A stretch of 59,786 nucleotides of DNA, filler included. It is 5 parts of 5 records of this genome, joined end to end, with 100 filler letters (N's around TTAATTAATTAA, not from the genome) between each part and the next. Parts side by side here need not be neighbours in the genome. Positions count along the whole stretch, not along the records: positions 39,030 to 48,005 come from SRR31156797_3808; 4 more parts are not named here. One strand, 5' to 3'. The notes beneath the pieces were generated by a model, which saw nothing but the letters and a program-made list of their open reading frames with translations, was not told the DNA's origin and did not search any database. Shown piece after piece: positions 1-59,786 of this stretch (position 1 is its first letter; each line of letters begins with the position of its first letter). The position numbers and the translations under genes were made by a program.

Positions 1-1
1 T

Positions 2-196
2 CCAAAAGGACGATTTGCCATTGGCATCCCGCGGGAGGAGGTCATCACAGCATCTAACCTTGAAGCCTCCGAAGGAACTTCAAGTGTTAAAAATAATCTG
101 GTGTATTTTATCAACAGGAAAAAGCCCCTTTTTGAAGGACTATATTATTCAAAAAAATTATTCACATTAATGTATGAATATTCCTGGTTAAATTGA
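2..196 (+). CDS. possible 3' end of a hypothetical protein (truncated by window start)
   Basis: Frame open from base 2 (PKGRFAIG...YEYSWLN) to TGA at 194-196, converging on the next gene; no motif recognised. Confidence 0.3.
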   Translation, partial: PKGRFAIGIPREEVITASNLEASEGTSSVKNNLVYFINRKKPLFEGLYYSKKLFTLMYEYSWLN

Positions 197-215
197 TCCT
201 GCATAAAATTCATAC

Positions 216-959
216 TTACAGTTGGTCCAAAAGCTTCCTTGCTTTCACATGGTTGTAAGATTTTTCATCTACGATTTGTTCCAGAATCAATTTTGCATCT
301 TCAACCTGGTCCCTGCCAAGCAAACTCAACGCCATATACCACCTGGCCTGTCCGGCGAAAGGATTGTATTCCTTCGCCAAAATGTCCCTGAAGATGATTT
401 CCGCTTTTTCATGCTCATGATTTCCGAGGTAACTGATCCCGGCATAAAGTCTGATCAAATCCTGGCGGCCTGTTTGTTGGCTCTGCAGCACTTCAAACAA
501 TGCCGCTGCATTATCATATTCCTGTTTATTGTAATAACTCAGGGCTTCACTCAGCATTTGTGAATGAACATCAGCACCACGTTGGCTCAGGATATCCGGG
601 TAAGGATTGAAGTTTTCTTCATACAATGCCTGGTAATCCGGCCCTTTGAGCAAATAATTGTAAAGCAACGGTGCACTCACAATCATCAATCCAACAAAGA
701 TTGCAGCCAGTTTTAAAAGTTCACGGCGGCCAAATTTTCGGGCGGGCTTTATCTCTTCCTGGTGGATTTCCTTAAGCCGGGCTTTTAGTTTTTGTTCTCC
801 ATACGATTCAACGCTTTTTACAGCCAGTCTGTAATCTTCAACCCGGGCAGCAAATTCAGGATCGGATTTGAGCCTTTCCTCAAAGTCCTTTCGTTTTTCG
901 GGGGTTAAAGCACCCTCAAGGAATTTTTCAATATGTTCGAAATTCTTATCGTCAATCAT
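216..959 (-). CDS. TPR-containing membrane-anchored protein, putative anti-sigma factor
   Basis: N-terminal IEKFLEGAL..FEERLKSDPEF anti-sigma-like segment, one TM helix, C-terminal TPR-like repeats (ARWYMALSLL); directly downstream of ECF sigma. Confidence 0.75.
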   Translation of the reverse strand: MIDDKNFEHIEKFLEGALTPEKRKDFEERLKSDPEFAARVEDYRLAVKSVESYGEQKLKARLKEIHQEEIKPARKFGRRELLKLAAIFVGLMIVSAPLLYNYLLKGPDYQALYEENFNPYPDILSQRGADVHSQMLSEALSYYNKQEYDNAAALFEVLQSQQTGRQDLIRLYAGISYLGNHEHEKAEIIFRDILAKEYNPFAGQARWYMALSLLGRDQVEDAKLILEQIVDEKSYNHVKARKLLDQL

Positions 960-987
960 TTTAAATAAAAATTAAACAGGTTACATA

Positions 988-1599
988 CTAATCGTTTTGT
1001 TCGGCCAGCATTTCGTAAAGCATTTTTTTTAATTCCGGGCGATCTGCCATGATTTTTATCAGTCGCTGCATGCATTTATGCTTCTGGGTTTTTGCAGAGT
1101 TTTCATTGTCAAAACCGGTTCTTTCGGCAACCTCGCTCATCGAGAGATTATCAAAGTAATAGCGTTTTAAAAGTTCACGGCACCGTTCACTAACTTCTCC
1201 CAAAAGTTTGTTTACCTGATTGGTTAAATCATCAGTTTTGTAATTGCTCTGTGATACATGCATCGTTCGTTCTGCCTGTTCCGGATCTTCCATTTTTACA
1301 TTTCTCTGGTTCTTTTTTAACCGTACCAACCATTGGTTCCGGATCATGGAATACAAATACGTTTTAATAGCTGAATCGCCCCTGAATTTTCCCGTTCTGA
1401 TATTGCGGTAAAAAGCCACCAGCACATCCTGAAACACATCCTCTGCATCACTGTCGTCACCGTTGTTGCTTCTGACAAACTGCAACGCCATTCCATAGTA
1501 AGCTTTGTACAGATACCTGAATGCTCTATCAGTTTCGTGATCTTCAGCGCGATTTAATATTTCAATAATTTCCCTGTCCGGATAAATTCGTTTCATCAT
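988..1599 (-). CDS. ECF-type RNA polymerase sigma-70 factor
   Basis: Region 2 DAEDVFQD..KTYLYSMIRNQW; region 4 LSMSEVAERTGF..AKTQKHKC. Confidence 0.92.
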   Translation of the reverse strand: MMKRIYPDREIIEILNRAEDHETDRAFRYLYKAYYGMALQFVRSNNGDDSDAEDVFQDVLVAFYRNIRTGKFRGDSAIKTYLYSMIRNQWLVRLKKNQRNVKMEDPEQAERTMHVSQSNYKTDDLTNQVNKLLGEVSERCRELLKRYYFDNLSMSEVAERTGFDNENSAKTQKHKCMQRLIKIMADRPELKKMLYEMLAEQND

Positions 1600-1739
1600 T
1601 TTGTATCACAAAACATAAAAATGTAACCTTTTTCAAATGTACATGATTTTTTATGCCCGAAGGGTTACTTTTTGTTTTCCGGCCATACTAAACGATAAAT
1701 TTTCATAGAAAACTTAAAACACATTTAAAATTTGCAGAC

Positions 1740-2630
1740 ATGAAAAAATTAATGACATTTCTCTTCTCAATGCTTTTTTTTGCCAGTGCACAATCACAAA
1801 CAGCAGTTCCAAACGGAGATTTTGAATCATGGACAGATGAATATCATATTCTGGACTGGGACGGTTTGAATTATGACGGCGGTATTTTGAATTTCCACAC
1901 CTTTTCACGCACCGATGATGCATATTCCGGAGACTATGCTGCTCAGGTAGAAACCATTAACCACGCTATGATCGGAAATCTTCCGGGGATTGCTTTCACA
2001 GGAAACATTGCTTTTGATCCTGTAACTTTTGAATACAGTTTTGATGTGGGTGTACCCGTTGAAGGACGCCCATCGAGTCTGAAAGGATATTACAAATATA
2101 ATCCGTCCGGCGGCGATACCATGGCCATTGTGATTGGCATGTTCCGATGGAATGAGGCTCAGAATGACCTGGATTCCATTGGTGGAGGCGTATTCTATAC
2201 CGGAAATACCGTGAGCCAATACACCGAATTTGAAGCCCCGATCCAGTACTTCGACCCCACATTGGAAGCGGATACCATGTACATTATGCTGTTTTCATCA
2301 CTGGATTCATACCATCCAGGAAGCGTTTTGAAAGTGGATGACCTCACCCTGAATTATGGAGCCGTTGGTGGTGTGGATATGATTGATGAAAGTGAAATTT
2401 CTGTTTATCCGAACCCGATTACAGATATCCTGAACGTTCAGATGGATAATCAAAATCATGATACAGAGTTGCTGATCACAGATATTACCGGGAGTGTGAT
2501 TTACAATCAGGGTTTTCATGGACAGCTTCAGTTAAACCTCCCACAATACATTACCCGGGGCATTTATTTTGCCATCATCAGGCAGGAAGGTATCACAGTT
2601 AAAACCACAAAGATTTTTGTTGACAGATAA
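1740..2630 (+). CDS. secreted PCMD-like carbohydrate-binding protein with T9SS type A sorting domain
   Basis: Signal peptide; PNGDFESW, GYYKYNP, GSVLKVDDL motifs; C-terminal VYPNP...GIYF...KIFV. Confidence 0.8.
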   Translation: MKKLMTFLFSMLFFASAQSQTAVPNGDFESWTDEYHILDWDGLNYDGGILNFHTFSRTDDAYSGDYAAQVETINHAMIGNLPGIAFTGNIAFDPVTFEYSFDVGVPVEGRPSSLKGYYKYNPSGGDTMAIVIGMFRWNEAQNDLDSIGGGVFYTGNTVSQYTEFEAPIQYFDPTLEADTMYIMLFSSLDSYHPGSVLKVDDLTLNYGAVGGVDMIDESEISVYPNPITDILNVQMDNQNHDTELLITDITGSVIYNQGFHGQLQLNLPQYITRGIYFAIIRQEGITVKTTKIFVDR

Positions 2631-2672
2631 CCAATGGAGGATTACAGGCCGGAACTGAAAATTCCGGGCATT

Positions 2673-2706
2673 AAAAAAGGGCTGCCGTTTGGCGCCCTTT
2701 TTTTTT
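2673..2706. terminator. bidirectional intrinsic terminator
   Basis: AAAAAAGGGC-TGCCGTTTGGC-GCCCTTTTTTTTT between convergent genes. Confidence 0.8.
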
Positions 2707-2817
2707 AAACTGTCAGACAAATATTACGCTTTGAATAGCGCCCCGTATTATAGTTGGTTTTATACGTTATGATACAGCCAACTCATGAGACCTATCTGGC
2801 AGTTTTAATTCAATTTA

Positions 2818-4170
2818 TTATTCCTCTGTAAACAATTTATCCTTTTCAACCTTCTCCACAGCCTCGCCATTTGACAGTGAGCGCGAAACTGCCCTGTATG
2901 GCCCTGTAATAATCTCATCTCCATCTTCAACTCCATTGATCAGCTGAATATGCGTATTATCCTGGACACCTGATTTTACGGCAACCATATTGGCTTTTCC
3001 ATCTTTGTAGAGGAAAACATATTCTTTAATTTCCTGTACTTTTTCTTCTTCCTCACCTTCTTCACTGTTGCGATCCATACTTATCCGCCTGCCAACTGTT
3101 TTTCCGGTGCTGTCGCTCCGGGTGGTTACCGCCTGGATTGGCACGGTTACCACGTTGTATTCGGTTTTGGTCTGGATATCTACGGTGGTCGACATGCCCG
3201 GCCTGAATGGTGAATATGATGGAGTATTTTCGGGGATGAGATCTTCATAAGAAGTTTTTAGTAGCCTGATCTTCACCTCAAAATTTGTTACCTGGTCGGT
3301 GCTAACACCTGTTACATCAGCTGAGGTGGCAATTTCCGTTACAATGCCTTTAAATTTCCTGTTCAGATAAGCATCCACTTCAATGAGTGCTGTGTCGTAT
3401 AGTTGCACACGAACGATATCATTTTCGTTTACCTGTACCACGGCTTCCATGGCATTCAGGTTGGCGATACGCATCAACTCTGTACCTGCCGAGAATTGTG
3501 ATGCTCCTGCCACACGTTCACCTTTTTCAACAATCAGCCTGGAAACGGTACCATCAGTTGGAGCATAGATGGCGGTTTTGGTCAGGTTTTCGCGGGCTTC
3601 GCGTAATGAAGCTTCAGCGCTGGCAACCTGGAATTCGGCAGCCTTTACGGTTTCCTCAGCTGCCTGTACTTCAGCTTTGGCCACTTCAAATTGCGACATC
3701 GAGGCATCATAGTCAGCTTCAGAAATTACATCCTGGTCGAACAGTTTTTTGTTTCGCTCAAAAGTTAATTTAGCATTGGTAAACTGTGCCTTTACCTGTG
3801 CCAGCCGCGCCCTTGAGTTGGCCAGATTTGCCTTTTGTGATTGCAGGCTGGCCTCGGTACGTTCGTAGTTCGACTGGTAAATTTCCGGGTCTATTTTTGC
3901 CAACAGGTCACCCTCTTTCACCTCGTCGCCTTCTTTCACATTCAGTTCCACAACTTCTCCTGAGATATACGGTGTAATGTTCACCTCCTTTGCCGGCTGG
4001 ATACGGCCATTGGCCGAAACGGTTTCGATGATTGTGCGGAGCTCAGCCAGTTCAGTGCTGACCTTTGTTGTTTTTTGAGACCCGATTGCACCTTTGTTTT
4101 TCATGACGGCAAGCGCGATCAAAACGGCCAGCACAGCCAGAACAATTATGATGATGGTTTTTTTCTTCAT
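2818..4170 (-). CDS. efflux RND/MacA-type periplasmic adaptor (membrane fusion protein)
   Basis: N-terminal TM, lipoyl-like ISGEVVELNVKEGDEVKEGDLL, coiled hairpin, IYAPTDGTV, RPGMS. Confidence 0.92.
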   Translation of the reverse strand: MKKKTIIIIVLAVLAVLIALAVMKNKGAIGSQKTTKVSTELAELRTIIETVSANGRIQPAKEVNITPYISGEVVELNVKEGDEVKEGDLLAKIDPEIYQSNYERTEASLQSQKANLANSRARLAQVKAQFTNAKLTFERNKKLFDQDVISEADYDASMSQFEVAKAEVQAAEETVKAAEFQVASAEASLREARENLTKTAIYAPTDGTVSRLIVEKGERVAGASQFSAGTELMRIANLNAMEAVVQVNENDIVRVQLYDTALIEVDAYLNRKFKGIVTEIATSADVTGVSTDQVTNFEVKIRLLKTSYEDLIPENTPSYSPFRPGMSTTVDIQTKTEYNVVTVPIQAVTTRSDSTGKTVGRRISMDRNSEEGEEEEKVQEIKEYVFLYKDGKANMVAVKSGVQDNTHIQLINGVEDGDEIITGPYRAVSRSLSNGEAVEKVEKDKLFTEE

Positions 4171-4340
4171 TTCAGCAATTGTAAAATTATAGAACCTGAT
4201 TAACTCGGATTCAAAAGTAGTAAGTTTTTAATATCAATGGTTTGATTGAAGTGAAATTCATATCTTTTGTATTACTTCTTTATACAAATTCAGCCGGCAG
4301 ATTTTTCTACCGGCTGAGAGTTATGAAGTTTGATCAAGCT

Positions 4341-5771
4341 TTAAAAATCCAGTGTGAGTGGTTTCCCCTGGTAAAAATCAAGGATCTTGGTTTTGAAAAT
4401 ATAATCGTACCTGGCCCTGATCAGCTCTGATTCAGCAGAAGTTACCTGGCTTTTGGCCAGATTGTAATCCACTGAGTTGGCCATCCCCACATTGAACTTT
4501 TGTTCGGTGTACCTGAATGATTCTTCAAAAGACTCAAGTGATTGGTTGGTTGCGAGATAACTCTTGTAGGCTGCCTGAGCATCAGTATATGCCTGTTCAA
4601 TTTCTTTGCGGAGTGTGTTTTTCGTCAACTCATATGAGTATTCGGCATAATCGGCGTTAATTTTAGCCCTGTTTATACTTGATGAAACCTGATAACCATT
4701 AAAAATCGGGATGCTCAGGTTGAGGCCCAGGTACCTGTTTTGGTTGTTTTTAAACTGATCACCGAATGGCATGATTTCACCAAAGTCGGGTGATGTCGGA
4801 TCATAGCTCAGCCACTGGTTGTTCGAGTAATTTGTTCCCCATCCGCCAAAAAGCACCAGGCTCGGGCTGCGCATTCCTTTTGCGAGTGCTACACTTTTAT
4901 AGGAACTTTCAACGCCCAGTTCTGCACTTTTTATTACCGGCTGTGTTACCAGTGCATTTTGAAATACCATATTTACACCTTCCATATCTGGAGTGATACC
5001 CTCTGGGATATCCGGTACTATGATATCAAAATCGGTGTCGCCCGGTAAATCAAGGTATTGGAGCAAATCCAGGATGGCCAGGTTAAGTGAGTTTTCATAG
5101 GTTACCACATTAAGTTCCTCCCGGGCTCCCTGTGCCTGTATTTCCAGCAGGCTTCCCTTGGCCAGCGTACCGGCATCCACCATTTTTTGTGTCCTGTCGA
5201 TTTGCTGATCGGTGATTTCAACCTGCTCTTCGGCAACACGCAATAGCTCCTTGTTAAATAAAATCGAAAGGTAAGCCTGTGTGAGTAAAAGCGAAATATC
5301 ATCTTTCATTTTATCGGCATCATGCTGGCTGGCCAGGAAATCAATCTTACCTTTCTGGATGGAATTGTAATTCTGCAAACCATTGAAAATGGTCAGGCTG
5401 GCATCCACGCCCAGATTGCCCTGCTGGGTTTCCTTATCAACATATGCATTGATCGACTGGTCGAGGATACGTCCCCAGCTGTAAGAATACCTGGTGCTGG
5501 CATTGAGCGAAGGAAGCAGGTTTAGCTTGTTTTCCAGGAGGTTCACTTCATAAGTTTCGGTATTTAACTCACTTTGCTTGATCTGGATGTTGTTTTCGAT
5601 GGCGTAATTGATGCAATCCTCCAGGCTCCAAACTGTTGGTAATTCCTGTGCTTTTGCCAGGTTGAATGCGCTGCTGATCAGCAAGGTAAAAATCAAGGTA
5701 ATTGTACTGATCGCCGGTTTATTTTTCTTCATATCGATTTGTTGTTTTGACATATTCTTTCTTATGTTCAT
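4341..5771 (-). CDS. TolC family outer membrane efflux protein
   Basis: WSLEDCINYAIENN, LSIPIFNG, YTEQKFNVG; upstream of MFP; true start may be a later ATG. Confidence 0.92.
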   Translation of the reverse strand: MNIRKNMSKQQIDMKKNKPAISTITLIFTLLISSAFNLAKAQELPTVWSLEDCINYAIENNIQIKQSELNTETYEVNLLENKLNLLPSLNASTRYSYSWGRILDQSINAYVDKETQQGNLGVDASLTIFNGLQNYNSIQKGKIDFLASQHDADKMKDDISLLLTQAYLSILFNKELLRVAEEQVEITDQQIDRTQKMVDAGTLAKGSLLEIQAQGAREELNVVTYENSLNLAILDLLQYLDLPGDTDFDIIVPDIPEGITPDMEGVNMVFQNALVTQPVIKSAELGVESSYKSVALAKGMRSPSLVLFGGWGTNYSNNQWLSYDPTSPDFGEIMPFGDQFKNNQNRYLGLNLSIPIFNGYQVSSSINRAKINADYAEYSYELTKNTLRKEIEQAYTDAQAAYKSYLATNQSLESFEESFRYTEQKFNVGMANSVDYNLAKSQVTSAESELIRARYDYIFKTKILDFYQGKPLTLDF

Positions 5772-5809
5772 GCAAAAATAGTTTTATCTCGCGTTGTAGG
5801 CGCTGATTT

Positions 5810-5925
5810 ATCTAAAAACATGCCATCTTTATAACGTTCACTAAATCAAAGCCCCCAAAAGGTTTGCCAGGTTGTGTATTTTTTTTTGTGTTCAGATAAA
5901 TACAGGCTTTGTTCGATATTGGACA
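5810..5925 (-). promoter_or_regulatory. putative sigma54-type promoter with two upstream 16-bp imperfect palindromes
   Basis: Minus-strand TGGCATGTTTTTAGAT; TGTTCAGATAAATACA (5889-5904) and TGTTCGATATTGGACA (5910-5925). Confidence 0.45.
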
Positions 5926-6071
5926 AGGGGACTTTATTTTTTGACAAAATTGGCTAAAGCTTATTTTAAATGTCCGAGCTTCAAATAATGAATCTTTTAT
6001 TCAATTTTTAATTACCGTAGTTTGCAAATTCAATAGTAAGCCTCGTTTCCACTTTGAGGAGCTTTGAGCTT

Positions 6072-6149
6072 CTCTGTGGCTCTTTGTGTAACAGTTATAT
6101 CACACACATAGTGATGCCTATGGCAAAAGTTACCCAAAGAATCACAGAG
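6072..6149. repeat. 21-bp inverted repeat (REP/MITE-like hairpin)
   Basis: CTCTGTGGCTCTTTGTGTAAC (6072-6092) vs GTTACCCAAAGAATCACAGAG (6129-6149), 18/21 complementary. Confidence 0.6.
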
Positions 6150-6282
6150 TCACACAAAGAAATGACAACATCAGGTATCATTAGAAAATCTTTAGCACTT
6201 CAAAATCGTAGTTAGCCACAAAAATGAAGTTCTGAACATTCCATTTGAAAACAGTAATTTTACGCCTTTAAAAACTCGAATT

Positions 6283-8664
6283 ATGAAATACTTAAACTTC
6301 ATCCTCACAGCAACTTTCCTGTTTCTTTTTATTTCAGGTTTCGCCCAGCACGACCATTCAAAATGCGGCCACAAAATGGGTTTCGACCGCTCACTGATCA
6401 GCGATACGCTGGATGCGCTGAGTTACGAAATCCATCTCACCGATGTAAATACAGACGACCAAACCATTGAGGCACATACCAAAGTAATGCTGGCTTCAAA
6501 AGTTGATAACCTCAACCAGGTAACCCTCGAACTCCTTGATCTGACTGTTAATCAGGTTTTGGTAAACGGTTCAAACAATGATTTCACACAGGAAAACCCG
6601 TTTTTGTATGTCCCGTTTTCCAACCCTATAAATACCGGCGATGAAGTGGAAGTTGAGGTTTACTACCAGGGGTCCCCTTTCCACGAAGGCTGGGGGGGCT
6701 TCCACTGGAACGGCGATTATGCCTTTAATCTGGGTGTAGGGTTTGAGTCTGATCCGCACAACCTCGGCAAGGCCTGGTTTCCCTGCATCGACGATTTTCA
6801 CGACAGGGCGCTTTATGAAATTTTTACTACGGTTGATAACCCTAAAAAAGCGGTTTGCGGCGGAACTTTGATGAACGTGATCGACAATGGTAACGGTACT
6901 TCCACATACCACTGGAAACTCAATATTGAAATCCCTACCTACCTGGCCTCCGTTGCGGTTGGTGAATACGAGGAGGTTTCATGGTCGTTCAATTCCATGA
7001 GTGGCGATGAAATCCCCATCAATATTTTTGTGAGGCCTGCGGATACTGCCAAAGTCGAAGGTTCTTTTGCAACCCTGGTGGAGGTGCTGGAGGCTTTCGA
7101 GAGCAGTTTCGGGCCTTATGCCTGGGAACGTGTGGGCTATGTGGGTACGGCCATCGGGGCTATGGAACATGCCACCAATATTGCATACCCCAATTTTAGC
7201 ATCAACGGAAATCTGGCCAATGAATCCTTAATGGCCCATGAGTTATCGCACATGTATTTTGGCGATCTTGTTACCTGTGCCTCTGCCGAAGATATGTGGC
7301 TCAACGAGGGTTGGGCTGTTTTTTGTGAAGCCCGCTATCGCGAGGTTTTGTATGGGTATGGTGCCTATTATTCCAACATGTACAACCGCCACCGCGATGT
7401 GTTGCGCATTGGCCACGTAGCCGATGGCGGCTATTTTGCGGTCTCAGGTATCCCAACAGAAATTACCTATGGAAATACCGTCTATCAAAAAGGTGCTTTG
7501 ATGGTTCATACGCTGAGGAATTACATGGGCGACGACCTGTTTTTTCCGGCTGTGAAAGCCTATGTACAGGAGTTCTACAACGATTACGCCTCTTCGTGGG
7601 ATTTGCGGGATTTCCTCTCCGACCATTCCGGGATGGACCTCACAGGTTTTTTTGATGCCTGGATTTTTACGCCCGGATTCCCGGAATATTCTGTGGATTC
7701 GTTCAATGTGGTTCCCAACGGAAACAATTTTGATGTAACCGTTTTTGCCAAACAAAAGCACAAAGGCCCGGGTGAACTTGGTGACGATATCAGGGTTGAA
7801 GTGACACTGATGGATGAGGCCTGGAATCAGGAAACATATTTGATGGAGTTTTCCGGCGAAACCGGCCAACAAACTTTTACTTCATCCATCAATCCCGAAA
7901 TGGTGATGATGGATTTGAACGACAAAGTTGCTGATGCTACCACCGACCGTATGATAACGCCTTCTGGACCTTTCAATAACAGTTTTTCAACAGAGCTGTA
8001 TTGTTCGCTTGGCGCAGAAGAGTTTCCTGCTGATGACTCAGCATTTATCAGAATTACACACCGCTGGGTGGCTCCGGATCCCATAAAAAATCCAATTCCC
8101 GGAATTACCATTTCTGATTATCACCACTGGCGTTTCGATGGTATTTTACCACAAGGCCTGGTGTTGAACGGCAAATTGAATTATAGCGCCAATGGCAATC
8201 TGGATGATGGCATCCTCACGGATCCCAACGACTCCATCGGGATATTGTACCGTCCCAATCGGCTGGCCGACTGGCAGCCCATTGAAGCCTCCAGGATCGG
8301 ATCGTTTTATGTGGGATTTTTCACACTTCCTGAAATGCCGCTGGGCGAATATACCCTGGCAGTTTGGGACGATGTTTACGTAGGCATTGAGGAAGAGCAA
8401 ACCCCGATGATTTCTGAAGGTAAAGAAGTGAAAATGTTTCCGAATCCCGCAGGAGATGAGATTTCGATCATACTTGGCCAGCGAAATGCTACAAACATTC
8501 AGGTTTTTGACAGTAGCGGAAATCTGGTTGATGAAATGCATAATGAGCAAAAGCTGAAAGGCCTGCGATACGATTCGTCGAAGTTGGGTAACGGAACATA
8601 TATTTTCAAATTCATGGATCAGAATGGCCTTGAAATTGAAAGCCACAAAATTGTAATTAATTGA
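6283..8664 (+). CDS. M1 family aminopeptidase with T9SS sorting domain
   Basis: GAMEH motif, HELSH...WLNEG zinc site, AWFPCID; signal peptide; C-terminal FPNPA...GTYIF...KIVIN. Confidence 0.92.
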   Translation: MKYLNFILTATFLFLFISGFAQHDHSKCGHKMGFDRSLISDTLDALSYEIHLTDVNTDDQTIEAHTKVMLASKVDNLNQVTLELLDLTVNQVLVNGSNNDFTQENPFLYVPFSNPINTGDEVEVEVYYQGSPFHEGWGGFHWNGDYAFNLGVGFESDPHNLGKAWFPCIDDFHDRALYEIFTTVDNPKKAVCGGTLMNVIDNGNGTSTYHWKLNIEIPTYLASVAVGEYEEVSWSFNSMSGDEIPINIFVRPADTAKVEGSFATLVEVLEAFESSFGPYAWERVGYVGTAIGAMEHATNIAYPNFSINGNLANESLMAHELSHMYFGDLVTCASAEDMWLNEGWAVFCEARYREVLYGYGAYYSNMYNRHRDVLRIGHVADGGYFAVSGIPTEITYGNTVYQKGALMVHTLRNYMGDDLFFPAVKAYVQEFYNDYASSWDLRDFLSDHSGMDLTGFFDAWIFTPGFPEYSVDSFNVVPNGNNFDVTVFAKQKHKGPGELGDDIRVEVTLMDEAWNQETYLMEFSGETGQQTFTSSINPEMVMMDLNDKVADATTDRMITPSGPFNNSFSTELYCSLGAEEFPADDSAFIRITHRWVAPDPIKNPIPGITISDYHHWRFDGILPQGLVLNGKLNYSANGNLDDGILTDPNDSIGILYRPNRLADWQPIEASRIGSFYVGFFTLPEMPLGEYTLAVWDDVYVGIEEEQTPMISEGKEVKMFPNPAGDEISIILGQRNATNIQVFDSSGNLVDEMHNEQKLKGLRYDSSKLGNGTYIFKFMDQNGLEIESHKIVIN

Positions 8665-8671
8665 AGGTCAG

Positions 8672-9430
8672 ATGAAAAATGACACTAATGGGCATTATTC
8701 CGGGTTTTGGGTGGATTGGTACGATGATCTGCTAGCCAGTGAAACCGGCGACATTAATTTGTACACTTCCCTGATAAAACCGGAAGATGGCCCGGTTTTA
8801 GAATTGGCCTCGGGCACCGGCCGCGTCATGATCGCGCTGCTGAAAAATGGCATTCACTGCGACGGGCTGGATCTTTCCATGGAAATGCTTGAAATCTGCA
8901 AAAAGAAACTTGCCGCAGCACAATTGTTTGCAAATCTTATTAAGGCAAATATGCAGGACTTTGAACCGGACATAAAGTATAAAACCATCTTTGCGTCCGG
9001 CGGTTCGTTTCAACTTATTCCAACATTCGGCCAGGCACTTCAATCCCTGAAAAACATCCATAAAAATCTGGAAACTGATGGTAAGTTTATTTGTGACCTT
9101 TGGATTCCCTGGGATGAGATCATCGCCAACGAGCAAAACACCTGGAAGGTGGGGCGCATAGCCAACCGCGAAGATGGTTACAAACTGGTGGTTTCGTATT
9201 TCAAACAATTTAACCTCAGGGAACAGTCACAGTCGGGCGAATTTAAATATGATCTTTTTCAGGATGGCCAACTCATAAAGACACAACTCATTCCCATGAA
9301 ATTAAAATGGTATGGCCCTGATGAATTCAGGATGATGCTTCAACATGCCGGATTTTCCGAAATTTGTACCGAGGAAAAGCCGGTGATGTCAAGCCATGGA
9401 ATATCAACGGTATACACTGCTATGAAATAA
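8672..9430 (+). CDS. class I SAM-dependent methyltransferase
   Basis: VLELASGTGR motif I, GLDLSMEML. Confidence 0.9.
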   Translation: MKNDTNGHYSGFWVDWYDDLLASETGDINLYTSLIKPEDGPVLELASGTGRVMIALLKNGIHCDGLDLSMEMLEICKKKLAAAQLFANLIKANMQDFEPDIKYKTIFASGGSFQLIPTFGQALQSLKNIHKNLETDGKFICDLWIPWDEIIANEQNTWKVGRIANREDGYKLVVSYFKQFNLREQSQSGEFKYDLFQDGQLIKTQLIPMKLKWYGPDEFRMMLQHAGFSEICTEEKPVMSSHGISTVYTAMK

Positions 9431-9436
9431 TTTAAT

Positions 9437-10114
9437 ATGCATCCATTCATTCAAAAAATACGATTGGCATACCAGGAAAAGGCCAACCCGGAGATTGCTG
9501 CCCAGCAAAAAGCGTATATGCGAAACCAGTATGAATTTTTCGGGCTGAAGGCACCTGTGCAAAAAGAACTCATGCGTGAGTTTATAAAAACACACGGCAT
9601 GCCGGCAATCGAAGAAATCAGGACGATCATCCGGGAACTTTGGCAGCAGCCTGAGCGGGAAATGCAAAATTTTGGGATGTTGCTCCTGGAAAAGTATATC
9701 AGGAATGCTGACGCCGGTATGATCAGTCTGCTCGAATTTATGATCACAACTAAATCCTGGTGGGATACGGTGGATATGATTGCGGCAAGGTTGGTAGGCG
9801 TCCATTTTAAAAGGTTTCCCAAACAAATTCCGGTTTACACAGAAAAGTGGATGCAATCGGGGGATTTCTGGCTACAGCGCACGGCATTGCTGTTTCAACT
9901 GAAATATAAAAAAGAGACCGACACGGTTTTGCTATTCAACCTTATTGAGCGGCTGGCTCACGAAGATGAGTTCTTTATCCGGAAAGCCATTGGCTGGGTG
10001 TTGCGTGAATATTCCAAAACCGATCCTGAGGCGGTAATTAATTTTGTTAATTTACATGAATTAAAGCCACTGAGCAGAAAGGAAGCTTTGAAGGTTATCG
10101 AACGCAAAAAGTGA
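9437..10114 (+). CDS. DNA alkylation repair protein (AlkD-like)
   Basis: AYMRNQYEFFG, SWWDTVD, EFFIRKAIGWVLREYSK. Confidence 0.9.
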   Translation: MHPFIQKIRLAYQEKANPEIAAQQKAYMRNQYEFFGLKAPVQKELMREFIKTHGMPAIEEIRTIIRELWQQPEREMQNFGMLLLEKYIRNADAGMISLLEFMITTKSWWDTVDMIAARLVGVHFKRFPKQIPVYTEKWMQSGDFWLQRTALLFQLKYKKETDTVLLFNLIERLAHEDEFFIRKAIGWVLREYSKTDPEAVINFVNLHELKPLSRKEALKVIERKK

Positions 10115-10135
10115 AAGGATTAAAGTTTGGTTTCT

Positions 10136-10285
10136 GAAAGTCCTTCGAAAAAGTGTGGCATTCCACAAAAAGTCCTTTGGAAAAATGTGATATTACACAG
10201 AAAGTCCTTTGTAAAAGTGTAATATTTTACAAAAAGACCTTTGAAAAAATGTAACATTCTACAAAAAGACCTTTGAAAAAATGTA
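10136..10285 (+). repeat. tandem array of ~4.7 imperfect 32-bp units
   Basis: Units start at 10136, 10168, 10200, 10232, 10264; consensus approx RAAAGWCCTTTGAAAAARTGTRAYATTHYACA. Confidence 0.92.
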
Positions 10286-10307
10286 TTTTTGTGAAAATTT
10301 CTAAGTA

Positions 10308-11636
10308 ATGATAAGGCAAAAATTACAAGATTTATTGGCCTGGAAAAACTCTGCTAACCGTAAACCGATGATTATCAGGGGGGCAAGACAGGTTGGTAAA
10401 ACATGGCTCATGAAAGAGTTTGGGAAAGTAAACTATGCCCAAATCGTTTATGTTAACTTTGAAAAAAATAGTCGGCTTAAAGCGATATTTGATGATGATT
10501 TTGATATTCCCCGAATAATCCTGGCATTACAAATAGAGACCGCCTTGAAAATTGATAAAAGCAATACCCTGATTATTCTAGACGAAATCCAGGAAGTTCC
10601 GAAGGCAATCACAGCGCTCAAATACTTTTGTGAGGATGCACCGCAATATCACATAATCGCAGCCGGATCTTTACTGGGATTGGCTTTGCATTCAAATATC
10701 TCTTTTCCTGTGGGTAAAGTAGAGTTGCTGGATTTATATCCATTAAATTTCATTGAATTTCTTGGGGCTTTAAATGAGGATGCGCTAATTGATTTATTAA
10801 ATTCTTCTGACTGGAAATTAGTTACAGCCTATAAGTCTAAATATATCGATTTACTAAAGCAATATTATTTTGTTGGTGGCATGCCGGAGGTGGTATCGGA
10901 GTATGTTGAGAACAAGGATTTTTTACATGTTCGTAAAATTCAAAAACAAATATTAAATGCCTACGACCAGGATTTTTCCAAGCATGCTCCTTTTGCAATT
11001 GTTCCCCGAATCCGAATGATATGGAATTCAATCCCATCACAACTGGCAAAAGAAAACAGAAAATTCATTTATGGTTTGATAAAAGAGGGTTCAAGGGCTA
11101 AGGATTATGAATTGGCGCTTAACTGGCTCACCGACTGTGGTCAGGTGAAGCAGATAAAACGCATATCAAAGCCGGGTATGCCGCTCAAAGCTTATGAAGA
11201 TCAAAGTGCTTTTAAATTATTTGTAGTTGATGTGGGGTTATTGGTAGCTATGGGCGATATAGATTCTAAAACTATCCTGGAAGGAAATAAAATTTTTAGT
11301 GAGTTTAAAGGGGCAATAACTGAGCAGTATGCGCTTCAACAATTAATAAGTTTTGATAAGTTCGTAATAAATTACTGGACATCTGACCGGTCAACAGCCG
11401 AAGTGGATTTTGTTTTGCAATATAAAGGAAATAGTTTTCCGCTCGAAGTAAAAGCAAAAGAAAACCTTCAAGCTAAAAGTCTAAAAGTTTATCACGAAAA
11501 GTTCCATCCTAAAATTAGTATTCGTACATCAATGGCTGATTATCGGGAGCAGGAATGGATGGCAAGTTTACCGCTCTATGCTTTAAGCCTGATACATGAA
11601 TTGATGGATAAGTTTTTGGACTTTAATAAAAAATAG
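10308..11636 (+). CDS. AAA_14 / DUF4143 ATP-binding protein
   Basis: Walker A GARQVGKT, Walker B ILDEIQ, AAGSLL, GGMPE, C-terminal YW..AEVDFV..PLEVK. Confidence 0.9.
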   Translation: MIRQKLQDLLAWKNSANRKPMIIRGARQVGKTWLMKEFGKVNYAQIVYVNFEKNSRLKAIFDDDFDIPRIILALQIETALKIDKSNTLIILDEIQEVPKAITALKYFCEDAPQYHIIAAGSLLGLALHSNISFPVGKVELLDLYPLNFIEFLGALNEDALIDLLNSSDWKLVTAYKSKYIDLLKQYYFVGGMPEVVSEYVENKDFLHVRKIQKQILNAYDQDFSKHAPFAIVPRIRMIWNSIPSQLAKENRKFIYGLIKEGSRAKDYELALNWLTDCGQVKQIKRISKPGMPLKAYEDQSAFKLFVVDVGLLVAMGDIDSKTILEGNKIFSEFKGAITEQYALQQLISFDKFVINYWTSDRSTAEVDFVLQYKGNSFPLEVKAKENLQAKSLKVYHEKFHPKISIRTSMADYREQEWMASLPLYALSLIHELMDKFLDFNKK

Positions 11637-11779
11637 CCTTATCCTATGAAAGATTTTGATTAAAGAAAAACGATAGTCATATTGTCTAATAAAATACTGA
11701 ATATATTAAACATTTCTATATTAAGCCTGTTTTAATTCAATAATGCTTATTTTCAAAAAGCTATTTTTGCACGAAATTT

Positions 11780-13132
11780 ATGCATGTAATGAGCCAGAAC
11801 AAAATTATACCGGGTTTCTCAAAAATGAATAAGCATGCCAAGCTGGAACTGGTAGCCAGCAGGTTTGGCAATGCTGAGGAGGTGATTGAATCACTCAAAA
11901 GTTTTTGGCACGAAGATCCGGCTAAGCAAAAATTATTCGACGAATTCAGCGAAAACACCATATCCAACTTTTATTTCCCATACGGCGTTGCACCTAATTT
12001 TAACATCAACGGTAAAATGTACCTCGTCCCGATGGTCATCGAAGAAAGCTCTGTGGTTGCGGCTGCTTCCAACGGGGCGAAATTCTGGGCCGCGAAAAGC
12101 GGTTTTATCAGCGAGGTTGTGTCAACCACCAAGGTTGGCCAGGTGCATTTCATATGGAAAGGTGAAGTGGAAAAATTGCAGGCTCTGTTCCCCGGTTTGA
12201 AAGAAGAATTGCTAACGGGAACACGTCATCTCACCGAAAACATGGATCAGCGTGGAGGGGGAATTATAGATATTGAGCTGGTTGACATGACCAACGAAAT
12301 CGAAAACTATTTTCAGCTGAAAGCAACTTTCGAAACGGTGGATGCCATGGGTGCGAATTTCATCAATTCATGCCTGGAGGATTTTGCGGAAATACTCAAA
12401 AATCATTTCGCCGAAAATGAACATTATGAAGGTGAGGAACAAAACTGCCGGGTCATCATGGCGATACTTTCTAACTACACACCGGAATGCCTGGTAAAAA
12501 CGCATGTGGAATGTTCAGTTGAATGCCTGAGAAAGGATGGTGAAATTGACGATCCGGAGGATTTTGCATGGAAATTCGAAAAAGCCGTGCAGATTGCCCG
12601 TGTTGACCCACACCGTGCTGCAACACACAACAAGGGCATTTTTAATGGGATTGACGCTGTGGCCCTCGCTACCGGTAACGACTTTCGCGCCATTGAGGCA
12701 GGTGGGCATGCCTACGCAGCCCGAGATGGCAAATACCGTTCACTTACCGATGTTGATATTTTAAACGGAAAATTTAAATACAGCCTCACCGTACCCTTGT
12801 CTTTAGGCACTGTGGGTGGTCTTACAGCATTACACCCGCTGGCCAGTTTTTCATTAAAGCTTTTGGAAAATCCAACGGCAAGGGAGTTGATGATGATTGC
12901 TGCTTCTGTAGGTTTGGCAAACAATTTCGGGGCCCTGAAATCATTGGTAACCAAAGGTATTCAAGTGGGGCACATGAAAATGCACTTACTGAATATCCTC
13001 AATTCGTTTGACGTAAACGAACGCGAAAAAAAGCTGGCGGTAGCACATTTTACCAACCGAAAGGTGTCGTACACATCCGTGAAGAAGTATATTGATAGTG
13101 TTAGGAAAGAAGTTGGTGTAGAAAAAGTCTGA
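11780..13132 (+). CDS. mvaA: class II hydroxymethylglutaryl-CoA reductase
   Basis: ENTIS, EESSVVAAAS, DAMGAN, RAATHNKGIFNG, GIQVGHMKMH; start may be ATG 11789. Confidence 0.92.
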   Translation: MHVMSQNKIIPGFSKMNKHAKLELVASRFGNAEEVIESLKSFWHEDPAKQKLFDEFSENTISNFYFPYGVAPNFNINGKMYLVPMVIEESSVVAAASNGAKFWAAKSGFISEVVSTTKVGQVHFIWKGEVEKLQALFPGLKEELLTGTRHLTENMDQRGGGIIDIELVDMTNEIENYFQLKATFETVDAMGANFINSCLEDFAEILKNHFAENEHYEGEEQNCRVIMAILSNYTPECLVKTHVECSVECLRKDGEIDDPEDFAWKFEKAVQIARVDPHRAATHNKGIFNGIDAVALATGNDFRAIEAGGHAYAARDGKYRSLTDVDILNGKFKYSLTVPLSLGTVGGLTALHPLASFSLKLLENPTARELMMIAASVGLANNFGALKSLVTKGIQVGHMKMHLLNILNSFDVNEREKKLAVAHFTNRKVSYTSVKKYIDSVRKEVGVEKV

Positions 13133-13135
13133 CCT

Positions 13136-14074
13136 TTGAATAAGCTCCGATTTTATTCCAACGGAAAATTATTGATCAGTGGAGAGTACCTGGTACTGAA
13201 AGGTGCTGTTTCTCTGGCTATGCCTGTGCGTTTCGGCCAGGATATGAAGGTTGAAGAGCTTCCCGGTGAAAACTTCTTGCTTAGGTGGCAGGCCAGGGTT
13301 ATGGGTGAAGATTGGTTTGATGCGGTTTATGATATTTCAAGTATCGAAATTATCGAAACCAATGATATCCAAAAAGCAAAATTCCTGCAAAAAACGCTTA
13401 TGCAAGCCGCGAGCTTAAATCCAAATATGTTTATAAACAACCATGGATTTGAAGTGAAAACCAACGCTAATTTTGATATAAATTGGGGGCTTGGCAGCAG
13501 TTCTACCCTGATCGCCAATGTGGCCAAATGGTTTCAGGTAGATCCGTTTCAGTTACATTTTGGCGTGTCAAACGGATCTGGTTACGACATTGCCTGTGCA
13601 GATGCAAAAGGCCCTGTTTTTTACAGATTAAAAGGGGAATCGCATATTGTAGAGCCGGCTCATTTCAATCCTGATTTTAGGGATCATCTATATTTTGTCT
13701 ACCTGGGTCATAAGCAGCGTTCTGATTTCAGTATCGACAAGCTGAAGCACCGGCTTGAGGGCAGGCATGTAGAAATTGAGCGGGTATCCGAAATATCGAA
13801 AGAGTTAACAGCCACACAAGATCTGGAGGAATTTGAGTTTTTCATCCGGGAACTTGAAGATATCATGTCTGGAGTCCTGGGAGTTCCAACGATTAAAGAA
13901 ACCAGGTTTTCTGATTTTAACGGTACCATAAAATCCCTGGGTGCATGGGGCGGTGATTTCGTGATGATGACCTGGCAGGATGGAATGGAAAACCTTAAAT
14001 CGTACCTTGGGTCCAAAGGTTTGGATATTGTTTTTACTTTTGACGACATGAAATTTCCAGGCTCAACAAAATAG
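13136..14074 (+). CDS. GYDIA family GHMP kinase (putative phosphomevalonate kinase)
   Basis: GKLLISGEY, WGLGSSS, GSGYDIACA, KSLGAWGGDF; TTG start. Confidence 0.88.
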   Translation: MNKLRFYSNGKLLISGEYLVLKGAVSLAMPVRFGQDMKVEELPGENFLLRWQARVMGEDWFDAVYDISSIEIIETNDIQKAKFLQKTLMQAASLNPNMFINNHGFEVKTNANFDINWGLGSSSTLIANVAKWFQVDPFQLHFGVSNGSGYDIACADAKGPVFYRLKGESHIVEPAHFNPDFRDHLYFVYLGHKQRSDFSIDKLKHRLEGRHVEIERVSEISKELTATQDLEEFEFFIRELEDIMSGVLGVPTIKETRFSDFNGTIKSLGAWGGDFVMMTWQDGMENLKSYLGSKGLDIVFTFDDMKFPGSTK

Positions 14075-14087
14075 GGTGAATACCAGC

Positions 14088-15170
14088 ATGAACAAGTCAA
14101 ACGAATCAGAACCCGATAAAGCGTTACAGCTTGGTGAGGTGTGTTGGCAAAGCCCTAGCAATATCGCCCTCATCAAATACTGGGGGAAGAAAGGTTTTCA
14201 AATTCCGGCCAATCCGTCCCTGAGTGTCACACTTTCAAAATCCATTTCTGAGACCACGGTTAAATATCAGTCTGCAATTCATCCCGGAAAACCGCAAATC
14301 GATTTTTATTTCGACGGGAAAGAAAACCAGGCTTTTGCAGAAAAAATAAAAACCTATTTCCAAAATATCCAGGGTGAACTTCCATTCATTTCAGATCTGG
14401 ATTTTGAGATTCATTCTAAAAACACATTTCCCCATTCAGCAGGCATTGCATCCTCGGCTTCGGCCATGAGTGCCCTGGCTTTGTGTTTGTGTTCCATCGA
14501 GCAAAAGCTTTGTGGAATTGAGGTTCATAGCGATATGGGGTTTTTATCAAGGGCTTCCCACTTTGCACGGATTGGATCGGGGAGCGCTGCAAGAAGTGTT
14601 TTCGGCAACATGGCAAGTTGGGGTGAGTCAGCCTTTATTCCTGAATCCTCTGATGAAATGGCTTCTGCCTACAAGTTACCTGTACATAAAATCTTTCATA
14701 ATTTTCAGGATTCCATTTTACTGGTGAGCAAAGGTGAAAAAAAAGTCTCCAGTAGGGCAGGCCATGGGATGATGGCCAATAACCCATTTGCAAAGGCCAG
14801 ATTTTTGCAGGCTTCAGAAAATCTGGGAAAGATCGTCAAATCGATTGAGGCCGGAGATATTGATCAGTTTATCCGGATTGTGGAAAGTGAAGCCCTGACA
14901 TTGCATGGCATGATGATGGCTTCAACGCCCGGATATATGCTGATAGAGCCCGGTACAGTGGAAATCATAAAAAAAATTCAGGCTTTTCGGGAACAATCCG
15001 GAGCCAAGCTTTGTTTTACCCTCGACGCAGGGCCAAATGTTCATGTGTTGTACCCTGAAAATGAAAAAGGTAGGGTGCTGGAATTTGTTAATAATGACCT
15101 TCGGCAACACTGTTCGAATGGTCAGTGGATTGAAGATAAAATGGGTAATGGCCCAAAAAGGTTGATTTAA
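14088..15170 (+). CDS. mvaD: diphosphomevalonate decarboxylase
   Basis: SPSNIALIKYWGK, AGIASSAS, GSGSA, FTLDAGPNVH. Confidence 0.92.
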   Translation: MNKSNESEPDKALQLGEVCWQSPSNIALIKYWGKKGFQIPANPSLSVTLSKSISETTVKYQSAIHPGKPQIDFYFDGKENQAFAEKIKTYFQNIQGELPFISDLDFEIHSKNTFPHSAGIASSASAMSALALCLCSIEQKLCGIEVHSDMGFLSRASHFARIGSGSAARSVFGNMASWGESAFIPESSDEMASAYKLPVHKIFHNFQDSILLVSKGEKKVSSRAGHGMMANNPFAKARFLQASENLGKIVKSIEAGDIDQFIRIVESEALTLHGMMMASTPGYMLIEPGTVEIIKKIQAFREQSGAKLCFTLDAGPNVHVLYPENEKGRVLEFVNNDLRQHCSNGQWIEDKMGNGPKRLI

Positions 15171-15171
15171 G

Positions 15172-16134
15172 ATGACTGATAAAGATGGAATTTTTTATGC
15201 TAAGATCCTGCTGTTTGGTGAATACAGCATCATGTGCGACTCAATGGCGCTCACGGTGCCCTATACCCATTTCAGGGGTGAGCTAAGTTTTATCAATGAG
15301 GATAAGTACACCGATCTGAAGTTTGCGGAGGAGTCCAATAAATCACTCCTGCAATTCTATAACTACCTGCATGGATTGCAGTCAAAAGGAGCAATGTTTT
15401 GCGATCTGGATATTGATCAATTGAAATTGGATATTCAAAACGGGCTGTATTTTGAATCGTCTATTCCTCAGGGTTTTGGTGTTGGTAGTTCCGGAGCTTT
15501 GGTTGCTGCAGTGTATGAGCGTTATGCAAAAACCCGGATAAAACAGAATAAAAGCCTAACCGGGGAATCGTTGACTCAATTGAAAAAGACATTCGCTCAG
15601 ATGGAATCTTTTTTCCATGGAGTGAGTTCCGGAATGGACCCGCTGAACTCTTACATGCGTAATCCGCTATTGATAAAACCTGATCATCATATTGAACCTG
15701 TTGGAATACCCAGGGAATTCTCCAATGAAGGTGGAATATTCCTGATCAATACCGGCAACCCCGGAAAGACCGGCCCGTTGGTAAGCCTCTTTTTTGATCA
15801 GTGTAAGCAGGAAAGTTTTAAAAAACTGATTGTCGAAGAAATGATCCCGTTTACCAATCAAAGCATCAATGCAATTTTACGCGGAGAGTTTAAGGAATTC
15901 TTTAAAAACCTTAAGTCGCTCTCCAAATTCCTGTTGTCACACCTCAAGCCCATGATCCCAAAACCCTTTATTGATATCTGGAAACTGGGCATCGATACCG
16001 GGACCTACTATCTGAAACTCTGTGGATCAGGCGGGGGTGGATTCTTACTGGGATTTGCCGAAGATCTTGATAAAGCCCAGGTACTGCTCGCAGAGCGCAA
16101 TGTGGAGATTATTCCGGTTTCCAAGTTTCACTAA
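15172..16134 (+). CDS. mvk: mevalonate kinase
   Basis: AKILLFGEY, IPQGFGVGSSGA, SSGMDP, KLCGSGGGG; last gene of mevalonate cluster. Confidence 0.85.
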   Translation: MTDKDGIFYAKILLFGEYSIMCDSMALTVPYTHFRGELSFINEDKYTDLKFAEESNKSLLQFYNYLHGLQSKGAMFCDLDIDQLKLDIQNGLYFESSIPQGFGVGSSGALVAAVYERYAKTRIKQNKSLTGESLTQLKKTFAQMESFFHGVSSGMDPLNSYMRNPLLIKPDHHIEPVGIPREFSNEGGIFLINTGNPGKTGPLVSLFFDQCKQESFKKLIVEEMIPFTNQSINAILRGEFKEFFKNLKSLSKFLLSHLKPMIPKPFIDIWKLGIDTGTYYLKLCGSGGGGFLLGFAEDLDKAQVLLAERNVEIIPVSKFH

Positions 16135-17174
16135 AATTTCAACCCAAAACTTCCAAAAATCATCGGGAGGTCATCCAGTGAAAAATACCGGTAGTTTGCC
16201 GACATGGTAAACTTTTCAACAGGTTCATATTCAACGCCGGTAATCAGGTAATCTGAGGTGGTTTCATCATTTGGAGATTCAATTTCGAGATAATCCCACC
16301 GGGCAAGAAACCGGGTTTTTTCGATTAACCTGAATGATAGCATAAGCGAAATGGCATTTACATTTTTATCCATTTCAAAAGCATAATTGTTTACCCGTGC
16401 ATATTCTGCACCAATGCGGTAGTTGAATTTTTTAATTCCTCCGAAAAATGAGATCACTGATTTATCTGCGGATGTAGCTGATAACAAAGGATCAGGAGCA
16501 TAATCAGCATAAAGTTTAAATGACAATCCTTCCTCGGGATAAAACTGGATGTTATTTGAAAATAGAAACTTGCCCTCATTATCCTGGTGCCTGAACGGTC
16601 CCTCACCATTCACCACCGAAACCTGGTAAAGCAGGTTTTTACCGATTTTAAAATCAACCTGTGCGCCAAAGTCAGCAGGCATACCCAGCCTGAATTTCTC
16701 CTGCATGGTTACATCCACATACCTGAACCCCCAAAACTGATCCTGGAAAGTGAGGTACTGCGTATTTAAAAGCTGGCCAAAACGAAAGATTAAAAACGAA
16801 TTAACTTCCCATTTGATTTGGGCCATTTTTAAATAAGCCGTGTATTTACTGCCTTCAAAATAATCATAATTGAGCGGGTTTCCTGAAGAGTCGGTAATGG
16901 AATAGAAATGTGTGGTGCGGGTAACATCCAACATGATCTTGCCACTCACCTTATTGGCTATTTCATGGTAGTAACCAATAATACCCTGATTGAAACGGAA
17001 GGCGGAAACTGGCTCGACATCTTTAGTAAAATTGTGCCTGAATTCAGCATAAATCTGTCCAAAAACATAGCGCCCATCGGGTTTAACCGGCATGATAGAT
17101 GAACTTTGGGCCCTTGATAGCTGTATTGAAAAGCAAAACAGAATGAAGCAGATTGCCGGTATTCTCATGTTCAC
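16131..17174 (-). CDS. outer membrane beta-barrel (porin-like) protein
   Basis: Signal peptide, alternating amphipathic strands, VVNGEG, terminal FGLKF. Confidence 0.7.
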   Translation of the reverse strand: MNMRIPAICFILFCFSIQLSRAQSSSIMPVKPDGRYVFGQIYAEFRHNFTKDVEPVSAFRFNQGIIGYYHEIANKVSGKIMLDVTRTTHFYSITDSSGNPLNYDYFEGSKYTAYLKMAQIKWEVNSFLIFRFGQLLNTQYLTFQDQFWGFRYVDVTMQEKFRLGMPADFGAQVDFKIGKNLLYQVSVVNGEGPFRHQDNEGKFLFSNNIQFYPEEGLSFKLYADYAPDPLLSATSADKSVISFFGGIKKFNYRIGAEYARVNNYAFEMDKNVNAISLMLSFRLIEKTRFLARWDYLEIESPNDETTSDYLITGVEYEPVEKFTMSANYRYFSLDDLPMIFGSFGLKF

Positions 17175-17214
17175 TTTTTTGGTTATTTACAAAAGTAGGA
17201 AAATAGCCGTTGGG

Positions 17215-17640
17215 CTAATTGGTATGTTTTGGATAACTTTTATTGTAAAAGAAGTGAAGCACCCAAAAAACACCAAATGCAAACATACCTCCCAGCACAG
17301 TTCCATAAATATCCAGCCAATCAAAAGTGCCTTTGGGCAGATATGGCTGCAAAATCTCATAAACAATATAACCACATACGAAAAATAATATCAACCTGAC
17401 TCCTCTTTTGTAAAGCGGATTAAAGATCATCATTCCAAAAAATATCTGCACTACAATGCCTCCCAGGTTGCCCATCGAATCGGCTATTCCAAAATCATTG
17501 ATGTTGTTTTCGTAGATAAATGGCCTGTAAATATATCTGCCTGCTTCAGTAAGAAAAAATGAAGCTATAAAAATGAAAAGATAGATGAACCGGAGTTTAT
17601 CAAAAGTTTTAAAACGATCTTTATCAAAGAAGAAATTCAT
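17215..17640 (-). CDS. small integral membrane protein (VanZ-like C-terminus)
   Basis: About 4 TM helices; YEILQ...GTFDWLDI. Confidence 0.65.
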   Translation of the reverse strand: MNFFFDKDRFKTFDKLRFIYLFIFIASFFLTEAGRYIYRPFIYENNINDFGIADSMGNLGGIVVQIFFGMMIFNPLYKRGVRLILFFVCGYIVYEILQPYLPKGTFDWLDIYGTVLGGMFAFGVFWVLHFFYNKSYPKHTN

Positions 17641-17642
17641 GG

Positions 17643-18239
17643 TTATTGTCTTTCTATTACTTTAAATTCTACAAGTGCATTTACAATATCAAAAATTTCG
17701 GGCATGGCATCTTCATCAATACCCGATCTCTTTGCGATCTCTTCGATGGTTTCGAAGTTTGCAGTTGGGAAGGGCAGGTAGTATAAGAATTTTCCCTGCG
17801 GAACGGTGAGGTTTATTTTACGTTCGGCACGTTCACGTCCTTTGCCAAACCACACGGCTACACTGCTAAAATATTCCTTTCCACGTGCTGTTGTGAACCT
17901 TACGCCTGCATTCTTCTTTTCGCGAATGCGCTGCAGGCTTTCATTCTCCTGGTTGTTAATAGTTGCCAGAGAGGTTAAATCCAGTTCCATTTTTATCTGG
18001 TCAACTTTAAGTGTGTACCGGTTGTATGGACGTTTCTTTTCGTAAACTTCTTCTTTTTCCAGAATGTTGAGTGCGGCCATGGATTCCAGGAAATCCTGTA
18101 CAGTTTTGATGTGCAGGTTAAGCCTTGAGGCTGCTTCTGAAGCTGAGATGCTCCTGTAATTTACCAACAGTCTGAACAACTCCTCCGCATAATCTTTCGA
18201 GAGGTACAATCCTAATTTAGCTGCATCTTTAAAATTCAT
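17643..18239 (-). CDS. winged helix-turn-helix transcriptional regulator
   Basis: ASEAASRLNLHIKTVQDFLESM HTH with wing RPYNRYTL. Confidence 0.7.
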   Translation of the reverse strand: MNFKDAAKLGLYLSKDYAEELFRLLVNYRSISASEAASRLNLHIKTVQDFLESMAALNILEKEEVYEKKRPYNRYTLKVDQIKMELDLTSLATINNQENESLQRIREKKNAGVRFTTARGKEYFSSVAVWFGKGRERAERKINLTVPQGKFLYYLPFPTANFETIEEIAKRSGIDEDAMPEIFDIVNALVEFKVIERQ

Positions 18240-18259
18240 GACTATAGGTTTTAAGATGT

Positions 18260-19087
18260 TTATGCGAAAAAGTCAGTTTTAACACTTTTCAGTTTGTCGG
18301 TAATTCTCACACCTTCGCCTTTACGGTAATCTTCAAGAAAGTCGATAAATAGGTTTCCCAGATTATTGCATAACTGATCCAACGCAAGATTTTGCTTATA
18401 CGAAAGATAAGATGCACGGGAAATATGCACACTTACTTGTCCCTCCTCATCAAATGAAGTCCATGTTTTTTCGATGATGTTGAAACTGGGTTGAAAGAGT
18501 AAACTGAGTGCATCCTTATTGTTCATGGGTACCAGGTATATTTTTCCATTATCCTGATAAGGCATACACACCAGATTTTTGGTAAGGTATTTAGCCAAAG
18601 CCAAAATCTCATTTTTGTCGTAATGAATAACTTTCACGGGGAACGGGCGTTCGGTGTAAGCATTTTCAGAAGGTTCAACCCCAATGGCTGCAAGTTCCAA
18701 CAGGTTGTTGCCCTTCCAAACCGTTTGTTTGGTAGTCATTTTGTAAAGCAGCAAAATCCAGAAAATGACCATCCAAACCCCAAAAAACCTTGAGATGGGT
18801 GGGAAAACCATATCCGGCCTGCCATCAAACTCCATTCGCATGGTGATTAATGTCATACCAAAAACCAGCAAATAGGCTGAGCTTAAAAGGTAAATCACGC
18901 TTCTGGTTTTGAGATAATAAAAACCAAAAGTGATTACAGAATAAAGTAGCATGATCAAGCCCAGCACTTTAAAAGCATGTTGCTTGCCAAGAAACATGGC
19001 TGCAAAGGCAAAGATGGCCAGTGAAATGATGGCCGGGATGAAGACGTAAATGGGGCTTCCTGATTTTAATCTCTTTTCGTGATACAT
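18260..19087 (-). CDS. hypothetical membrane protein
   Basis: Four N-terminal TM helices and a soluble C-terminal domain. Confidence 0.7.
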   Translation of the reverse strand: MYHEKRLKSGSPIYVFIPAIISLAIFAFAAMFLGKQHAFKVLGLIMLLYSVITFGFYYLKTRSVIYLLSSAYLLVFGMTLITMRMEFDGRPDMVFPPISRFFGVWMVIFWILLLYKMTTKQTVWKGNNLLELAAIGVEPSENAYTERPFPVKVIHYDKNEILALAKYLTKNLVCMPYQDNGKIYLVPMNNKDALSLLFQPSFNIIEKTWTSFDEEGQVSVHISRASYLSYKQNLALDQLCNNLGNLFIDFLEDYRKGEGVRITDKLKSVKTDFFA

Positions 19088-19415
19088 GGCTTTAAAATTT
19101 AAAAATTAAATACTTCATAAAAAATGAACTATACAAAAATATAACTATTCAATACCGTTTGTCAAGCTTTTTAACAAATATTTTTTTACATAAAGGTGAA
19201 AAGAAGTAGAAGGGGTTCATAAAACAATCTGTAAAACAAGAATTTAAGGGGTTATTATATTGGGCAAATAATTTTTGATGATGCAGCAAATATTTGTATT
19301 TCCGGCAAAACGATTTGCATATTTACGAAGTAGATATCAAAATCTGTATCCATATTTCGGTGGCCGTTAAACTAAGCTGGCAAAATGTTGTTTAGTTTAA
19401 TTAAAATCCACAACA

Positions 19416-20507
19416 ATGCTATTCGACTCCTATGATTTATCCGGAACAATCTTAAAAAACAGGGTTGTGATGGCTCCACTTACACGTCGCAGGGCCTTGG
19501 ATCCTGACCTTGCCCCCAATGATTTGATTGTTGAATATTACCAGCAGCGTGCTTCAGCAGGGTTGATCATTTCGGAAGGAAGCCAGATTTCACCGGAGGG
19601 TTATGGTTATACCGGATCGCCGGGGTGTTATTCTGATGCCCAGATTGAAGGGTGGAAGAAGGTAACGAAAACCGTTCATGACGAAGGTGGTAAAAACTTT
19701 CTGCAGCTTTGGCATGTCGGGCCTTTTTCGCACAGGTTGTTGCAACCGGAAGGTAAACTGCCATTGGCGCCCTCAACGGAAACGCCTCCCGGACAGGTGC
19801 TTACATCTGAAGGTAGGCTGGATTACGAAGCACCTCGCTCCATGACGGTTGAAGAAATCCACAAAACGATACATGATTTTGAAAGAGCGGCAAGGATGGC
19901 CATTATTGCCGGATTTGATGGGGTAGAAATTCATGGGGCTCATGCGTACATTATTGATCAGTTTATCATGGATGGGACCAATAAACGAAAGGATGAGTTC
20001 GGAGGGTCCATCGAAAACCGGTCCCGTTTTTTATTCATGATTATTGATGAAATATTAAAATATGTACCTGCAGACAAGGTGGGCCTGAGGCTTTCACCAA
20101 TGGGCTACCGGCCTGGCTTGTATGATTCTGACCCGGAAAAAACATATGGATATATCATTAACAAACTCAACGATTATAAGCTGGCATATCTCCATCTCAG
20201 CGAAATGATGCAACCTGATGAACGACTTGCTCATCCGGAAAAAAGCTTTGTGCCATATTACCGGAATATTTATAACGGCACGCTGCTTTCCTGTGGCGGG
20301 CATTCACGCGAGAGTGGCGAACAGATGCTTAAAAATGGTGAATCCGATCTGATTGTTTATGGCAGGCCGTTCATCTCAAACCCTGATCTTGTGGAACGCA
20401 TGAAAAATAATTACCCGCTTACAGAGCCGGATAAGGATACGTTTTACTATGGAGGTGAAAAGGGTTATACTGATTATCCTTTTATTTCAGATGTGAAAAA
20501 TAATTGA
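19416..20507 (+). CDS. alkene reductase / old yellow enzyme (NemA-like)
   Basis: NRVVMAPLTR, LQLWHVG, AGFDGVEIHGAHAY, GRPFISNPDL, GYTDYP. Confidence 0.93.
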   Translation: MLFDSYDLSGTILKNRVVMAPLTRRRALDPDLAPNDLIVEYYQQRASAGLIISEGSQISPEGYGYTGSPGCYSDAQIEGWKKVTKTVHDEGGKNFLQLWHVGPFSHRLLQPEGKLPLAPSTETPPGQVLTSEGRLDYEAPRSMTVEEIHKTIHDFERAARMAIIAGFDGVEIHGAHAYIIDQFIMDGTNKRKDEFGGSIENRSRFLFMIIDEILKYVPADKVGLRLSPMGYRPGLYDSDPEKTYGYIINKLNDYKLAYLHLSEMMQPDERLAHPEKSFVPYYRNIYNGTLLSCGGHSRESGEQMLKNGESDLIVYGRPFISNPDLVERMKNNYPLTEPDKDTFYYGGEKGYTDYPFISDVKNN

Positions 20508-20531
20508 TCCAATAACTTAATACTGATTATT

Positions 20532-21296
20532 ATGCAAACAAATTTTAAAGATTCGCTCGATCATGTTTTGGTTTATGAAGGTGGATGGGCCGATCATCCC
20601 CGCGATCCGGGTGGTGCGACCATGAAGGGCGTTACCCTGGAGGTATTCCGCAATCATTTTGGTGCGGATAAAACCAAAGACGACCTCAAAAACATTTCAG
20701 ATGAAGAATTGCAACAGATATACAAATCAGGTTACTGGGATAAATGTAAATGTGATGACCTGCCTTCGGGTGTCGATTTTGTGGTGTTTGATTCGGCCGT
20801 AAACTCAGGGCCGGGAAGGGGTGCGAAATGGCTTCAGGGTGCTATCGGAGCGGTTCAGGATGGTGGCATCGGGCCAAACACGCTGGCTAAAGTAAAAGAT
20901 CATAAACCTATTGATATTGTGAACGGGATCTGCGATAACCGACTGAATTTTCTGAAAAGCCTGAGCAACTGGTCGGTATTTGGAAAGGGCTGGCAAAGGC
21001 GGGTTGATGCCCTTCGCAAGGAAGCTGTTCATTTGGCCGGCGGAACTGTACCGGACACACAGCCTGCATTATCTCCTGATCCTGCGGCAGCGCCATCTGT
21101 AAATTTTGAAACTACACGCAGAGGTTCTTCGGGCGATTGGGTGAAAAAACTCCAGGAAGCCCTGAATATTGAAGCCGATGGCATTTTTGGCCCCGGAACC
21201 GATGCAGCACTCAAAACCTGGCAAACCGAGGAAGGCCTCACTGCTGATGGCATCGCCGGAAGGAATACCTACAAGGCTTTGGGGTTGATTCAGTAA
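20532..21296 (+). CDS. GH108 lysozyme with peptidoglycan-binding domains
   Basis: EGGWADHPRDPGGAT, YW..CDDLP, FDSAVNSG, FGKGWQRR; C-terminal PG_binding_1 ADGIFGPGT...ADGIAG. Confidence 0.9.
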   Translation: MQTNFKDSLDHVLVYEGGWADHPRDPGGATMKGVTLEVFRNHFGADKTKDDLKNISDEELQQIYKSGYWDKCKCDDLPSGVDFVVFDSAVNSGPGRGAKWLQGAIGAVQDGGIGPNTLAKVKDHKPIDIVNGICDNRLNFLKSLSNWSVFGKGWQRRVDALRKEAVHLAGGTVPDTQPALSPDPAAAPSVNFETTRRGSSGDWVKKLQEALNIEADGIFGPGTDAALKTWQTEEGLTADGIAGRNTYKALGLIQ

Positions 21297-21308
21297 AAAA
21301 CTTAATGC

Positions 21309-22550
21309 TCAAAGTTTTAAAATCTGGAGACAGCTATCATCATAATTATGAGATAATATTTTGAAATCATAATTGGGATAAGTCTCCACAAATTTTTTAA
21401 TTCCTGCGTTTTTCCTTGATGGGCAGGAATATTTTATTTCATATGCAAGCGTTGCAAAAGGGCTATTCACAACAAAATCTATTTCTTTTTGGTCGGTCGT
21501 TCGCCAAAAATACAGATCGTCGGCAGTGTATTTTTCCGATAGCCTCTTAAATGCATAGTTTTCGAGTAACAGGCCCTTATCTTCTCTATTGTCAGGATGA
21601 TTAAATCTGTTAATCAAAACATTGAGCATCCCGTTGTCATAAAAAAAGACTTTAGGCATTTTTGTCAATTCCTTGCGGAGGTTTCCTGAAAATGGTTTCA
21701 AGAGTTCAACATGAAAGCATTTCCTCAGAATCGTAATGTACCGGTCGATTGTTTTATTGTCGACACCAAGTGTGTTCGATAATTCATTTTTATTGAGCAA
21801 ATTACCGGATTGACTGGCAAGAACCGCACAAAGCTTATAAAACAAATCCTGATTTGAAACCCCTGATTCATCTATATCTCTTTTCAAAAATGAATTCTTT
21901 AATTCTTTCAGGATTTCCAGTTTTTCCAGTTTATTATCTTCCAAAGCCACAGCCGGATAGCCGCCATATATTAAATATTGGTCGAACACCTGAAGCATTT
22001 CTTCTTTTTGTGAAGAAATAAATTCGGGGCGTTCTCTCATTTCCATTAGGATTTTTGATAAATCCTCCCGATCAATGAAATTCAAATATTCTTGAAAACT
22101 CAGTGTTTGTAAATTGAAAATTCTTTTTCGCCCAGCAAGCGAATCTGTAAACTTCGAATCAATATAAAATGCACTGCTTCCGGTAGCTACGATTTTTAAA
22201 TTGTCAAGATATTTATCAAATAAGTATTTAAGAAAATTGGACGGATCTTTTGCATATTGGATTTCATCAACAAAAATTACAATACGTTGATTTTGAGTTG
22301 CTGACTTCAAAGGGTCAGCCGGCCTGCTCACATACTTGAATATATTTTCCGGGCTTTCATTAATGTCTCTGAGAATATCAGCATTTTCAAAAGACAGATA
22401 AAACGCATTGTCTGATTTTTTGCTCAGTTCCTTAAAAAGTTGAAGGATAATGGTTGTTTTGCCTGTTTGACGTGCACCGGCAATAATGGTGTATTCTTTT
22501 TTGGAAAGATGTTTTTTGATTTTTGAGAATATGGTTCTTTCTTTAAACAT
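21309..22550 (-). CDS. AAA_14 / DUF4143 ATP-binding protein
   Basis: GARQTGKT, FVDEIQ, ATGSS, YGGYP, C-terminal FWRT..KEIDFVV..YEIK. Confidence 0.9.
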   Translation of the reverse strand: MFKERTIFSKIKKHLSKKEYTIIAGARQTGKTTIILQLFKELSKKSDNAFYLSFENADILRDINESPENIFKYVSRPADPLKSATQNQRIVIFVDEIQYAKDPSNFLKYLFDKYLDNLKIVATGSSAFYIDSKFTDSLAGRKRIFNLQTLSFQEYLNFIDREDLSKILMEMRERPEFISSQKEEMLQVFDQYLIYGGYPAVALEDNKLEKLEILKELKNSFLKRDIDESGVSNQDLFYKLCAVLASQSGNLLNKNELSNTLGVDNKTIDRYITILRKCFHVELLKPFSGNLRKELTKMPKVFFYDNGMLNVLINRFNHPDNREDKGLLLENYAFKRLSEKYTADDLYFWRTTDQKEIDFVVNSPFATLAYEIKYSCPSRKNAGIKKFVETYPNYDFKILSHNYDDSCLQILKL

Positions 22551-22573
22551 AAGCAATCAATTTGTGCAAAGTT

Positions 22574-22680
22574 ACCAAAAAAATGGATTTTTTTAGACTG
22601 TAACTCCAAAAATATCGGATAATATTGGGATTGTTATCCAAAAATATCGGATAATATTGGAGTTATACTCCCACATTATC
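22574..22680 (-). repeat. 32-bp-period direct repeat (two identical 24-mers plus degenerate flanks)
   Basis: TCCAAAAATATCGGATAATATTGG at 22605 and 22637; degenerate copies near 22574 and 22669. Confidence 0.85.
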
Positions 22681-22731
22681 TACCGACTACGGTATGATTT
22701 CTCAGTTCATTTTGGGAAATAAAAACCTTCC

Positions 22732-23427
22732 TCAGGAAAGCTTTGAAATCAAATCAGCCCGATAGCTTTTACCCACGTGTATTTCGATGCCTTTCACAAT
22801 TACCTCTGATGTTGAAAAGCTCTCAATTTTTTCGCGGTTGACCAAATAGCTGCGGTGCACCCTGATGAACATCCCGGGTGGCAGTTTCTGCTCCATGCTC
22901 ACAAGTCGGTCATAGATATCCAGTTTGGTTTTGGGAGTATGAATCCGGATAAAATCATCCATACTTTCAATGAACAGAATATCATGTATAAGAACTTTAT
23001 GGAATTTCTTATCAGCCTTTACAATGATAAAATCCTGCTGATCCTGCAAACTTTCGGAATTTGAAACTGGGCTCACTGAATGGTAAAACCTGTTGACAGC
23101 TTTCAGGAAACGGTCAAAAGGTATGGGCTTAAGCAGGTAATCCAAAACCTGGAAATCAAAAGCGTTGGCAGCATAATCGCGATGGGCTGTTGTGATGACG
23201 ACCTGTGGTTTTGTGTCCATGCTTTTCAACAGGCCAAATCCGGTAATTGCCGGCATTTCAATATCAAGGAATAAAAGGTCGGCGTGGTTGTTGGCAAGGA
23301 ACTGCAAAGCTTCCAAAGGATCTGTGAAACTGGCTGCTACATGTATATTGGAGATTTGTTCCAGGTGTTTCCGGATAACCTCAATGGCAATGGGTTCGTC
23401 GTCGATGATTACACAACTATATTCCAT
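22732..23427 (-). CDS. LytTR family response regulator
   Basis: IIDDE, FLDIEMP, DYLLKP receiver; FIRVHRSYLVN LytTR domain. Confidence 0.95.
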   Translation of the reverse strand: MEYSCVIIDDEPIAIEVIRKHLEQISNIHVAASFTDPLEALQFLANNHADLLFLDIEMPAITGFGLLKSMDTKPQVVITTAHRDYAANAFDFQVLDYLLKPIPFDRFLKAVNRFYHSVSPVSNSESLQDQQDFIIVKADKKFHKVLIHDILFIESMDDFIRIHTPKTKLDIYDRLVSMEQKLPPGMFIRVHRSYLVNREKIESFSTSEVIVKGIEIHVGKSYRADLISKLS

Positions 23428-24499
23428 GGTTTTGATCAGTATGTATTTTGTCGAGATGGATGATCAGTTCAAAGCTGTACAATTCTTCTCCTTCCAATAT
23501 TTTCAGCGTGTGCCGGTTTTCATATAAAATATTCAACCTTTCTTTCAGATTTTTAATACCCAGGCCTTTCACCTCTGTTTGTCGGCCGCCTTTAATAAAT
23601 GTATTTGAAGCACTGAAATGTAGTATATCCTTTTCAATTTTGCCTTTAATCTCAATTTTAGGGGATTGCTTAGCCGTGTGTTTAACATGTTTAAAACAGT
23701 TTTCGCAAACCGGTAAAAGCAAAAGTGGGGCGATCATGTACCTATCCTGATTTTCAGGCCATTCAATGTTTAAGTCAAGATTCTCATCAAATTTTTGTTT
23801 TTCCAGAGCAACGTAATCTGTCAGAAATGTGATCTCATTTTCCAGTATTACCAGCTCATCATTACAGCGATATAGCATGTAGTCGAGCATGTTCGACAGG
23901 TTGATGACAAGGTCGGGTGTTTTTTCTGATTTTTTCAGGCTATGGCCATAAATCAAATTCAGGGAGTTGAACAGCATATGTGGGTGCAACTGGTTTTGAA
24001 GCATTTTTAACCTGGTTTCCTTTAGCTTTAATTCGGTTGAAATTTCTTTTTGTTTCAACCGGTAATTCTGTTCCTGCTTTTTAAAGGTTTCTCTCACAAA
24101 GTGAATGGCAACGCCAATCAAAACTGCTAGATACAAGCCGGCCGAAACATAAAAAATATCAAATGTGGTTTTGGGCATCTCAGAAAGATCGAACTCCCAT
24201 GTTTTGATAAAGGTGAACACAGAGAGGAGGGTATTCAGCCAGAGGGAAACCATTATGATGGCAATGAGAAAATAAAAGAATTTGTAATAGATTCTCCTGA
24301 AAAGAAACCGTGGAATCAACCAGTAGTTTATGGTGTAGGTGGTTAGGATAACCAAAGGCAGCTGTAGGCAAACATAAAACAATGCGTTAAATGAATCGCT
24401 CGTGAAATGCCCGAAAAACAAAGATAAAAACACGAGTACCAGGAACCAGTAGGTGATGTGAATAAGTAATTTGTATTTATCCTTCCGGAAATGCATCAA
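23417..24499 (-). CDS. LytS/YehU-type sensor histidine kinase
   Basis: TM region, QLHPHMLFNSLN, ENCFKH, GLGIKNLKERL. Confidence 0.93.
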   Translation of the reverse strand: MMHFRKDKYKLLIHITYWFLVLVFLSLFFGHFTSDSFNALFYVCLQLPLVILTTYTINYWLIPRFLFRRIYYKFFYFLIAIIMVSLWLNTLLSVFTFIKTWEFDLSEMPKTTFDIFYVSAGLYLAVLIGVAIHFVRETFKKQEQNYRLKQKEISTELKLKETRLKMLQNQLHPHMLFNSLNLIYGHSLKKSEKTPDLVINLSNMLDYMLYRCNDELVILENEITFLTDYVALEKQKFDENLDLNIEWPENQDRYMIAPLLLLPVCENCFKHVKHTAKQSPKIEIKGKIEKDILHFSASNTFIKGGRQTEVKGLGIKNLKERLNILYENRHTLKILEGEELYSFELIIHLDKIHTDQNHGI

Positions 24500-24530
24500 A
24501 CAAATGTAGGCATTAAAATCAGTGGTTTTT

Positions 24531-24630
24531 TGGATTTTCCCTGAAGGTATGGTTTTTTCCCCTGAACGGCTAATGTAAGGATTATCAATATCCCGGAAGC
24601 ATTCAGGGAATAATTGAGGCCTTTGAGGAA
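24531..24630. promoter_or_regulatory. putative LytTR binding repeats
   Basis: CCTGAA at 24540 and 24561 (21-bp period); inverted copy TTCAGGGAA at 24602 and weaker copy at 24622. Confidence 0.55.
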
Positions 24631-24707
24631 ATAAATTTTTTTTCGGATAAATGCTGAGGTAATATTGCTATCAATTCATTAATTGTTAATTTTAAAATCC
24701 ATTAATC

Positions 24708-25103
24708 ATGAAAGAATTCATTTTAACCGGCGGGCCAACAGGCATGACATTTATCCTGTTTCTGGGACTGGTGATATTAATCGTAGCACTGGTTGAGATT
24801 TCAAGACGACTATCAAAAGTGAAATTTACAACCCTTGACAACAGGCTACTAATAACCATTTCATCCCTGGGCGGGTTTGCCATTTTATTCGGACTTTTTT
24901 ACCAGGTGTTGGGGCTCTACCAGGCCTATCAGTTCATCCGGATGGCCGGAGATATTTCACCACAAATTGTAATGAGCGGTGTGTTTGTATCTTTTTATGC
25001 ACCTTTGTTCGGGCTTGGCGTAGGGCTTGTGGCATTTGTATTTTGGTATGCCATAAAAATGATTTGGCATCCCACCGGTATTTCAACCCCGAAAACAGCA
25101 TAA
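24708..25103 (+). CDS. small MotA/TolQ/ExbB-like membrane protein
   Basis: FILTGGP start, three TM helices, GLYQAY..AGDISPQIVMSG. Confidence 0.65.
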   Translation: MKEFILTGGPTGMTFILFLGLVILIVALVEISRRLSKVKFTTLDNRLLITISSLGGFAILFGLFYQVLGLYQAYQFIRMAGDISPQIVMSGVFVSFYAPLFGLGVGLVAFVFWYAIKMIWHPTGISTPKTA

Positions 25104-25128
25104 TTCACTTATTAAAAACTATTAAACG

Positions 25129-25335
25129 ATGACATTTCAACTTGAAGGACAGGATTACATTGAATTGATGAAACTACTTAAGTTTATGAATCTTGTAGAA
25201 TCAGGTTCTGAAGCCAAACTTGTAATTGATGAGGGACTGGTTCAGGTAAACGGTCAGGTTGAAATGCGTCGCCGTTGTAAAATCAGGGTAGGGGATAAAG
25301 TTGATTTTGAAGGGGACATAATTGAAGTCCAATAA
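25129..25335 (+). CDS. S4-domain RNA-binding protein (YbcJ/YaaA-like)
   Basis: YIELMKLLK..SGSEAK..VQVNGQVEMRRRCKI. Confidence 0.88.
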   Translation: MTFQLEGQDYIELMKLLKFMNLVESGSEAKLVIDEGLVQVNGQVEMRRRCKIRVGDKVDFEGDIIEVQ

Positions 25336-25379
25336 AAAATCCGATGTAGTTTAAATATCTAAATTCTAACATCGGATTT
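25335..25379. terminator. hairpin / probable terminator
   Basis: AAATCCGATGT...ACATCGGATTT between convergent S4 gene and tRNA. Confidence 0.6.
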
Positions 25380-25393
25380 CTATTATCATTGTG

Positions 25394-25459
25394 AGCCACC
25401 CACGGGACTTGAACCCGCGACCCGCGCATTACGAATGCGCTGCTCTACCAACTGAGCTA
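25394..25459 (-). tRNA. tRNA-Thr(CGU), 5' end cut by contig end
   Basis: Reverse complement TAGCTCAGTTGGTAGAGCA-GCGCATT CGT AATGCGC-GGGTCGCGGGTTCAAGTCCCGTGGGTGGCT. Confidence 0.92.
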
Positions 25460-25559
25460 NNNNNNNNNNNNNNNNNNNNNNNNNNNNNNNNNNNNNNNNN
25501 NNNTTAATTAATTAANNNNNNNNNNNNNNNNNNNNNNNNNNNNNNNNNNNNNNNNNNNN
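25460..25559. other. artificial contig linker
   Basis: N44-TTAATTAATTAA-N44 (stops in all six frames). Confidence 0.98.
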
Positions 25560-25588
25560 GGTCCTGGGTTCGAGCCCCAGTTGAGTCA
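25560..25588 (+). tRNA. 3' fragment of a tRNA (probably Lys), cut by contig start
   Basis: GGTCCTGGGTTCGAGCCCCAG T-arm followed by TTGAGTCA acceptor strand; anticodon not visible, identity from resemblance to Bacteroidota tRNA-Lys. Confidence 0.7.
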
Positions 25589-25591
25589 CAG

Positions 25592-25625
25592 AAAAGCGAT
25601 AATTCGATGAATTGTCGCTTTTTTT
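25592..25625 (+). terminator. intrinsic terminator after tRNA
   Basis: AAAAGCGATAATTC-GAT-GAATTGTCGCTTTTTTT. Confidence 0.8.
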
Positions 25626-25720
25626 GTGTGCTAAAAATCCCCCACACTCCCATCCGGTTTTTTCTCCGGCTACAATGTGCGGACATGAATGATGGTTTTT
25701 TCGGTATTGGCAAATAGGTT

Positions 25721-26362
25721 TTATTTCTTCAATAATTTTTCAAAATCTAACTTAATTAATTCCCAAGCTTTTCCTTTAAGACAGTTCGGCGTAAAATCAT
25801 CTTCCGCATTAGAAAAATCAGTTATTTTGGATAGTAATACATCTTTTGAATATCCATAGGGGTTTCTTTTGAGATAAAAGCTTATCATTTCATCTAAGGT
25901 ATACATTTCAAGTAGTTCATGAATATCCCAAAAATCTTTTTTTCGACCACCATTAGCAATTAACTCAAATTTCATTGCGGCTACTTCTTCAATACTTGAA
26001 AACCTAATATTCTGTTTAACAAGAACAGGGAAAACAAAGGGTTCTGTATAGAACAAATCCAACTTTACCAATTCATGTTTATTATTCCCGATAAAATAGG
26101 ACTTACCCATTCCAACTATATCAACTGATGATGAATCCACATAAGGAAAAATTTCAATTAATTTAGCTTCAAGTAAAGTAAAGTCAATGCTACCATAGTC
26201 AGCGTCTGCAAATAAATCGATATCAATTGACTCTCTGTGACCTAATTGAAGACTCAATGAGGTGCCTCCCACAAGTCTAAAACTATTAAATTCTTCAATT
26301 AGCATTAATTGCTTAAGAGCATTCCATAGAAAATCCGAAACAGTATTTAAGTATAAATCCAT
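25721..26362 (-). CDS. AbiEii/AbiGii-like nucleotidyltransferase toxin
   Basis: GGTSLSLQLGHRESIDIDLF; AAMK...RKKDFWD. Confidence 0.88.
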   Translation of the reverse strand: MDLYLNTVSDFLWNALKQLMLIEEFNSFRLVGGTSLSLQLGHRESIDIDLFADADYGSIDFTLLEAKLIEIFPYVDSSSVDIVGMGKSYFIGNNKHELVKLDLFYTEPFVFPVLVKQNIRFSSIEEVAAMKFELIANGGRKKDFWDIHELLEMYTLDEMISFYLKRNPYGYSKDVLLSKITDFSNAEDDFTPNCLKGKAWELIKLDFEKLLKK

Positions 26363-26868
26363 TACAATAAGTTGAATTCTGTAATATTCTTCTCAAAAGA
26401 AGGTAAATAGCTTTCTTTTATTGATTTAATCTCCTTAGAAATTGTTTTCTTTCCATAGAATGTGATGATTTCATTTATTTCAGTTTTATTCCCTCTTTCT
26501 AAAATTCTTTTAATAATCGCTTTTTTGTTTTTGTCCCAATCAATTTTATTAAAATCAGTATCCCAAAAAAGTACTCTCCTTATATTATTAATGTTAGGTG
26601 TCTCTTTTATTTTATATTCTGCTGTTTTTACGTCATAACTTGCCTGAAGCAACATGAAGTAATCTTTTTCGGTTTTAAATACTTTTGATAGTTTAATTGA
26701 AAGACTTGGGTTAATATCTCTTCGTTTATTTAAGATAGCACTTATTGTTTGCTTATGCTCACCAATATAACAAGCTAATTCAGAGGCTCTTAGATTTCGA
26801 TTATATAACTCCCATCTTAATAATGTGCCAGGATGTATTCCTTTAATTTTACTTAATCTTGGTAACAT
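26362..26868 (-). CDS. antitoxin: HigA-like XRE HTH fused to DUF6922-like domain
   Basis: IHPGTLL..QTISAILNKRRDIN..LQASYD; LFWDTDFNKIDWDKNKKAIIKRILERG; stop overlaps toxin start. Confidence 0.8.
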   Translation of the reverse strand: MLPRLSKIKGIHPGTLLRWELYNRNLRASELACYIGEHKQTISAILNKRRDINPSLSIKLSKVFKTEKDYFMLLQASYDVKTAEYKIKETPNINNIRRVLFWDTDFNKIDWDKNKKAIIKRILERGNKTEINEIITFYGKKTISKEIKSIKESYLPSFEKNITEFNLL

Positions 26869-26908
26869 GATTTATCCCTTTAATGTAAAAATACAAACAT
26901 TTCAATAA

Positions 26909-26936
26909 TAAACAAAATTGTTTACTAAAAGTAAAC
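26909..26936. promoter_or_regulatory. overlapping palindromes, putative TA operator
   Basis: TAAACAA-AA-TTGTTTA and GTTTACT-AAA-AGTAAAC about 40-70 bp upstream of antitoxin. Confidence 0.55.
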
Positions 26937-27168
26937 GATATTGCTTACTATAAAAAATCAAAAACCATTCCAATTTCATTTGTTCCATAAGCCTTTCGCC
27001 CTTGGCTCCCTAATGCATAGTTTGTTTATTTTTACAAATACTAGCGAAATATTCAAAAATGGGTTTCGATTATTTCGTTTACTTGGCGTTCATGTAAAGT
27101 ATAAGATTACATTACATCGAGCACTGAATGCAATTAACCGCGAGCAAGGGTTCTATACATAATTTTCT

Positions 27169-27232
27169 CGGGGTGTAGCAAAGTCCGATCAGTATATCCC
27201 GCTGGAATCAGGAGGGTCACAGATTCGAAGTC
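27169..27232 (+). pseudogene. decayed tRNA-like sequence (Pro-like)
   Basis: CGGGGTGTAGCA 5' end and GGAGGGTCACAGATTCGAA T-arm remnant; D/anticodon arms do not pair, no 3' acceptor strand. Confidence 0.45.
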
Positions 27233-27234
27233 GC

Positions 27235-27264
27235 AAAAAAGCGAACCGTTTCCGATTCGCTTTT
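27235..27264. terminator. bidirectional terminator
   Basis: AAAAAAGCGAA-CCGTTTCCGA-TTCGCTTTT. Confidence 0.75.
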
Positions 27265-27280
27265 GAAATTTTTTTATCAA

Positions 27281-28960
27281 TTATTCTGGAGATTTTTCAT
27301 CTGGCCACTCTTTCTTAAAATCAAACCAGTATTTCTTCACAGTAGAACGCACCTCTTTACGAAGCATCAACAACCCAAACAAGTTAGGAATAGCCATAAA
27401 TACTACAGTAAGGTATGATAAACTCCATACTATTGTGGTATCTGTAAAGCTGGCTATAAAAAATGCAATTACATATAAAATTCGATAATAAATCACATAT
27501 TTAGATCCAAACAAATAGGTAATGGATCGCCCTCCGTAATATGACCAGGTTATAGCAGTAGAGAATGCAAACAACAGCAATCCTATCGATATAATATATT
27601 TTCCATATTCACCAAAATAACTTCGGGTAAAGGCCACTGCAGTTAATGGAGCGCTATGAATTAATGACTTACCTTTCATCACCAATTCCCCTCCTCTATC
27701 GTCCATTACTCCATCATCAATTTTAAGATCTCCGGTATATGGTTTTTCATTTTCTAAAACTTGAATATTTTCTGCAATTGAACGTGCATGTAAAATGGTT
27801 TTTTTCTCAGCAATATTACCTTCTGACACTGTTAAAGTTCCTGTAAATTTCTCAATATCTGAAGCATCCATCAGGTAATTTCTGATATCTGCAAAGTCTT
27901 CCTCATTTGATTGATCATATGTTTTGTCTAATACAACGATATCTGTTACCTGGAATTCATTTTCAACCTTCTCTGTCCACACACCTGAAGAAATCAACAC
28001 CAAACCGGTTAATGTACAAATAACAATAGTATCAATAAATGGCTCCAATAAGGCCACAAGACCTTCTGAAACCGGCTGGTGTGTGCGTGCACTGGCGTGA
28101 GCAATAGGTGCTGATCCCTGACCAGCTTCATTGGAAAATAAACCACGGTTAACACCATTGCTAAATGCAAATGCAAAACTGGCACCAATAAATCCACCCA
28201 TTGCAGCTGAACCATCAATTACGTCTGTAAAAATGGAAGCAAGTGAATGGCCAAGATTTTCATAATTATATACCAAAACCGCAATAGCACCAACTAAATA
28301 AATCAAACCCATACCTGGGACTAACTTCTCAGTTACTTTAGCAATGCGTTTAATCCCGCCAATAATAACAAAACCTAACAGAATGGCCATTACAGCACCG
28401 GTAATGATATGCTCAATTCCAAATGTGGCAAATACTGAATTGGAGATAGAGTTAATTTGAGGCAAACTACCTGAACCAAATGAAGATAAAATAGTAGCAG
28501 CAGCAAAGAAACCGGCCAGCCATTTCATATTTAATCTTTTCCTCATGTAATACATTGGTCCTCCGGAAACTGATCCATCTTCTGTAAAATCACGGTATTT
28601 GTGGGATAATGTAACCTCAACAAATTTCAATGTCATTCCAAAAAATGCAGTAATCAACATCCAGAACATGGCAGATGGTCCTCCCAGGTGAATAGCAAGG
28701 GCTACACCTGCAATGTTACCAGTACCTACAGTTCCACTCAATGCAGTAGAAAGCGCTTGAAAATGACTGGTATCACCCTCATCCCCTTCTCTGTCATATT
28801 TACCTTTTACAATTCGAATAGAATGCCTGAAATATCTAAACTGAGGGAACTTTAAATAAATGGTAAAAAACAAACCCGTTCCAAGTAACAAGAACACAAA
28901 CCATGGATGTCCACCTAAATAACCGTGAAGGGTATTCAAAAAATCGTTTATTTGCTGCAT
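27281..28960 (-). CDS. alanine/glycine:cation symporter (AGCS family)
   Basis: [37 protein letters not shown]. Confidence 0.95.
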
Positions 28961-29103
28961 AATTTAGTTATCTTTTGAATCAGCCGTAAATATATAGTTT
29001 TTATGTTGAATTTAACACTTTTATTACCTTTACAAAGCTATTCTGACAATCAGAAAAACATACAAAACACTGACTTAAAACAAATTACAAAAAAAACACA
29101 AAA

Positions 29104-30303
29104 GTGGAGCATCGTTTATTCATTTTCAACCCTACCAGTGAAATGGCCATAGCCAATGGTGAAGTTGCATGGCAACCAAACCGCACACTGCAGCAATTTG
29201 AAAAAGACCTGGAAATGCTTCCTTTTATATTCGCTAAGAATCATGATTTCATTGTTGTTGATGAATTGCCTTCGGATGAATTTAAAAAGGAACTTCAAAA
29301 AATCAAAAGTATAGCTCCAACCTTCATTAGAAAATCTCAAATAAAAGAAGATCCTATTTTACATTCATTAAAAAACTTATCCTTGCAACCCTGGGGATGG
29401 AGTCCGGCAGCGCATCACACGCTTAAGAATATCAAAGAATTTACAAGCTGTATTTTTCAGAACAGCCTAAATTTTAATTGGTCAAACACTCAAAAAGAAA
29501 TTGTAAGTCGAAAATTTTCAACATCATTACTTCAATCTATTACAACTAACAACCCTGAAAAGCCCTATTTACCAGTTGACTTACACCCAATTTCTACTGA
29601 TTCTATGGATAGAATAAGAGAATTAATGCAAAAATGGAATCAAATCGTATTAAAAGCACCATGGAGCTCATCAGGTCGCGGAGTACAAATGCTAAGATAT
29701 GCTGAGTTGAATAGATCCAACACACAGTGGATTTCAGGTATTATCAAACAACAAGGCTTCATTATGGTAGAACCGCTTTTGGAAAAAACAGAAGATTTCT
29801 CCCTTCAATTTTCCATTTCAAAAGCTGACATTCAGTTTTTAGGTATTGGAAAATTTAACACTAACAGTAATGGACAATACATCTCAAACATATTAAATCC
29901 TGATACATCATTTATCGAACAGATTATTCCGATAAAGGAACTTATTTCTCACATAAAAAATGCACTAGAAAAGAAAGGCATACAAAATAAATATGAAGGA
30001 TATGCAGGTATTGACTTAATGATAATCACAAATAATCAAAAAAAAATTATTCATCCATGTGTTGAGGTAAACTGGCGTTATAATATGGGATTATTGGCAC
30101 TGCAACTACAAAAGCTTATTCACCCTGAAGCAAAAGGAAAATTTGGCGTCTACTTTAATCCAAAACAAGCTTTTAAATTTTTTGCAACTGAGATGTACCG
30201 AAACCACCCTCAAAAATGCAAAGAAGGCTTACATTACAAAGGTTTTTATCCATTAAGCGACCCGGAAAAAGCAATTTCAGGAGCTTATTTTATTCTTGAA
30301 TAA
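29104..30303 (+). CDS. hypothetical protein, ATP-grasp-like
   Basis: PWGWS, VLKAPWSSSGRG, GYAGIDLM, PCVEVNWRYNMG. Confidence 0.65.
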   Translation: MEHRLFIFNPTSEMAIANGEVAWQPNRTLQQFEKDLEMLPFIFAKNHDFIVVDELPSDEFKKELQKIKSIAPTFIRKSQIKEDPILHSLKNLSLQPWGWSPAAHHTLKNIKEFTSCIFQNSLNFNWSNTQKEIVSRKFSTSLLQSITTNNPEKPYLPVDLHPISTDSMDRIRELMQKWNQIVLKAPWSSSGRGVQMLRYAELNRSNTQWISGIIKQQGFIMVEPLLEKTEDFSLQFSISKADIQFLGIGKFNTNSNGQYISNILNPDTSFIEQIIPIKELISHIKNALEKKGIQNKYEGYAGIDLMIITNNQKKIIHPCVEVNWRYNMGLLALQLQKLIHPEAKGKFGVYFNPKQAFKFFATEMYRNHPQKCKEGLHYKGFYPLSDPEKAISGAYFILE

Positions 30304-30400
30304 AAAAGTTGACTTCAAGTCCTTAAAAAACAGATAATTTACCTTACTTTTTTTTCAATTTTCCGTATAACAAAATGAACCTAAAAAATCATTCTGACAT

Positions 30401-31096
30401 ATGGATAATATTTTTATTAAGTACCTAAACGAACGTGTTCAAAAAGAGCAAGATCAGACCCAACAAGAGCCAGGTCCTGTAATCACAATATCCCGACAGT
30501 ATGGATGCTATGCAAGTGAAATTGCGAGATTACTTACAGATAAATTGAACGTTATTGCAAAAAAGCATAAATGCAGTTATCAGTGGCAATGGATTGCAAA
30601 AGAGATACTTGATAAAGCAGCTCATGAACTGGAAACTACCCCGGATAAAATTGCTCATATTTTTGCAGCAAGCGAACGCACATTTTTAGAAGATCTTGCT
30701 TTAGCCTTTTCAGTTAAAGAATATGCCAGAGACCCAAAAATCAAAAAACTCATCAGTAAAATTGTTAAAGAATATGCAGAACAGGGTCATGTTGTAATTG
30801 TTGGACGCGCAGGATGTGTTTTAACTAAACACATTAAAAAATCACTACATGTGAGATTAGTCGCCTCAGATGAATTTCGTATTAATCGCATCATGACAAG
30901 ATTTGAGTTAGACAAAAAAGCTGCCATTCAACGTATCAAAGAATTTGAAGCCAACCGAAAAACTTTCATGAATTTCTATAATGGGGATAAACCTGAAACA
31001 GAAATGTTTGATTTGATTTTAAATCGTAGTAAAATGACACCTGATGAAATAGCAAACTCTATTGCTCAATTGGCTGAAATGAGGAAATTATGTTAG
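30401..31096 (+). CDS. cytidylate kinase-like family protein
   Basis: VITISRQYGC, VVIVGRAG, LHVRLVA, FDLILN. Confidence 0.85.
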   Translation: MDNIFIKYLNERVQKEQDQTQQEPGPVITISRQYGCYASEIARLLTDKLNVIAKKHKCSYQWQWIAKEILDKAAHELETTPDKIAHIFAASERTFLEDLALAFSVKEYARDPKIKKLISKIVKEYAEQGHVVIVGRAGCVLTKHIKKSLHVRLVASDEFRINRIMTRFELDKKAAIQRIKEFEANRKTFMNFYNGDKPETEMFDLILNRSKMTPDEIANSIAQLAEMRKLC

Positions 31097-31146
31097 CAGA
31101 AATCATTAATAAATGTTAAAGCTCTGTAAATCCATAGCTTTAACAT

Positions 31147-32028
31147 TTATTCTTTTTTTAAAACCTCATAACTACTTAGCTGCACAGGTGACTTTAATGT
31201 TGGCAATACTTTCTCTAATAAAATACCTTCTTTTTCATCATAATCAAAACCAAAAGTAGACCTAACACCATGCGAAATAAAATGTACAGCTCGATCTAAA
31301 GACATTGGTAAATTATCGCCTTGTAAAATTGAGCCTAAAAGCACACTGGCAAATGTATCACCAGTTCCTGGGTATGCTGCTGGTAAGTAATCAACAGGAA
31401 CTTTCCAATAACGACCATCATTTTTATTAAATGCTATCACAGCTGTTTTACCTTCTTCATCATCTGGAACACTCGTAACCACAACAATTTCAGGTCCCAT
31501 TGCTGTCAGTTTATCAATGGCGTCTATGGTATCTTTTGTATTTTGAATCATCGTTGGATTACCTTCTAGCAATAGCCCAACTTCTGTTATGTTCGGAGTA
31601 ATAATATCTGCTTTACGCACCAATTTGCGCATTTCCTCAACCATTTCATCATTAAATGGACCGTACAATTTTCCATTATCGCCCAAAACCGGATCAACCA
31701 TAACAAGCGTATCTTCCCCGGATTTGAACTCATCGATAAATTCTATCATCATATCAATTTGTCTGGCAGAGCCTAGAAATCCGCTATAAATAGCATCAAA
31801 CGTTAAGGATAGTTCTTTCCAATGCTGCATAATGCCCGGAATATGGTCCGTTAAATCAACAAATCGATAATTTTTAAACTGACTATGTGTAGACAAAACT
31901 GCAGTGGGTATTGGACAAACCTGAAATCCCATTGAGCTTAGGACAGGCATTACAACTGTGAGTGAAGCTCTTCCAAAACCACTTAAATCGTGAATAGCTG
32001 CTACTCTTTGTACCGGATTTCTAACCAT
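31147..32028 (-). CDS. pdxK: pyridoxal/pyridoxamine kinase
   Basis: HDLSGFGRASL, SGFLGS, DPVLGDNG, TPNITE, GTGDTFAS. Confidence 0.9.
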   Translation of the reverse strand: MVRNPVQRVAAIHDLSGFGRASLTVVMPVLSSMGFQVCPIPTAVLSTHSQFKNYRFVDLTDHIPGIMQHWKELSLTFDAIYSGFLGSARQIDMMIEFIDEFKSGEDTLVMVDPVLGDNGKLYGPFNDEMVEEMRKLVRKADIITPNITEVGLLLEGNPTMIQNTKDTIDAIDKLTAMGPEIVVVTSVPDDEEGKTAVIAFNKNDGRYWKVPVDYLPAAYPGTGDTFASVLLGSILQGDNLPMSLDRAVHFISHGVRSTFGFDYDEKEGILLEKVLPTLKSPVQLSSYEVLKKE

Positions 32029-32158
32029 GACGTATATTTTATTATAAAATGACCGTTATAATTACAAAATTGCAGATTATTTAATAATAAATTATAACGT
32101 AAGCTACGAAATTTGTATATTTATCCACTTGATCAGTTATTCAAACAGTTGAAGACTT

Positions 32159-34015
32159 ATGGCAAATTTATGGTTCAAGAACCTTTTAGGTCAAATTCCG
32201 GCAACAGAAAAGATTGAAACTACTCGCAGTCAATTGATTGAAGAGCATAATCGTTTCAACCAAATCGCAGAATCCGACGAATTAGCAAAATACAATGAGC
32301 TCAAGGCTTACGTGGAATCTGACGAGTATCTTAACAAAAAGAAAGAAATTGAAGCAATCAAATTTTCTGGCAGCGAAGAAGAAAAATTACTGAACGAATT
32401 TAAAACCCTTCAGCAAGATAAAGCCATCAAAAGTTATTTTGCCACGCTTGAATCGGCTGAATTGAAAAGATTTGAGGATTTAAATGATGGGGATAAGGTT
32501 TCCAGCTTCAACGAAATGAAGGAAACTTTAGAAAGTGGTCAGATTGATCAAATTAAATCCCAAATGACCCAAGATCACAAAGAAGAGCTCGCTAAACCAA
32601 AAAAATTAAAAGCGCTTAAAAAACAGCCTGACATTAAAAAGTATCTAAAGTTACTTGATAGCGCTGAGTATAAAACATACCTTGAAATAGCAAATTCTGA
32701 TAAACCTTCAGAATTCGACAGCCTAAAAACAACAGTTGATTCATTTGATTACAGTCAAATAAATGACGAAAATAAAGAAGAATATACTGAGCAAATTGAA
32801 GCTAAAGAAAAACTTTCTGGCATAGAAAAAGACTCAGCATTTAAAACTTATTTGAAATTCAAAGAGTCTGGCAATGCTGATTTAATGGAGAAAGTTCCCG
32901 AATCAAATGATTTCAAAGAACAAGAAGCACTAGAAACATACCTAAGCTCCGAAGAATATCAGGAAAAGTTAAAGTCAACTGATTGGAAACAATCTGACTT
33001 GTTCAAATTGCAAAACGACTTTAAAGCACTAAAAAAAGACCCTGATATTAAGTTCTTTTTCAAATTTGAGAAATCAGCGGGTTATACAAATTACCTGGAA
33101 ATTAAGGACGGTGATAAACTTAACCGCTTTGAAGAATTAAAATCTCAAACGGAAGACCAAGAATTCATCAAGCAGGTTGAATACCTAAAAGATGACAAAA
33201 AATTCGAAAAAACTGAAGAATATAAACAGTTTGAAGCATTTACTGAAATTGAAAATAATGAAGATATCAAATGGTATCTATCAGTATTGAATGATGATAG
33301 ATTTAAACCTTTGTTAGAATGGGAAACTGTTTTTGAAGATGAATTTGATGACAAACTCAATGATGAAGTTTGGACACCAATGGTATTTTCAGGATTAATG
33401 TCAATCAATGAAAATTTCGTTACACAAGGTGAGAAGCAATTCTTTACTGACGGACAGAACCTACAAGTGAGCAACTCTGAGTTAAGTATCCAAATTAAAA
33501 ATGAAAATATTAAAGGAAAAGCCTGGAGTCCTAAAAGCGGATTTATGGAGCAAGAATTTGATATTACCTCAGGTACTTTAAACACAGCGAAAGCTTTTCG
33601 TTTTAATCAGGGGAAAATTGAGGCTAAAATCAACATTCAACAGGCGAACAGTATCGTTCACGGTCTAAGTTTAAAAGGCGAACAAATCACACCACATATT
33701 GATCTTATAAAAACAGGTAAAGGCAATGGGTATGAAGTAAGATATATTCCAAAAGACAACCCGAAAAACTTGTTTTCACACAAGGTAAAAGGAATCAATA
33801 TTAATGATAAATATTTCATCCATACATTAGAATGGACTGAAAAAGAATTGATTTGGTCATTGAATGGAATGGAAATAGCAAGAGAAGCACATCAGTTAAA
33901 TGGTGAGGAACTATATATTAATATGGCTTCAATTGTAGAAAAAGCCCCTGAAAGTTTACCTGCTGAGTTCAAAGTAGATTGGATTAAAGTATATAAAAAG
34001 CAGCAAGCTGTATAA
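32159..34015 (+). CDS. helical-repeat protein with C-terminal GH16-like domain
   Basis: K/E-rich repeats; WETVFEDEFD, SGTLNT..FNQGKIEAK, HTLEWT..LIWSLNG, FKVDWIKVY. Confidence 0.75.
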   Translation: MANLWFKNLLGQIPATEKIETTRSQLIEEHNRFNQIAESDELAKYNELKAYVESDEYLNKKKEIEAIKFSGSEEEKLLNEFKTLQQDKAIKSYFATLESAELKRFEDLNDGDKVSSFNEMKETLESGQIDQIKSQMTQDHKEELAKPKKLKALKKQPDIKKYLKLLDSAEYKTYLEIANSDKPSEFDSLKTTVDSFDYSQINDENKEEYTEQIEAKEKLSGIEKDSAFKTYLKFKESGNADLMEKVPESNDFKEQEALETYLSSEEYQEKLKSTDWKQSDLFKLQNDFKALKKDPDIKFFFKFEKSAGYTNYLEIKDGDKLNRFEELKSQTEDQEFIKQVEYLKDDKKFEKTEEYKQFEAFTEIENNEDIKWYLSVLNDDRFKPLLEWETVFEDEFDDKLNDEVWTPMVFSGLMSINENFVTQGEKQFFTDGQNLQVSNSELSIQIKNENIKGKAWSPKSGFMEQEFDITSGTLNTAKAFRFNQGKIEAKINIQQANSIVHGLSLKGEQITPHIDLIKTGKGNGYEVRYIPKDNPKNLFSHKVKGININDKYFIHTLEWTEKELIWSLNGMEIAREAHQLNGEELYINMASIVEKAPESLPAEFKVDWIKVYKKQQAV

Positions 34016-34041
34016 CTTTTATCTAGCAAAATTATCACATC

Positions 34042-34989
34042 ATGTCAAATCAATTGCGCATAGCTTTTATGGGCACACCTGACTTTGCAGTAGAGTCACT
34101 AAAAGCCTTACATAAAGAATTCAAAATAGTTGTAGTAGTAACCGCCCCAGATAAAAAAAGAGGTCGCGGCCAAATTGTAATACCTACTCCGGTTAAACAA
34201 TATGCTTATCAACAGGGATTGCCAATTTTACAACCTACAAACCTTAAAGATGAATCCTTTATCAGAGAATTAAAATCCTTTGAACCCGATATAAATGCAG
34301 TTGTAGCATTTAGAATGCTTCCCAAAGAAGTATTTGCATTGCCAAGATACGGATCAGTAAATCTACATGCGTCACTATTGCCAGATTACAGAGGAGCAGC
34401 ACCCATAAATCATGCTATAATTAATGGTGAGAAGCAAACAGGTGTTACAACATTTTTCTTAAAAGAAAAAATGGATACCGGAAACATCATCATGCAAAAA
34501 ACAATCAATATTTACCCTGATGACAATGTTGGCACATTGCATGATAAATTGAAAGAATCTGGAGCTGATTTATTGGTAAAAACCATGAAACAAATTGCTA
34601 CAGGTGATCTACAATCAAGGCCTCAAACAACAACTTGTAAAAAAGATGCACCTAAAATATTTAAAGAATTTTGTAAAATAGATTGGAATAAAAAAGGTAC
34701 AGAAATTCACAATTTTGTAAGAGGACTATCGCCCTACCCTGCAGCATGGGCAAGCTTCAAAAGAAACGACAAACCTTTTACTGCTAAAATATTCACAGGT
34801 AAATTTCATCGTGAAGCACCCATTAAACCAAAAGGCACTATTATAACTGAAAATGGCAAGCTTGAAATTGTCTTAGAAAAAGGTATTTACGAAATACTGG
34901 AAATTCAGCCTCAATCGAAAACGCGCATAACCGGGGAAGAATTTTTACGTGGACTTCAAAAAGATGACATTATTACGCTTGGAGATTAG
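34042..34989 (+). CDS. fmt: methionyl-tRNA formyltransferase
   Basis: FMGTPDFA, NLHASLLPDYRGAAPIN, RGLSPYPAA. Confidence 0.96.
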   Translation: MSNQLRIAFMGTPDFAVESLKALHKEFKIVVVVTAPDKKRGRGQIVIPTPVKQYAYQQGLPILQPTNLKDESFIRELKSFEPDINAVVAFRMLPKEVFALPRYGSVNLHASLLPDYRGAAPINHAIINGEKQTGVTTFFLKEKMDTGNIIMQKTINIYPDDNVGTLHDKLKESGADLLVKTMKQIATGDLQSRPQTTTCKKDAPKIFKEFCKIDWNKKGTEIHNFVRGLSPYPAAWASFKRNDKPFTAKIFTGKFHREAPIKPKGTIITENGKLEIVLEKGIYEILEIQPQSKTRITGEEFLRGLQKDDIITLGD

Positions 34990-35915
34990 TCTCTCTTTTT
35001 ACCTCTTAAGTATATTTTCTCTCCTGGATCTGGCTCAGCGCCGGGTTCAAGCTTATTGCGTTTATATAGCTTTATTAACCTTACGCCATATTTTTGTGAA
35101 ATAAACCACATCGTTTCACCCTCTTTTACTTCATGAATTTTCTGTCCTCTAGGAGCCTTATTTCTTTTGGGCTGGAGGTAAATAACCTGTCCTTCTTCGG
35201 GTTCAATACCATCGGGCACATCATTATATTTGCGCAGTTCCCAACGCATTTTATCAAACTCGGTAGTTAAGCTTTCAAAAGTATCTCCCTTTCGCGCAAC
35301 CGTATATTGCACCCGGTTGCGCTCCATAACAGGATGCGTTCCACTGCTGATGATAAGTTTATCACCGGTTGGTTTGTTTGTAATTTCAGTTTTTTCAGCA
35401 ATAACCGGAGTTATTCCAATATCCAGTTTGTGTAAATCATATCGCTCTATAATTTCTATGAGCTTATTGGCATATTTTTTATTCGTTGCATAACCAGCGC
35501 GCTGTAATCCTTTGGCCCAATTCTTATAATCCGTTGATTTTAGTTCAAAAAGTGATTGATACCTGCTCCCACTAGCTAAAAAATCACTATGATCAATATA
35601 AGAAGCTTCAGCACTGGAATATTTCCTGAAGCATTCATTTCTTTTATCATCATCATGTTTAATAGTTTCACCATCCCAATTTCCATGACATTTTATCCCA
35701 AAATGATTTTTGGCTTCAGTGGCTAAATAACTATTGCCACTTCCCGATTCTAAAATTCCTTGTGCCATTGTAATACTTGCAGGTATACCAGTGCGCTTCA
35801 TCTCGGAAACAGCCACATGACTATATATTTTTATATACTCCTCCGGTGTAATCTGAGCTAGTAGAACATTTGACAAGATTATAAAACTCGATATCAAAAA
35901 ATTGCGAATGATCAT
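34986..35915 (-). CDS. GH73 glucosaminidase with LysM domains
   Basis: GIPASITMAQGILESG, NHFGIKCH, AGYAT; C-terminal LysM repeats. Confidence 0.92.
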   Translation of the reverse strand: MIIRNFLISSFIILSNVLLAQITPEEYIKIYSHVAVSEMKRTGIPASITMAQGILESGSGNSYLATEAKNHFGIKCHGNWDGETIKHDDDKRNECFRKYSSAEASYIDHSDFLASGSRYQSLFELKSTDYKNWAKGLQRAGYATNKKYANKLIEIIERYDLHKLDIGITPVIAEKTEITNKPTGDKLIISSGTHPVMERNRVQYTVARKGDTFESLTTEFDKMRWELRKYNDVPDGIEPEEGQVIYLQPKRNKAPRGQKIHEVKEGETMWFISQKYGVRLIKLYKRNKLEPGAEPDPGEKIYLRGKKRD

Positions 35916-36051
35916 AATTCAATAGTTTTAATCACGAACTTAATTCTTTTTTATGATTGGTAACAAAAAAAAATGATTTTTTCTTGTAAAGCCTTATCAT
36001 TAGTGTATTTGAGATTTTTTTTGCATATTTGGTTTTCCAAACTTGTATATA

Positions 36052-36531
36052 ATGGAAAAATCAAAATTTCAATTTGAGTTTGAAGCTTACGACAATAAAG
36101 AAAAGCTTCCCGAAATAGATAAAAAGCTCATTAACAAAGCAATAGAAACAGCAAAAAAAGCATATGCCCCATATTCCTCCTTTAATGTTGGCGCTGCTGT
36201 ACTACTTGAAAATAATGAAATAATTGCCGGAAATAACCAGGAAAATGCAGCTTATCCAAGTGGTTTATGTGCTGAAAGAGTTGCGCTTTTTTATGCCAAT
36301 GCTAATTTCCCTGATCAAAAAGTTAAAGCAATTGCTATAGTTGCCATGAAGGATGGCGATCTAATTGATCATGTCGTAACACCTTGTGGTAATTGCAGAC
36401 AAGCAATGCTTGAAACTGAACTTCGCTTTAATTCACCAATACGAATTATTATGGGTGGGAAAAATGGATTATGGGTAGTTCCAAAAGCTCAATATATGTT
36501 ACCGTTGAGCTTTACCGGTGATTCTTTGTAG
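36052..36531 (+). CDS. cdd: cytidine deaminase
   Basis: AYAPYS, ENAAYPSGLCAER, PCGNCRQ. Confidence 0.95.
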   Translation: MEKSKFQFEFEAYDNKEKLPEIDKKLINKAIETAKKAYAPYSSFNVGAAVLLENNEIIAGNNQENAAYPSGLCAERVALFYANANFPDQKVKAIAIVAMKDGDLIDHVVTPCGNCRQAMLETELRFNSPIRIIMGGKNGLWVVPKAQYMLPLSFTGDSL

Positions 36532-36702
36532 AATTAGTCTAACAGGTGATTTTCTTGTAAACAAAAATCTGGTTGGCATTAGTCCTAAAAAGGCTATTGC
36601 CACCAATGCGATTAAACCATAAACTCCTATCAAATCGAATGCGAACTGAACAGCAGCAATTCCTAATAAACTTACGAAAAGAACTATATCGAATATCTTC
36701 AT
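36499..36702 (-). CDS. small two-TM membrane protein
   Basis: Two hydrophobic segments and basic tail; Bacteroidota TAnnTTTG box (TAGTTTTG) about 25 nt upstream; overlaps cdd 3' end. Confidence 0.5.
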   Translation of the reverse strand: MKIFDIVLFVSLLGIAAVQFAFDLIGVYGLIALVAIAFLGLMPTRFLFTRKSPVRLILQRITGKAQR

Positions 36703-36815
36703 GGTACCCCAAAATTTATTGTCGCAAAACTAATGAATTAACAGCCAAACAAAGTTAAAAAAAGAAAACCTGAATTTTAAATATTTATTAACAAAATATT
36801 TAAAAAAATTAAAAA

Positions 36816-38060
36816 TTATTTTGAATGGCTAAAATGAAATTCCACGCGACGGTTTAAAGCACGACCTTGCTCGGTACTATCAGTAGCAACTGGCTGAGTG
36901 CTTCCAAATCCATAACACTTCATCCGATTCCTCTCTACACCTTTATTAACCAGGAAATTAGCGATAGCCAGAGATCTTTTAAGTGAAAGATTTTCATTAT
37001 AGGAATCAGAACCAACGGCATCAGTATGTCCATTAATGTTTAAAATTACATTCTTTGTTTCCTCTAAAATTTTTGCTAAGCCAGAAAGAAATTGATTGTA
37101 TTCTTCGTTAATATCATGCTTGTTAAATTCAAAAGCAATATGAGACGTAACCACTAATGTGTCTTTTTCATATTTAACATCCACATATTCACCAAAATCA
37201 TGTAATATTTCTTCCATTTTAAATTCCACATCATGTATTGGTAATTTTTTAAAATTTGGGGCCTTAAATGACTCTTGCTCCAAAAATACTCCGGAATCAT
37301 ACAAATCATCACCCACATCTGCAATAACGATTTTGAGTTCATAGGATTCATATGGTTCAACCTTTGTAGCTGCTGTTAATACAGTTGTAAACCCGTCATA
37401 AGTGAACTCTTGTGATCGATATGCTTCCTCAGGGTTTTCCTGCATAGCATCATAATCATATCCTTTATAGATCTTATTAGGAATATAATACTCCTTATTT
37501 CGGCGTGCATTAATATTGTCAACTGTTACAGGACTCCCATCCGGCAGGTGAGCCAAATTTTCGTATAGCATTTCATCGGCTTTTCGAATAAAAAATGCAA
37601 ATACATCATTTACACCTTTATTGACATATTCAGGGTATTCTTCTGAGCCAAAAAAATAACGAAATTGAATGGAGTCGGTATATGGGATAAATTCAATTCT
37701 GAGCACAGCTGCATCATTTGTGCGGTTTTGTACCAACCGACTCAAATCACGATCACCGGGGTAGCCCAAAGGTAATCCTGAATTCCCTCGTCTATTGGGA
37801 GCGCTTACAGCATTGGCATATCCAGTTGTCAGTAGTATTCCTCTATCAATTTCGAAGCCTGGTGTATTATTTACAAAGTAAGCGATTGCATGACGTGATC
37901 CCCAGTAAGAAACATCAGTGATTTTCACACCACTATTAGGTTTTACCAGTTTTTCTTTCACTAATTGTTCTGGTGTCAATCTGTGCCTAACCCACAATTG
38001 CGAATACAAGTCATTGGAAATAAAAAAGATTAGAATTATTATGAAATATACAATTCTCAT
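36816..38060 (-). CDS. choice-of-anchor L domain protein with OmpA C-terminal domain
   Basis: GILLTTG, DAAVL, FGSEEYPEY..NDVFAF, YDGFT, IADVGD..YDSGVF; GHTDAVGS..LSLKRS..NRRVEF. Confidence 0.82.
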   Translation of the reverse strand: MRIVYFIIILIFFISNDLYSQLWVRHRLTPEQLVKEKLVKPNSGVKITDVSYWGSRHAIAYFVNNTPGFEIDRGILLTTGYANAVSAPNRRGNSGLPLGYPGDRDLSRLVQNRTNDAAVLRIEFIPYTDSIQFRYFFGSEEYPEYVNKGVNDVFAFFIRKADEMLYENLAHLPDGSPVTVDNINARRNKEYYIPNKIYKGYDYDAMQENPEEAYRSQEFTYDGFTTVLTAATKVEPYESYELKIVIADVGDDLYDSGVFLEQESFKAPNFKKLPIHDVEFKMEEILHDFGEYVDVKYEKDTLVVTSHIAFEFNKHDINEEYNQFLSGLAKILEETKNVILNINGHTDAVGSDSYNENLSLKRSLAIANFLVNKGVERNRMKCYGFGSTQPVATDSTEQGRALNRRVEFHFSHSK

Positions 38061-38740
38061 GCAAGTTGTTCAAATTCTTTCCATAGGTTATCCTCTAACG
38101 GTAAAGGTGCAGTAATTATTATTGGTTCCTTCTTTACCGGGTGAACAAACTCAAGACTTCTGGCGTGAAGATTTATTCCACCATTTTTATTTGAACGAGG
38201 AAATCCATATTTCAAATCACCACGAATAGGTGAACCCATATGAGCTAATTGGCACCTAATCTGATGATGCCGGCCTGTCTCCAAATTAACTTTAATCAGA
38301 TAAAAGCTTGTGGATCTTCCAATTACTTCATAATCCAACCTGGCTAACTTGGCATTATTTTTTTGTGTTTCTGCCACAAATGATTTGTTCTGCTTTTCAT
38401 CTTTGCGCAGGTAATTCTCTAAGGTTCCTTTAAGCTTTTCGGGTTTTTCCTTTACGATAGCCCAATATTCACGCTTTATTTCACGATTACGCAGTAATTC
38501 ATTCATACGTGATAATGCTTTGGAAGTTCGGGCAACCAGTACAACTCCGCTTACCGGTCTATCAATACGGTGAACAAGTCCTGTAAATACTTTCCCCGGT
38601 TTTTTATACTTTTTACGAATATAATCTTCAACTGCTCCCAAAATGGTCTCATCTCCTGTTTCATCACCCTGCACCAACATACCATTTGGCTTATTAACAG
38701 CAATTAAATGGTTATCTTCATATAATACTTCCAACTTCAT
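38057..38740 (-). CDS. RluA family pseudouridine synthase
   Basis: HRIDRPVSG, TGRHHQIR, GDLKYG, LHARSL. Confidence 0.93.
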   Translation of the reverse strand: MKLEVLYEDNHLIAVNKPNGMLVQGDETGDETILGAVEDYIRKKYKKPGKVFTGLVHRIDRPVSGVVLVARTSKALSRMNELLRNREIKREYWAIVKEKPEKLKGTLENYLRKDEKQNKSFVAETQKNNAKLARLDYEVIGRSTSFYLIKVNLETGRHHQIRCQLAHMGSPIRGDLKYGFPRSNKNGGINLHARSLEFVHPVKKEPIIITAPLPLEDNLWKEFEQLA

Positions 38741-38772
38741 TAATTCCTCCTATCCTTGAATAAAATTATCAA

Positions 38773-38929
38773 TTAATATTGTTCTTTTTCGTTAGGGAAA
38801 CGTTGTTCTTTTACATCACTGACATAAGCTTCTACTGATCCTGATATTTCAGCAAAAAGGTTGTGGTAACGGCGTAAAAATCGCGGTGAAAAATCTTGGG
38901 TAATTCCTAACATATCATGAATTACCAAA
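38773..38929 (-). CDS. panB: 3-methyl-2-oxobutanoate hydroxymethyltransferase, 3' fragment
   Basis: Manual translation LVIHDMLGITQDFSPRFLRRY...YVSDVKEQRFPNEKEQY*. Confidence 0.85.
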
Positions 38930-39029
38930 NNNNNNNNNNNNNNNNNNNNNNNNNNNNNNNNNNNNNNNNNNNNTTAATTAATTAANNNNNNNNNNNNNNN
39001 NNNNNNNNNNNNNNNNNNNNNNNNNNNNN
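38930..39029. other. artificial contig linker
   Basis: N-run with TTAATTAATTAA; sharp GC rise after it. Confidence 0.98.
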
Positions 39030-39495
39030 TGGTGATGATATTGATGACGCCGCCCATGGTGTTGGAGCCGTATAGAACCGATGAAGCGCCCTTGGTCACC
39101 TCGATCCTGGCAACGGAATCCACCGGGATCAGGTCCAGGTCCAGGGAGCCGAAATAGGATTCATGGGCAGGGACGCCGTCGATCAGCACCTTGACATCCA
39201 CCTGGTCAAAGCCCCTGAGCTTCAGGTTCGTGTTCTTGCCGGAGGCCTGAACGTCAATTCCCGGTATGAAGTCAAGGGCTTCGGCAACGGATTGCGCCCC
39301 CTGTTTTTTGATGTCCTCCACGGTGATGGTGTTGACCGTGGTGGCAAGGTCGATGTTGCCGCCCTTATCCTTTACGAGCACATCGCCAAGTTCAAAAACA
39401 GCCTCGGCCGCCTTGGGTTCCATGGCCGGAGACACGGTTGCCTGGCCCAGCATTCCCAGCAGCACAACAAAAGAAAACAGCATTCTTTTGTTCAT
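39030..39495 (-). CDS. TonB-dependent receptor, N-terminal plug (truncated)
   Basis: Signal peptide, LGDVLV TonB box, LRGF..VLIDGVP, RIEVTKGASSVLYGSNTMGGVINIIT. Confidence 0.92.
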
Positions 39496-39592
39496 ATGGT
39501 ACTCCTCTAAAAATTAAATTAGTTAGGGGGCTGATCTTATTTTCGCAGGATTCGCCCACCCGGTAAAAATTAAAAATCATCGGTATAATTCC

Positions 39593-39658
39593 TGGTAAGT
39601 ATTGTCAAGAAAAGTTTTATTTAGGTCTTTGTGCGGAGCATTAATGACCGATAATGAC
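39593..39658 (-). promoter_or_regulatory. TBDR promoter with upstream direct-repeat site
   Basis: Minus-strand TTGACAATACTTACC; TAATGAC-CGA-TAATGAC about 32 bp upstream. Confidence 0.55.
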
Positions 39659-39704
39659 TTTTGCTGACTTGTGGGGAACTGCGCTCGTGAATCGGGGTGG
39701 GGGA

Positions 39705-39737
39705 GTGAGACGGTCCCAGGATGCGGGGCCGTCTCGC
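39705..39737 (-). terminator. GC-rich hairpin after TBDR stop
   Basis: GTGAGACGGTCCC...GGGGCCGTCTCGC; no clear U-tract. Confidence 0.5.
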
Positions 39738-39760
39738 TTGGGTGGTGCGGTGTTCAGGAA

Positions 39761-41827
39761 TTACAGGTCAAGCTTGAAGCCGATCCTGAAGTTTCTTCCC
39801 TGGCCGGGGTAACCGACCTCCTGCTCATAGTCCTCGTCAAAGAGGTTGTCGAGCTCCGCGTAGATGCTCATCTTGTCCTTGAATTTCTTGGAAATCCGGG
39901 TGTTGAGGATGAAGTAATCATCGCTCTTGGTGACTTCGGTGTCCGTATCTTCCGGGGTGGGAAGGTCGTCGTAGATCTCATCCACATAGATGCCCTGGAG
40001 GTCCACCTTGACCAGTACCTTGGGGATGAGGGTGGTGCATCCGATGCCGATCTTGTGCTTGGGAACGCCCGCCACGTCATCGGTGGCCTTGTTGTGACTC
40101 TTGTTTTCCGCCTTATTGTAGGTGTAGTTGGCGTTCATGGAGAAGTACTCGCAGAAAACGACGTTGACGGAGGTTTCGAATCCCATCATGGTAACGTCTT
40201 CCACGTTGGTGAAAATGTCGTCTCCATCCTCGTTCTGGATATAGTCCCTGGAGATCCAGTCTGAGATGTCGTGGTAGAAGCCGGCAATGTCGGCGGTTAC
40301 CCGGCGGTTGAAGGTTTTGGTTACGCCCAGGGTGTAGTTGATGCTCTGTTCAGCGTCCAGGTCCGGGTTGCCGCTGGAGCCGGAGTAGAGCTGGTACAGG
40401 GTGGGGAACCGGGTTTTCTTGGCTATGGAGCCGTAGAGCTTCATCTGGTCGACCTCCCAGGTGAAGCCGGCCATGGGGTTGAACTCGGATTTGGTGCCCG
40501 GCACCTCTTTGTCTACCTGGCCTGTGTAGTCGTCGTTGTAATCCTCGGCATCTTTTACCTCGAACCAGTCATAGGCGGCACCGGCGTAGAGGGTGAGGCC
40601 GAAATCGGTGAAGAACTCGTGTTCAGTGCCGATGGAGCCGGTATCCCCTTCATATTTGTTGTAGGGAAGGTAGTCGTCTTCCCTTGCCTCGTGGGTGTCC
40701 CGCTTGTAGTGGAGGGAGATGTGGCCTTTGTGCATGTCCGCCAGCTGGAAATCGGCGAACAGGGAGCCGCCCACAAAGTCGTCCTTGTAAGAGCTTTTTG
40801 AGATCACATTCTCGTACTCGGGACCATCATAGGAGGCATAGGTGTCCTCGTGGTCGTGGTAGAAAAGCTTGCCCCTCAGGGTGAGGGCGCTTGAGATCGC
40901 CTGTCTGCCGCTGAGGTCTACGCCCCAGTCCCTGTACTTCTCGGACCTGGAAAAGGTGGAAAATGCGGGCTTGCCTCTTTTGGCCGGCCAGTATTTGTAT
41001 TCATTGGTGGCGGGCGGGTTGCCGAATTCGGAATCCATAATGTGGAAACTTGCATAGTATTCGGAATCGGCAGTGGGGGTGATGCCCACCCTTGCCCATA
41101 ACCGGTCCTTGTCATAGTCGGAGTTGGAACGGAAGCCACCGTTCTCGTGGATGCCGTCCAGGTCGGGCATCTTTCTCCGGGCCCGCTTTGCCTCCTGGGG
41201 ATCGAAATCGTCGGACATCCGCCATCCGTCGGACTCTTCATGGAGATAGGTCAGCCAGTAGTTGATCGCCCCGACCTGGTTGCCGTGGGAGATGGAGCCG
41301 GAGTAGGTGCCGTTCTCTCCCATCTCGCCCTTGAAGCTGAAGCTGGGTTTCTGGGTGCCTTTTTTGGTGATCACGTTGATGACGGCGACCTGTGCATTGG
41401 CGCCGTAAAGAACAGAGGGGGCGTTTTTGGTGATCTCGATCTTGCTGATGATACCGGCGGGAATCTGGTCCAGATTGAGTTTGCCGTAGTAGGTCTCGTA
41501 GTAGGGGATACCGTCGATTAAGAAGAGCGCTTTTTCCTGGCCAAAGCCGTGGATGGAAATCTCAGGCTCGTTTTTGCGTCCCCGGGTCATGGTGATGCCG
41601 GGTGCGAATTTAAGGGCGTCAGCAAGGGTGATGCTGTTGGTGGCCTCGATCTCGTCGTGGGTGATGACCTGGGAGATGCCGATGTCAGTTACGTCGGCTT
41701 TTTCACTTGTGACCACGATGTCGCCTAAGGTAAACGTGTCCTGGTCGTCCGGTGTGGCGGCGTACAGGTTTCCAACGGCCACTGTCATCAGAAACGCGGC
41801 TGTCAGAACGTACCGTTTGAACTTCAT
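39761..41827 (-). CDS. TonB-dependent receptor
   Basis: LGDIVVT TonB box, LIDGIP, IEITKNAPSVLYG, GNPDLDAE, NLFDEDY..GRNFRIG. Confidence 0.95.
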   Translation of the reverse strand: MKFKRYVLTAAFLMTVAVGNLYAATPDDQDTFTLGDIVVTSEKADVTDIGISQVITHDEIEATNSITLADALKFAPGITMTRGRKNEPEISIHGFGQEKALFLIDGIPYYETYYGKLNLDQIPAGIISKIEITKNAPSVLYGANAQVAVINVITKKGTQKPSFSFKGEMGENGTYSGSISHGNQVGAINYWLTYLHEESDGWRMSDDFDPQEAKRARRKMPDLDGIHENGGFRSNSDYDKDRLWARVGITPTADSEYYASFHIMDSEFGNPPATNEYKYWPAKRGKPAFSTFSRSEKYRDWGVDLSGRQAISSALTLRGKLFYHDHEDTYASYDGPEYENVISKSSYKDDFVGGSLFADFQLADMHKGHISLHYKRDTHEAREDDYLPYNKYEGDTGSIGTEHEFFTDFGLTLYAGAAYDWFEVKDAEDYNDDYTGQVDKEVPGTKSEFNPMAGFTWEVDQMKLYGSIAKKTRFPTLYQLYSGSSGNPDLDAEQSINYTLGVTKTFNRRVTADIAGFYHDISDWISRDYIQNEDGDDIFTNVEDVTMMGFETSVNVVFCEYFSMNANYTYNKAENKSHNKATDDVAGVPKHKIGIGCTTLIPKVLVKVDLQGIYVDEIYDDLPTPEDTDTEVTKSDDYFILNTRISKKFKDKMSIYAELDNLFDEDYEQEVGYPGQGRNFRIGFKLDL

Positions 41828-41902
41828 TTTATTCCTCCTTTTAAAAAGAACATGTGTTGAACAGGTGTAAATTTCGTTTACAACCCTTCGGTTAAGCTTC
41901 GC

Positions 41903-41980
41903 ATTCTGTTGTTTGGGTAAGTTATTGTCAAGGAAATTTTGGGTTGAAGCTTATGGGGAATATTGATAACCAATAATAAC
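41903..41980 (-). promoter_or_regulatory. TBDR promoter with upstream direct-repeat site
   Basis: Minus-strand TTGACA-N17-CAGAAT; TGATAAC-CAA-TAATAAC about 31 bp upstream of the -35. Confidence 0.6.
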
Positions 41981-42129
41981 AATTGGCTGTGGCGGTCAGT
42001 TTATTTCCGGATGAACGGGACGGCACCTGGGGCTATGGTAAAAAGGTGCTGTTTTTAGTGTTATCTTTGGGTGTTTCTGGTTTGTATTTTCATGCGGTCG
42101 AAGGAAGTTTCCTGTTGCCCAGTAATTGA

Positions 42130-42158
42130 TTGACATTTGGGGTTCGCTTTTCTATAAG
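42130..42158 (+). promoter_or_regulatory. sigma70 promoter of ABC operon
   Basis: TTGACA-N17-TATAAG. Confidence 0.7.
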
Positions 42159-42193
42159 GCCCCTAGCCTTGGACCGGTTCCGGTCTGTTCAGG

Positions 42194-43273
42194 GTGGATG
42201 GAATAATGACGAACAGGAGTGAAAAGATGGGTATGACAGGGAGATCTTGGTTGCGATCGCTGATGGCGATCTCCGGACTGATTCTGATGGTGGTTCTTCT
42301 GCCGGGCCGGGGGTGGGGCGAGGTTCGCACCCTCGAGGACATGGCCGGGCGCACCGTGACCCTGACCCGGGAGGTGAACCGGATCGTCACCACCTTCAAG
42401 CCGTCCTCCCTTTGTCTGTTCTCCCTGGGGCTCCAGGAGAAGCTTGTGGGCATCGACACCAGTTCCAAGCGGGACCGGTTGCTCAAGGCGGTGATGCCCG
42501 GGCTGTCAAAGGTGGCAGGGGTGGGAAGCAAATCCACCGGCATCAATTTTGAAACCGTGGTGGCCCTGAAATCCGACCTTGTGATCCTCTATGCCCAGAA
42601 AAACGGCCTTGAGCTTGCCAACCGGCTGGAGGTGATGGGCATTCAAAGCATCATTATTTTGCCCGAAAGCTTTGACAGCGTGATTACCTCCCTTGAAATC
42701 ATTGCCGCGGCCGCAGGGGTGCCGGAGCAGGCCGGGAAGGTTGAGGCGGCCATGGCCCGCGTGCTCGACATGGTCGAGAAACGGGTGGCAACCCTTGCTG
42801 CCGACCGCCGGAAGACCGGCTACTTCGCTTCTCCCAGGGGTTTTTTCAGCACGGCCACCGGCAGCATGCTCCAGGACGAGATCTTCACACGGGCCGGGGT
42901 GATCAACGTGGGCCACGACCTTGACGGCTACTTCCAGGATATCTCGCCGGAGCAGTTCATGACCTGGAACCCGGACATGGTGATCCTGTCCCAGCACCTT
43001 CACCAGCGGGTGGACAAACAGCTCAACGATCCCGCCCTCAAGCGGGTGACCGCCATTGCCCAAAAAGCCGTGTACCGCTCTCCCAGTGACCTTGCCCCCT
43101 GGGATTTCCCCTCTCCCCTGGCCGTGCTTGGCACCCTGTGGCTTGCCAACAGGGCCTATCCCGGGCTCTTTGACGGGATTGACATGAATCGTGAGATCGA
43201 CCTTTTTCACATCCGTCTGTTCGGCAAATCCCTGGGCGACATGAACGGCAATATCAACGACCAGGTGTATTAA
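42194..43273 (+). CDS. ABC substrate-binding protein (Peripla_BP_2, iron-chelate/cobalamin type)
   Basis: DMAGRTVTL..RIV, INFETVVALKSDLVI, ISPEQFMTWNPDMVI, WDFPSP; exact start uncertain. Confidence 0.9.
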   Translation: MDGIMTNRSEKMGMTGRSWLRSLMAISGLILMVVLLPGRGWGEVRTLEDMAGRTVTLTREVNRIVTTFKPSSLCLFSLGLQEKLVGIDTSSKRDRLLKAVMPGLSKVAGVGSKSTGINFETVVALKSDLVILYAQKNGLELANRLEVMGIQSIIILPESFDSVITSLEIIAAAAGVPEQAGKVEAAMARVLDMVEKRVATLAADRRKTGYFASPRGFFSTATGSMLQDEIFTRAGVINVGHDLDGYFQDISPEQFMTWNPDMVILSQHLHQRVDKQLNDPALKRVTAIAQKAVYRSPSDLAPWDFPSPLAVLGTLWLANRAYPGLFDGIDMNREIDLFHIRLFGKSLGDMNGNINDQVY

Positions 43274-43288
43274 AAGAAACCATTAAAA

Positions 43289-44329
43289 GTGATCCCTATC
43301 CCAAATCATCGTTCAAGAACGACACGGCCCCTTGTTGTTTTTCTTTCCGTCGTGCTGGTGCTCTTGTTCCTGTCCTCCCTGGTGGTGGGCAGGTTTGAAA
43401 TCAAAGTGACCGACATCGGCGCCATGATTTCCGTATTTTTCTCCGGAAGCGCCGTCCCAGAGGACCTTGTGTCGAAACAGCTGGTGTTCTGGTGGATCCG
43501 GCTGCCCCGGTGCATCATGGCCGTGCTGGTGGGTATGGGGCTTTCCGTGTCCGGGGCCGTGTACCAGGCCTTGTTCCGAAATCCCCTTGTGTCCCCGGAT
43601 ATCCTGGGGGTGGCCGCGGGTTGCACTTTTGGCGCGGCCCTGGGGCTTGTGCTGCCGGGATACAATTTCTCACTTGTGCATATTCTTTCCTTCGGGTTCG
43701 GCCTGGTGGCCGTTGCCATGGCCGTGGGCATCGCCCGGCTCATCTCGGTGAAGCCCGTGATCGTGCTGGTGCTGGCCGGCATGGTGGTGATGTCCTTTTT
43801 CAATGCCCTCCTCATGGTGCTCAAATATTTTTCCGATCCCTATGATGAACTGCCGAGCATCGTGTTCTGGATCATGGGCAGCCTCACCCGGGTGACCTGG
43901 AACGACCTCATGGTCATCGCGCCGGTGACCGGGGCCGGGATTGCCTGTTTCATGCTCCTGCGGTTCCGGCTCAATATCCTCTCCTTGGGGGACATCCGGT
44001 CAAAATCCCTGGGCATGAACCCTGCCGTGTTCCGGTCGGTGTTCATTGTGGCAAGCTCCTTCCTGGTGGCCATGACCGTTGCCACCTGCGGCCAGATCTG
44101 CTGGATCGGCCTGATCATTCCCCACATGGCACGGACCCTGGTGGGGCCGGAGCATGAACGCATGCTGCCCGTGACGGCGCTGTTGGGGGCCATATTTTTG
44201 CTGGCCGCGGACGGGACTGCCCGGTCGGTCTCTTCGGCTGAGATCCCCGTGGGTATCATCACGGCGCTTACCGGCGCACCGATTTTCGGGTATCTGCTTT
44301 ACAAGAACAGGGGGAGCGGATGGCTGTGA
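43289..44329 (+). CDS. FecCD/BtuC family ABC permease
   Basis: IRLPR, QALFRNPLVSPDILGV, WIGLIIPHMAR, EIPVGIITALTGAP. Confidence 0.95.
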   Translation: MIPIPNHRSRTTRPLVVFLSVVLVLLFLSSLVVGRFEIKVTDIGAMISVFFSGSAVPEDLVSKQLVFWWIRLPRCIMAVLVGMGLSVSGAVYQALFRNPLVSPDILGVAAGCTFGAALGLVLPGYNFSLVHILSFGFGLVAVAMAVGIARLISVKPVIVLVLAGMVVMSFFNALLMVLKYFSDPYDELPSIVFWIMGSLTRVTWNDLMVIAPVTGAGIACFMLLRFRLNILSLGDIRSKSLGMNPAVFRSVFIVASSFLVAMTVATCGQICWIGLIIPHMARTLVGPEHERMLPVTALLGAIFLLAADGTARSVSSAEIPVGIITALTGAPIFGYLLYKNRGSGWL

Positions 44330-45129
44330 TTCTTGAGTGTAACGCCCTTGGGTTCAGGTACGGCAAGACACAGATCCTCCGGGATATCTCCTTTGATGTG
44401 GAACCCGGCCTCTTTTACGCCATCCTGGGAAAGAACGGCTCCGGCAAGACAACCCTGCTCCATTGCCTCAACGGCATCCACAAGCCCGGCGAGGGCAGTG
44501 TCGAGATCGAGGGCCGGAATATCGCCGATTTGTCCAGGAAGGAGATTGCGCGGCATATCAGCCTGGTGCCCCAGGAGCATATGGATGTCTTTCCCTTCAA
44601 GGTGCTGGACGTGGTGGTCATGGGCCGGGCGCCCTTTATTGGGATGACGGCGACACCGGGGGAGGCGGATTATGGCTTGGCCATGGACGCTTTGAAGATG
44701 TTGGGGTGCGAGAAACTTGCCGACTGCAATTTCAACCGGATCTCCGGGGGGGAGCGCCAGATGACACTCCTGGCCACGGCCCTGGTCCAGACAAGCAAGA
44801 TCATGCTCCTGGACGAACCCACCAACCACCTTGACTTCAATAACCAGTACCGGCTGCTCTCCCGGATCAAAGGGTTGTGCCGGTCCCGGAAAACAAGCGT
44901 GATCGCCACCATGCACGATCCCAATATGGCCATGCTGTTCGCCGACCGGGTGATCATGGTGAAAAACGGCGGGATCGTCGCCAAGGGCAGCGCCAAAGAG
45001 ACCATGACCAACGCCAACATCGACACCCTCTATGGCATCAAAACCGTGGAGATCGGCCAGGTGGACAACAAACATTTTTTTCTGCCGGAGTCGGCGTTTT
45101 TCGACCCGGAAACAAACGGCGGAGCATAA
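44320..45129 (+). CDS. ABC ATPase (FecE/BtuD-like)
   Basis: GKNGSGKTT, ISGGERQ, LLDEPTNHLD, MHDPN. Confidence 0.95.
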   Translation: MAVILECNALGFRYGKTQILRDISFDVEPGLFYAILGKNGSGKTTLLHCLNGIHKPGEGSVEIEGRNIADLSRKEIARHISLVPQEHMDVFPFKVLDVVVMGRAPFIGMTATPGEADYGLAMDALKMLGCEKLADCNFNRISGGERQMTLLATALVQTSKIMLLDEPTNHLDFNNQYRLLSRIKGLCRSRKTSVIATMHDPNMAMLFADRVIMVKNGGIVAKGSAKETMTNANIDTLYGIKTVEIGQVDNKHFFLPESAFFDPETNGGA

Positions 45130-45135
45130 GGAACC

Positions 45136-45672
45136 ATGCAGATTATCATCACAGGGGATGTGCAGTCGGGAAAATCCACCCTGGCGGCAGGACTCGTAAC
45201 GTTCCTGGAAGAGAGGGGCGTGGCCATGGCCGGCATCCTTGCCATGGGGCTCTGGAAGGACGACCGGCGCCACGGGTTTGACCTGGTGGACCTGAAAACC
45301 GGGGAAAAGACTCCTCTTGCACGGCGCAGGACCGATCCCGCCGACGGCGCCATCACCCCGTTTCAATTTTTCGATGCGGGCATGGCTGCGGGGGGAAAGG
45401 CCCTTGATGCGGCCCGCTGCCGGGATGCCGCCATGATCATGGTGGACGAGGTGGGCAAGCTCGAACTCAAGGGCAGGGGCTGGGCGCCCTTTCTCGATGC
45501 CCTGCTTTCCATCGAACCGGCCGTTCATATCTGGATCGTCCGGGAAAGCCTGGTGGAGGAGGTGTGCCGACGCTGGCAATTTCAAACGCCTGTCATCGTC
45601 CGTGCGGATGATGGCGACAGCCTTGAAAGGCTTAAGGCATTATGCATAAAGGAACATTGCAATGACAACTGA
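45136..45672 (+). CDS. NTPase_1/THEP1 (DUF2478-like) P-loop NTPase
   Basis: IITGDVQSGKST, RHGFDLVDL, MVDEVGKLELKGRGW. Confidence 0.82.
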   Translation: MQIIITGDVQSGKSTLAAGLVTFLEERGVAMAGILAMGLWKDDRRHGFDLVDLKTGEKTPLARRRTDPADGAITPFQFFDAGMAAGGKALDAARCRDAAMIMVDEVGKLELKGRGWAPFLDALLSIEPAVHIWIVRESLVEEVCRRWQFQTPVIVRADDGDSLERLKALCIKEHCNDN

Positions 45673-46438
45673 TCTTCCCCTTTTTATTTACTGGGGCATG
45701 GCCGGGTGCTTTTTAACGGCCCTGGTTCTGGGCCTGCTTAAGCAAAGGGGCTTGAGCCGGGCGGCAGGCCTGTGCGGCACCCTTGTGAGCGGGGCCGGGG
45801 TGGCTTGCCTCATGGTTACGGAACACCGGTTTCCCCTGTACGGGTCCCTTGAGTCCATTATTTATGTCTCGTTTCTCCTGACCCTGCTGGAGCTGTTCAC
45901 CGCTCCCCGGACAAGGACCGGTACCGGTTCCAGGAATACCCTCCATCTCATGACCCTTGGGATCATCTGCATCCTGCTGGTTCTCCAGGTCCGGCGGACC
46001 ATGGCGTTCAACCCCGATTTCTTCATGTATGAAGATCTCTGGGTCAATCTCTTTTTTAACCTGCGCCTGGTGGCCGGGGCTATTTTTGCCTGGGCAGCCG
46101 TGCTTTTCATGGCCGGGGCCCGGACCCTTTCCAAATCAAAGACTCAGGACCGGGCGGACCGGGAAAAACGGGACAGGCTCATGGCCGGGGGGCGCAATTT
46201 CCTTTTGACCGGCGTTGCCGTCTATCTTGCCAGCGAATGGTCCGGTTCCCTCTGGTGCCTCAACTGGATGGGGGATTCCTGGCAATGGAGCAGGGGCTTT
46301 TTCAAGTCAGGCATCATCTTTCTGCTGGTCATGGCGGCAAGCCATCTGCCCCGGTCCCTGGCAGCTTCGGACAGGGCAAAGGCGCTCCTGGGCGCCTGTC
46401 CCGCCGTTTACATTCTTTGGATGCTGTTCCAGCATTGA
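45662..46438 (+). CDS. divergent CcsA/ResC-like (WWD superfamily) membrane protein
   Basis: HRFPLYGSLES resembles CcsA GHxPxxNxYES; GSLWCLNWMGDSWQWS resembles GxxWAxxxWGxxWxWD; AASHLP TM His. Confidence 0.7.
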   Translation: MTTDLPLFIYWGMAGCFLTALVLGLLKQRGLSRAAGLCGTLVSGAGVACLMVTEHRFPLYGSLESIIYVSFLLTLLELFTAPRTRTGTGSRNTLHLMTLGIICILLVLQVRRTMAFNPDFFMYEDLWVNLFFNLRLVAGAIFAWAAVLFMAGARTLSKSKTQDRADREKRDRLMAGGRNFLLTGVAVYLASEWSGSLWCLNWMGDSWQWSRGFFKSGIIFLLVMAASHLPRSLAASDRAKALLGACPAVYILWMLFQH

Positions 46439-46452
46439 TGACAGGAGGCGTT

Positions 46453-47280
46453 ATGATCCGGTTTTTTTCTTCCCTTAGACTTACCTTTGTATCGCTGGTG
46501 ATGCTGGTTTTATTGTTGTGGCTGGGCACGGTCTTTTCCCTGTTTCCCGATCTCAAGGACGGCATCGAGCTCATGAACCACGTCCTGATCTACCAATGGT
46601 TCTTTACGGCCTGGCAGGATGGCTGGATTCTGCCGGTCTGGTTTCTCGCTATTTGCATTACGGCAGGGCTTCTCTTTGCGAACACCCTGGTGTGCAGCGT
46701 TACCAAGCAGCTGGTGACGGCCCTGAAGGTGGCGACCCTTCGGCGCTGGTCCTTTTTCATGATCCATATTTTTTTCCTCGTGGTGCTCTTCTGCCACGGC
46801 ATATCCCTGGTGGCCGGGCACAAGGCGAGCAACATCCAGCTGTTCGAGGGGGATATCCATCAGATTGATACCCTCACCATTCGAGTGGAGGAGATCACAT
46901 TCAGTGACGATTCCGAATTCCTGAAGCTCGGGCCCCGGAAGAGCCGGGAGCTCATGACCCGGGATAAATTCCACAGAACAGCCAATTTTGCCGAGCTCCA
47001 TGTCACGGAAGGGGACAAACCCGTGGTTGACGGGCGGGTCATGATGCTTTCTCCCCTGAAACGGGGCATCACCCAGTTCACCCTGACAAAGTTCATCTAC
47101 GGCAGGGGCGATCACGAAGGGGAGATCGGCATCAATCTCAACGTGACCCGAAATGCGTTTACACAATTGTTCTTCATTATATATGCACTAATGATATTTT
47201 CCCTGGTGTGCTTCATTGTCATTACCTGGACACCCCAGGGACAAAAGGAGCGTTCCCATGAACCAGAAACAGTTGATTGA
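46453..47280 (+). CDS. short CcsB/ResB-like membrane protein
   Basis: AGGAGG RBS; FFSSLRLT, NTLVCS, FFMIHIFFL match ResB N-terminal pattern; periplasmic domain and final TM. Confidence 0.65.
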   Translation: MIRFFSSLRLTFVSLVMLVLLLWLGTVFSLFPDLKDGIELMNHVLIYQWFFTAWQDGWILPVWFLAICITAGLLFANTLVCSVTKQLVTALKVATLRRWSFFMIHIFFLVVLFCHGISLVAGHKASNIQLFEGDIHQIDTLTIRVEEITFSDDSEFLKLGPRKSRELMTRDKFHRTANFAELHVTEGDKPVVDGRVMMLSPLKRGITQFTLTKFIYGRGDHEGEIGINLNVTRNAFTQLFFIIYALMIFSLVCFIVITWTPQGQKERSHEPETVD

Positions 47281-48001
47281 TCTTGTCTTAAGCCAGTTGG
47301 ACTCCATCCCGGACCATGAGGTTACCCGCCATGCCTACGGCGCACACATCGTGGGAGTGGAAAGCCGTACCGTGGGCCTTGCCACCTGGGCTTGCGGAAA
47401 ACACCCCATCCCCGTTGACACGCTGCCGGATCTTGACCGGTCCTGCTCGGCAAAGGAGCTTGCCCAACTGCTCCATGAGGATGATCCCCTGAAGAGCTCC
47501 CTGGGCATGGCGGCCCTCAATTCCCTACTCCCCGATCCCGCTTCCGAAGATGTGATCGATGTCAATGCCGGAGATTTGATCCTGGACCTTGGCAAGGAAA
47601 AGCGGGTGGCCGTCATCGGCCATTTCCCCTTTGTAGAGCGCATGAAGGGGAAGTTCAAGGAGCTCATCGTGTTTGAGAAAAAGCCCCAGTCCGGTGACCT
47701 TGACGCCGATCTCATCCCGGAGCGCCTGCCGTCGGCGGATATCGTCGCCGTCACGGCCACCACCTTTTCCAACGGCTCCCTGGCAGGTATCCTCTCAAAT
47801 TGCTCGGAATCGGCCGTAAAGCTCATCATCGGTCCCAGCACCCCCGTCTCCCCCGTCCTGTTCAAGCTCGGGTTCGACTATGTGGCCGGCATCGTGGTCA
47901 AAGACAAGGAAACCGTGTGGCAGGGAATCGCGGACGGCCGCTCCTTCAAGCAGATCAAGGGCGTCCGCCATGTCATATTGGGGTCAGGCCTAGCTTATTA
48001 G
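47258..48001 (+). CDS. DUF364 (Rossmann-like) / DUF4213 protein
   Basis: LGMAALNSL, VAVIGHFP, VTATTFSNGSL, IIGPSTP; AAGGAG RBS before ATG 47258. Confidence 0.85.
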   Translation: MNQKQLIDLVLSQLDSIPDHEVTRHAYGAHIVGVESRTVGLATWACGKHPIPVDTLPDLDRSCSAKELAQLLHEDDPLKSSLGMAALNSLLPDPASEDVIDVNAGDLILDLGKEKRVAVIGHFPFVERMKGKFKELIVFEKKPQSGDLDADLIPERLPSADIVAVTATTFSNGSLAGILSNCSESAVKLIIGPSTPVSPVLFKLGFDYVAGIVVKDKETVWQGIADGRSFKQIKGVRHVILGSGLAY

Positions 48002-48005
48002 CTTA

Positions 48006-48105
48006 NNNNNNNNNNNNNNNNNNNNNNNNNNNNNNNNNNNNNNNNNNNNTTAATTAATTAANNNNNNNNNNNNNNNNNNNNNNNNNNNNNNNNNNNNNNN
48101 NNNNN
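48006..48105. other. artificial contig linker
   Basis: N-run with TTAATTAATTAA. Confidence 0.98.
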
Positions 48106-48679
48106 TCACAGGCTGTGTATTTGCGACGAACTCTTCATAATTTGTAAGCCCGTCATCGTCTGCATCTTCATCGGCGTCGTATTCAAATGGGTTCAGTCCG
48201 TATTGGATTTCCCAGTCGTCGTCCATACCATCGTTGTCATCATCGGTATCCCCATTGTTTCCGATTCCGTCGCCGTCGGCATCCGCCCATTCATTGGAAT
48301 CATTGGGGAACTGATCCAGGCTGTCGGGAACCCCATCCTGATCACTGTCTGTATTCGTGCTTTTTGGCGTATAAGAGACTTCTACGGAGTCAGCGCTCTC
48401 CAAATCGCCTTCAAAGGCGCGGACAACAAAATAGTATGTGACGCCTTCAACAAGACCGGTCAGCGTACAGATAGCCCCATGGTGTTCCCAAGTGGGATTC
48501 TTGTAGTCATAGTTGTGACCTTCCTGCCTAAGGAAAACACGATATCCGTCAGGCGCAGGCTCGTTTGGATACCATGCCAATGAGACGTTTGCACTGTAGG
48601 CAATCGCGGTGTTGAGGAAAAGAATTGTGATAAAAGCAAATATACTTTTTACAGCGGAAAAAGTGAAACGAGACATCAT
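48106..48679 (-). CDS. secreted FN3 plus Asp-rich TSP3-like repeat protein (truncated)
   Basis: Signal peptide, VSLAW..GYRV..LTGL..TYYFVVRA..ES, DSDQDGVPD, DDDNDGMDDDWE. Confidence 0.85.
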
Positions 48680-48734
48680 ACATCTCCCAATTTGTTTACC
48701 GTGCGATCAGCAACAAATTTGAGAGATGCTGAAT

Positions 48735-48826
48735 TCGCTCGGCAGCCCTGCCGCCATGACCGTGTTCGGTTTTAGGCCGTTTGCTTTGCGTCACACCCTT
48801 TCGGGTGTTTTGCCTTTTTCAAGCGA
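48735..48826 (-). ncRNA. cyclic di-GMP-I (GEMM-I) riboswitch
   Basis: Reverse complement TCGCT..AAGGCAAA-ACACCCGAAAGGGTGT-GACGCAAAGC..GGCCTAA..ATGGCGGCAGGGCTGCCGAGCGA. Confidence 0.92.
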
Positions 48827-49058
48827 GTTACTTCTTATAATCGAATTCTACTACCACGCAGGGACCTGCGTTATTGAGTTCCCATTGTTAACGCCTCCAT
48901 ATTCATCAAAAGGATGATTGTCATAATGTGCTTCCTTAAATGTTGTTTCGCCGTTTTAAAAAAAAACTTTAAAAATCGTGTTGGAAAAAATTAAAGCAAC
49001 CGCGTATTTTGTATGAATATCCCATGAATAAGGATTGTTATCTGGAGTTGCTCGATCG

Positions 49059-50369
49059 TCAGGACGAAAAAGCTTCCGTCGTCTTAAAATAGAGCGTAAA
49101 AACACTTCCGACGGACGGCTTGCTTTTGACATCCATCCGACAACCATGGGTTTCCAGGATTCGATAAACAATGGAGAGCCCCAACCCGGTTCCTTTCGAT
49201 TTTGTCGTAAAGAAAGGATTGAAGATGGATGTGATTGTTTTTTCATCCATGCCGCATCCGTTATCTGCAATCTCAACCTGAACGCGTCTATTGTTTAATT
49301 TGTTTACAGCTACTTTGATCTTGCCTTTATCTTCAATGGATTCTGCTCCATTTAGTAAAAGGTTCCAAAGCACCTGGTGCAATTGCGTCGGATCAATTTT
49401 AATATGGACGGCGGGTATGCTTTGCAGTTCCACATCAATCCTTCGTTTGACTGAATTGTCTTTTTTAAACAACTCTAAAATTTGAGAAACGGTACCCGGC
49501 AAATTGACACATTTTTTATGACCGACAGCAGGCCGTGCAAAAGAGAGAAAATTGTTGACCAAATCACTTAATCGATCTGTTTCCCTCAAGACAATGTTCA
49601 TCAGGTGCTTGTTTCCGCTTTCATCCTCTTCCATTTCACTGTTTAACAACTGGATGGCACCGGATATGGATGCCAGTGGATTTTTTATTTCATGGGCAAG
49701 CCCGGAAGCCATCTCACCGATTTGAGCAAGGTTCTGGACCCGTCCCAAGTGAGCTTCCATCGCCTGCAACTCTGCTTTGGATTGCTTTTCCTGATCTGAC
49801 AGATAACCACTTAAAAGAGCCACAGCAAAACAAGCGGCTGTTAAGATACCGCTTTTTTGAAAAATTTGAGCTGGGTTAAGCCCGTTTCCAGTCGTTAGAT
49901 CAACATACCCAAACGGGTCGAACACACCCTTTGCTTGCAAAAGAAGCAGGATTGTATATTGCGCAGCACAACCTGCTGCAGCAACAAGGCAGCCATTTTT
50001 ATACACAAATACACTCGCATAAATAATCACCAGGAGATAAAGAAAGGGAAAGACGCTCGCATAGCCTCCGGTAATAATAACCACCAGGCTGATGAACAGG
50101 CTGTCCATGATGATCTGGCTAATGATGAAAGGATGCTGGTATCGGCTGCCCGTAGAAAAAAAAATGCCATACAGCGCGCAAAGAAAGATCATGAAGCCGG
50201 CGACGATGTACAATAACTCTATGGAGGGAGAAACATCGTTCAGGCGATTGCCAATCTGATAGACGACAGTCGAACCGATCAGGATAAGAGCAAAAAGCAG
50301 CCGGAAGGACATCAGCCATTTCAGTTTATGGCGAGTCTTTTTTTTATCTGTGTTACCGGCTGTGACCAC
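49059..50369 (-). CDS. pilS: PilS-like sensor histidine kinase
   Basis: KLKWLMSFRL, VIITGG..SVFPFLY, AHEIKNPLASISG, NPFFTTK..GTGLGL; follows pilC; start (GTG) estimated. Confidence 0.82.
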   Translation of the reverse strand: MVTAGNTDKKKTRHKLKWLMSFRLLFALILIGSTVVYQIGNRLNDVSPSIELLYIVAGFMIFLCALYGIFFSTGSRYQHPFIISQIIMDSLFISLVVIITGGYASVFPFLYLLVIIYASVFVYKNGCLVAAAGCAAQYTILLLLQAKGVFDPFGYVDLTTGNGLNPAQIFQKSGILTAACFAVALLSGYLSDQEKQSKAELQAMEAHLGRVQNLAQIGEMASGLAHEIKNPLASISGAIQLLNSEMEEDESGNKHLMNIVLRETDRLSDLVNNFLSFARPAVGHKKCVNLPGTVSQILELFKKDNSVKRRIDVELQSIPAVHIKIDPTQLHQVLWNLLLNGAESIEDKGKIKVAVNKLNNRRVQVEIADNGCGMDEKTITSIFNPFFTTKSKGTGLGLSIVYRILETHGCRMDVKSKPSVGSVFTLYFKTTEAFSS

Positions 50370-50397
50370 AGTATCAACCGCAGAACTCACCTGAAAT

Positions 50398-51603
50398 TTA
50401 TAAATTTCCGGCCATTTTGAAGATCGGGAGGTACATGGAAACGACCAACCCGCCCACGACAACACCAAGAAATACGATCATGAAGGGTTCAATGAGCGAT
50501 GTTAAATTTTCCACAGCCTGATCAACCTCTTCTTCATAAAAGTCTGCGATCTTTTGAAGCATGGCATCCAACGCGCCTGTCGATTCACCTACGGATATCA
50601 TCTGACAGACCATGGCCGGGAAAACACCGCTGTCAGCCAAAGGATCAGCCATTGTTCGTCCTTCGGAGATACCGCTTCTGACGGAATAAATCGCCCGTTC
50701 GATGGTTTTGTTCCCTGACGTCTTTGCTACGATATCCAAGGCTTCCAAAATTGCCACACCACTGGAGAGCATTGTCCCCATGGTTTGGGTAAAGTTGGCC
50801 ACCGCCACTTTTCGAAGAAGCATTCCAAAAACAGGTAGCTTCAAAACGGTTGCATCGACCTGAATTTTGCCCTTTTCCGTATTATAATATTTCTTGAAAG
50901 CGAAAATGAACAGAATCATACCGATAATGATCCAGTGAATTTTTGTTTGAACGAATTCACTCATACCGACAACAAAAAGTGTCGGAGCAGGTAGCGACCC
51001 CCCCATGTCGGCAAACATTTCCTCAAACACGGGGATAACAAAAATGAGAATAACCGCAACACAGATAATCGCAATAACAATGGTTACGGCTGGGTAGGTC
51101 AGTGCACCTTTCACCTGACTTTTCAATCTTGCCGCTTTTTCCATGTGAGCGGAAAGCCTTCGTAAAATTGTGTCAAGAATACCGCCCGCCTCTCCCGCCG
51201 CGACCATGTTCACGAAAAGATCATCAAACTGTTTGGGGTATTTTTTCAGAGCGTCTGCTAGTGTCGACCCGCTTTCCACCTGCTCCTTGATTGATTTGAG
51301 CATTTTTTTAAACGTGGCATTTTCCTGTTGCGCGTGCAGAATATCCATGCACTGGATAATGGGAAGACCGGCATCGATCATCGTGGAAAATTGCCGGCAA
51401 AACAAGATGACATCTTTTTTCGTTACTTTTGGTTGCAAAAAAGAGATGTTTTCAAACAAGTCCTTCGGTTTCTTCTTTATCTTTGTCGGTACAATACGAA
51501 GTCGACCAAGATTGGCACGAACGGCTTCTACACCGCCAGCCTGCATCTCGCCCTTTTGAAGGATATTATTTCTGTTTTTTCCTTCCCATACGAATATCGG
51601 CAT
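50398..51603 (-). CDS. pilC: type IV pilus inner membrane protein PilC (T2SSF family)
   Basis: FCRQFSTMIDAGLP, AGEAGGILD, ALTYP, GESTGALDAML, SMYLPIF. Confidence 0.93.
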   Translation of the reverse strand: MPIFVWEGKNRNNILQKGEMQAGGVEAVRANLGRLRIVPTKIKKKPKDLFENISFLQPKVTKKDVILFCRQFSTMIDAGLPIIQCMDILHAQQENATFKKMLKSIKEQVESGSTLADALKKYPKQFDDLFVNMVAAGEAGGILDTILRRLSAHMEKAARLKSQVKGALTYPAVTIVIAIICVAVILIFVIPVFEEMFADMGGSLPAPTLFVVGMSEFVQTKIHWIIIGMILFIFAFKKYYNTEKGKIQVDATVLKLPVFGMLLRKVAVANFTQTMGTMLSSGVAILEALDIVAKTSGNKTIERAIYSVRSGISEGRTMADPLADSGVFPAMVCQMISVGESTGALDAMLQKIADFYEEEVDQAVENLTSLIEPFMIVFLGVVVGGLVVSMYLPIFKMAGNL

Positions 51604-51938
51604 AATTTCCCCTTCTTTTCGCCCCAGAACGATTGCCGCAAAATATAGCTGAATTTTCTATTGGTTACGCATACTGTTGTCCAAATTCCGTAGGTACAAC
51701 AGACCTATTATTCCTTATTTCGGCTTTTTTATAAAAAATCTGAATTTTTTTTATAAAGATTACAAAAGGTTCATATTGCAAATACAGAACCAACAGCATA
51801 CTATTCCCCAAACCAGCTGTCTCAAATTTTATTTTGTCCATAACTGTTGGACAGTACCGAGAGCGATCCTCAAAAAGCCGAAATGCCCAATTTGGGTATC
51901 CCTAAAACTCCATGAAGCCGTAACTTTTTAATTCTTCC

Positions 51939-54461
51939 ATGACGACCCTGAAAACTGACAAGAAGAAGTCCTTGACCGTCATTACCAGCCATGCCAACGC
52001 CGACTTCGATGCCATGGCATCCATGCTTGCCGCCCAGAAACTATATCCTGATGCAAAGGTCGTTTTTCCAGGTTCCCAGGAAAAAAACCTGAAGAACTTC
52101 TTTATTCAGTCAATGGTCTATCTTTTCAATATTGTAGAGATCGGCAAAATTGACTTTTCCGCGATCACAACATTGGTTCTGGTCGATACCAAACGTAAAA
52201 ACAGAATCGGGAAACTTGCAAGACTTCTGGACAATCCGAGTCTGGAGGTCCACATCTACGACCATCACCCGAAAAAAGAAGACGATATCCCTGCCAGCGT
52301 GATGCATCATCAACTCACCGGGGCGACCATCACCATTTTAACGGCTATTCTTCGAAAAAAAAAAATCCAGATCACACCGGAGGAAGCCACGATCATGTGT
52401 CTGGGAATTTATGAGGATACGGGGTCCTTTTCCTTTCCTTCGACAACGGAATTCGATTTCAAAGCCGCGGCATACCTTCTGTCAAAAGGAGCGAATCTCA
52501 ATGTCATATCGAGCATGATCACACGTGAATTCAATCCGGAACAAATCGGGCTGCTCAATGATATGGTTCAAGCATCGAGACACTACACCATTAACGGGGT
52601 CGGTGTTGTCCTGACGGGTGTCGTTACGGATAACTATTTTCCGGATTTTTCATTTCTAGTTCAAAAATTTGCAAAGATGGAAAACATCAATGCCGTTTTC
52701 GCTTTGGCATTAATGGAAAATAAAGTGTATGTCGTGGCAAGAAGCCGCACAGAAGATGTTGACGTCGGCGAGGTTCTCGATCAATTGGGGGGTGGAGGTC
52801 ATCCGGCTGCAGCGGCGGCGACCATCAAAGGGAAAACCATCGCACAGACAGAACAGCTTTTATTAAAAGCGCTCTATTTAAAAATCAATTCACGATTCGT
52901 TGCACGACAGTTAATGTCTTCTCCAGCGATCATGGCTGAAGAAAAAACCACCTGCCAGGAAGCCAAAGAACTGGTGAATCGCTACAACGTCAACGCATTG
53001 TTGGTTTCCCAAACAACAACGGGCAATGACGGTTTTACCGGTTACATTACCAGACAGGTGATTGAAAAGGCACTCTTTCATCATCTGGAATCTGTAGAGA
53101 TCCGGGAGTACATGTCGACCGAAATTTCCCATGTTGATCCAGATGCGGAACTCGACGAAATACAAGACAAGATCATTGCAAACAAACAACGAATCCTTCC
53201 GGTGCTGGAGGGAAAACGTGTGCTTGGGGTCATTACGCGTACAGACCTTTTGAACACGTTGGTCCAAAAAAAAAGCCCCATAAGGCATAACGGTCCCAAT
53301 ATAAATGGAAAGTCTTATCAAAAACGATCCCGGATCGTTGTGAACTTTATGCATGAGCGGCTTTCTGCCTCCATTATGGATACACTCGTACGGTTGGGAG
53401 AGACCGCCAGCAAGTTGGACTGCAAGGTTTTTGTTGTGGGAGGATTTGTACGAGACCTGTTTCTTTACCGGCCCAACGAAGACATTGATGTGGTTGTTGA
53501 AGGAAATGGAATTGAATTTGCCAAAACCTTTGCCAGGCGAAGCGGAGCAAGGATACATACGCACAAAAAATTTGGAACCGCCGTCATTATTTTTTCCGAC
53601 GGTTTTAAAATCGATGTGGCTTCCGCACGGATGGAGTATTATCAGTTTCCGGCATCACTCCCGATTGTTGAAATGAGTTCCATAAAAATGGACATGTTTC
53701 GCAGGGATTTTACCATCAACACCCTGGCCATTCAGCTCAATCCTGATAAATTCGGCAGACTGATCGACTTTTTTTCCGGACAAAAGGATATCAAAGATAA
53801 GGTTTTGCGTGTTTTGCACAACCTGAGCTTCGTTGAAGACCCAACCCGTGTTTTCCGGGCGCTGAGATTTGAACAACGTTTCGGCTTCACCATTGGCAAG
53901 TTGACATCAAGCCTCATCGACAATGCAGTAAAGATGGACTTTTTCAGACGGCTGGCTGGAAAACGGATTTATACGGAATTGAAACTTATTTTGAAAGAGG
54001 ACAATCCGGCATCCATCATTTTGCGCCTGCTGGATTACGATCTACTGAAGGTCATCCACCCGAATATCACCGTTCAAAATGATCTGAAAGACCTTGTCGA
54101 AACGGCAAAAAAAGTTACCGACTGGCATGATTTACTGTTCATGGAAACCACCTATGAAAGATGGGCCGTTCATTTTATGGCCTTGATCAGGCATTGTGAT
54201 CGAAAAACCACTCATGAAATATGCGAACGATTGACCATAGCTCCCCGACATGCATCCATGTTCGGTTTGGCCCGCTTCGAAGCGGAACGAAAACTTGCTC
54301 GGTTGGAACGAAAAAATCCAATGAAGAACTCGGAAATTTTCAACCTCATGCATACGGTCAAAACAGAATTGATCCTATACATGATGATCTGTACCCGTTC
54401 GAGAGTCGCAAAGAAAAGAATCTCCAAATACCATACACAGCTTTGTAATGTTTCCATTACG
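51939..54461 (+). CDS. DHH-CBS tRNA nucleotidyltransferase (A-adding type), 3' truncated
   Basis: HANADFD, DHH, GGGGH, two CBS domains, VGGFVRD..DIDVV, RRDFTIN, EDPTRVFRALRF. Confidence 0.9.
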
Positions 54462-54561
54462 NNNNNNNNNNNNNNNNNNNNNNNNNNNNNNNNNNNNNNN
54501 NNNNNTTAATTAATTAANNNNNNNNNNNNNNNNNNNNNNNNNNNNNNNNNNNNNNNNNNNN
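54462..54561. other. artificial contig linker
   Basis: N-run with TTAATTAATTAA. Confidence 0.98.
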
Positions 54562-54562
54562 G

Positions 54563-55387
54563 GCCTTTCCCATCCACATCTATGCCGCCGTGATCGCCGG
54601 GGCCAACGTGGTCCGGGTGCCCATCTCCCCGGCGGAATCGTTCCTCAAGCGCATCGTCAACATCTGCGAGTCCTTTCACCCGGGACCCAAGGTGCTGATG
54701 ATCAACTATCCCCACAACCCCACCGGGAAACTGGCCACCCTGGATCTTTTCAAGGAGATCGTGGCCCTGGCCAAACGGTTCAAGTTCATGGTCATCCATG
54801 ACTTTGCCTACTCCCGGATCACCTTTGACGGGTACAAGGCCCCGAGCTTTCTCGAGGTCCCCGGCGCAAAGGATGTGGGGGTCGAGTTCGGTTCCCTTTC
54901 CAAGTCCTACAACATGGCCGGGTGGCGCATCGGGTATTGCGTGGGCAATCCCGAGATCATCAAGGCACTGGGAAATATCAAGGGCTATTTTGATTACGGC
55001 ATCTTCTCGGCCATCCAGATCGCCAGCATCATCGCCCTCCGGGACTGTGACGACACCATCCCCAAACAGGTCGCCATCTATCAGTCCCGCCGGGACACCC
55101 TCTGCAGCGGCCTCCAGCGCATGGGCTGGGATGTGGAGCCTCCGGGCGCGGGCATGTTTGCCTGGGTCAAGATCCCCGAGCCCTTCAGCAAGATGGGCTC
55201 CATGCAGTTTGCCATCGAGATGATGAACCGGGCCAATGTGGCCGTTGCCCCGGGTATCGGCTTCTCCGATGAGGGAGAAGGCTATCTCCGGCTCGCCCTG
55301 GTGGAGAATGAGGAGCGCATCCGCCAGGCGGTCCGCCAGATGAGAAAGGCCCTCCAGGATATGGAGAAAGAGGGAGTGTGTAAATAA
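54563..55387 (+). CDS. class I/II PLP aminotransferase (AlaC/LL-DAP-like), 5' truncated
   Basis: NYPHNPTG, HDFAY, SLSKSYNMAGWRIG. Confidence 0.92.
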   Translation, partial: AFPIHIYAAVIAGANVVRVPISPAESFLKRIVNICESFHPGPKVLMINYPHNPTGKLATLDLFKEIVALAKRFKFMVIHDFAYSRITFDGYKAPSFLEVPGAKDVGVEFGSLSKSYNMAGWRIGYCVGNPEIIKALGNIKGYFDYGIFSAIQIASIIALRDCDDTIPKQVAIYQSRRDTLCSGLQRMGWDVEPPGAGMFAWVKIPEPFSKMGSMQFAIEMMNRANVAVAPGIGFSDEGEGYLRLALVENEERIRQAVRQMRKALQDMEKEGVCK

Positions 55388-55390
55388 CCC

Positions 55391-55960
55391 ATGGGGGCAC
55401 ACAAGATACGGATGCAGATGAAACGGGAGAGGGAGAATGCCCAGCGCCGGTTCAAACGCCAGAAACAGCGCAACGTACTGGCCTCTCCCGGCATCCACGA
55501 CCTGATCATCGTGCTGGATCACCTGAAGCCGAGCTACAACATTGGAAAGATCTTCCGCAGCGCCCAGTCATTCGGGGTGAAGGAGGTGCACCTTGTGGGC
55601 ATCGACTTTTTCGACCCGGCCCCGGGCATGGGGGCGTTCAAGGCCGTGCCCGCGGTGTTCCACGATGATTTTGACGCATGCTATACCATGATCACCGGCA
55701 AGGGCTACACCCCGGTGATCATGGAACCGGACAAGGGGGGCAGTCTCATGGACTGCTCCCTGCCCCAAAAGAGCGCCTTTGTATTCGGCCATGAGGAGTT
55801 CGGGATCAGCTTTGATCCGGCCGGCTACAAGGGTGTGCAGCGGCTGGCCATTCCCCAGTACGGAGCGGTCCAGAGCCTCAATGTCAGCATTGCCGCCTCC
55901 ATTGTCATGTATGAGTATGCCCGGCAGCATGGGGATCACAGGATCGGTCCCGGGCGCTGA
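55391..55960 (+). CDS. TrmH/SpoU family RNA methyltransferase
   Basis: YNIGKIFRS, FGHEEFG, IPQYGAVQSLNVS. Confidence 0.92.
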   Translation: MGAHKIRMQMKRERENAQRRFKRQKQRNVLASPGIHDLIIVLDHLKPSYNIGKIFRSAQSFGVKEVHLVGIDFFDPAPGMGAFKAVPAVFHDDFDACYTMITGKGYTPVIMEPDKGGSLMDCSLPQKSAFVFGHEEFGISFDPAGYKGVQRLAIPQYGAVQSLNVSIAASIVMYEYARQHGDHRIGPGR

Positions 55961-56996
55961 GCTGGCCGCAGCCGGCCATGAGATCCTGGCCCTTGCTCCA
56001 CCGTTTCACCACAAACAGCCCCTGATCCGTGAGATAATCTGCAAAGATGTTTATATCGTCATCATCCACCCGGGCAAACCCGGCGGTTGAAGCTGAAGCT
56101 GAAGGAGAAATTTCTTCCCTGCCCGGGTTGTAGGCGATCAGGTTCACCCGCACCTTCAGGGGGGCCAGATACTCGGCCAGCTGCCAGGCTGCCTCTTTGG
56201 AATCGTTCACCCCTTTTATCAGCACATACTCCACCAGGAAGAACCGCCGCTTGTGAAGGGGATAGGCCGCCAGGGCCCGGCGAAGCTCGGCCAGGGGATA
56301 ACGCCGGTTGACGGGCATGAGGGAGGATCTCACCCGGTCGTCAGCGGAATGGACGGAGATGGCAAGGCTCAGCTGGGGCAGATCCAGGGCGGCCAGGCGC
56401 TCGATGCCGGGCACAAGGCCGCAGGTGGACACCGTCATGTGGCGCAGGGCCACATCAAATCCCTTCTGGTCGTTGAACACCCGGATCGCCTGGATCACGT
56501 TGTCAAAATTGTCAAAGGGCTCTCCCATGCCCATGAACACCACGTTGCTGATCTCTTTGCCCAGGGTGATCCGGGCGGACCAGAGCTGGCCCGTGATCTC
56601 ATGGACCGTCAGGTTTCGCTTGAATCCCGCCTTTGCCGTCTCGCAAAACTTACACCCCATGCGGCATCCCACCTGGGTGGAGACACACAGGGTGTTGTAC
56701 CGTTTCATGGGGATCACCACGGACTCGATCAGGGCGCCGTCCTGTAACCGGGTGAGGAACTTGAGGGTGTTGTCCTGCTCCACCTGGTCCACCACCGTGA
56801 AGTCCGGCGGCTCATGGGCCGCCTTGAGTTCTTCCCCAAGGGCCTGGGACCGTTCAAACTCCGGCGCCCGAACAAATTCGTGATTTCCCTTTTTGATCAC
56901 TTCCCTCAAAAGGGCCCCTGCATGGAACGCCCCCCGTCCATACCGGGATTTCAAGCGCTCAGCCACCTGATTGCATGTCATTTCAAGTAAATTCAT
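55905..56996 (-). CDS. rlmN: RlmN-family radical SAM RNA methyltransferase
   Basis: IESV, CVSTQVGCRMGCKFC, VFMGMGEP, SVH, AGCGQL. Confidence 0.88.
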   Translation of the reverse strand: MNLLEMTCNQVAERLKSRYGRGAFHAGALLREVIKKGNHEFVRAPEFERSQALGEELKAAHEPPDFTVVDQVEQDNTLKFLTRLQDGALIESVVIPMKRYNTLCVSTQVGCRMGCKFCETAKAGFKRNLTVHEITGQLWSARITLGKEISNVVFMGMGEPFDNFDNVIQAIRVFNDQKGFDVALRHMTVSTCGLVPGIERLAALDLPQLSLAISVHSADDRVRSSLMPVNRRYPLAELRRALAAYPLHKRRFFLVEYVLIKGVNDSKEAAWQLAEYLAPLKVRVNLIAYNPGREEISPSASASTAGFARVDDDDINIFADYLTDQGLFVVKRWSKGQDLMAGCGQLSARDRSCDPHAAGHTHT

Positions 56997-57117
56997 AGAC
57001 CACGATAATCATTAAATCCATTGTTGCAAAAAAAAGCCTTGACCTGTCTAAGGGTTCATACCTTAATTCAGTTACCGTGTTTTAGCAAATAACCACTTGT
57101 TTTTCAAAGGAAGATCC

Positions 57118-58335
57118 ATGGTTTCAATATCAAAGGCCGCCAAAATGCTGGGGATTGCACGTTCGACCCTGCTCTACTATGAGCGGCTGGGCATGGTCGC
57201 CCCCGAACGCAATCCGGAAAACGACTACCGGGAATACAGCCGGAAGGATCTGGAACGCCTGCTGATGGTGCAACAGCTCAAGCGGGCCGGCTTTACCCTG
57301 AAGGAGGCCATGGCCGTAATGGAAGGCCACCTTGACCCGGACCGCCTGCGCAAACGCTACAACGCCCTTGAACAGGAGATCGAAGCCATGACCATGGCAC
57401 GGGAGGTGGTAAAATCCCTGCTGATCAATGCCACGGGCGAGGCTCCGTCCGGGGAGGCTGCCGCCCGCCGGGGACAAAACTGGCATGCCGAATTTGAACA
57501 AAAAAACGCCGAGGCCCACTTTGCCTGGCTCAAGCGCCTGGGATTCAGCGAAAAAGAGAGCCTCTACATCCGCTGGGTCACCCGGAACATATCCAACGGA
57601 GGAGAATATATGGAACACTTTTTCAAGGTGTTTGAACAGATGAAACGCCAGGGGCCGGGAAGCAAGGCATCCACCCTCAAGGCATTCAACGCCATTCCGT
57701 GCCACCGGGAGATCGAAACCATCCTGGAAGTGGGGTGCGGCAAGGGAGAATCCTGCCTTGCCCTGGCCCTCGAAACGGATGCTTATATCACGGCCGTGGA
57801 CAACCACCAGCCCTTCCTCGATCACCTGGCGGCCGAAGTAACACGCCTGGGACTTGACGGGCGGATCACCACCAAAAACATGAGCATGTTTGACCTTGAC
57901 TTCCCCCGTCCCGGCTTTGACCTTGTCTGGGCAGAGGGAAGCGCCTACTTCATGGGATTTGAAAAGGCCCTGGCGGCGTGGCGGCCCTTGATCCACCCCC
58001 GGGGCTTTTTGTTTGTCAGCGATGCCGTATGGCTCACGGACCAGCCCTCCCAGGCATGCCGGGACTACTGGACCATCGAATACCCCGCCATGACCGATGT
58101 GGAGACCCGGAAAGCCCAGGCCCGGGAACAGGGGTACGAGGTCCATGCCTGGTTCATCCTGCCGAGACAGGACTGGCAGGCGTTTTACGACGACATGGAG
58201 GCGTGTACCCAACGGGCCGTTAAAGGGCTTGGCATGACACCGACCTTTGAAAAGATCCTCCAAGAGATCGAACTGGACAGAACCCACGGCGAGGAGTACG
58301 GCTATCTCTGCCTGCTTCTCCAAAGAAAGGATTGA
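57118..58335 (+). CDS. MerR-family regulator fused to class I SAM methyltransferase
   Basis: STLLYYERLG..NDYREY..AGFTLKE; RQGPGS, LEVGCGKG, WAEGSAY. Confidence 0.9.
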   Translation: MVSISKAAKMLGIARSTLLYYERLGMVAPERNPENDYREYSRKDLERLLMVQQLKRAGFTLKEAMAVMEGHLDPDRLRKRYNALEQEIEAMTMAREVVKSLLINATGEAPSGEAAARRGQNWHAEFEQKNAEAHFAWLKRLGFSEKESLYIRWVTRNISNGGEYMEHFFKVFEQMKRQGPGSKASTLKAFNAIPCHREIETILEVGCGKGESCLALALETDAYITAVDNHQPFLDHLAAEVTRLGLDGRITTKNMSMFDLDFPRPGFDLVWAEGSAYFMGFEKALAAWRPLIHPRGFLFVSDAVWLTDQPSQACRDYWTIEYPAMTDVETRKAQAREQGYEVHAWFILPRQDWQAFYDDMEACTQRAVKGLGMTPTFEKILQEIELDRTHGEEYGYLCLLLQRKD

Positions 58336-58487
58336 TGAAAAGGGGACGTTTCCATGGAAGCGTCCCCTTTACCCTGGAAGGCCTCCCCCTTTCCCGCTAT
58401 TGATTTACCGTCGAATAGGTTGTATTTAGTAGGTCAGGCAGTATTTGCCTTTAATAAGGATAAAAAAACAACCAAAGGGAACCGCCC

Positions 58488-59786
58488 ATGACCGATACCG
58501 GTGACGGGGGGCTCTGTTTTTGCAAAGGGTGTGGGTCGTTGCTGGAAGTACAATCATTGGAGTGCAGGATCACCAAAGGAGACCTTCTGTTCAAGGAGAT
58601 CTCCTTTTCACTTGAACCGGGCGGCGCCATCATGGTCGAGGCCGGATCGGGCCGGGGCAAATCATCGTTTCTCTTCTGCCTCAAGGGCATTTACCAGCCG
58701 GACAGGCAATACTTCGGCACCCTCCTTTTCGACGGGATGCCCCTGGATGACCCGGGCAGACAGGAGATCGGGCTGGTGCTCCAGAATCCCCACTCCCAGA
58801 TGATATCCACCCTGGTCCACGAAGAACTGACCTTCGGCGCCACTCGCAGACCGGACCCAACCCAAGAAGCGCTGAAATGGGGCGTCCCCCCCGGGCCGGA
58901 ACAAAGCAAGGCGATCCATGACAAAACCATTGAGATCCTGGGCCTTTCCCCCCTGCTCCATAAACCGGTGAGAAATCTCTCATCGGGCCAGAAACACCTG
59001 GTGGCCATCGGGGCCGCCGGCATCATGAACCACCGGGTGCTGCTCATGGACGAACCCTTTCTCTACCTTGACCCGGCGAACATCGCACGGGTACTGGCCT
59101 ATATGGACTACCTCACAAGCCTTGGCACCGGGGTGGTGGTGACCTCCCATCCCGGGGTGGTGGCCCATGACCGCTTTGACCGGGTTTTGACATTGGGATC
59201 CCCCAAACCGTTTTCCCCGGCGCCTGTGCCGGAAAATGGGAAAGCGCCGGCACATGGCAGGCAAAGGGGGTCCATCACCCTGAAAGACGCCGGTTTCGCC
59301 TATGAAAACACCCCCATTGTCAGTCACCTGGACCTTGAGATCCGGCCGGGGGAGGAGCTCTGGATCCATGGAGAAAACGGGTCCGGCAAGACCACCCTGC
59401 TCAAGCTCCTGTCCGGGGAAAAGGAGCCGGATGACGGCACCGTGGTTCACCAGGGCTGGGAAAGCAACTTACGGATCGCGACCATCACCCAGAACCCGGA
59501 CCGAAGTTTTTTCGAATCCTCGGTCCGGGGAGAGATGACCGCCGTCATCCGGCAAAAGAACCGGGAGATTCCCCTCACGGAGAACGAGACGCGGGAGATC
59601 CGGGCCGTGCTGGACCGGGTGGGCCTGGGCGCCAAACAGCATCTCTCCCCGTTCCGGCTCTCCTTTGGGGAAAAGGTGTTCCTCGGGGCGGCCCAGGCCT
59701 GGATGCTCACCCCCGATTTTATCTTTGTGGACGATATCCTGGGGTTCCTCGATCCCCGGGAGCGGGTGCTGCTGCTGGATTTTTTG
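58488..59786 (+). CDS. tandem-NBD ABC ATPase (ECF/CbiO-like), runs off window
   Basis: Manual translation of an unbroken frame: AGSGRGKS, LQNP, LSSGQK, LMDEP; GENGSGKT, TQNP, LSFGEK, FVDD; missing from ORF track because it has no stop. Confidence 0.88.
   Translation, partial: MTDTGDGGLCFCKGCGSLLEVQSLECRITKGDLLFKEISFSLEPGGAIMVEAGSGRGKSSFLFCLKGIYQPDRQYFGTLLFDGMPLDDPGRQEIGLVLQNPHSQMISTLVHEELTFGATRRPDPTQEALKWGVPPGPEQSKAIHDKTIEILGLSPLLHKPVRNLSSGQKHLVAIGAAGIMNHRVLLMDEPFLYLDPANIARVLAYMDYLTSLGTGVVVTSHPGVVAHDRFDRVLTLGSPKPFSPAPVPENGKAPAHGRQRGSITLKDAGFAYENTPIVSHLDLEIRPGEELWIHGENGSGKTTLLKLLSGEKEPDDGTVVHQGWESNLRIATITQNPDRSFFESSVRGEMTAVIRQKNREIPLTENETREIRAVLDRVGLGAKQHLSPFRLSFGEKVFLGAAQAWMLTPDFIFVDDILGFLDPRERVLLLDFL

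Follow-up and report, generated by a model that had tools for sequence, protein, structure and literature searches.

A promoter-fused 32-bp repeat array as a candidate self-encoded operator of a PDC-S01-type AAA_14/DUF4143 gene

What does an array of tandem 32-bp repeats do directly in front of a gene for an ATPase-nuclease-like protein, and what reads it? The question is raised by a locus in a window of 59,786 nucleotides (the whole stretch of DNA that was analyzed, consisting of five parts joined end to end with filler letters), in which such an array ends in the promoter of a gene encoding 442 amino acids. The protein matches AAA_14 (PF13173; residues 18 to 152, 3.1e-30) and DUF4143 (PF13635; residues 221 to 383, 2.6e-35) in Pfam, and the PADLOC profile PDLC04786 of the defense candidate PDC-S01 (5e-185 over residues 1 to 431). 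To our knowledge, neither a working mechanism nor a mode of control has been reported for PDC-S01. In the available parts of two surveys, it ranks fourth in frequency among the defense candidates of prokaryotes and is the single locus encountered most often in rumen genomes (PMC12988326, PMC13356809). As the preliminary description had it, the gene lies between alkD and mvaA, recognized here as DNA_alkylation and HMG-CoA reductase genes, and is more AT-rich than its neighbors, with 36.6% GC and a GC3 of 0.35 versus 42 to 47% and 0.43 to 0.52. The features of the locus upstream of and around the gene are as follows.

9437-10114: DNA_alkylation (alkD-like) gene (Pfam)
10133..10156, plus strand: core 1, the most degenerate and most distal, TCTGAAAGTCCTTCGAAAAAGTGT (PWM match at -175 from the ATG)
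10157..10164, plus strand: variable linker 1, GGCATTCC (linker positions vary between units across loci)
10165..10188, plus strand: core 2, ACAAAAAGTCCTTTGGAAAAATGT (PWM match at -143)
10189..10196, plus strand: variable linker 2, GATATTAC (sequence)
10197..10220, plus strand: core 3, ACAGAAAGTCCTTTGTAAAAGTGT (PWM match at -111)
10221..10228, plus strand: variable linker 3, AATATTTT (sequence)
10229..10252, plus strand: core 4, ACAAAAAGACCTTTGAAAAAATGT (PWM match at -79)
10253..10260, plus strand: variable linker 4, AACATTCT (sequence)
10261..10284, plus strand: core 5, promoter-proximal and identical in sequence to core 4 (PWM match at -47)
10284..10291, plus strand: Bacteroidota-type -7 box TATTTTTG (sequence), 16 nt before the ATG at 10308
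10308..11636, plus strand: AAA_14/DUF4143 gene, 442 aa, PADLOC candidate PDC-S01 (Pfam, PADLOC profile)
11780-13132: HMG-CoA reductase gene (Pfam)

Tandem Repeats Finder places a repeat of period 32 at 10137-10285, with 4.7 copies, 84% matches, no indels, and a score of 179; it is the top of 19 tandem-repeat rows in the window, and the runner-up scores 49. A repeat search of the window found four 64-nt copies at the array, at spacings of 32, 32, and 32, and a degenerate unit pattern gave five matches in the window, all at 10137-10295 on the plus strand, versus none in 100 shuffles. The array therefore has the anatomy first ascribed to it, about 4.7 head-to-tail 32-bp units without spacers, and the two dyads claimed for each unit are likewise present: all five units have AAAG-nn-CTTT (as a CTTC variant in unit 1), and the four that are full have TGT-N8-ACA. 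A CRISPR array was considered and rejected; the variable part is only 8 to 9 bp long and the units abut, whereas CRISPR spacers are unique and about 25 to 40 bp long.

The array is not peculiar to this genome. The homologous-locus set comprises 80 loci (81 sequences) from at least nine phyla, and a check for a periodicity of about 32 bp upstream of homologues, as the preliminary description had proposed, was strongly positive: in a motif-free self-match, the best lag was 32, 33, or 64 in 57 of 77 upstream regions versus 5 of 72 controls, and these lags reached a score of at least 14 in 32/77 upstream regions versus 0/72 controls. A matrix built from the five units of the window alone found 51 matches within 400 bp upstream, on the gene strand, in 30 of the 80 loci, and 31 matches when both strands of the other 769 kb were scanned. 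With the refined matrix, 129 upstream matches were obtained in 67 of 81 sequences versus 27 elsewhere, the latter being scattered singletons except for displaced arrays in two loci (L038 and L040). The 13/81 sequences without a matrix match include one with an IS110 insertion, one contig without an upstream region, and several with arrays that appear divergent by eye. Successive units are spaced by 32 bp in 32 cases, by 33 bp in 37, and by another distance in one, i.e., 69/70 at 32 or 33 bp. Arrays contain 2 to 5 units, and 34 of the 81 contain only 2.

Across loci, each unit consists of a conserved 24-bp core, with a consensus of about ACAAAAAGTCGTTTGAAAAAATGT, and a variable linker of 8 to 9 bp. 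Core positions 5 to 24 are mostly 70 to 100% identical between neighboring units (TGT, 78 to 100%; the C of TC, 94 to 100%), and linker positions are 27 to 57% identical between successive units. The core is retained across phyla at 56 to 68% protein identity. Dyad symmetry in the linker is weak for N8, where the outer two positions reach 0.50 and 0.53 versus 0.35 and 0.31 (standard deviation, 0.08), and absent for N9.

In the window, the array runs into the -7 box 16 nt before the ATG, as had been noted from the start; the box was called with TAnnTTTG, which we take to be the Bacteroides -7 promoter consensus. The final T of core 5 is the first base of this box; counted from where the core starts, TAnnTTTG has an offset of 23. 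The same offset in the proximal core is found in 7 of 68 loci, the window among them. In 25 of the 68 loci, the distance between the start of the proximal core and a TAnnnT hexamer (TATAAT in 10, TATACT in 9) is exactly 34 nt; TTGTAA-like hexamers occupy positions 12 to 17 of that core, which gives a 17-nt spacer to TAnnnT. The proximal core is thus fused in fixed register to either a -35/-10 or a -7 element, in two promoter architectures. At positions 17 to 21 of the proximal unit, the A-run is switched to a T-run in 20/50 arrays versus 4/68 upstream units, and this switch results in a palindrome, which is perfect in one locus (L010); the proximal unit of the window itself does not have the T-run palindrome. 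In the window, a sigma-70 scan of 9900-11900 found fewer promoter-like sites than in shuffles and none at the array, and a terminator scan of the same interval found one terminator-like hairpin, on the minus strand, versus 1.3 expected. Separately, a 20-nt similarity (80%) was observed between the focal promoter and a promoter-like stretch before the HMG-CoA reductase gene.

The position of the promoter bears on whether the repeats could act as RNA, as a structured leader or a small RNA. The minus strand of the array folds slightly better than shuffles (z of -2.3, with 3/200 shuffles as good), and in a few loci (e.g., L076 and S. copri 43125) units are found downstream of a -7-like box. Nevertheless, the promoter hexamers are located at or after the last unit in most loci, so that the array is outside the mRNA there. 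The folding itself is unconvincing, with a z of -1.5 for the plus strand, and compensatory pairing in the linker is little or none (none in N9; the outer two positions only in N8). The Rfam scan of 9500-12500 at an E of at most 1 gave no family match other than a chance-level miRNA match (E of 0.68, 23 bits versus a gathering score of 62.6). We give the RNA explanation hardly any credence.

Among the distant relatives, 17/25 keep the period with a changed unit sequence, and 8/25 have no lag of 32 or 33. Relatives at 26 to 57% identity keep the period with different units in 9/12 plasmid loci and in 5/5 phage-labeled contigs, and paralogues in one replicon or window have different units as well. 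The unit sequence diverges together with the protein. The window contains such a second case, the features of which are as follows.

21309..22550, minus strand: second AAA_14/DUF4143 paralogue, 413 aa, ATG at 22550
22565..22660, minus strand: its 32-bp-period array, with units starting at 22660, 22628, and 22596
22567..22574, minus strand: -7 box TAACTTTG, 16 nt before the ATG at 22550, with the third unit of this array fused to it

Over 217 aa, the second paralogue shares 26% identity with the focal protein. Its unit is a palindromic 23-mer, CCAATATTATCCGATATTTTTGG, the third copy of which is degenerate, and the self-match score of the array at lag 32 is 24, versus a maximum of 12.5 in 100 shuffles.

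Because the relatives keep the spacing but have their own unit sequences, the repeats are most likely docking sites for self-control. We consider it reasonably probable that the array is a self-encoded operator, co-evolving with the protein encoded downstream and offering it phased, predicted sites for autoregulation. The units might instead be duplicated promoter-upstream DNA, i.e., phased A-tracts that resemble an UP element or bind a host nucleoid protein and tune or silence an AT-rich, horizontally acquired gene with no dedicated protein. Such an explanation draws on the A-tract richness of the units, their phasing at about three helical turns, the AT-richness of the focal gene relative to its neighbors, and the resemblance of the TTTG or TTGTAA motifs in the cores to promoter elements. 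It is nonetheless improbable in our judgment: the core is kept at the protein identities given above in phyla that differ in their promoter types and nucleoid proteins, the best-conserved positions (TC and TGT) are not in A-tracts, paralogues of the same cell have unrelated units with the same period, and some units (L088, L094, and L095) are not A-tract based.

The protein that would bind the operator was examined by conservation in 42 homologues and by an AlphaFold2 model, and its features are as follows.

10380..10403, plus strand: Walker A GARQVGKT, residues 25 to 32 (invariant in 42 homologues)
10581..10586, plus strand: Walker B residues Asp92-Glu93 (invariant in 42 homologues)
10995..11195, plus strand: putative winged-helix region, about residues 230 to 296 (AlphaFold2 secondary structure and fold matches)
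11400..11453, plus strand: PD-(D/E)xK-type motif, E365-V-D367 ... E380-V-K382 (conservation in 42 homologues)

The whole-protein model has a pLDDT of 87.6. The putative winged-helix region takes the shape of two helices (residues 232 to 246 and 262 to 276) and a strand (residues 280 to 286), from which the approximate limits of the domain are predicted. The best fold matches in Foldseek are the archaeal AAA+/winged-helix ATPases 2qen and 2fna (E of 2e-8 and 5e-8), followed by the Orc1/Cdc6-origin DNA complexes 2v1u and 2qby (E of 1.7e-6 and 9.7e-6, with a TM of only 0.27 to 0.32); these matches span 386 to 391 alignment columns. The modeled protein thus resembles Orc1/Cdc6-type AAA+/winged-helix proteins. 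Further fold matches are to the STAND NTPases CED-4, NRC4, Apaf-1, and Avs3. The domain equivalent to the winged helix in STAND NTPases does not bind DNA. The nSTAND Pfam matches are weak and occur in paralogues, and the focal protein has no repeat sensor domain (TPR, LRR, or WD40). No Pfam HTH family matches the focal subfamily, and the second paralogue alone has a weak HTH_11 match; the TniB matches in Pfam are weak, a PDB sequence search with the family profile gave no match at an E of at most 1, and nothing in NCBIfam comes near the cut-offs for the focal family. When columns of the protein were compared with the variable positions of the core, no domain was enriched in mutual information (mean of 0.131 for the winged-helix region versus 0.122 to 0.133 for the other domains, in 65 related sequences, a sample at which the test is uninformative). 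A two-copy homodimer prediction, run without controls, scored 0.00 and counts neither for nor against.

The EVD..EVK pattern that had been likened to PD-(D/E)xK nucleases is present at the C terminus as E365-V-D367 and E380-V-K382, and it is conserved in the 42 homologues: Glu365, Glu380, Val381, and Lys382 are invariant, and Asp367 is at least 90% conserved. In the available part of the superfamily survey, DUF4143 is placed in the PD-(D/E)XK superfamily (PMC3424549). A model of the C-terminal fragment has a pLDDT of 71 (that of the winged-helix part alone is below 50), and the C-terminal part gives weak fold matches to the nucleases McrC, AvaII, DdmD, and Can2 (E of 3e-3 to 0.1). The Pfam family NERD is matched by 19/42 family members.

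The self-encoded operator would work as follows. Array, promoter, and gene would travel from genome to genome together, as a single self-contained module. The 24-bp cores would be the sites, and the linker of 8 to 9 bp would not be read; a period of 32 to 33 bp is about three helical turns, so that all cores would lie on the same face of the DNA. The proximal core would overlap the RNA polymerase contact region: in Bacteroidota it would cover the bases immediately upstream of the -7 box and reach the box itself, and in Firmicutes it would contain the -35 hexamer. The encoded AAA+/winged-helix/nuclease protein would itself be the binder of the cores, attaching cooperatively and acting, as we infer, as a repressor: occupancy proceeding from the distal to the proximal units would shut the protein's own promoter. 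Such negative autoregulation would hold the amount of a potentially toxic ATPase-nuclease low and constant. Weighing against this reading are the loci with units downstream of a -7-like box, the distant relatives that show no such period, and the lack of a Pfam HTH match in the focal subfamily. Flanking-ORF clustering found no conserved partner gene (the largest cluster, ABC ATPases on either side or strand, covers 11/81 loci), and the inserted segment in the window is too small for any further gene.

The array could also be an assembly or storage platform, on which protomers polymerize head to tail, in the manner of Orc1 or DnaA on origin boxes, and are held inactive until an invader signal or titration releases or licenses the nuclease, with autoregulation as a by-product. 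This shares the enrichment, period, and core/linker evidence with the operator, and it would account for the presence of 2 to 5 units, since repression would need no more than a single site overlapping the promoter; the resemblance to Orc1/Cdc6 and to the oligomerizing STAND NTPases, and the standing of PDC-S01 as a defense candidate, are in keeping with it. On the other hand, the sequence gives nothing to tell a platform from cooperative autorepression, most arrays, having only two units, would make a small store, and in the available text protection against phage by PDC-S01 has the status of an unvalidated candidate (PMC12988326). We regard the platform as rather unlikely. Slightly more doubtful still is a specific form of control in which PDC-S01 would be a sequence-specific, Orc1/Cdc6-like DNA-loading ATPase-nuclease that polymerizes on its private array; beyond its role as an operator, the array would be a resting dock that sets the dose and where the nuclease is licensed off, to be switched on by loss of occupancy or by competition from invading replicons that bear repeats. 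If true, immune control would here follow a new logic, in a one-gene, phylum-crossing module.

For the iteron-like platform, the preliminary description had named autoregulation, sequestration or sensing in defense, or mobility as possible uses, and these fared differently. Autoregulation by the gene's own product fits the period, the promoter fusion, and the private units. Sequestration or sensing in defense is a matter of pure conjecture. Nothing supports a role in mobility, because no unit-like sequence in either orientation was found beyond the gene's far end across the homologous loci, and no convincing flanking direct or inverted repeats were found around the inserted segment of the window. 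A site for mobility or replication, such as the end of an element, a recombination site, or origin-like iterons, on which the ATPase-nuclease acts to move or copy the module, might be suspected from the occurrence of the gene across phyla at high identity, often on short contigs, from an AT-rich gene between housekeeping genes, and from the Orc1/Cdc6-like fold and the weak TniB matches. Besides the lack of terminal units and repeats, however, flanking-ORF clustering revealed no integrase or transposase conserved near the 81 loci, and arrays occur on large chromosomal contigs; we consider such a site very improbable.

In the main texts of the literature on DUF4143/PDC-S01/COG1373 proteins, no prior description of the upstream repeats was found. 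A fixed-period, private-sequence, promoter-fused array is the first concrete molecular handle on the PDC-S01 family. From it follow predictions of a specificity in DNA binding and of a regulatory circuit. It would explain how a one-gene module arrives with its regulation in hosts whose promoter types differ, and annotation of the family could use it as a search signature. Natural orthogonal protein/site pairs may be on offer, since two lie in the window alone.

Plasmid iterons of the pPS10, F, and pSC101 type are phased direct repeats with a palindromic site at the rep promoter for autorepression. Similar to the iteron/Rep systems, phased direct repeats adjoin the gene of the presumed binder, and the unit sequence is private to each protein variant. 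A counterpart of the palindromic rep operator may exist in the 20/50 arrays, that of the window not among them, whose proximal unit is palindromic. The units are 32 to 33 bp long, however, rather than about 22 bp; the protein is a predicted AAA+/winged-helix/PD-(D/E)xK fusion, in which Pfam finds AAA_14 and DUF4143 only, instead of a WH1-WH2 Rep; and the loci consist of single genes on chromosomes, for which no replication role is indicated. With archaeal Orc1/Cdc6 and its origin recognition boxes, the locus has in common the modeled AAA+/winged-helix fold and a gene beside repeated boxes, each some tens of base pairs long. Unlike Orc1/Cdc6, the focal protein has no Pfam or NCBIfam Orc1/Cdc6 match, matching AAA_14 instead, and carries an additional C-terminal nuclease-like domain, and the units are strictly tandem, promoter-fused, and present in many copies per genome.

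The parC/ParR system of plasmid R1 and tubC/TubR use units of 11 to 12 bp and small RHH or HTH adaptors in partition, and the cooperative coating of the repeats results in autorepression. Short tandem repeats at the promoter of the presumed binder's own gene are shared with these systems, whereas each unit here spans three turns and the presumed binder is an ATPase-nuclease without a partner gene. As for PDC-S01 itself (AAA_14 plus DUF4143, COG1373), the focal protein has both domains and the profile match. The available parts of the PDC-S01 literature cover abundance, phylogeny, and the ATPase plus PD-(D/E)xK make-up, and upstream repeats and regulation are absent from those parts (PMC12988326, PMC13356809). 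BrxR/CapW and RptR are repressors of defense loci (PMC12255303). As separate small regulators, they act on single inverted repeats. The present locus is similar in having a putative DNA-binding protein at the promoter of a defense-type gene; it differs in lacking a gene for a separate regulator and in having an array of several direct-repeat units as its site.

The focal array occupies 10137-10285, where Tandem Repeats Finder gives a period of 32, 4.7 copies, 84% matches, no indels, and a score of 179 (the runner-up among the 19 rows of the window scores 49). The five matches of a degenerate unit pattern all fall within 10137-10295 and on the + strand, with none in 100 dinucleotide-preserving shuffles, and a repeat search at the array returns 64-nt copies at spacings of 32, 32, and 32. 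The 32-bp tandem array of the preliminary description is thus borne out as the single strong array of the window. As described, it runs into a -7 box, and 16 nt separate that box from the ATG at 10308.

10284-10291, + strand: -7-type box (TATTTTTG), into which the last focal unit leads
10308-11636, + strand: focal gene (442 aa), with domains AAA_14 and DUF4143

The focal protein matches the profile of PDC-S01, a PADLOC defence candidate family, at 5e-185, and the EVD...EVK pattern, noticed earlier at the C terminus, is conserved across 42 homologues together with Walker A and Walker B. The gene is more AT-rich than its neighbours, as had been noted (GC 36.6% and GC3 0.35 vs 42-47% and 0.43-0.52), and it does lie between an alkD-like (DNA_alkylation) gene and an HMG-CoA reductase gene. 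The array takes up the 193 nt that separate alkD from the ATG, and no plausible ORF occurs in the 143 nt past the focal stop. Ahead of the HMG-CoA reductase start, 11750-11769 (TTTTCAAAAAGCTATTTTTG) shares 80% identity with 10272-10291, where the array ends proximally in its -7 box; the likeness may reflect common promoter features or be a relic of the module's insertion. The gene at 6283-8664 encodes an M1 peptidase whose type IX secretion sorting domain (Por_Secre_tail) speaks for the window being of Bacteroidota origin.

The focal protein has thousands of close relatives (7996 candidates scored, all at E<=0.001); the 120 matches listed are 67-89% identical, many of them on short contigs. 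A homologue scan of genome contigs matched at least 600 stretches, of which 598 were confirmed, and the best 80 loci (L001-L080, 56-68% identity) were taken. As labelled, they derive from Bacteroidota, Chlorobiota, Clostridia, other Bacillota, Anaerolineae, Spirochaetota, Bifidobacteriaceae, Verrucomicrobia, Desulfovibrio, and Thermoguttaceae. Such identity across at least nine labelled phyla is unusually high for these distances, which points to frequent horizontal spread of array and gene as a module.

By eye, most of the 80 loci carry similar tandem units in the 230 nt before their starts. A matrix built from the five focal units alone (cut-off, 12 bits) found 51 matches on the gene's strand within 400 bp upstream, in 30 of these loci, and 31 across both strands of the other 769 kb, an approximately 80-fold upstream excess per base and strand. 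A refined matrix, trained on upstream matches and hence no independent measure of enrichment, though suited to mapping, gave 129 upstream matches in 67 of 81 sequences vs 27 elsewhere; apart from the displaced arrays of L038 and L040, the latter are scattered singletons, none of them just downstream of the gene in the loci scanned. By this matrix, 13 of the 81 sequences have no unit, 17 have one, 34 have two, and 16 have three, and the window alone has five. The start-to-start spacing is 32 bp in 32 cases, 33 bp in 37, and 110 bp in one. The ~32-bp autocorrelation that the preliminary description proposed to look for upstream of homologues is present: motif-free whole-region autocorrelation peaks at lag 32/33 in 38 of 77 upstream regions (four loci with less than ~200 nt of upstream sequence each were dropped), vs 3 of 72 control regions far upstream and 3 of 77 in coding sequence. 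Local ungapped self-matching puts the best lag at 32/33/64 in 57/77 upstream regions vs 5/72 controls, and in 32/77 vs 0/72 when a score of at least 14 is also required. On the sequences compared, the array goes with the gene family and is not peculiar to the focal locus.

Units were divided into a core of 24 bp and a linker of 8 or 9 bp, and each was compared with the next unit of its array. Identity is mostly 70-100% at core positions 5-24 (TGT, 78-100%; the C of the TC pair, 94-100%) and 27-57% in the linker, a level near random for AT-rich DNA. The TGT...ACA dyad previously placed in each unit does exist as a pattern, but with conserved cores and near-random linkers it is better read as the end of one core joined to the start of the next; the junction pairing reaches weakly into 8-bp linkers and is absent from 9-bp linkers. 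An A-run at core positions 17-21 occurs in 58 of 68 upstream units. The promoter-proximal unit has a T-run in 20 of 50 arrays (17/29 in the 33-bp class), making the core palindromic, of the type ACAAAAAGTC....GACTTTTTGT; in L010, the palindrome is perfect.

The core is joined to the promoter in a fixed register. At 25 of 68 loci, a TAnnnT hexamer lies exactly 34 nt past the proximal core start (TATAAT, 10; TATACT, 9; TATGCT, 3; TATGAT, 2; TAAATT, 1). Core positions 12-17 read TTGTAA, TTGTAT, or TTGCAT, so the -35 hexamer comes from the core itself, and the spacer is 17 nt. Bacteroides promoters have the -7 consensus TAnnTTTG, and this sequence stands at offset 23 in 7/68 loci, including the window, with its first base being the last T of the core TGT. 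One core is thus joined in a fixed register to two kinds of core promoter, which is hard to explain unless core occupancy matters for RNA polymerase. In L076 (4906-5000) and on Segatella copri plasmid NZ_CP085933.1 (~43000-43125), a -7-like box precedes the array or lies within it, which would place some units in the transcript; there the operator may act as a roadblock.

Among the 13 matchless loci, the contig of L055 starts inside the gene and has no upstream sequence, L074 has 74 nt only, and divergent arrays are visible by eye in L010, L027, L030, L041, L070, and L079. L040 has no matrix match near the start and carries two units 1.6 kb upstream of the ATPase gene (region 3333-5000); a transposase gene of the IS110 family (392 aa, on the opposite strand) is inserted in the interval. 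At L038 (4586-4730), the units stand at -415, -382, and -272 rather than adjoining the start, and GC-rich direct repeats (GAGCGGCACTGCGGA...) in the DNA in between suggest an insertion.

An all-against-all comparison of 881 flanking ORFs (at least 80 aa, within 4 kb) from 81 loci revealed no recurrent neighbour gene. The largest cluster, ABC-type ATPases, occurs at 11/81 loci on either side and either strand, followed by two-component regulators (seven loci) and another DUF4143 paralogue (four loci). The repeat search found no terminal repeats around the focal segment.

Distant relatives have the same period with other units. From 59 plasmid records found by tblastn, 12 loci were taken, one per distinct organism/identity group of the 40 rows listed; their proteins are 27-55% identical to the focal protein. 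The best self-match lag is 32/33/64/66 and above all 30 shuffles in 9/12, and no such lag was found in L084, L087, and L091. The plasmid units are unlike those of the window and unlike one another (e.g., Criblamydia L086, Segatella L088, Agathobacter L089, and Prevotella L090), and those of Acinetobacter L085 and Collinsella L083 are palindromic. Five of 12 phage-labelled records were examined (30-57% identity), and lag 33 exceeds the shuffle maximum in all five, only marginally in L096 (12.5 vs 10.0). On NZ_CP085933.1, paralogues at 23442 and 43125 have three units each, both arrays with a 33-bp period but differing in sequence; two further paralogues there have no array. The paralogues of this plasmid (L098-L101) lie among WYL, DUF262, Qat, NACHT, HipA, and VapC defence-type annotations, whereas the focal gene is set between housekeeping genes. 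Of four short paralogues adjoining focal-type genes, that in L002 has lag 32 and the other three lack it. The tally for distant relatives is 17/25 with the period. The window itself holds a second pair of array and gene.

21309-22550, - strand: second AAA_14/DUF4143 gene, a paralogue with its ATG at 22550 and a product of 413 aa that shares 26% identity with the focal protein across 217 aa
Units at 22660, 22628, and 22596, - strand: array of this paralogue, 32-bp period, the unit being a 23-mer palindrome with no relation to the focal core

A -7 box (TAACTTTG), to which the third unit is fused, precedes the ATG of the paralogue by 16 nt. Tandem Repeats Finder reports part of this array with a period of 10, and a LytTR-type response regulator gene (22732-23427, - strand) lies directly upstream of it. 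Two paralogues in one cell with equal period and promoter fusion but different unit sequences argue for a paralogue-specific reader of each array; as far as sequence comparison goes, the unit tracks the protein and not the host.

The AlphaFold2 model from the 42-sequence alignment has a mean pLDDT of 87.6 and a pTM of 0.88. Its top Foldseek matches in the PDB are archaeal AAA+/winged-helix ATPases (2qen, E = 1.9e-8; 2fna, 4.8e-8), followed by the STAND NTPases NRC4, CED-4, Apaf-1, and Avs3 and then by Orc1/Cdc6 on origin DNA (2v1u, 1.7e-6; 2qby, 9.7e-6). The alignments span ~390 columns with low TM values (0.27-0.53), as expected if domain orientations differ. From the helix-helix-strand pattern of the model, we infer a putative winged helix at aa 230-296. 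Modelling the C-terminal part by itself gives a weaker result (pLDDT 71), with marginal matches that are almost all PD-(D/E)xK nucleases (McrC, AvaII, DdmD, Can2, and EcoT38I); Pfam NERD matches weakly in 19/42 members. DUF4143 appears in the PD-(D/E)XK superfamily list (PMC3424549).

We hold with moderate confidence that the array is a cognate operator read by its own gene product. The protein would bind its cores through the putative winged helix, perhaps with an added AAA+ contact to DNA as in Orc1, and the three-turn period would set protomers on one DNA face and favour cooperativity through head-to-tail contacts. Once occupied, the proximal core would block RNA polymerase and bring about negative autoregulation, with distal units sharpening the set point; we are slightly less confident of repression as the sign of the effect. 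More speculatively, nucleotide state or an invader signal could couple array release to nuclease activation.

The portions consulted of papers on PDC-S01 and DUF4143 cover abundance, phylogeny, and domain make-up; neither these portions nor the open-access text searched mention upstream repeats. The array accompanies a family that is very abundant. Comparable logic is found in plasmid iterons with Rep, in parC/ParR, and in Orc1/Cdc6 genes beside origin boxes. The focal system departs from each of these three in a defining trait (protein family, unit length, or replicon/origin role) and fits none of them.

Follow-up and report, generated by a model that had tools for sequence, protein, structure and literature searches.

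Organization of the locus

The window analysed here is the whole stretch of DNA, 59,786 nt long and made of five joined parts, in which positions 39,030..48,005 come from SRR31156797_3808. The minus strand of this part carries the gene of a TonB-dependent outer-membrane receptor (39761..41827) with the Pfam domains Plug and TonB_dep_Rec_b-barrel. Its closest PDB sequences are BtuB, Cir, and FepA, with a similarity confined to the plug domain. The receptor gene is divergent from an operon on the plus strand, and the intergenic region between them (41828..42193) is the divergent promoter region.

The operon opens with a periplasmic substrate-binding protein of the BtuF/FhuD class (42194..43273; Pfam Peripla_BP_2, E 2e-24), the start codon of which is uncertain. 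The closest solved sequences of this protein are 4hn9 (an iron-complex binding protein, E 1e-35), 4ovk, HI_1472 (3psa), and 4ino/4ls3, while BtuF and heme binders are matched at only E about 1e-5 to 1e-6. The PDB entries of the 4ino/4ls3 chains name them as nickel/iron ABC periplasmic binding proteins. Then come a FecCD/BtuC-type ABC permease (43289..44329; Pfam FecCD, E 9e-79) and an ABC ATPase (44320..45129; Pfam ABC_tran, E 2e-29), their genes overlapping by 10 nt. The domains of a type II (BtuCD/FecCD) importer, i.e., Peripla_BP_2, FecCD, and ABC_tran, are found together in one operon. None of the importer genes reaches the cut-off of an NCBIfam equivalog: the matches of the permease to the BtuC, FhuB, and FecCD equivalogs are all under their cut-offs, as are the top matches of the ATPase to heme, F420-0, and corrinoid ATPases.

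Downstream of the importer, the plus strand encodes a P-loop NTPase of the NTPase_1/DUF2478 type (45136..45672; PF03266, E 4e-19; PF10649, E 4e-6), followed by two membrane proteins referred to here as TM1 and TM2. TM1 (45662..46438) is a divergent CcsA-like protein of the WWD family, recognized by fold and profile, with 258 aa and eight predicted transmembrane helices; its gene overlaps that of the NTPase by 11 nt. TM2 (46453..47280) is a short CcsB/ResB-like protein of 275 aa, recognized by its fold and by its nearest Atlas clusters, which carry PF05140. The TM2 residues are numbered from the ATG at 46453, which has an AGGAGG 6 nt upstream; a second possible start, the ATG at 46438, shares bases with the stop codon of TM1, and most TM2 relatives begin with MIR or MIQ. 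A DUF4213 + DUF364 protein (47258..48001; PF04016, E 7e-35; PF13938, E 7e-11; alternative TTG start at 47216), with PDB matches to 3l5o and 3npg, ends the series. The contig piece stops at 48005, just past this gene. A scan for CXXCH or CXXCK found neither motif in the operon proteins (absent in 8/8).

In the promoter region (41828..42193), Rfam returned nothing at gathering score, the one weak match being to freshwater-2 (E 0.47, well under gathering). A cobalamin riboswitch was considered and rejected, as none was detected in 38000-49000, in the spacer at a relaxed threshold, or in the eight related loci scanned (8/8). The Fur-box consensus has no match in the window within three mismatches, and in 19 orthologous spacers even the closest 19-mers agree with it at only 11-14 of 19 positions. 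Two 10-mers, TATTGTCAAG and TGTTGTCAAG, each occur in 6/19 orthologous spacers. Promoter and terminator scans performed no better than on shuffled sequence. Among all these searches, no regulatory element indicating iron or B12 was found.

A diverged CcsA/CcsB-like pair

Conventional domain searches are silent about the two membrane proteins. For both TM1 and TM2, Pfam (searched up to E 10) and NCBIfam gave nothing relevant; the PF01578 model does not match the TM1 protein of the window and PF05140 does not match TM2, even up to E 10. Likewise, the profile of the TM1 family has no match among all PDB sequences up to E 10. This family was delimited by searching 1.84 billion representatives with the profile, which returned 145 relatives, and amounts to about 145 clusters at 50% identity.

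Structure and profile-profile comparisons are more informative. The AF2 model of TM1 has a pLDDT of 90.6, and the top three Foldseek matches in the PDB are CcmF (6zmq) and CcsBA (7s9y and 7s9z), each with a probability of at least 0.97, all lower-ranked matches having a probability of at most 0.44. The E-values of the three are weak (0.05-0.15), CcmF 6zmq being the best by this measure; the match to 7s9y has a TMq of 0.71 and an rmsd of 3.8. By hhalign, the TM1 family aligns with 13 PF01578 proteins over 215 columns with a probability of 95.3% (E 2.3e-8), the WWD tryptophans being in register and H228 falling on the canonical membrane histidine, which is invariant in these 13 proteins. A similar outcome was obtained against P0217 and P0219. 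Graded intermediates connect TM1 with PF01578: of 26 relatives hand-picked from the whole ranking, most of them among the weaker matches, 18 match PF01578 at E <= 0.1 and six pass the cut-off of the PF01578 model itself, and the nearest Atlas clusters to TM1 carry PF01578. Placement of the TM1 family in the CcmC, CcmF, or YpjD branch was rejected, the hhalign probabilities against the E. coli proteins being 0.1%, 0.2%, and 0.25%, respectively.

The TM2 model (AF2 pLDDT 73) begins with three transmembrane helices, continues with a periplasmic domain rich in beta structure, and has a further transmembrane helix at its C-terminus. Its Foldseek matches are 7s9z (E 6.9e-5), 7s9y (E 9e-5), and CcmF (E 8.6e-3), and PF05140 (ResB) is carried by 40-91% of the members of its nearest Atlas clusters. 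TM1 and TM2 are thus a real and conserved CcsA-like/CcsB-like pair, as the initial annotation had proposed, tied to System II CcsBA by fold search, profile-profile alignment, and graded intermediate sequences.

Conserved membrane histidines and a remodelled outer site

Residue conservation was counted in 96 full-length representatives of the wider TM1 family and in a closer clade of 33 aligned sequences from 37 loci. The sequence strings on which the initial annotation relied (LWVNLFFN, WQWSRGF, AASHLP, FMIHIF, and a terminal QH) are all found where they had been placed, and its claim that both transmembrane histidines are kept holds. On the CcsA side, H228 of TM1 (in AASHLP; 46343..46345, plus strand), the equivalent of the membrane heme ligand H858 of H. 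hepaticus, is retained in 95/96 family members, with a spacing of +19 from the last WWD tryptophan that matches P0217. On the CcsB side, H105 of TM2 (in FMIHIF; 46765..46767, plus strand) is an inner-leaflet histidine invariant in 33/33 sequences. It stands six residues past an R-R-W cluster, a pattern like that of H. hepaticus, in which two lysines are followed by six residues and then by H83, the residue named in Table 1 of PMC11322641; H105 is taken as the equivalent of this membrane heme ligand on the basis of position and fold rather than of a scored alignment.

The periplasmic side is much more altered. The segment L126-N133 of TM1 (LWVNLFFN; 46037..46060, plus strand), at the periplasmic start of TM5, corresponds to the canonical CcsA P-His1 site and carries no histidine. 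A profile alignment run as a check places the P-His1 column on N129 or F131, depending on the template, and agrees with the earlier claim that this histidine is missing. Indeed, the only histidines of TM1 are at positions 55, 95, 228, and 258, so no alignment could supply a P-His1. In the wider family, F131 is found in 93/96 and F132 in 79/96 members, any histidine within 127-134 occurs in 22/96, and 52/96 have a histidine neither there nor in their last three residues.

The remodelled WWD loop, W198-K215 (WCLNWMGDSWQWSRGFFK; 46253..46306, plus strand), aligns with the canonical WWD motif and maps to W828-W845 of H. hepaticus by a hand count on the alignment. It contains WQWSRGF (residues 207-213), with S-R-G-F where synthases carry D-x-K-E, the K-E positions being G-F. 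At the WWD aspartate position (210), Asp is found in 1/96 members, against Ser in 66, Asn in 16, and Gly in 8; the end of the WxWDxKE motif is lost, as had been stated. The tryptophans themselves persist: W198 in 96/96, W207 in 94/96, and W209 in 92/96. The statement that the periplasmic heme-attachment site is lacking is consequently only partly right: P-His1 and D-x-K-E are gone, but the tryptophans are kept and the site looks rebuilt. The loop also holds a cysteine, C199, present in 50/96 members of the wider family and in at least 90% of the 33-locus clade. C199 adjoins the W828-equivalent position, and an engineered Cys at W828 of H. hepaticus crosslinks heme.

The C-terminus was misread in the initial annotation, in which the GLHSY tail was said to be reduced to QH. 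The P-His2 loop is indeed absent, but the terminal histidine H258 (LFQH; 46433..46435, plus strand), which directly follows the last helix at its periplasmic end, is the final residue of TM1 in 36/37 loci and in 33/33 aligned sequences, against only 23/96 in the wider family. Its conservation indicates a tail that is shortened and yet still under selection rather than decayed. H258 is a possible substitute for P-His2, an equivalence that concerns a C-terminus beyond the reach of all alignments.

In TM2, the helix RWSFFMIHIFFLVVLFCHG holds both H105 and an extra Cys-His, C114-H115 (46792..46797, plus strand), ten residues further up in the outer leaflet. This dipeptide, already singled out in the initial annotation, is present and conserved, being found in at least 90% of the 33 sequences and absent only from L036, which has a 21-residue deletion. 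For a possible link between His133 in TM1 and the loss of the TM2 Cys-His, the single available pair, L013, retains both (n=1).

The residue pattern of TM1 is not due to chance. As the terminal histidine is conserved, the outer site seems to have been remodelled rather than simply lost, and the candidate ligands conserved by the clade itself are C199, H258, C114-H115 of TM2, and the M168-T169-R170 loop of TM2.

Predicted TM1-TM2 complex

The prediction of a TM1-TM2 complex gave an ipSAE of 0.87 in three runs, the best control reaching 0.00, on a scale whose mark is met by 51/78 solved complexes vs 2/108 mismatched pairs. Contact agreement between runs was at least 95% and the partner pLDDT at least 83. 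The structure of the fused CcsBA being already solved, this result may reflect likeness to CcsBA instead of constituting independent evidence. In the model, the M168-T169-R170 loop of TM2 is placed over the WWD region and H115 lies within the predicted TM1 interface. C199 and H258 are not among the confident interface residues, and a composite outer site is therefore not supported by the complex model.

A conserved neighbourhood in Desulfobacterales

A single genome-contig scan yielded 37 loci of the TM1 clade in Desulfobacterales, 36 of them with upstream sequence. TM1 is followed by TM2 in 37/37 loci, with a spacer of at most 17 nt in 27/33 pairs, and wherever upstream sequence is available (36/36 loci) the pair is preceded by BtuF/BtuC/BtuD-type importer genes. 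A TonB receptor gene was found in 22/37 loci, 18/37 having an ortholog of the receptor (59-76% identity) at the corresponding divergent position. The NTPase is found between BtuD and TM1 in 22/37 loci and the DUF364 gene after TM2 in 16/37 (tblastn). Past DUF364, the downstream content is not conserved (47 ORFs, 15 loci). These 47 ORFs include no cytochrome c or thiol-redox gene, and the upstream neighbours are importer genes in 36/36. Isolated neighbours include a LarC-type nickel-insertion gene in L018 and a CobW-type GTPase with ExbBD-TonB in L027; apart from these, the downstream genes offered no hint of the substrate. Cultured hosts of the pair include Desulforapulum autotrophicum HRM2, whose TM2 homologue is HRM2_13480, and Desulfocicer vacuolatum DSM 3385 (locus L020).

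This fixed place inside a nutrient-uptake operon of sulfate reducers suggests a role other than the making of cytochromes.

Proposed role and alternative explanations

In the reading favoured here, to which we give about even odds, TM1 and TM2 form a miniaturised and diverged CcsB-CcsA complex that is no longer a synthase and serves as a dedicated accessory of TonB/BtuCD-type metal-chelate uptake in Desulfobacterales. The parts of this reading differ in strength. The complex very probably does not attach heme to CXXCH motifs: the importer-operon context and the absence of CXXCH in 8/8 operon proteins argue against a synthase role. By analogy with CcsBA and CcmF, H228 of TM1 and H105 of TM2 probably bind a heme b on the inner-leaflet side of the membrane. 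More tentatively, and as proposed for CcmF, this heme might be a fixed redox cofactor delivering electrons to the rebuilt outer pocket, where an imported substrate would be reduced. Under such a mechanism, the heme would take electrons from the cytoplasmic side and pass them to a pocket built from the WWD tryptophans, C199, H258, C114-H115 of TM2, and the M-T-R cap loop of TM2; this pocket would reduce the imported substrate in the periplasm, for example a tetrapyrrole or a chelate of ferric iron or another metal, either ahead of its passage through the ABC importer or in the course of it. Against a reductase, it is not obvious why an ABC importer would need one, nor why sulfate reducers living in reduced habitats would need ferric chelates. 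Against a rebuilt pocket, C199 and the terminal histidine are restricted to one clade (50/96 and 23/96 in the wider family). In a bolder and rather unlikely version, the CcsBA scaffold would have turned, in this clade, into a membrane-spanning redox module in which a permanent heme b sits in the inner leaflet and a second site, for a cofactor or a substrate, lies in the WWD pocket, and which sends electrons to the TonB/ABC-imported chelate; the second site may even contain a heme to which C199 serves as tether or ligand, with H115 or H258 replacing P-His1.

Another reading keeps the heme and dispenses with redox chemistry. TM1-TM2 would be a tetrapyrrole channel without attachment, moving heme or a relative between the inner-leaflet histidine site and the periplasm, only the thioether site having been lost; it might export heme and so load a periplasmic component of the uptake system that binds it non-covalently, or bring scavenged heme inward. 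System II CcsA is indeed the closest detectable relative of TM1 by sequence (95%, as opposed to 0.2% for E. coli CcmF and 0.1% for CcmC), the membrane histidine site of CcsBA is described as a transit site for heme (PMC10663686, PMC11322641), the heme-cradling WWD tryptophans are retained, and the top score of the importer ATPase is with a heme ABC ATPase model, albeit under cut-off. Such a channel appears improbable, however, as the receptor, the binding protein, and the ABC importer already provide the operon with a full route of import, the binding protein is nearer to iron-complex, HI_1472, and nickel/iron binders than to heme binders, the operon shows no evident acceptor protein, and 52/96 members lack a receiving histidine both in 127-134 and among their last three residues. 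Abandoning heme altogether, the old channel and its new Cys and His residues could bind a metal or a chelate and aid its release or transfer, or the pair could act as a scaffold stabilising the importer. The two Cys and two His gained specifically in the clade of the pair fit this proposal, as do the links described between rare-metal transport and both DUF364 proteins and DUF2478-type NTPases (PMC2954201) and the LarC-type gene and the CobW-type GTPase with ExbBD-TonB that lie beside the pairs of L018 and L027. Nevertheless, the most strictly conserved residues are the membrane heme ligands of CcsBA/CcmF (H228 in 95/96, H105 in 33/33), whereas the clade-specific Cys and His are much less general across the family and the complex model does not indicate proximity of C199, H258, C114, and H115, which makes a heme-free accessory quite unlikely. 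Finally, a specialised cytochrome c/heme lyase with an unusual acceptor encoded elsewhere, comparable to the dedicated CcsA paralogues for non-standard heme-binding motifs, would agree with the retention of both synthase subunits and of a beta-rich cap domain above the WWD loop, and the conserved terminal histidine could serve as P-His2. TM1 nevertheless has neither P-His1 nor the WWD Asp, the operon encodes no CXXCH or CXXCK protein, and the neighbours are importer genes in 36/36 loci, with no thiol-redox or cytochrome gene in any stretch examined; a lyase is accordingly very unlikely.

The present analysis delimits a family, about 145 clusters in size, in which the core and the membrane heme ligands persist while the periplasmic ligands are dropped or replaced; one of its clades is firmly tied to a TonB/ABC uptake operon. 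Should the pair bind heme b and be required for uptake, the heme-holding function of the scaffold would be split from its heme-attaching function. On the same condition, the pair would lend itself to testing the disputed roles of the membrane heme (transit site vs redox cofactor) and of the WWD residues, and it would offer a first way into the function of the many unassigned FecCD-type importers, DUF364 proteins, and DUF2478-type NTPases found in anaerobes. Were the redox-module reading true, a new functional class in the WWD superfamily and a new accessory of type II ABC importers would be added.

Comparison with known systems

The System II CcsB-CcsA synthase, which corresponds to PF01578 plus PF05140 and of which the fused CcsBA of H. 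hepaticus is solved as 7s9y and 7s9z, shares with TM1-TM2 the two-subunit architecture, the core fold of TM1, and the fold of TM2. Sequence elements of CcsBA in register with the pair include the R-x-P...E loop, the WWD tryptophans, and both membrane histidines. The pair is roughly half the size of CcsBA (258 + 275 aa vs about 900) and differs from it in the absence of P-His1, the replacement of WxWD-x-K-E by WxWS-x-G-F, and a terminal His in place of the P-His2 loop. It has, in addition, a Cys in the WWD loop and a C-H in the CcsB-like helix, and it is encoded in an importer operon rather than in a cytochrome or thiol-redox gene setting. CcmF of System I (6zmq), a proposed heme reductase, provides the model of a WWD protein in which the membrane heme, liganded by two histidines, stays in place as an electron-transfer cofactor, and it is described as a cytochrome in which a stable membrane heme reduces the incoming heme (PMC10663686). 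Unlike TM1, CcmF has P-His1, P-His2, and the WWD Asp, and its partners CcmH and CcmE have no counterparts encoded here. Given the hhalign probability of 0.2% with E. coli CcmF, the analogy is functional and does not denote a specific kinship.

The inner-membrane reductases FoxB and FsrB are reported to act on periplasmic ferric siderophores downstream of TonB receptors (10.1101/2021.01.28.428567, PMC10760861). Their likeness to the pair is a functional analogy only, drawn from description; they are described as supplying iron to other transporters, whereas the operon of the pair has a full ABC importer. CcsA-family membrane proteins outside cytochrome c synthase operons have precedents. E. coli YpjD, annotated as a 'cytochrome c assembly family protein', is one of them and, unlike TM1, is without the Trp-rich loop. 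Bacillus HemX is another. The iron-starvation-induced locus BT2473-BT2482 of Bacteroides thetaiotaomicron is reported to include CcsA-annotated genes (PMC10434189) and offers, by annotation only, a precedent for such genes in an acquisition locus under strong iron regulation, with reported partners (a porin, a thiol oxidoreductase, and a peptidase M75) that differ from those of the pair. Three features are described as defining the WWD/heme-handling superfamily as a whole: a core of four helices, the WWD loop, and a pair of periplasmic histidines. Its characterised members are all described as serving cytochrome c maturation.

Genomic organization of the window

The window carries eight 44-N runs, in four pairs, which delimit five pieces differing in G+C and gene content. 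Each spacer (25460-25559, 38930-39029, 48006-48105 and 54462-54561) consists of two such runs flanking 12 bases, the whole being five unrelated contig pieces joined together. The pieces span 32-59% G+C, only the first encodes Por_Secre_tail proteins, which are typical of Bacteroidota, and genes cut by spacers are truncated (e.g., 38974-39495 and 48050-48679). The genes of the CcsA-like membrane protein TM1 (45662-46438, plus strand) and of the CcsB/ResB-like protein TM2 (46453-47280, plus strand) are both located in the piece 39030-48005, with a G+C of about 54-59%.

In this piece, a TonB-dependent receptor gene (39761-41827, minus strand) is divergent from a plus-strand operon encoding a BtuF/FhuD-class binding protein (42194-43273), a FecCD/BtuC permease (43289-44329), an ABC ATPase (44320-45129), an NTPase_1/DUF2478 P-loop protein (45136-45672), TM1, TM2, and a DUF4213+DUF364 protein (47258-48001). 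The operon is tightly packed, adjacent genes overlapping or being separated by a few bases. The start of TM2 was taken as 46453 rather than 46438 or 46237 because an AGGAGG box stands 6 nt 5' of this ATG and the same Met is the start in most relatives.

The other pieces include a mevalonate-pathway cluster (11780-16134, plus strand, first piece) with genes for HMG-CoA reductase, a diphosphomevalonate decarboxylase-like protein, and GHMP kinases. An AbiEii-type nucleotidyltransferase toxin gene and an adjoining HTH/DUF6922 gene (25721-26868, minus strand) look like a type IV toxin-antitoxin pair. A full-length c-di-GMP-I riboswitch (48738-48824, minus strand; 76 bits for a gathering score of 35, E 7e-14) lies just 5' of the minus-strand ORF 48050-48679, which is rich in Asp repeats and enters the N spacer. 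At 49059-51603 (minus strand), the final part of a T2SSF/PilC-type platform gene is shared with the gene for a PilS-like histidine kinase that has a 6TM sensor domain.

Kinship of TM1 and TM2 to System II synthases

Neither TM1 nor TM2 displays a relevant match in Pfam or NCBIfam, even at E up to 10, and a profile of 35 TM1 relatives gave no match against all PDB sequences. The best three PDB fold matches of the TM1 AlphaFold2 model (pLDDT 90.6, pTM 0.90) are CcmF 6zmq (E 0.052) and the System II cytochrome c synthase CcsBA of H. hepaticus, 7s9y (E 0.063) and 7s9z, each with a probability of at least 0.97. The model matches 7s9y with a TM-score of 0.71 on the query and an rmsd of 3.8 Å, and the matches ranked below these three are unrelated helical-membrane noise (probability ≤0.44). 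The TM2 model (pLDDT 73) matches 7s9z (E 6.9e-5) and 7s9y (E 9e-5), then CcmF (8.6e-3).

A TM1 profile search among 1.84 billion representative proteins yielded 145 relatives at E ≤1e-3, of which 70 at ≤1e-30. Among 26 relatives hand-picked across the ranking, the weaker end being favoured, 18 match the Pfam family PF01578 at E ≤0.1 and six exceed its gathering score, two of the six being the ordinary CcsA-type proteins P0217 and P0219. In profile-profile alignment, the TM1 family matches 13 PF01578 proteins at 95.3% probability (E 2.3e-8, 215 columns), and P0217 and P0219 singly at 94.6-94.8%. In the ESM Atlas, the clusters nearest to TM1 have PF01578 in 12%, 82%, and 98% of their members and those nearest to TM2 have PF05140 (ResB) in 53%, 40%, and 91%, most of them being from Thermodesulfobacteriota. 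The likeness of the pair to CcsBA, proposed in the initial annotation, is thus borne out by fold, intermediate sequences, profile-profile alignment, and the ESM Atlas; judged by its sequence, the TM1 family branched off from the System II CcsA lineage.

The relatives are named "hypothetical protein" in the source databases, except for two UniRef names, one beginning "Cytochrome c a..." and the other "ResB-like domain-containing protein". No paper on the TM1/TM2 family, its linkage to an importer or HRM2_13480, the TM2 homologue of Desulforapulum autotrophicum, was found among the open-access papers searched. The nearest hint in print, a lead at the level of gene annotation, comes from B. thetaiotaomicron, in which a locus induced by iron includes genes annotated as CcsA (PMC10434189). 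E. coli CcmC, CcmF, and YpjD, which stand for other branches, show no similarity to the TM1 family (hhalign probability 0.1-0.25%).

The TM1-TM2 pair

TM2 directly follows TM1 in 37/37 Desulfobacterales loci, with a spacer of at most 17 nt in 27 of the 33 measurable pairs; in the other six (L010, L011, L017, L020, L023, and L034) it reaches 54-326 nt. The predicted TM1-TM2 complex scored an ipSAE of 0.87 in each of three runs (best control 0.00), a mark reached by 51/78 solved complexes and 2/108 mismatched pairs in a calibration run, unlike this one, without two heme molecules; the TM1/TM2 family alignments were not used as input. Contact agreement between the runs was at least 95% and partner pLDDT at least 83. 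A solved structure of the fused CcsBA exists, and the high score may be due to mere likeness to it. The confident predicted interface joins TM1 116-125 and 175-233 with TM2 8-29, 115, 118, 165-175, 198-212, and 230-260. Therefore, in the complex model, the first and last helices, H115, and the conserved M-T-R loop of TM2 contact the side of TM1 that bears the WWD motif.

Residues kept, lost, and gained

The residue map was built from P0217 aligned to the H. hepaticus CcsBA chain, then transferred to TM1 via hhalign alignments. Counting along the first alignment yields H761, W828-W845, H858, and H897, in agreement with Table 1 of PMC11322641, which gives H858 and H83 as the membrane histidines TM-His1 and TM-His2, and H761 and H897 as the periplasmic P-His1 and P-His2. 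In TM1, W198, C199, G204, W207, W209, S210, G212, and F213 correspond to W828, A829, G834, W837, W839, D840, K842, and E843, respectively. H228 corresponds to H858, standing 19 residues after the last Trp in both TM1 and P0217. The alignments of TM1 end at residue 229, and a correspondence of H258 with P-His2 lies beyond their reach. Based on the positive-inside loop pattern and the model helices, H228 is placed at the predicted cytoplasmic end of helix 7 and H258 at the predicted periplasmic end of helix 8, the place from which the P-His2 loop departs in synthases. In TM2, which includes the stretch RWSFFMIHIFFLVVLFCHG, H105 stands six residues past an R-R-W cluster as H83 of H. hepaticus stands six residues past two Lys, and H. 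hepaticus has G-A in place of C114-H115.

All the strings quoted in the initial annotation are found in the proteins: LWVNLFFN is TM1 126-133, WQWSRGF is 207-213, H228 is carried by AASHLP, and the C-terminus is QH, ending with H258. TM1 has only four histidines (55, 95, 228, and 258), the first two not conserved. The P-His1 column falls on N129 or F131 depending on the alignment, with no His either way, as had been claimed. The wider-family alignment comprises 96 full-length representatives, two canonical proteins and 41 fragments <215 aa being excluded. W198 is present in 96/96, H228 in 95/96, W207 in 94/96, F131 in 93/96, W209 in 92/96, E192 in 90/96, R135 in 86/96, and C199 in 50/96. At position 210, Ser (66), Asn (16), and Gly (8) prevail and Asp occurs once; in TM1, the Asp of the WWD motif is missing, S210 occupying the place of D840. 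A His within 127-134 is found in 22/96 and a C-terminal His in 23/96, while 52/96 lack His both in 127-134 and among the last three residues.

Within the clade of the window (33 genome loci), TM1 shows no variation at F131, F132, R135, E192, W198, W202, W207, W209, H228, and H258, and at least 90% of the sequences have C199; across 37 loci, the terminal residue is His in 36, the exception being L019. In 33 TM2 sequences, H105, T169, and N178 are invariant, and C114, H115, M168, and R170 are each present in at least 90%. The retention of the membrane histidines H228 and H105 and the reality of the extra C-H of TM2 are both upheld by these counts. The TM2 homologue at L036:8835-9596 has a 21-residue deletion removing the C-H motif, which may reflect natural variation or faulty assembly. 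In a TM1-family subgroup (P0095, P0100, P0101, P0108, P0113, P0121, P0123, and others), F-H-x-x-R replaces F-F-N-L-R, often with N-H or Y-N-H a few residues N-terminal and with no C-terminal His; this subgroup may retain a P-His1-like ligand.

The importer and its putative cargo

Homologues of BtuF, BtuC, and BtuD are encoded upstream on the same strand in 36/36 loci with upstream sequence (L030, starting within TM1, is outside this count). The NTPase is found in 22/37 loci, DUF364 in 16/37, an orthologous divergent receptor in 18/37, and any TonB receptor in 22/37; genes further 3' of the operon show no conservation among the related loci. In L036, an insert of about 5 kb separates the importer genes from the NTPase. 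A second, distant BtuF/C/D-like set (24-42% identity) directly follows TM2 in L026:7808-10565, L028:9528-12427, and L031:9555-12409, and such a set lies upstream in L025.

No importer protein of the operon reaches the cut-off of an NCBIfam equivalog. The binding protein is nearest to 4hn9, 4ovk, HI_1472, 4ino, and 4ls3, the last two being chains deposited as nickel/iron ABC binding proteins. Relative to the best match, 4hn9, the E-values of BtuF and of a heme binder are about 20 to 30 orders of magnitude weaker. No cobalamin riboswitch was found in the window or in eight related loci, nor any recognisable Fur box, and CXXCH/CXXCK is absent from all operon proteins. In the paper on the DUF364 structure, this family is linked to ABC transporters and to the transport of rare metals (PMC2954201). 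Immediately 3' of TM2, L018 has a LarC-type nickel-insertion gene (L018:9769-11091), and CobW-type GTPase and ExbB/ExbD/TonB genes adjoin the operon in L027:9781-13095; these LarC-type and CobW-type genes, each from a single locus, hint at a possible nickel/cobalt connection. In receptor-operon spacers (41900-41935 in the window and orthologues in L001-L023), the 10-mers TATTGTCAAG and TGTTGTCAAG each occur in 6/19 and may represent a common regulatory site; in the window, one copy shares bases with a minus-strand TTGACA that resembles a promoter element.

Proposed function and comparison with known systems

Functional readings of the pair are drawn from sequence, predicted structure, and context. 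In CcsBA and CcmF, the inner-leaflet heme is ligated by the membrane-His pair (PMC10663686, PMC11322641). As the two most strictly selected residues are the counterparts of these ligands, a heme b is probably held between TM1 H228 and TM2 H105. According to PMC10663686, PMC11322641, and PMC6299221, P-His1, P-His2, and the WWD motif make up the defining active site of the family, and synthase function needs all four histidines. Since P-His1 and the WWD Asp are lost, a CXXCH partner is absent, and the importer is the constant neighbour, TM1-TM2 is unlikely to act as a cytochrome c synthase; a specialised lyase faces the same losses and is highly improbable.

The leading, though tentative, reading is an electron conduit, with CcmF as best precedent: TM1-TM2 would conduct electrons to a rebuilt outer pocket, there to act on what the TonB/ABC system takes up. 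PMC10663686 presents CcmF as a cytochrome in which a stably bound membrane heme reduces heme that enters the WWD site. A tetrapyrrole channel without attachment would suit a pair that keeps its membrane histidines and is unlikely beside a binding protein whose best matches are iron-complex, HI_1472, and nickel/iron chains. A heme-free metal-handling accessory would employ the new Cys/His residues, leaving the conserved ligand pair without its heme, and is distinctly doubtful. Heme becomes crosslinked to H. hepaticus CcsBA when W828 or E843 is substituted by Cys (PMC6299221); C199 of TM1 adjoins the W828 equivalent and F213 stands at the E843 position. FoxB and FsrB, of another fold, are described as membrane reductases whose genes accompany those of TonB receptors (10.1101/2021.01.28.428567, PMC10760861).
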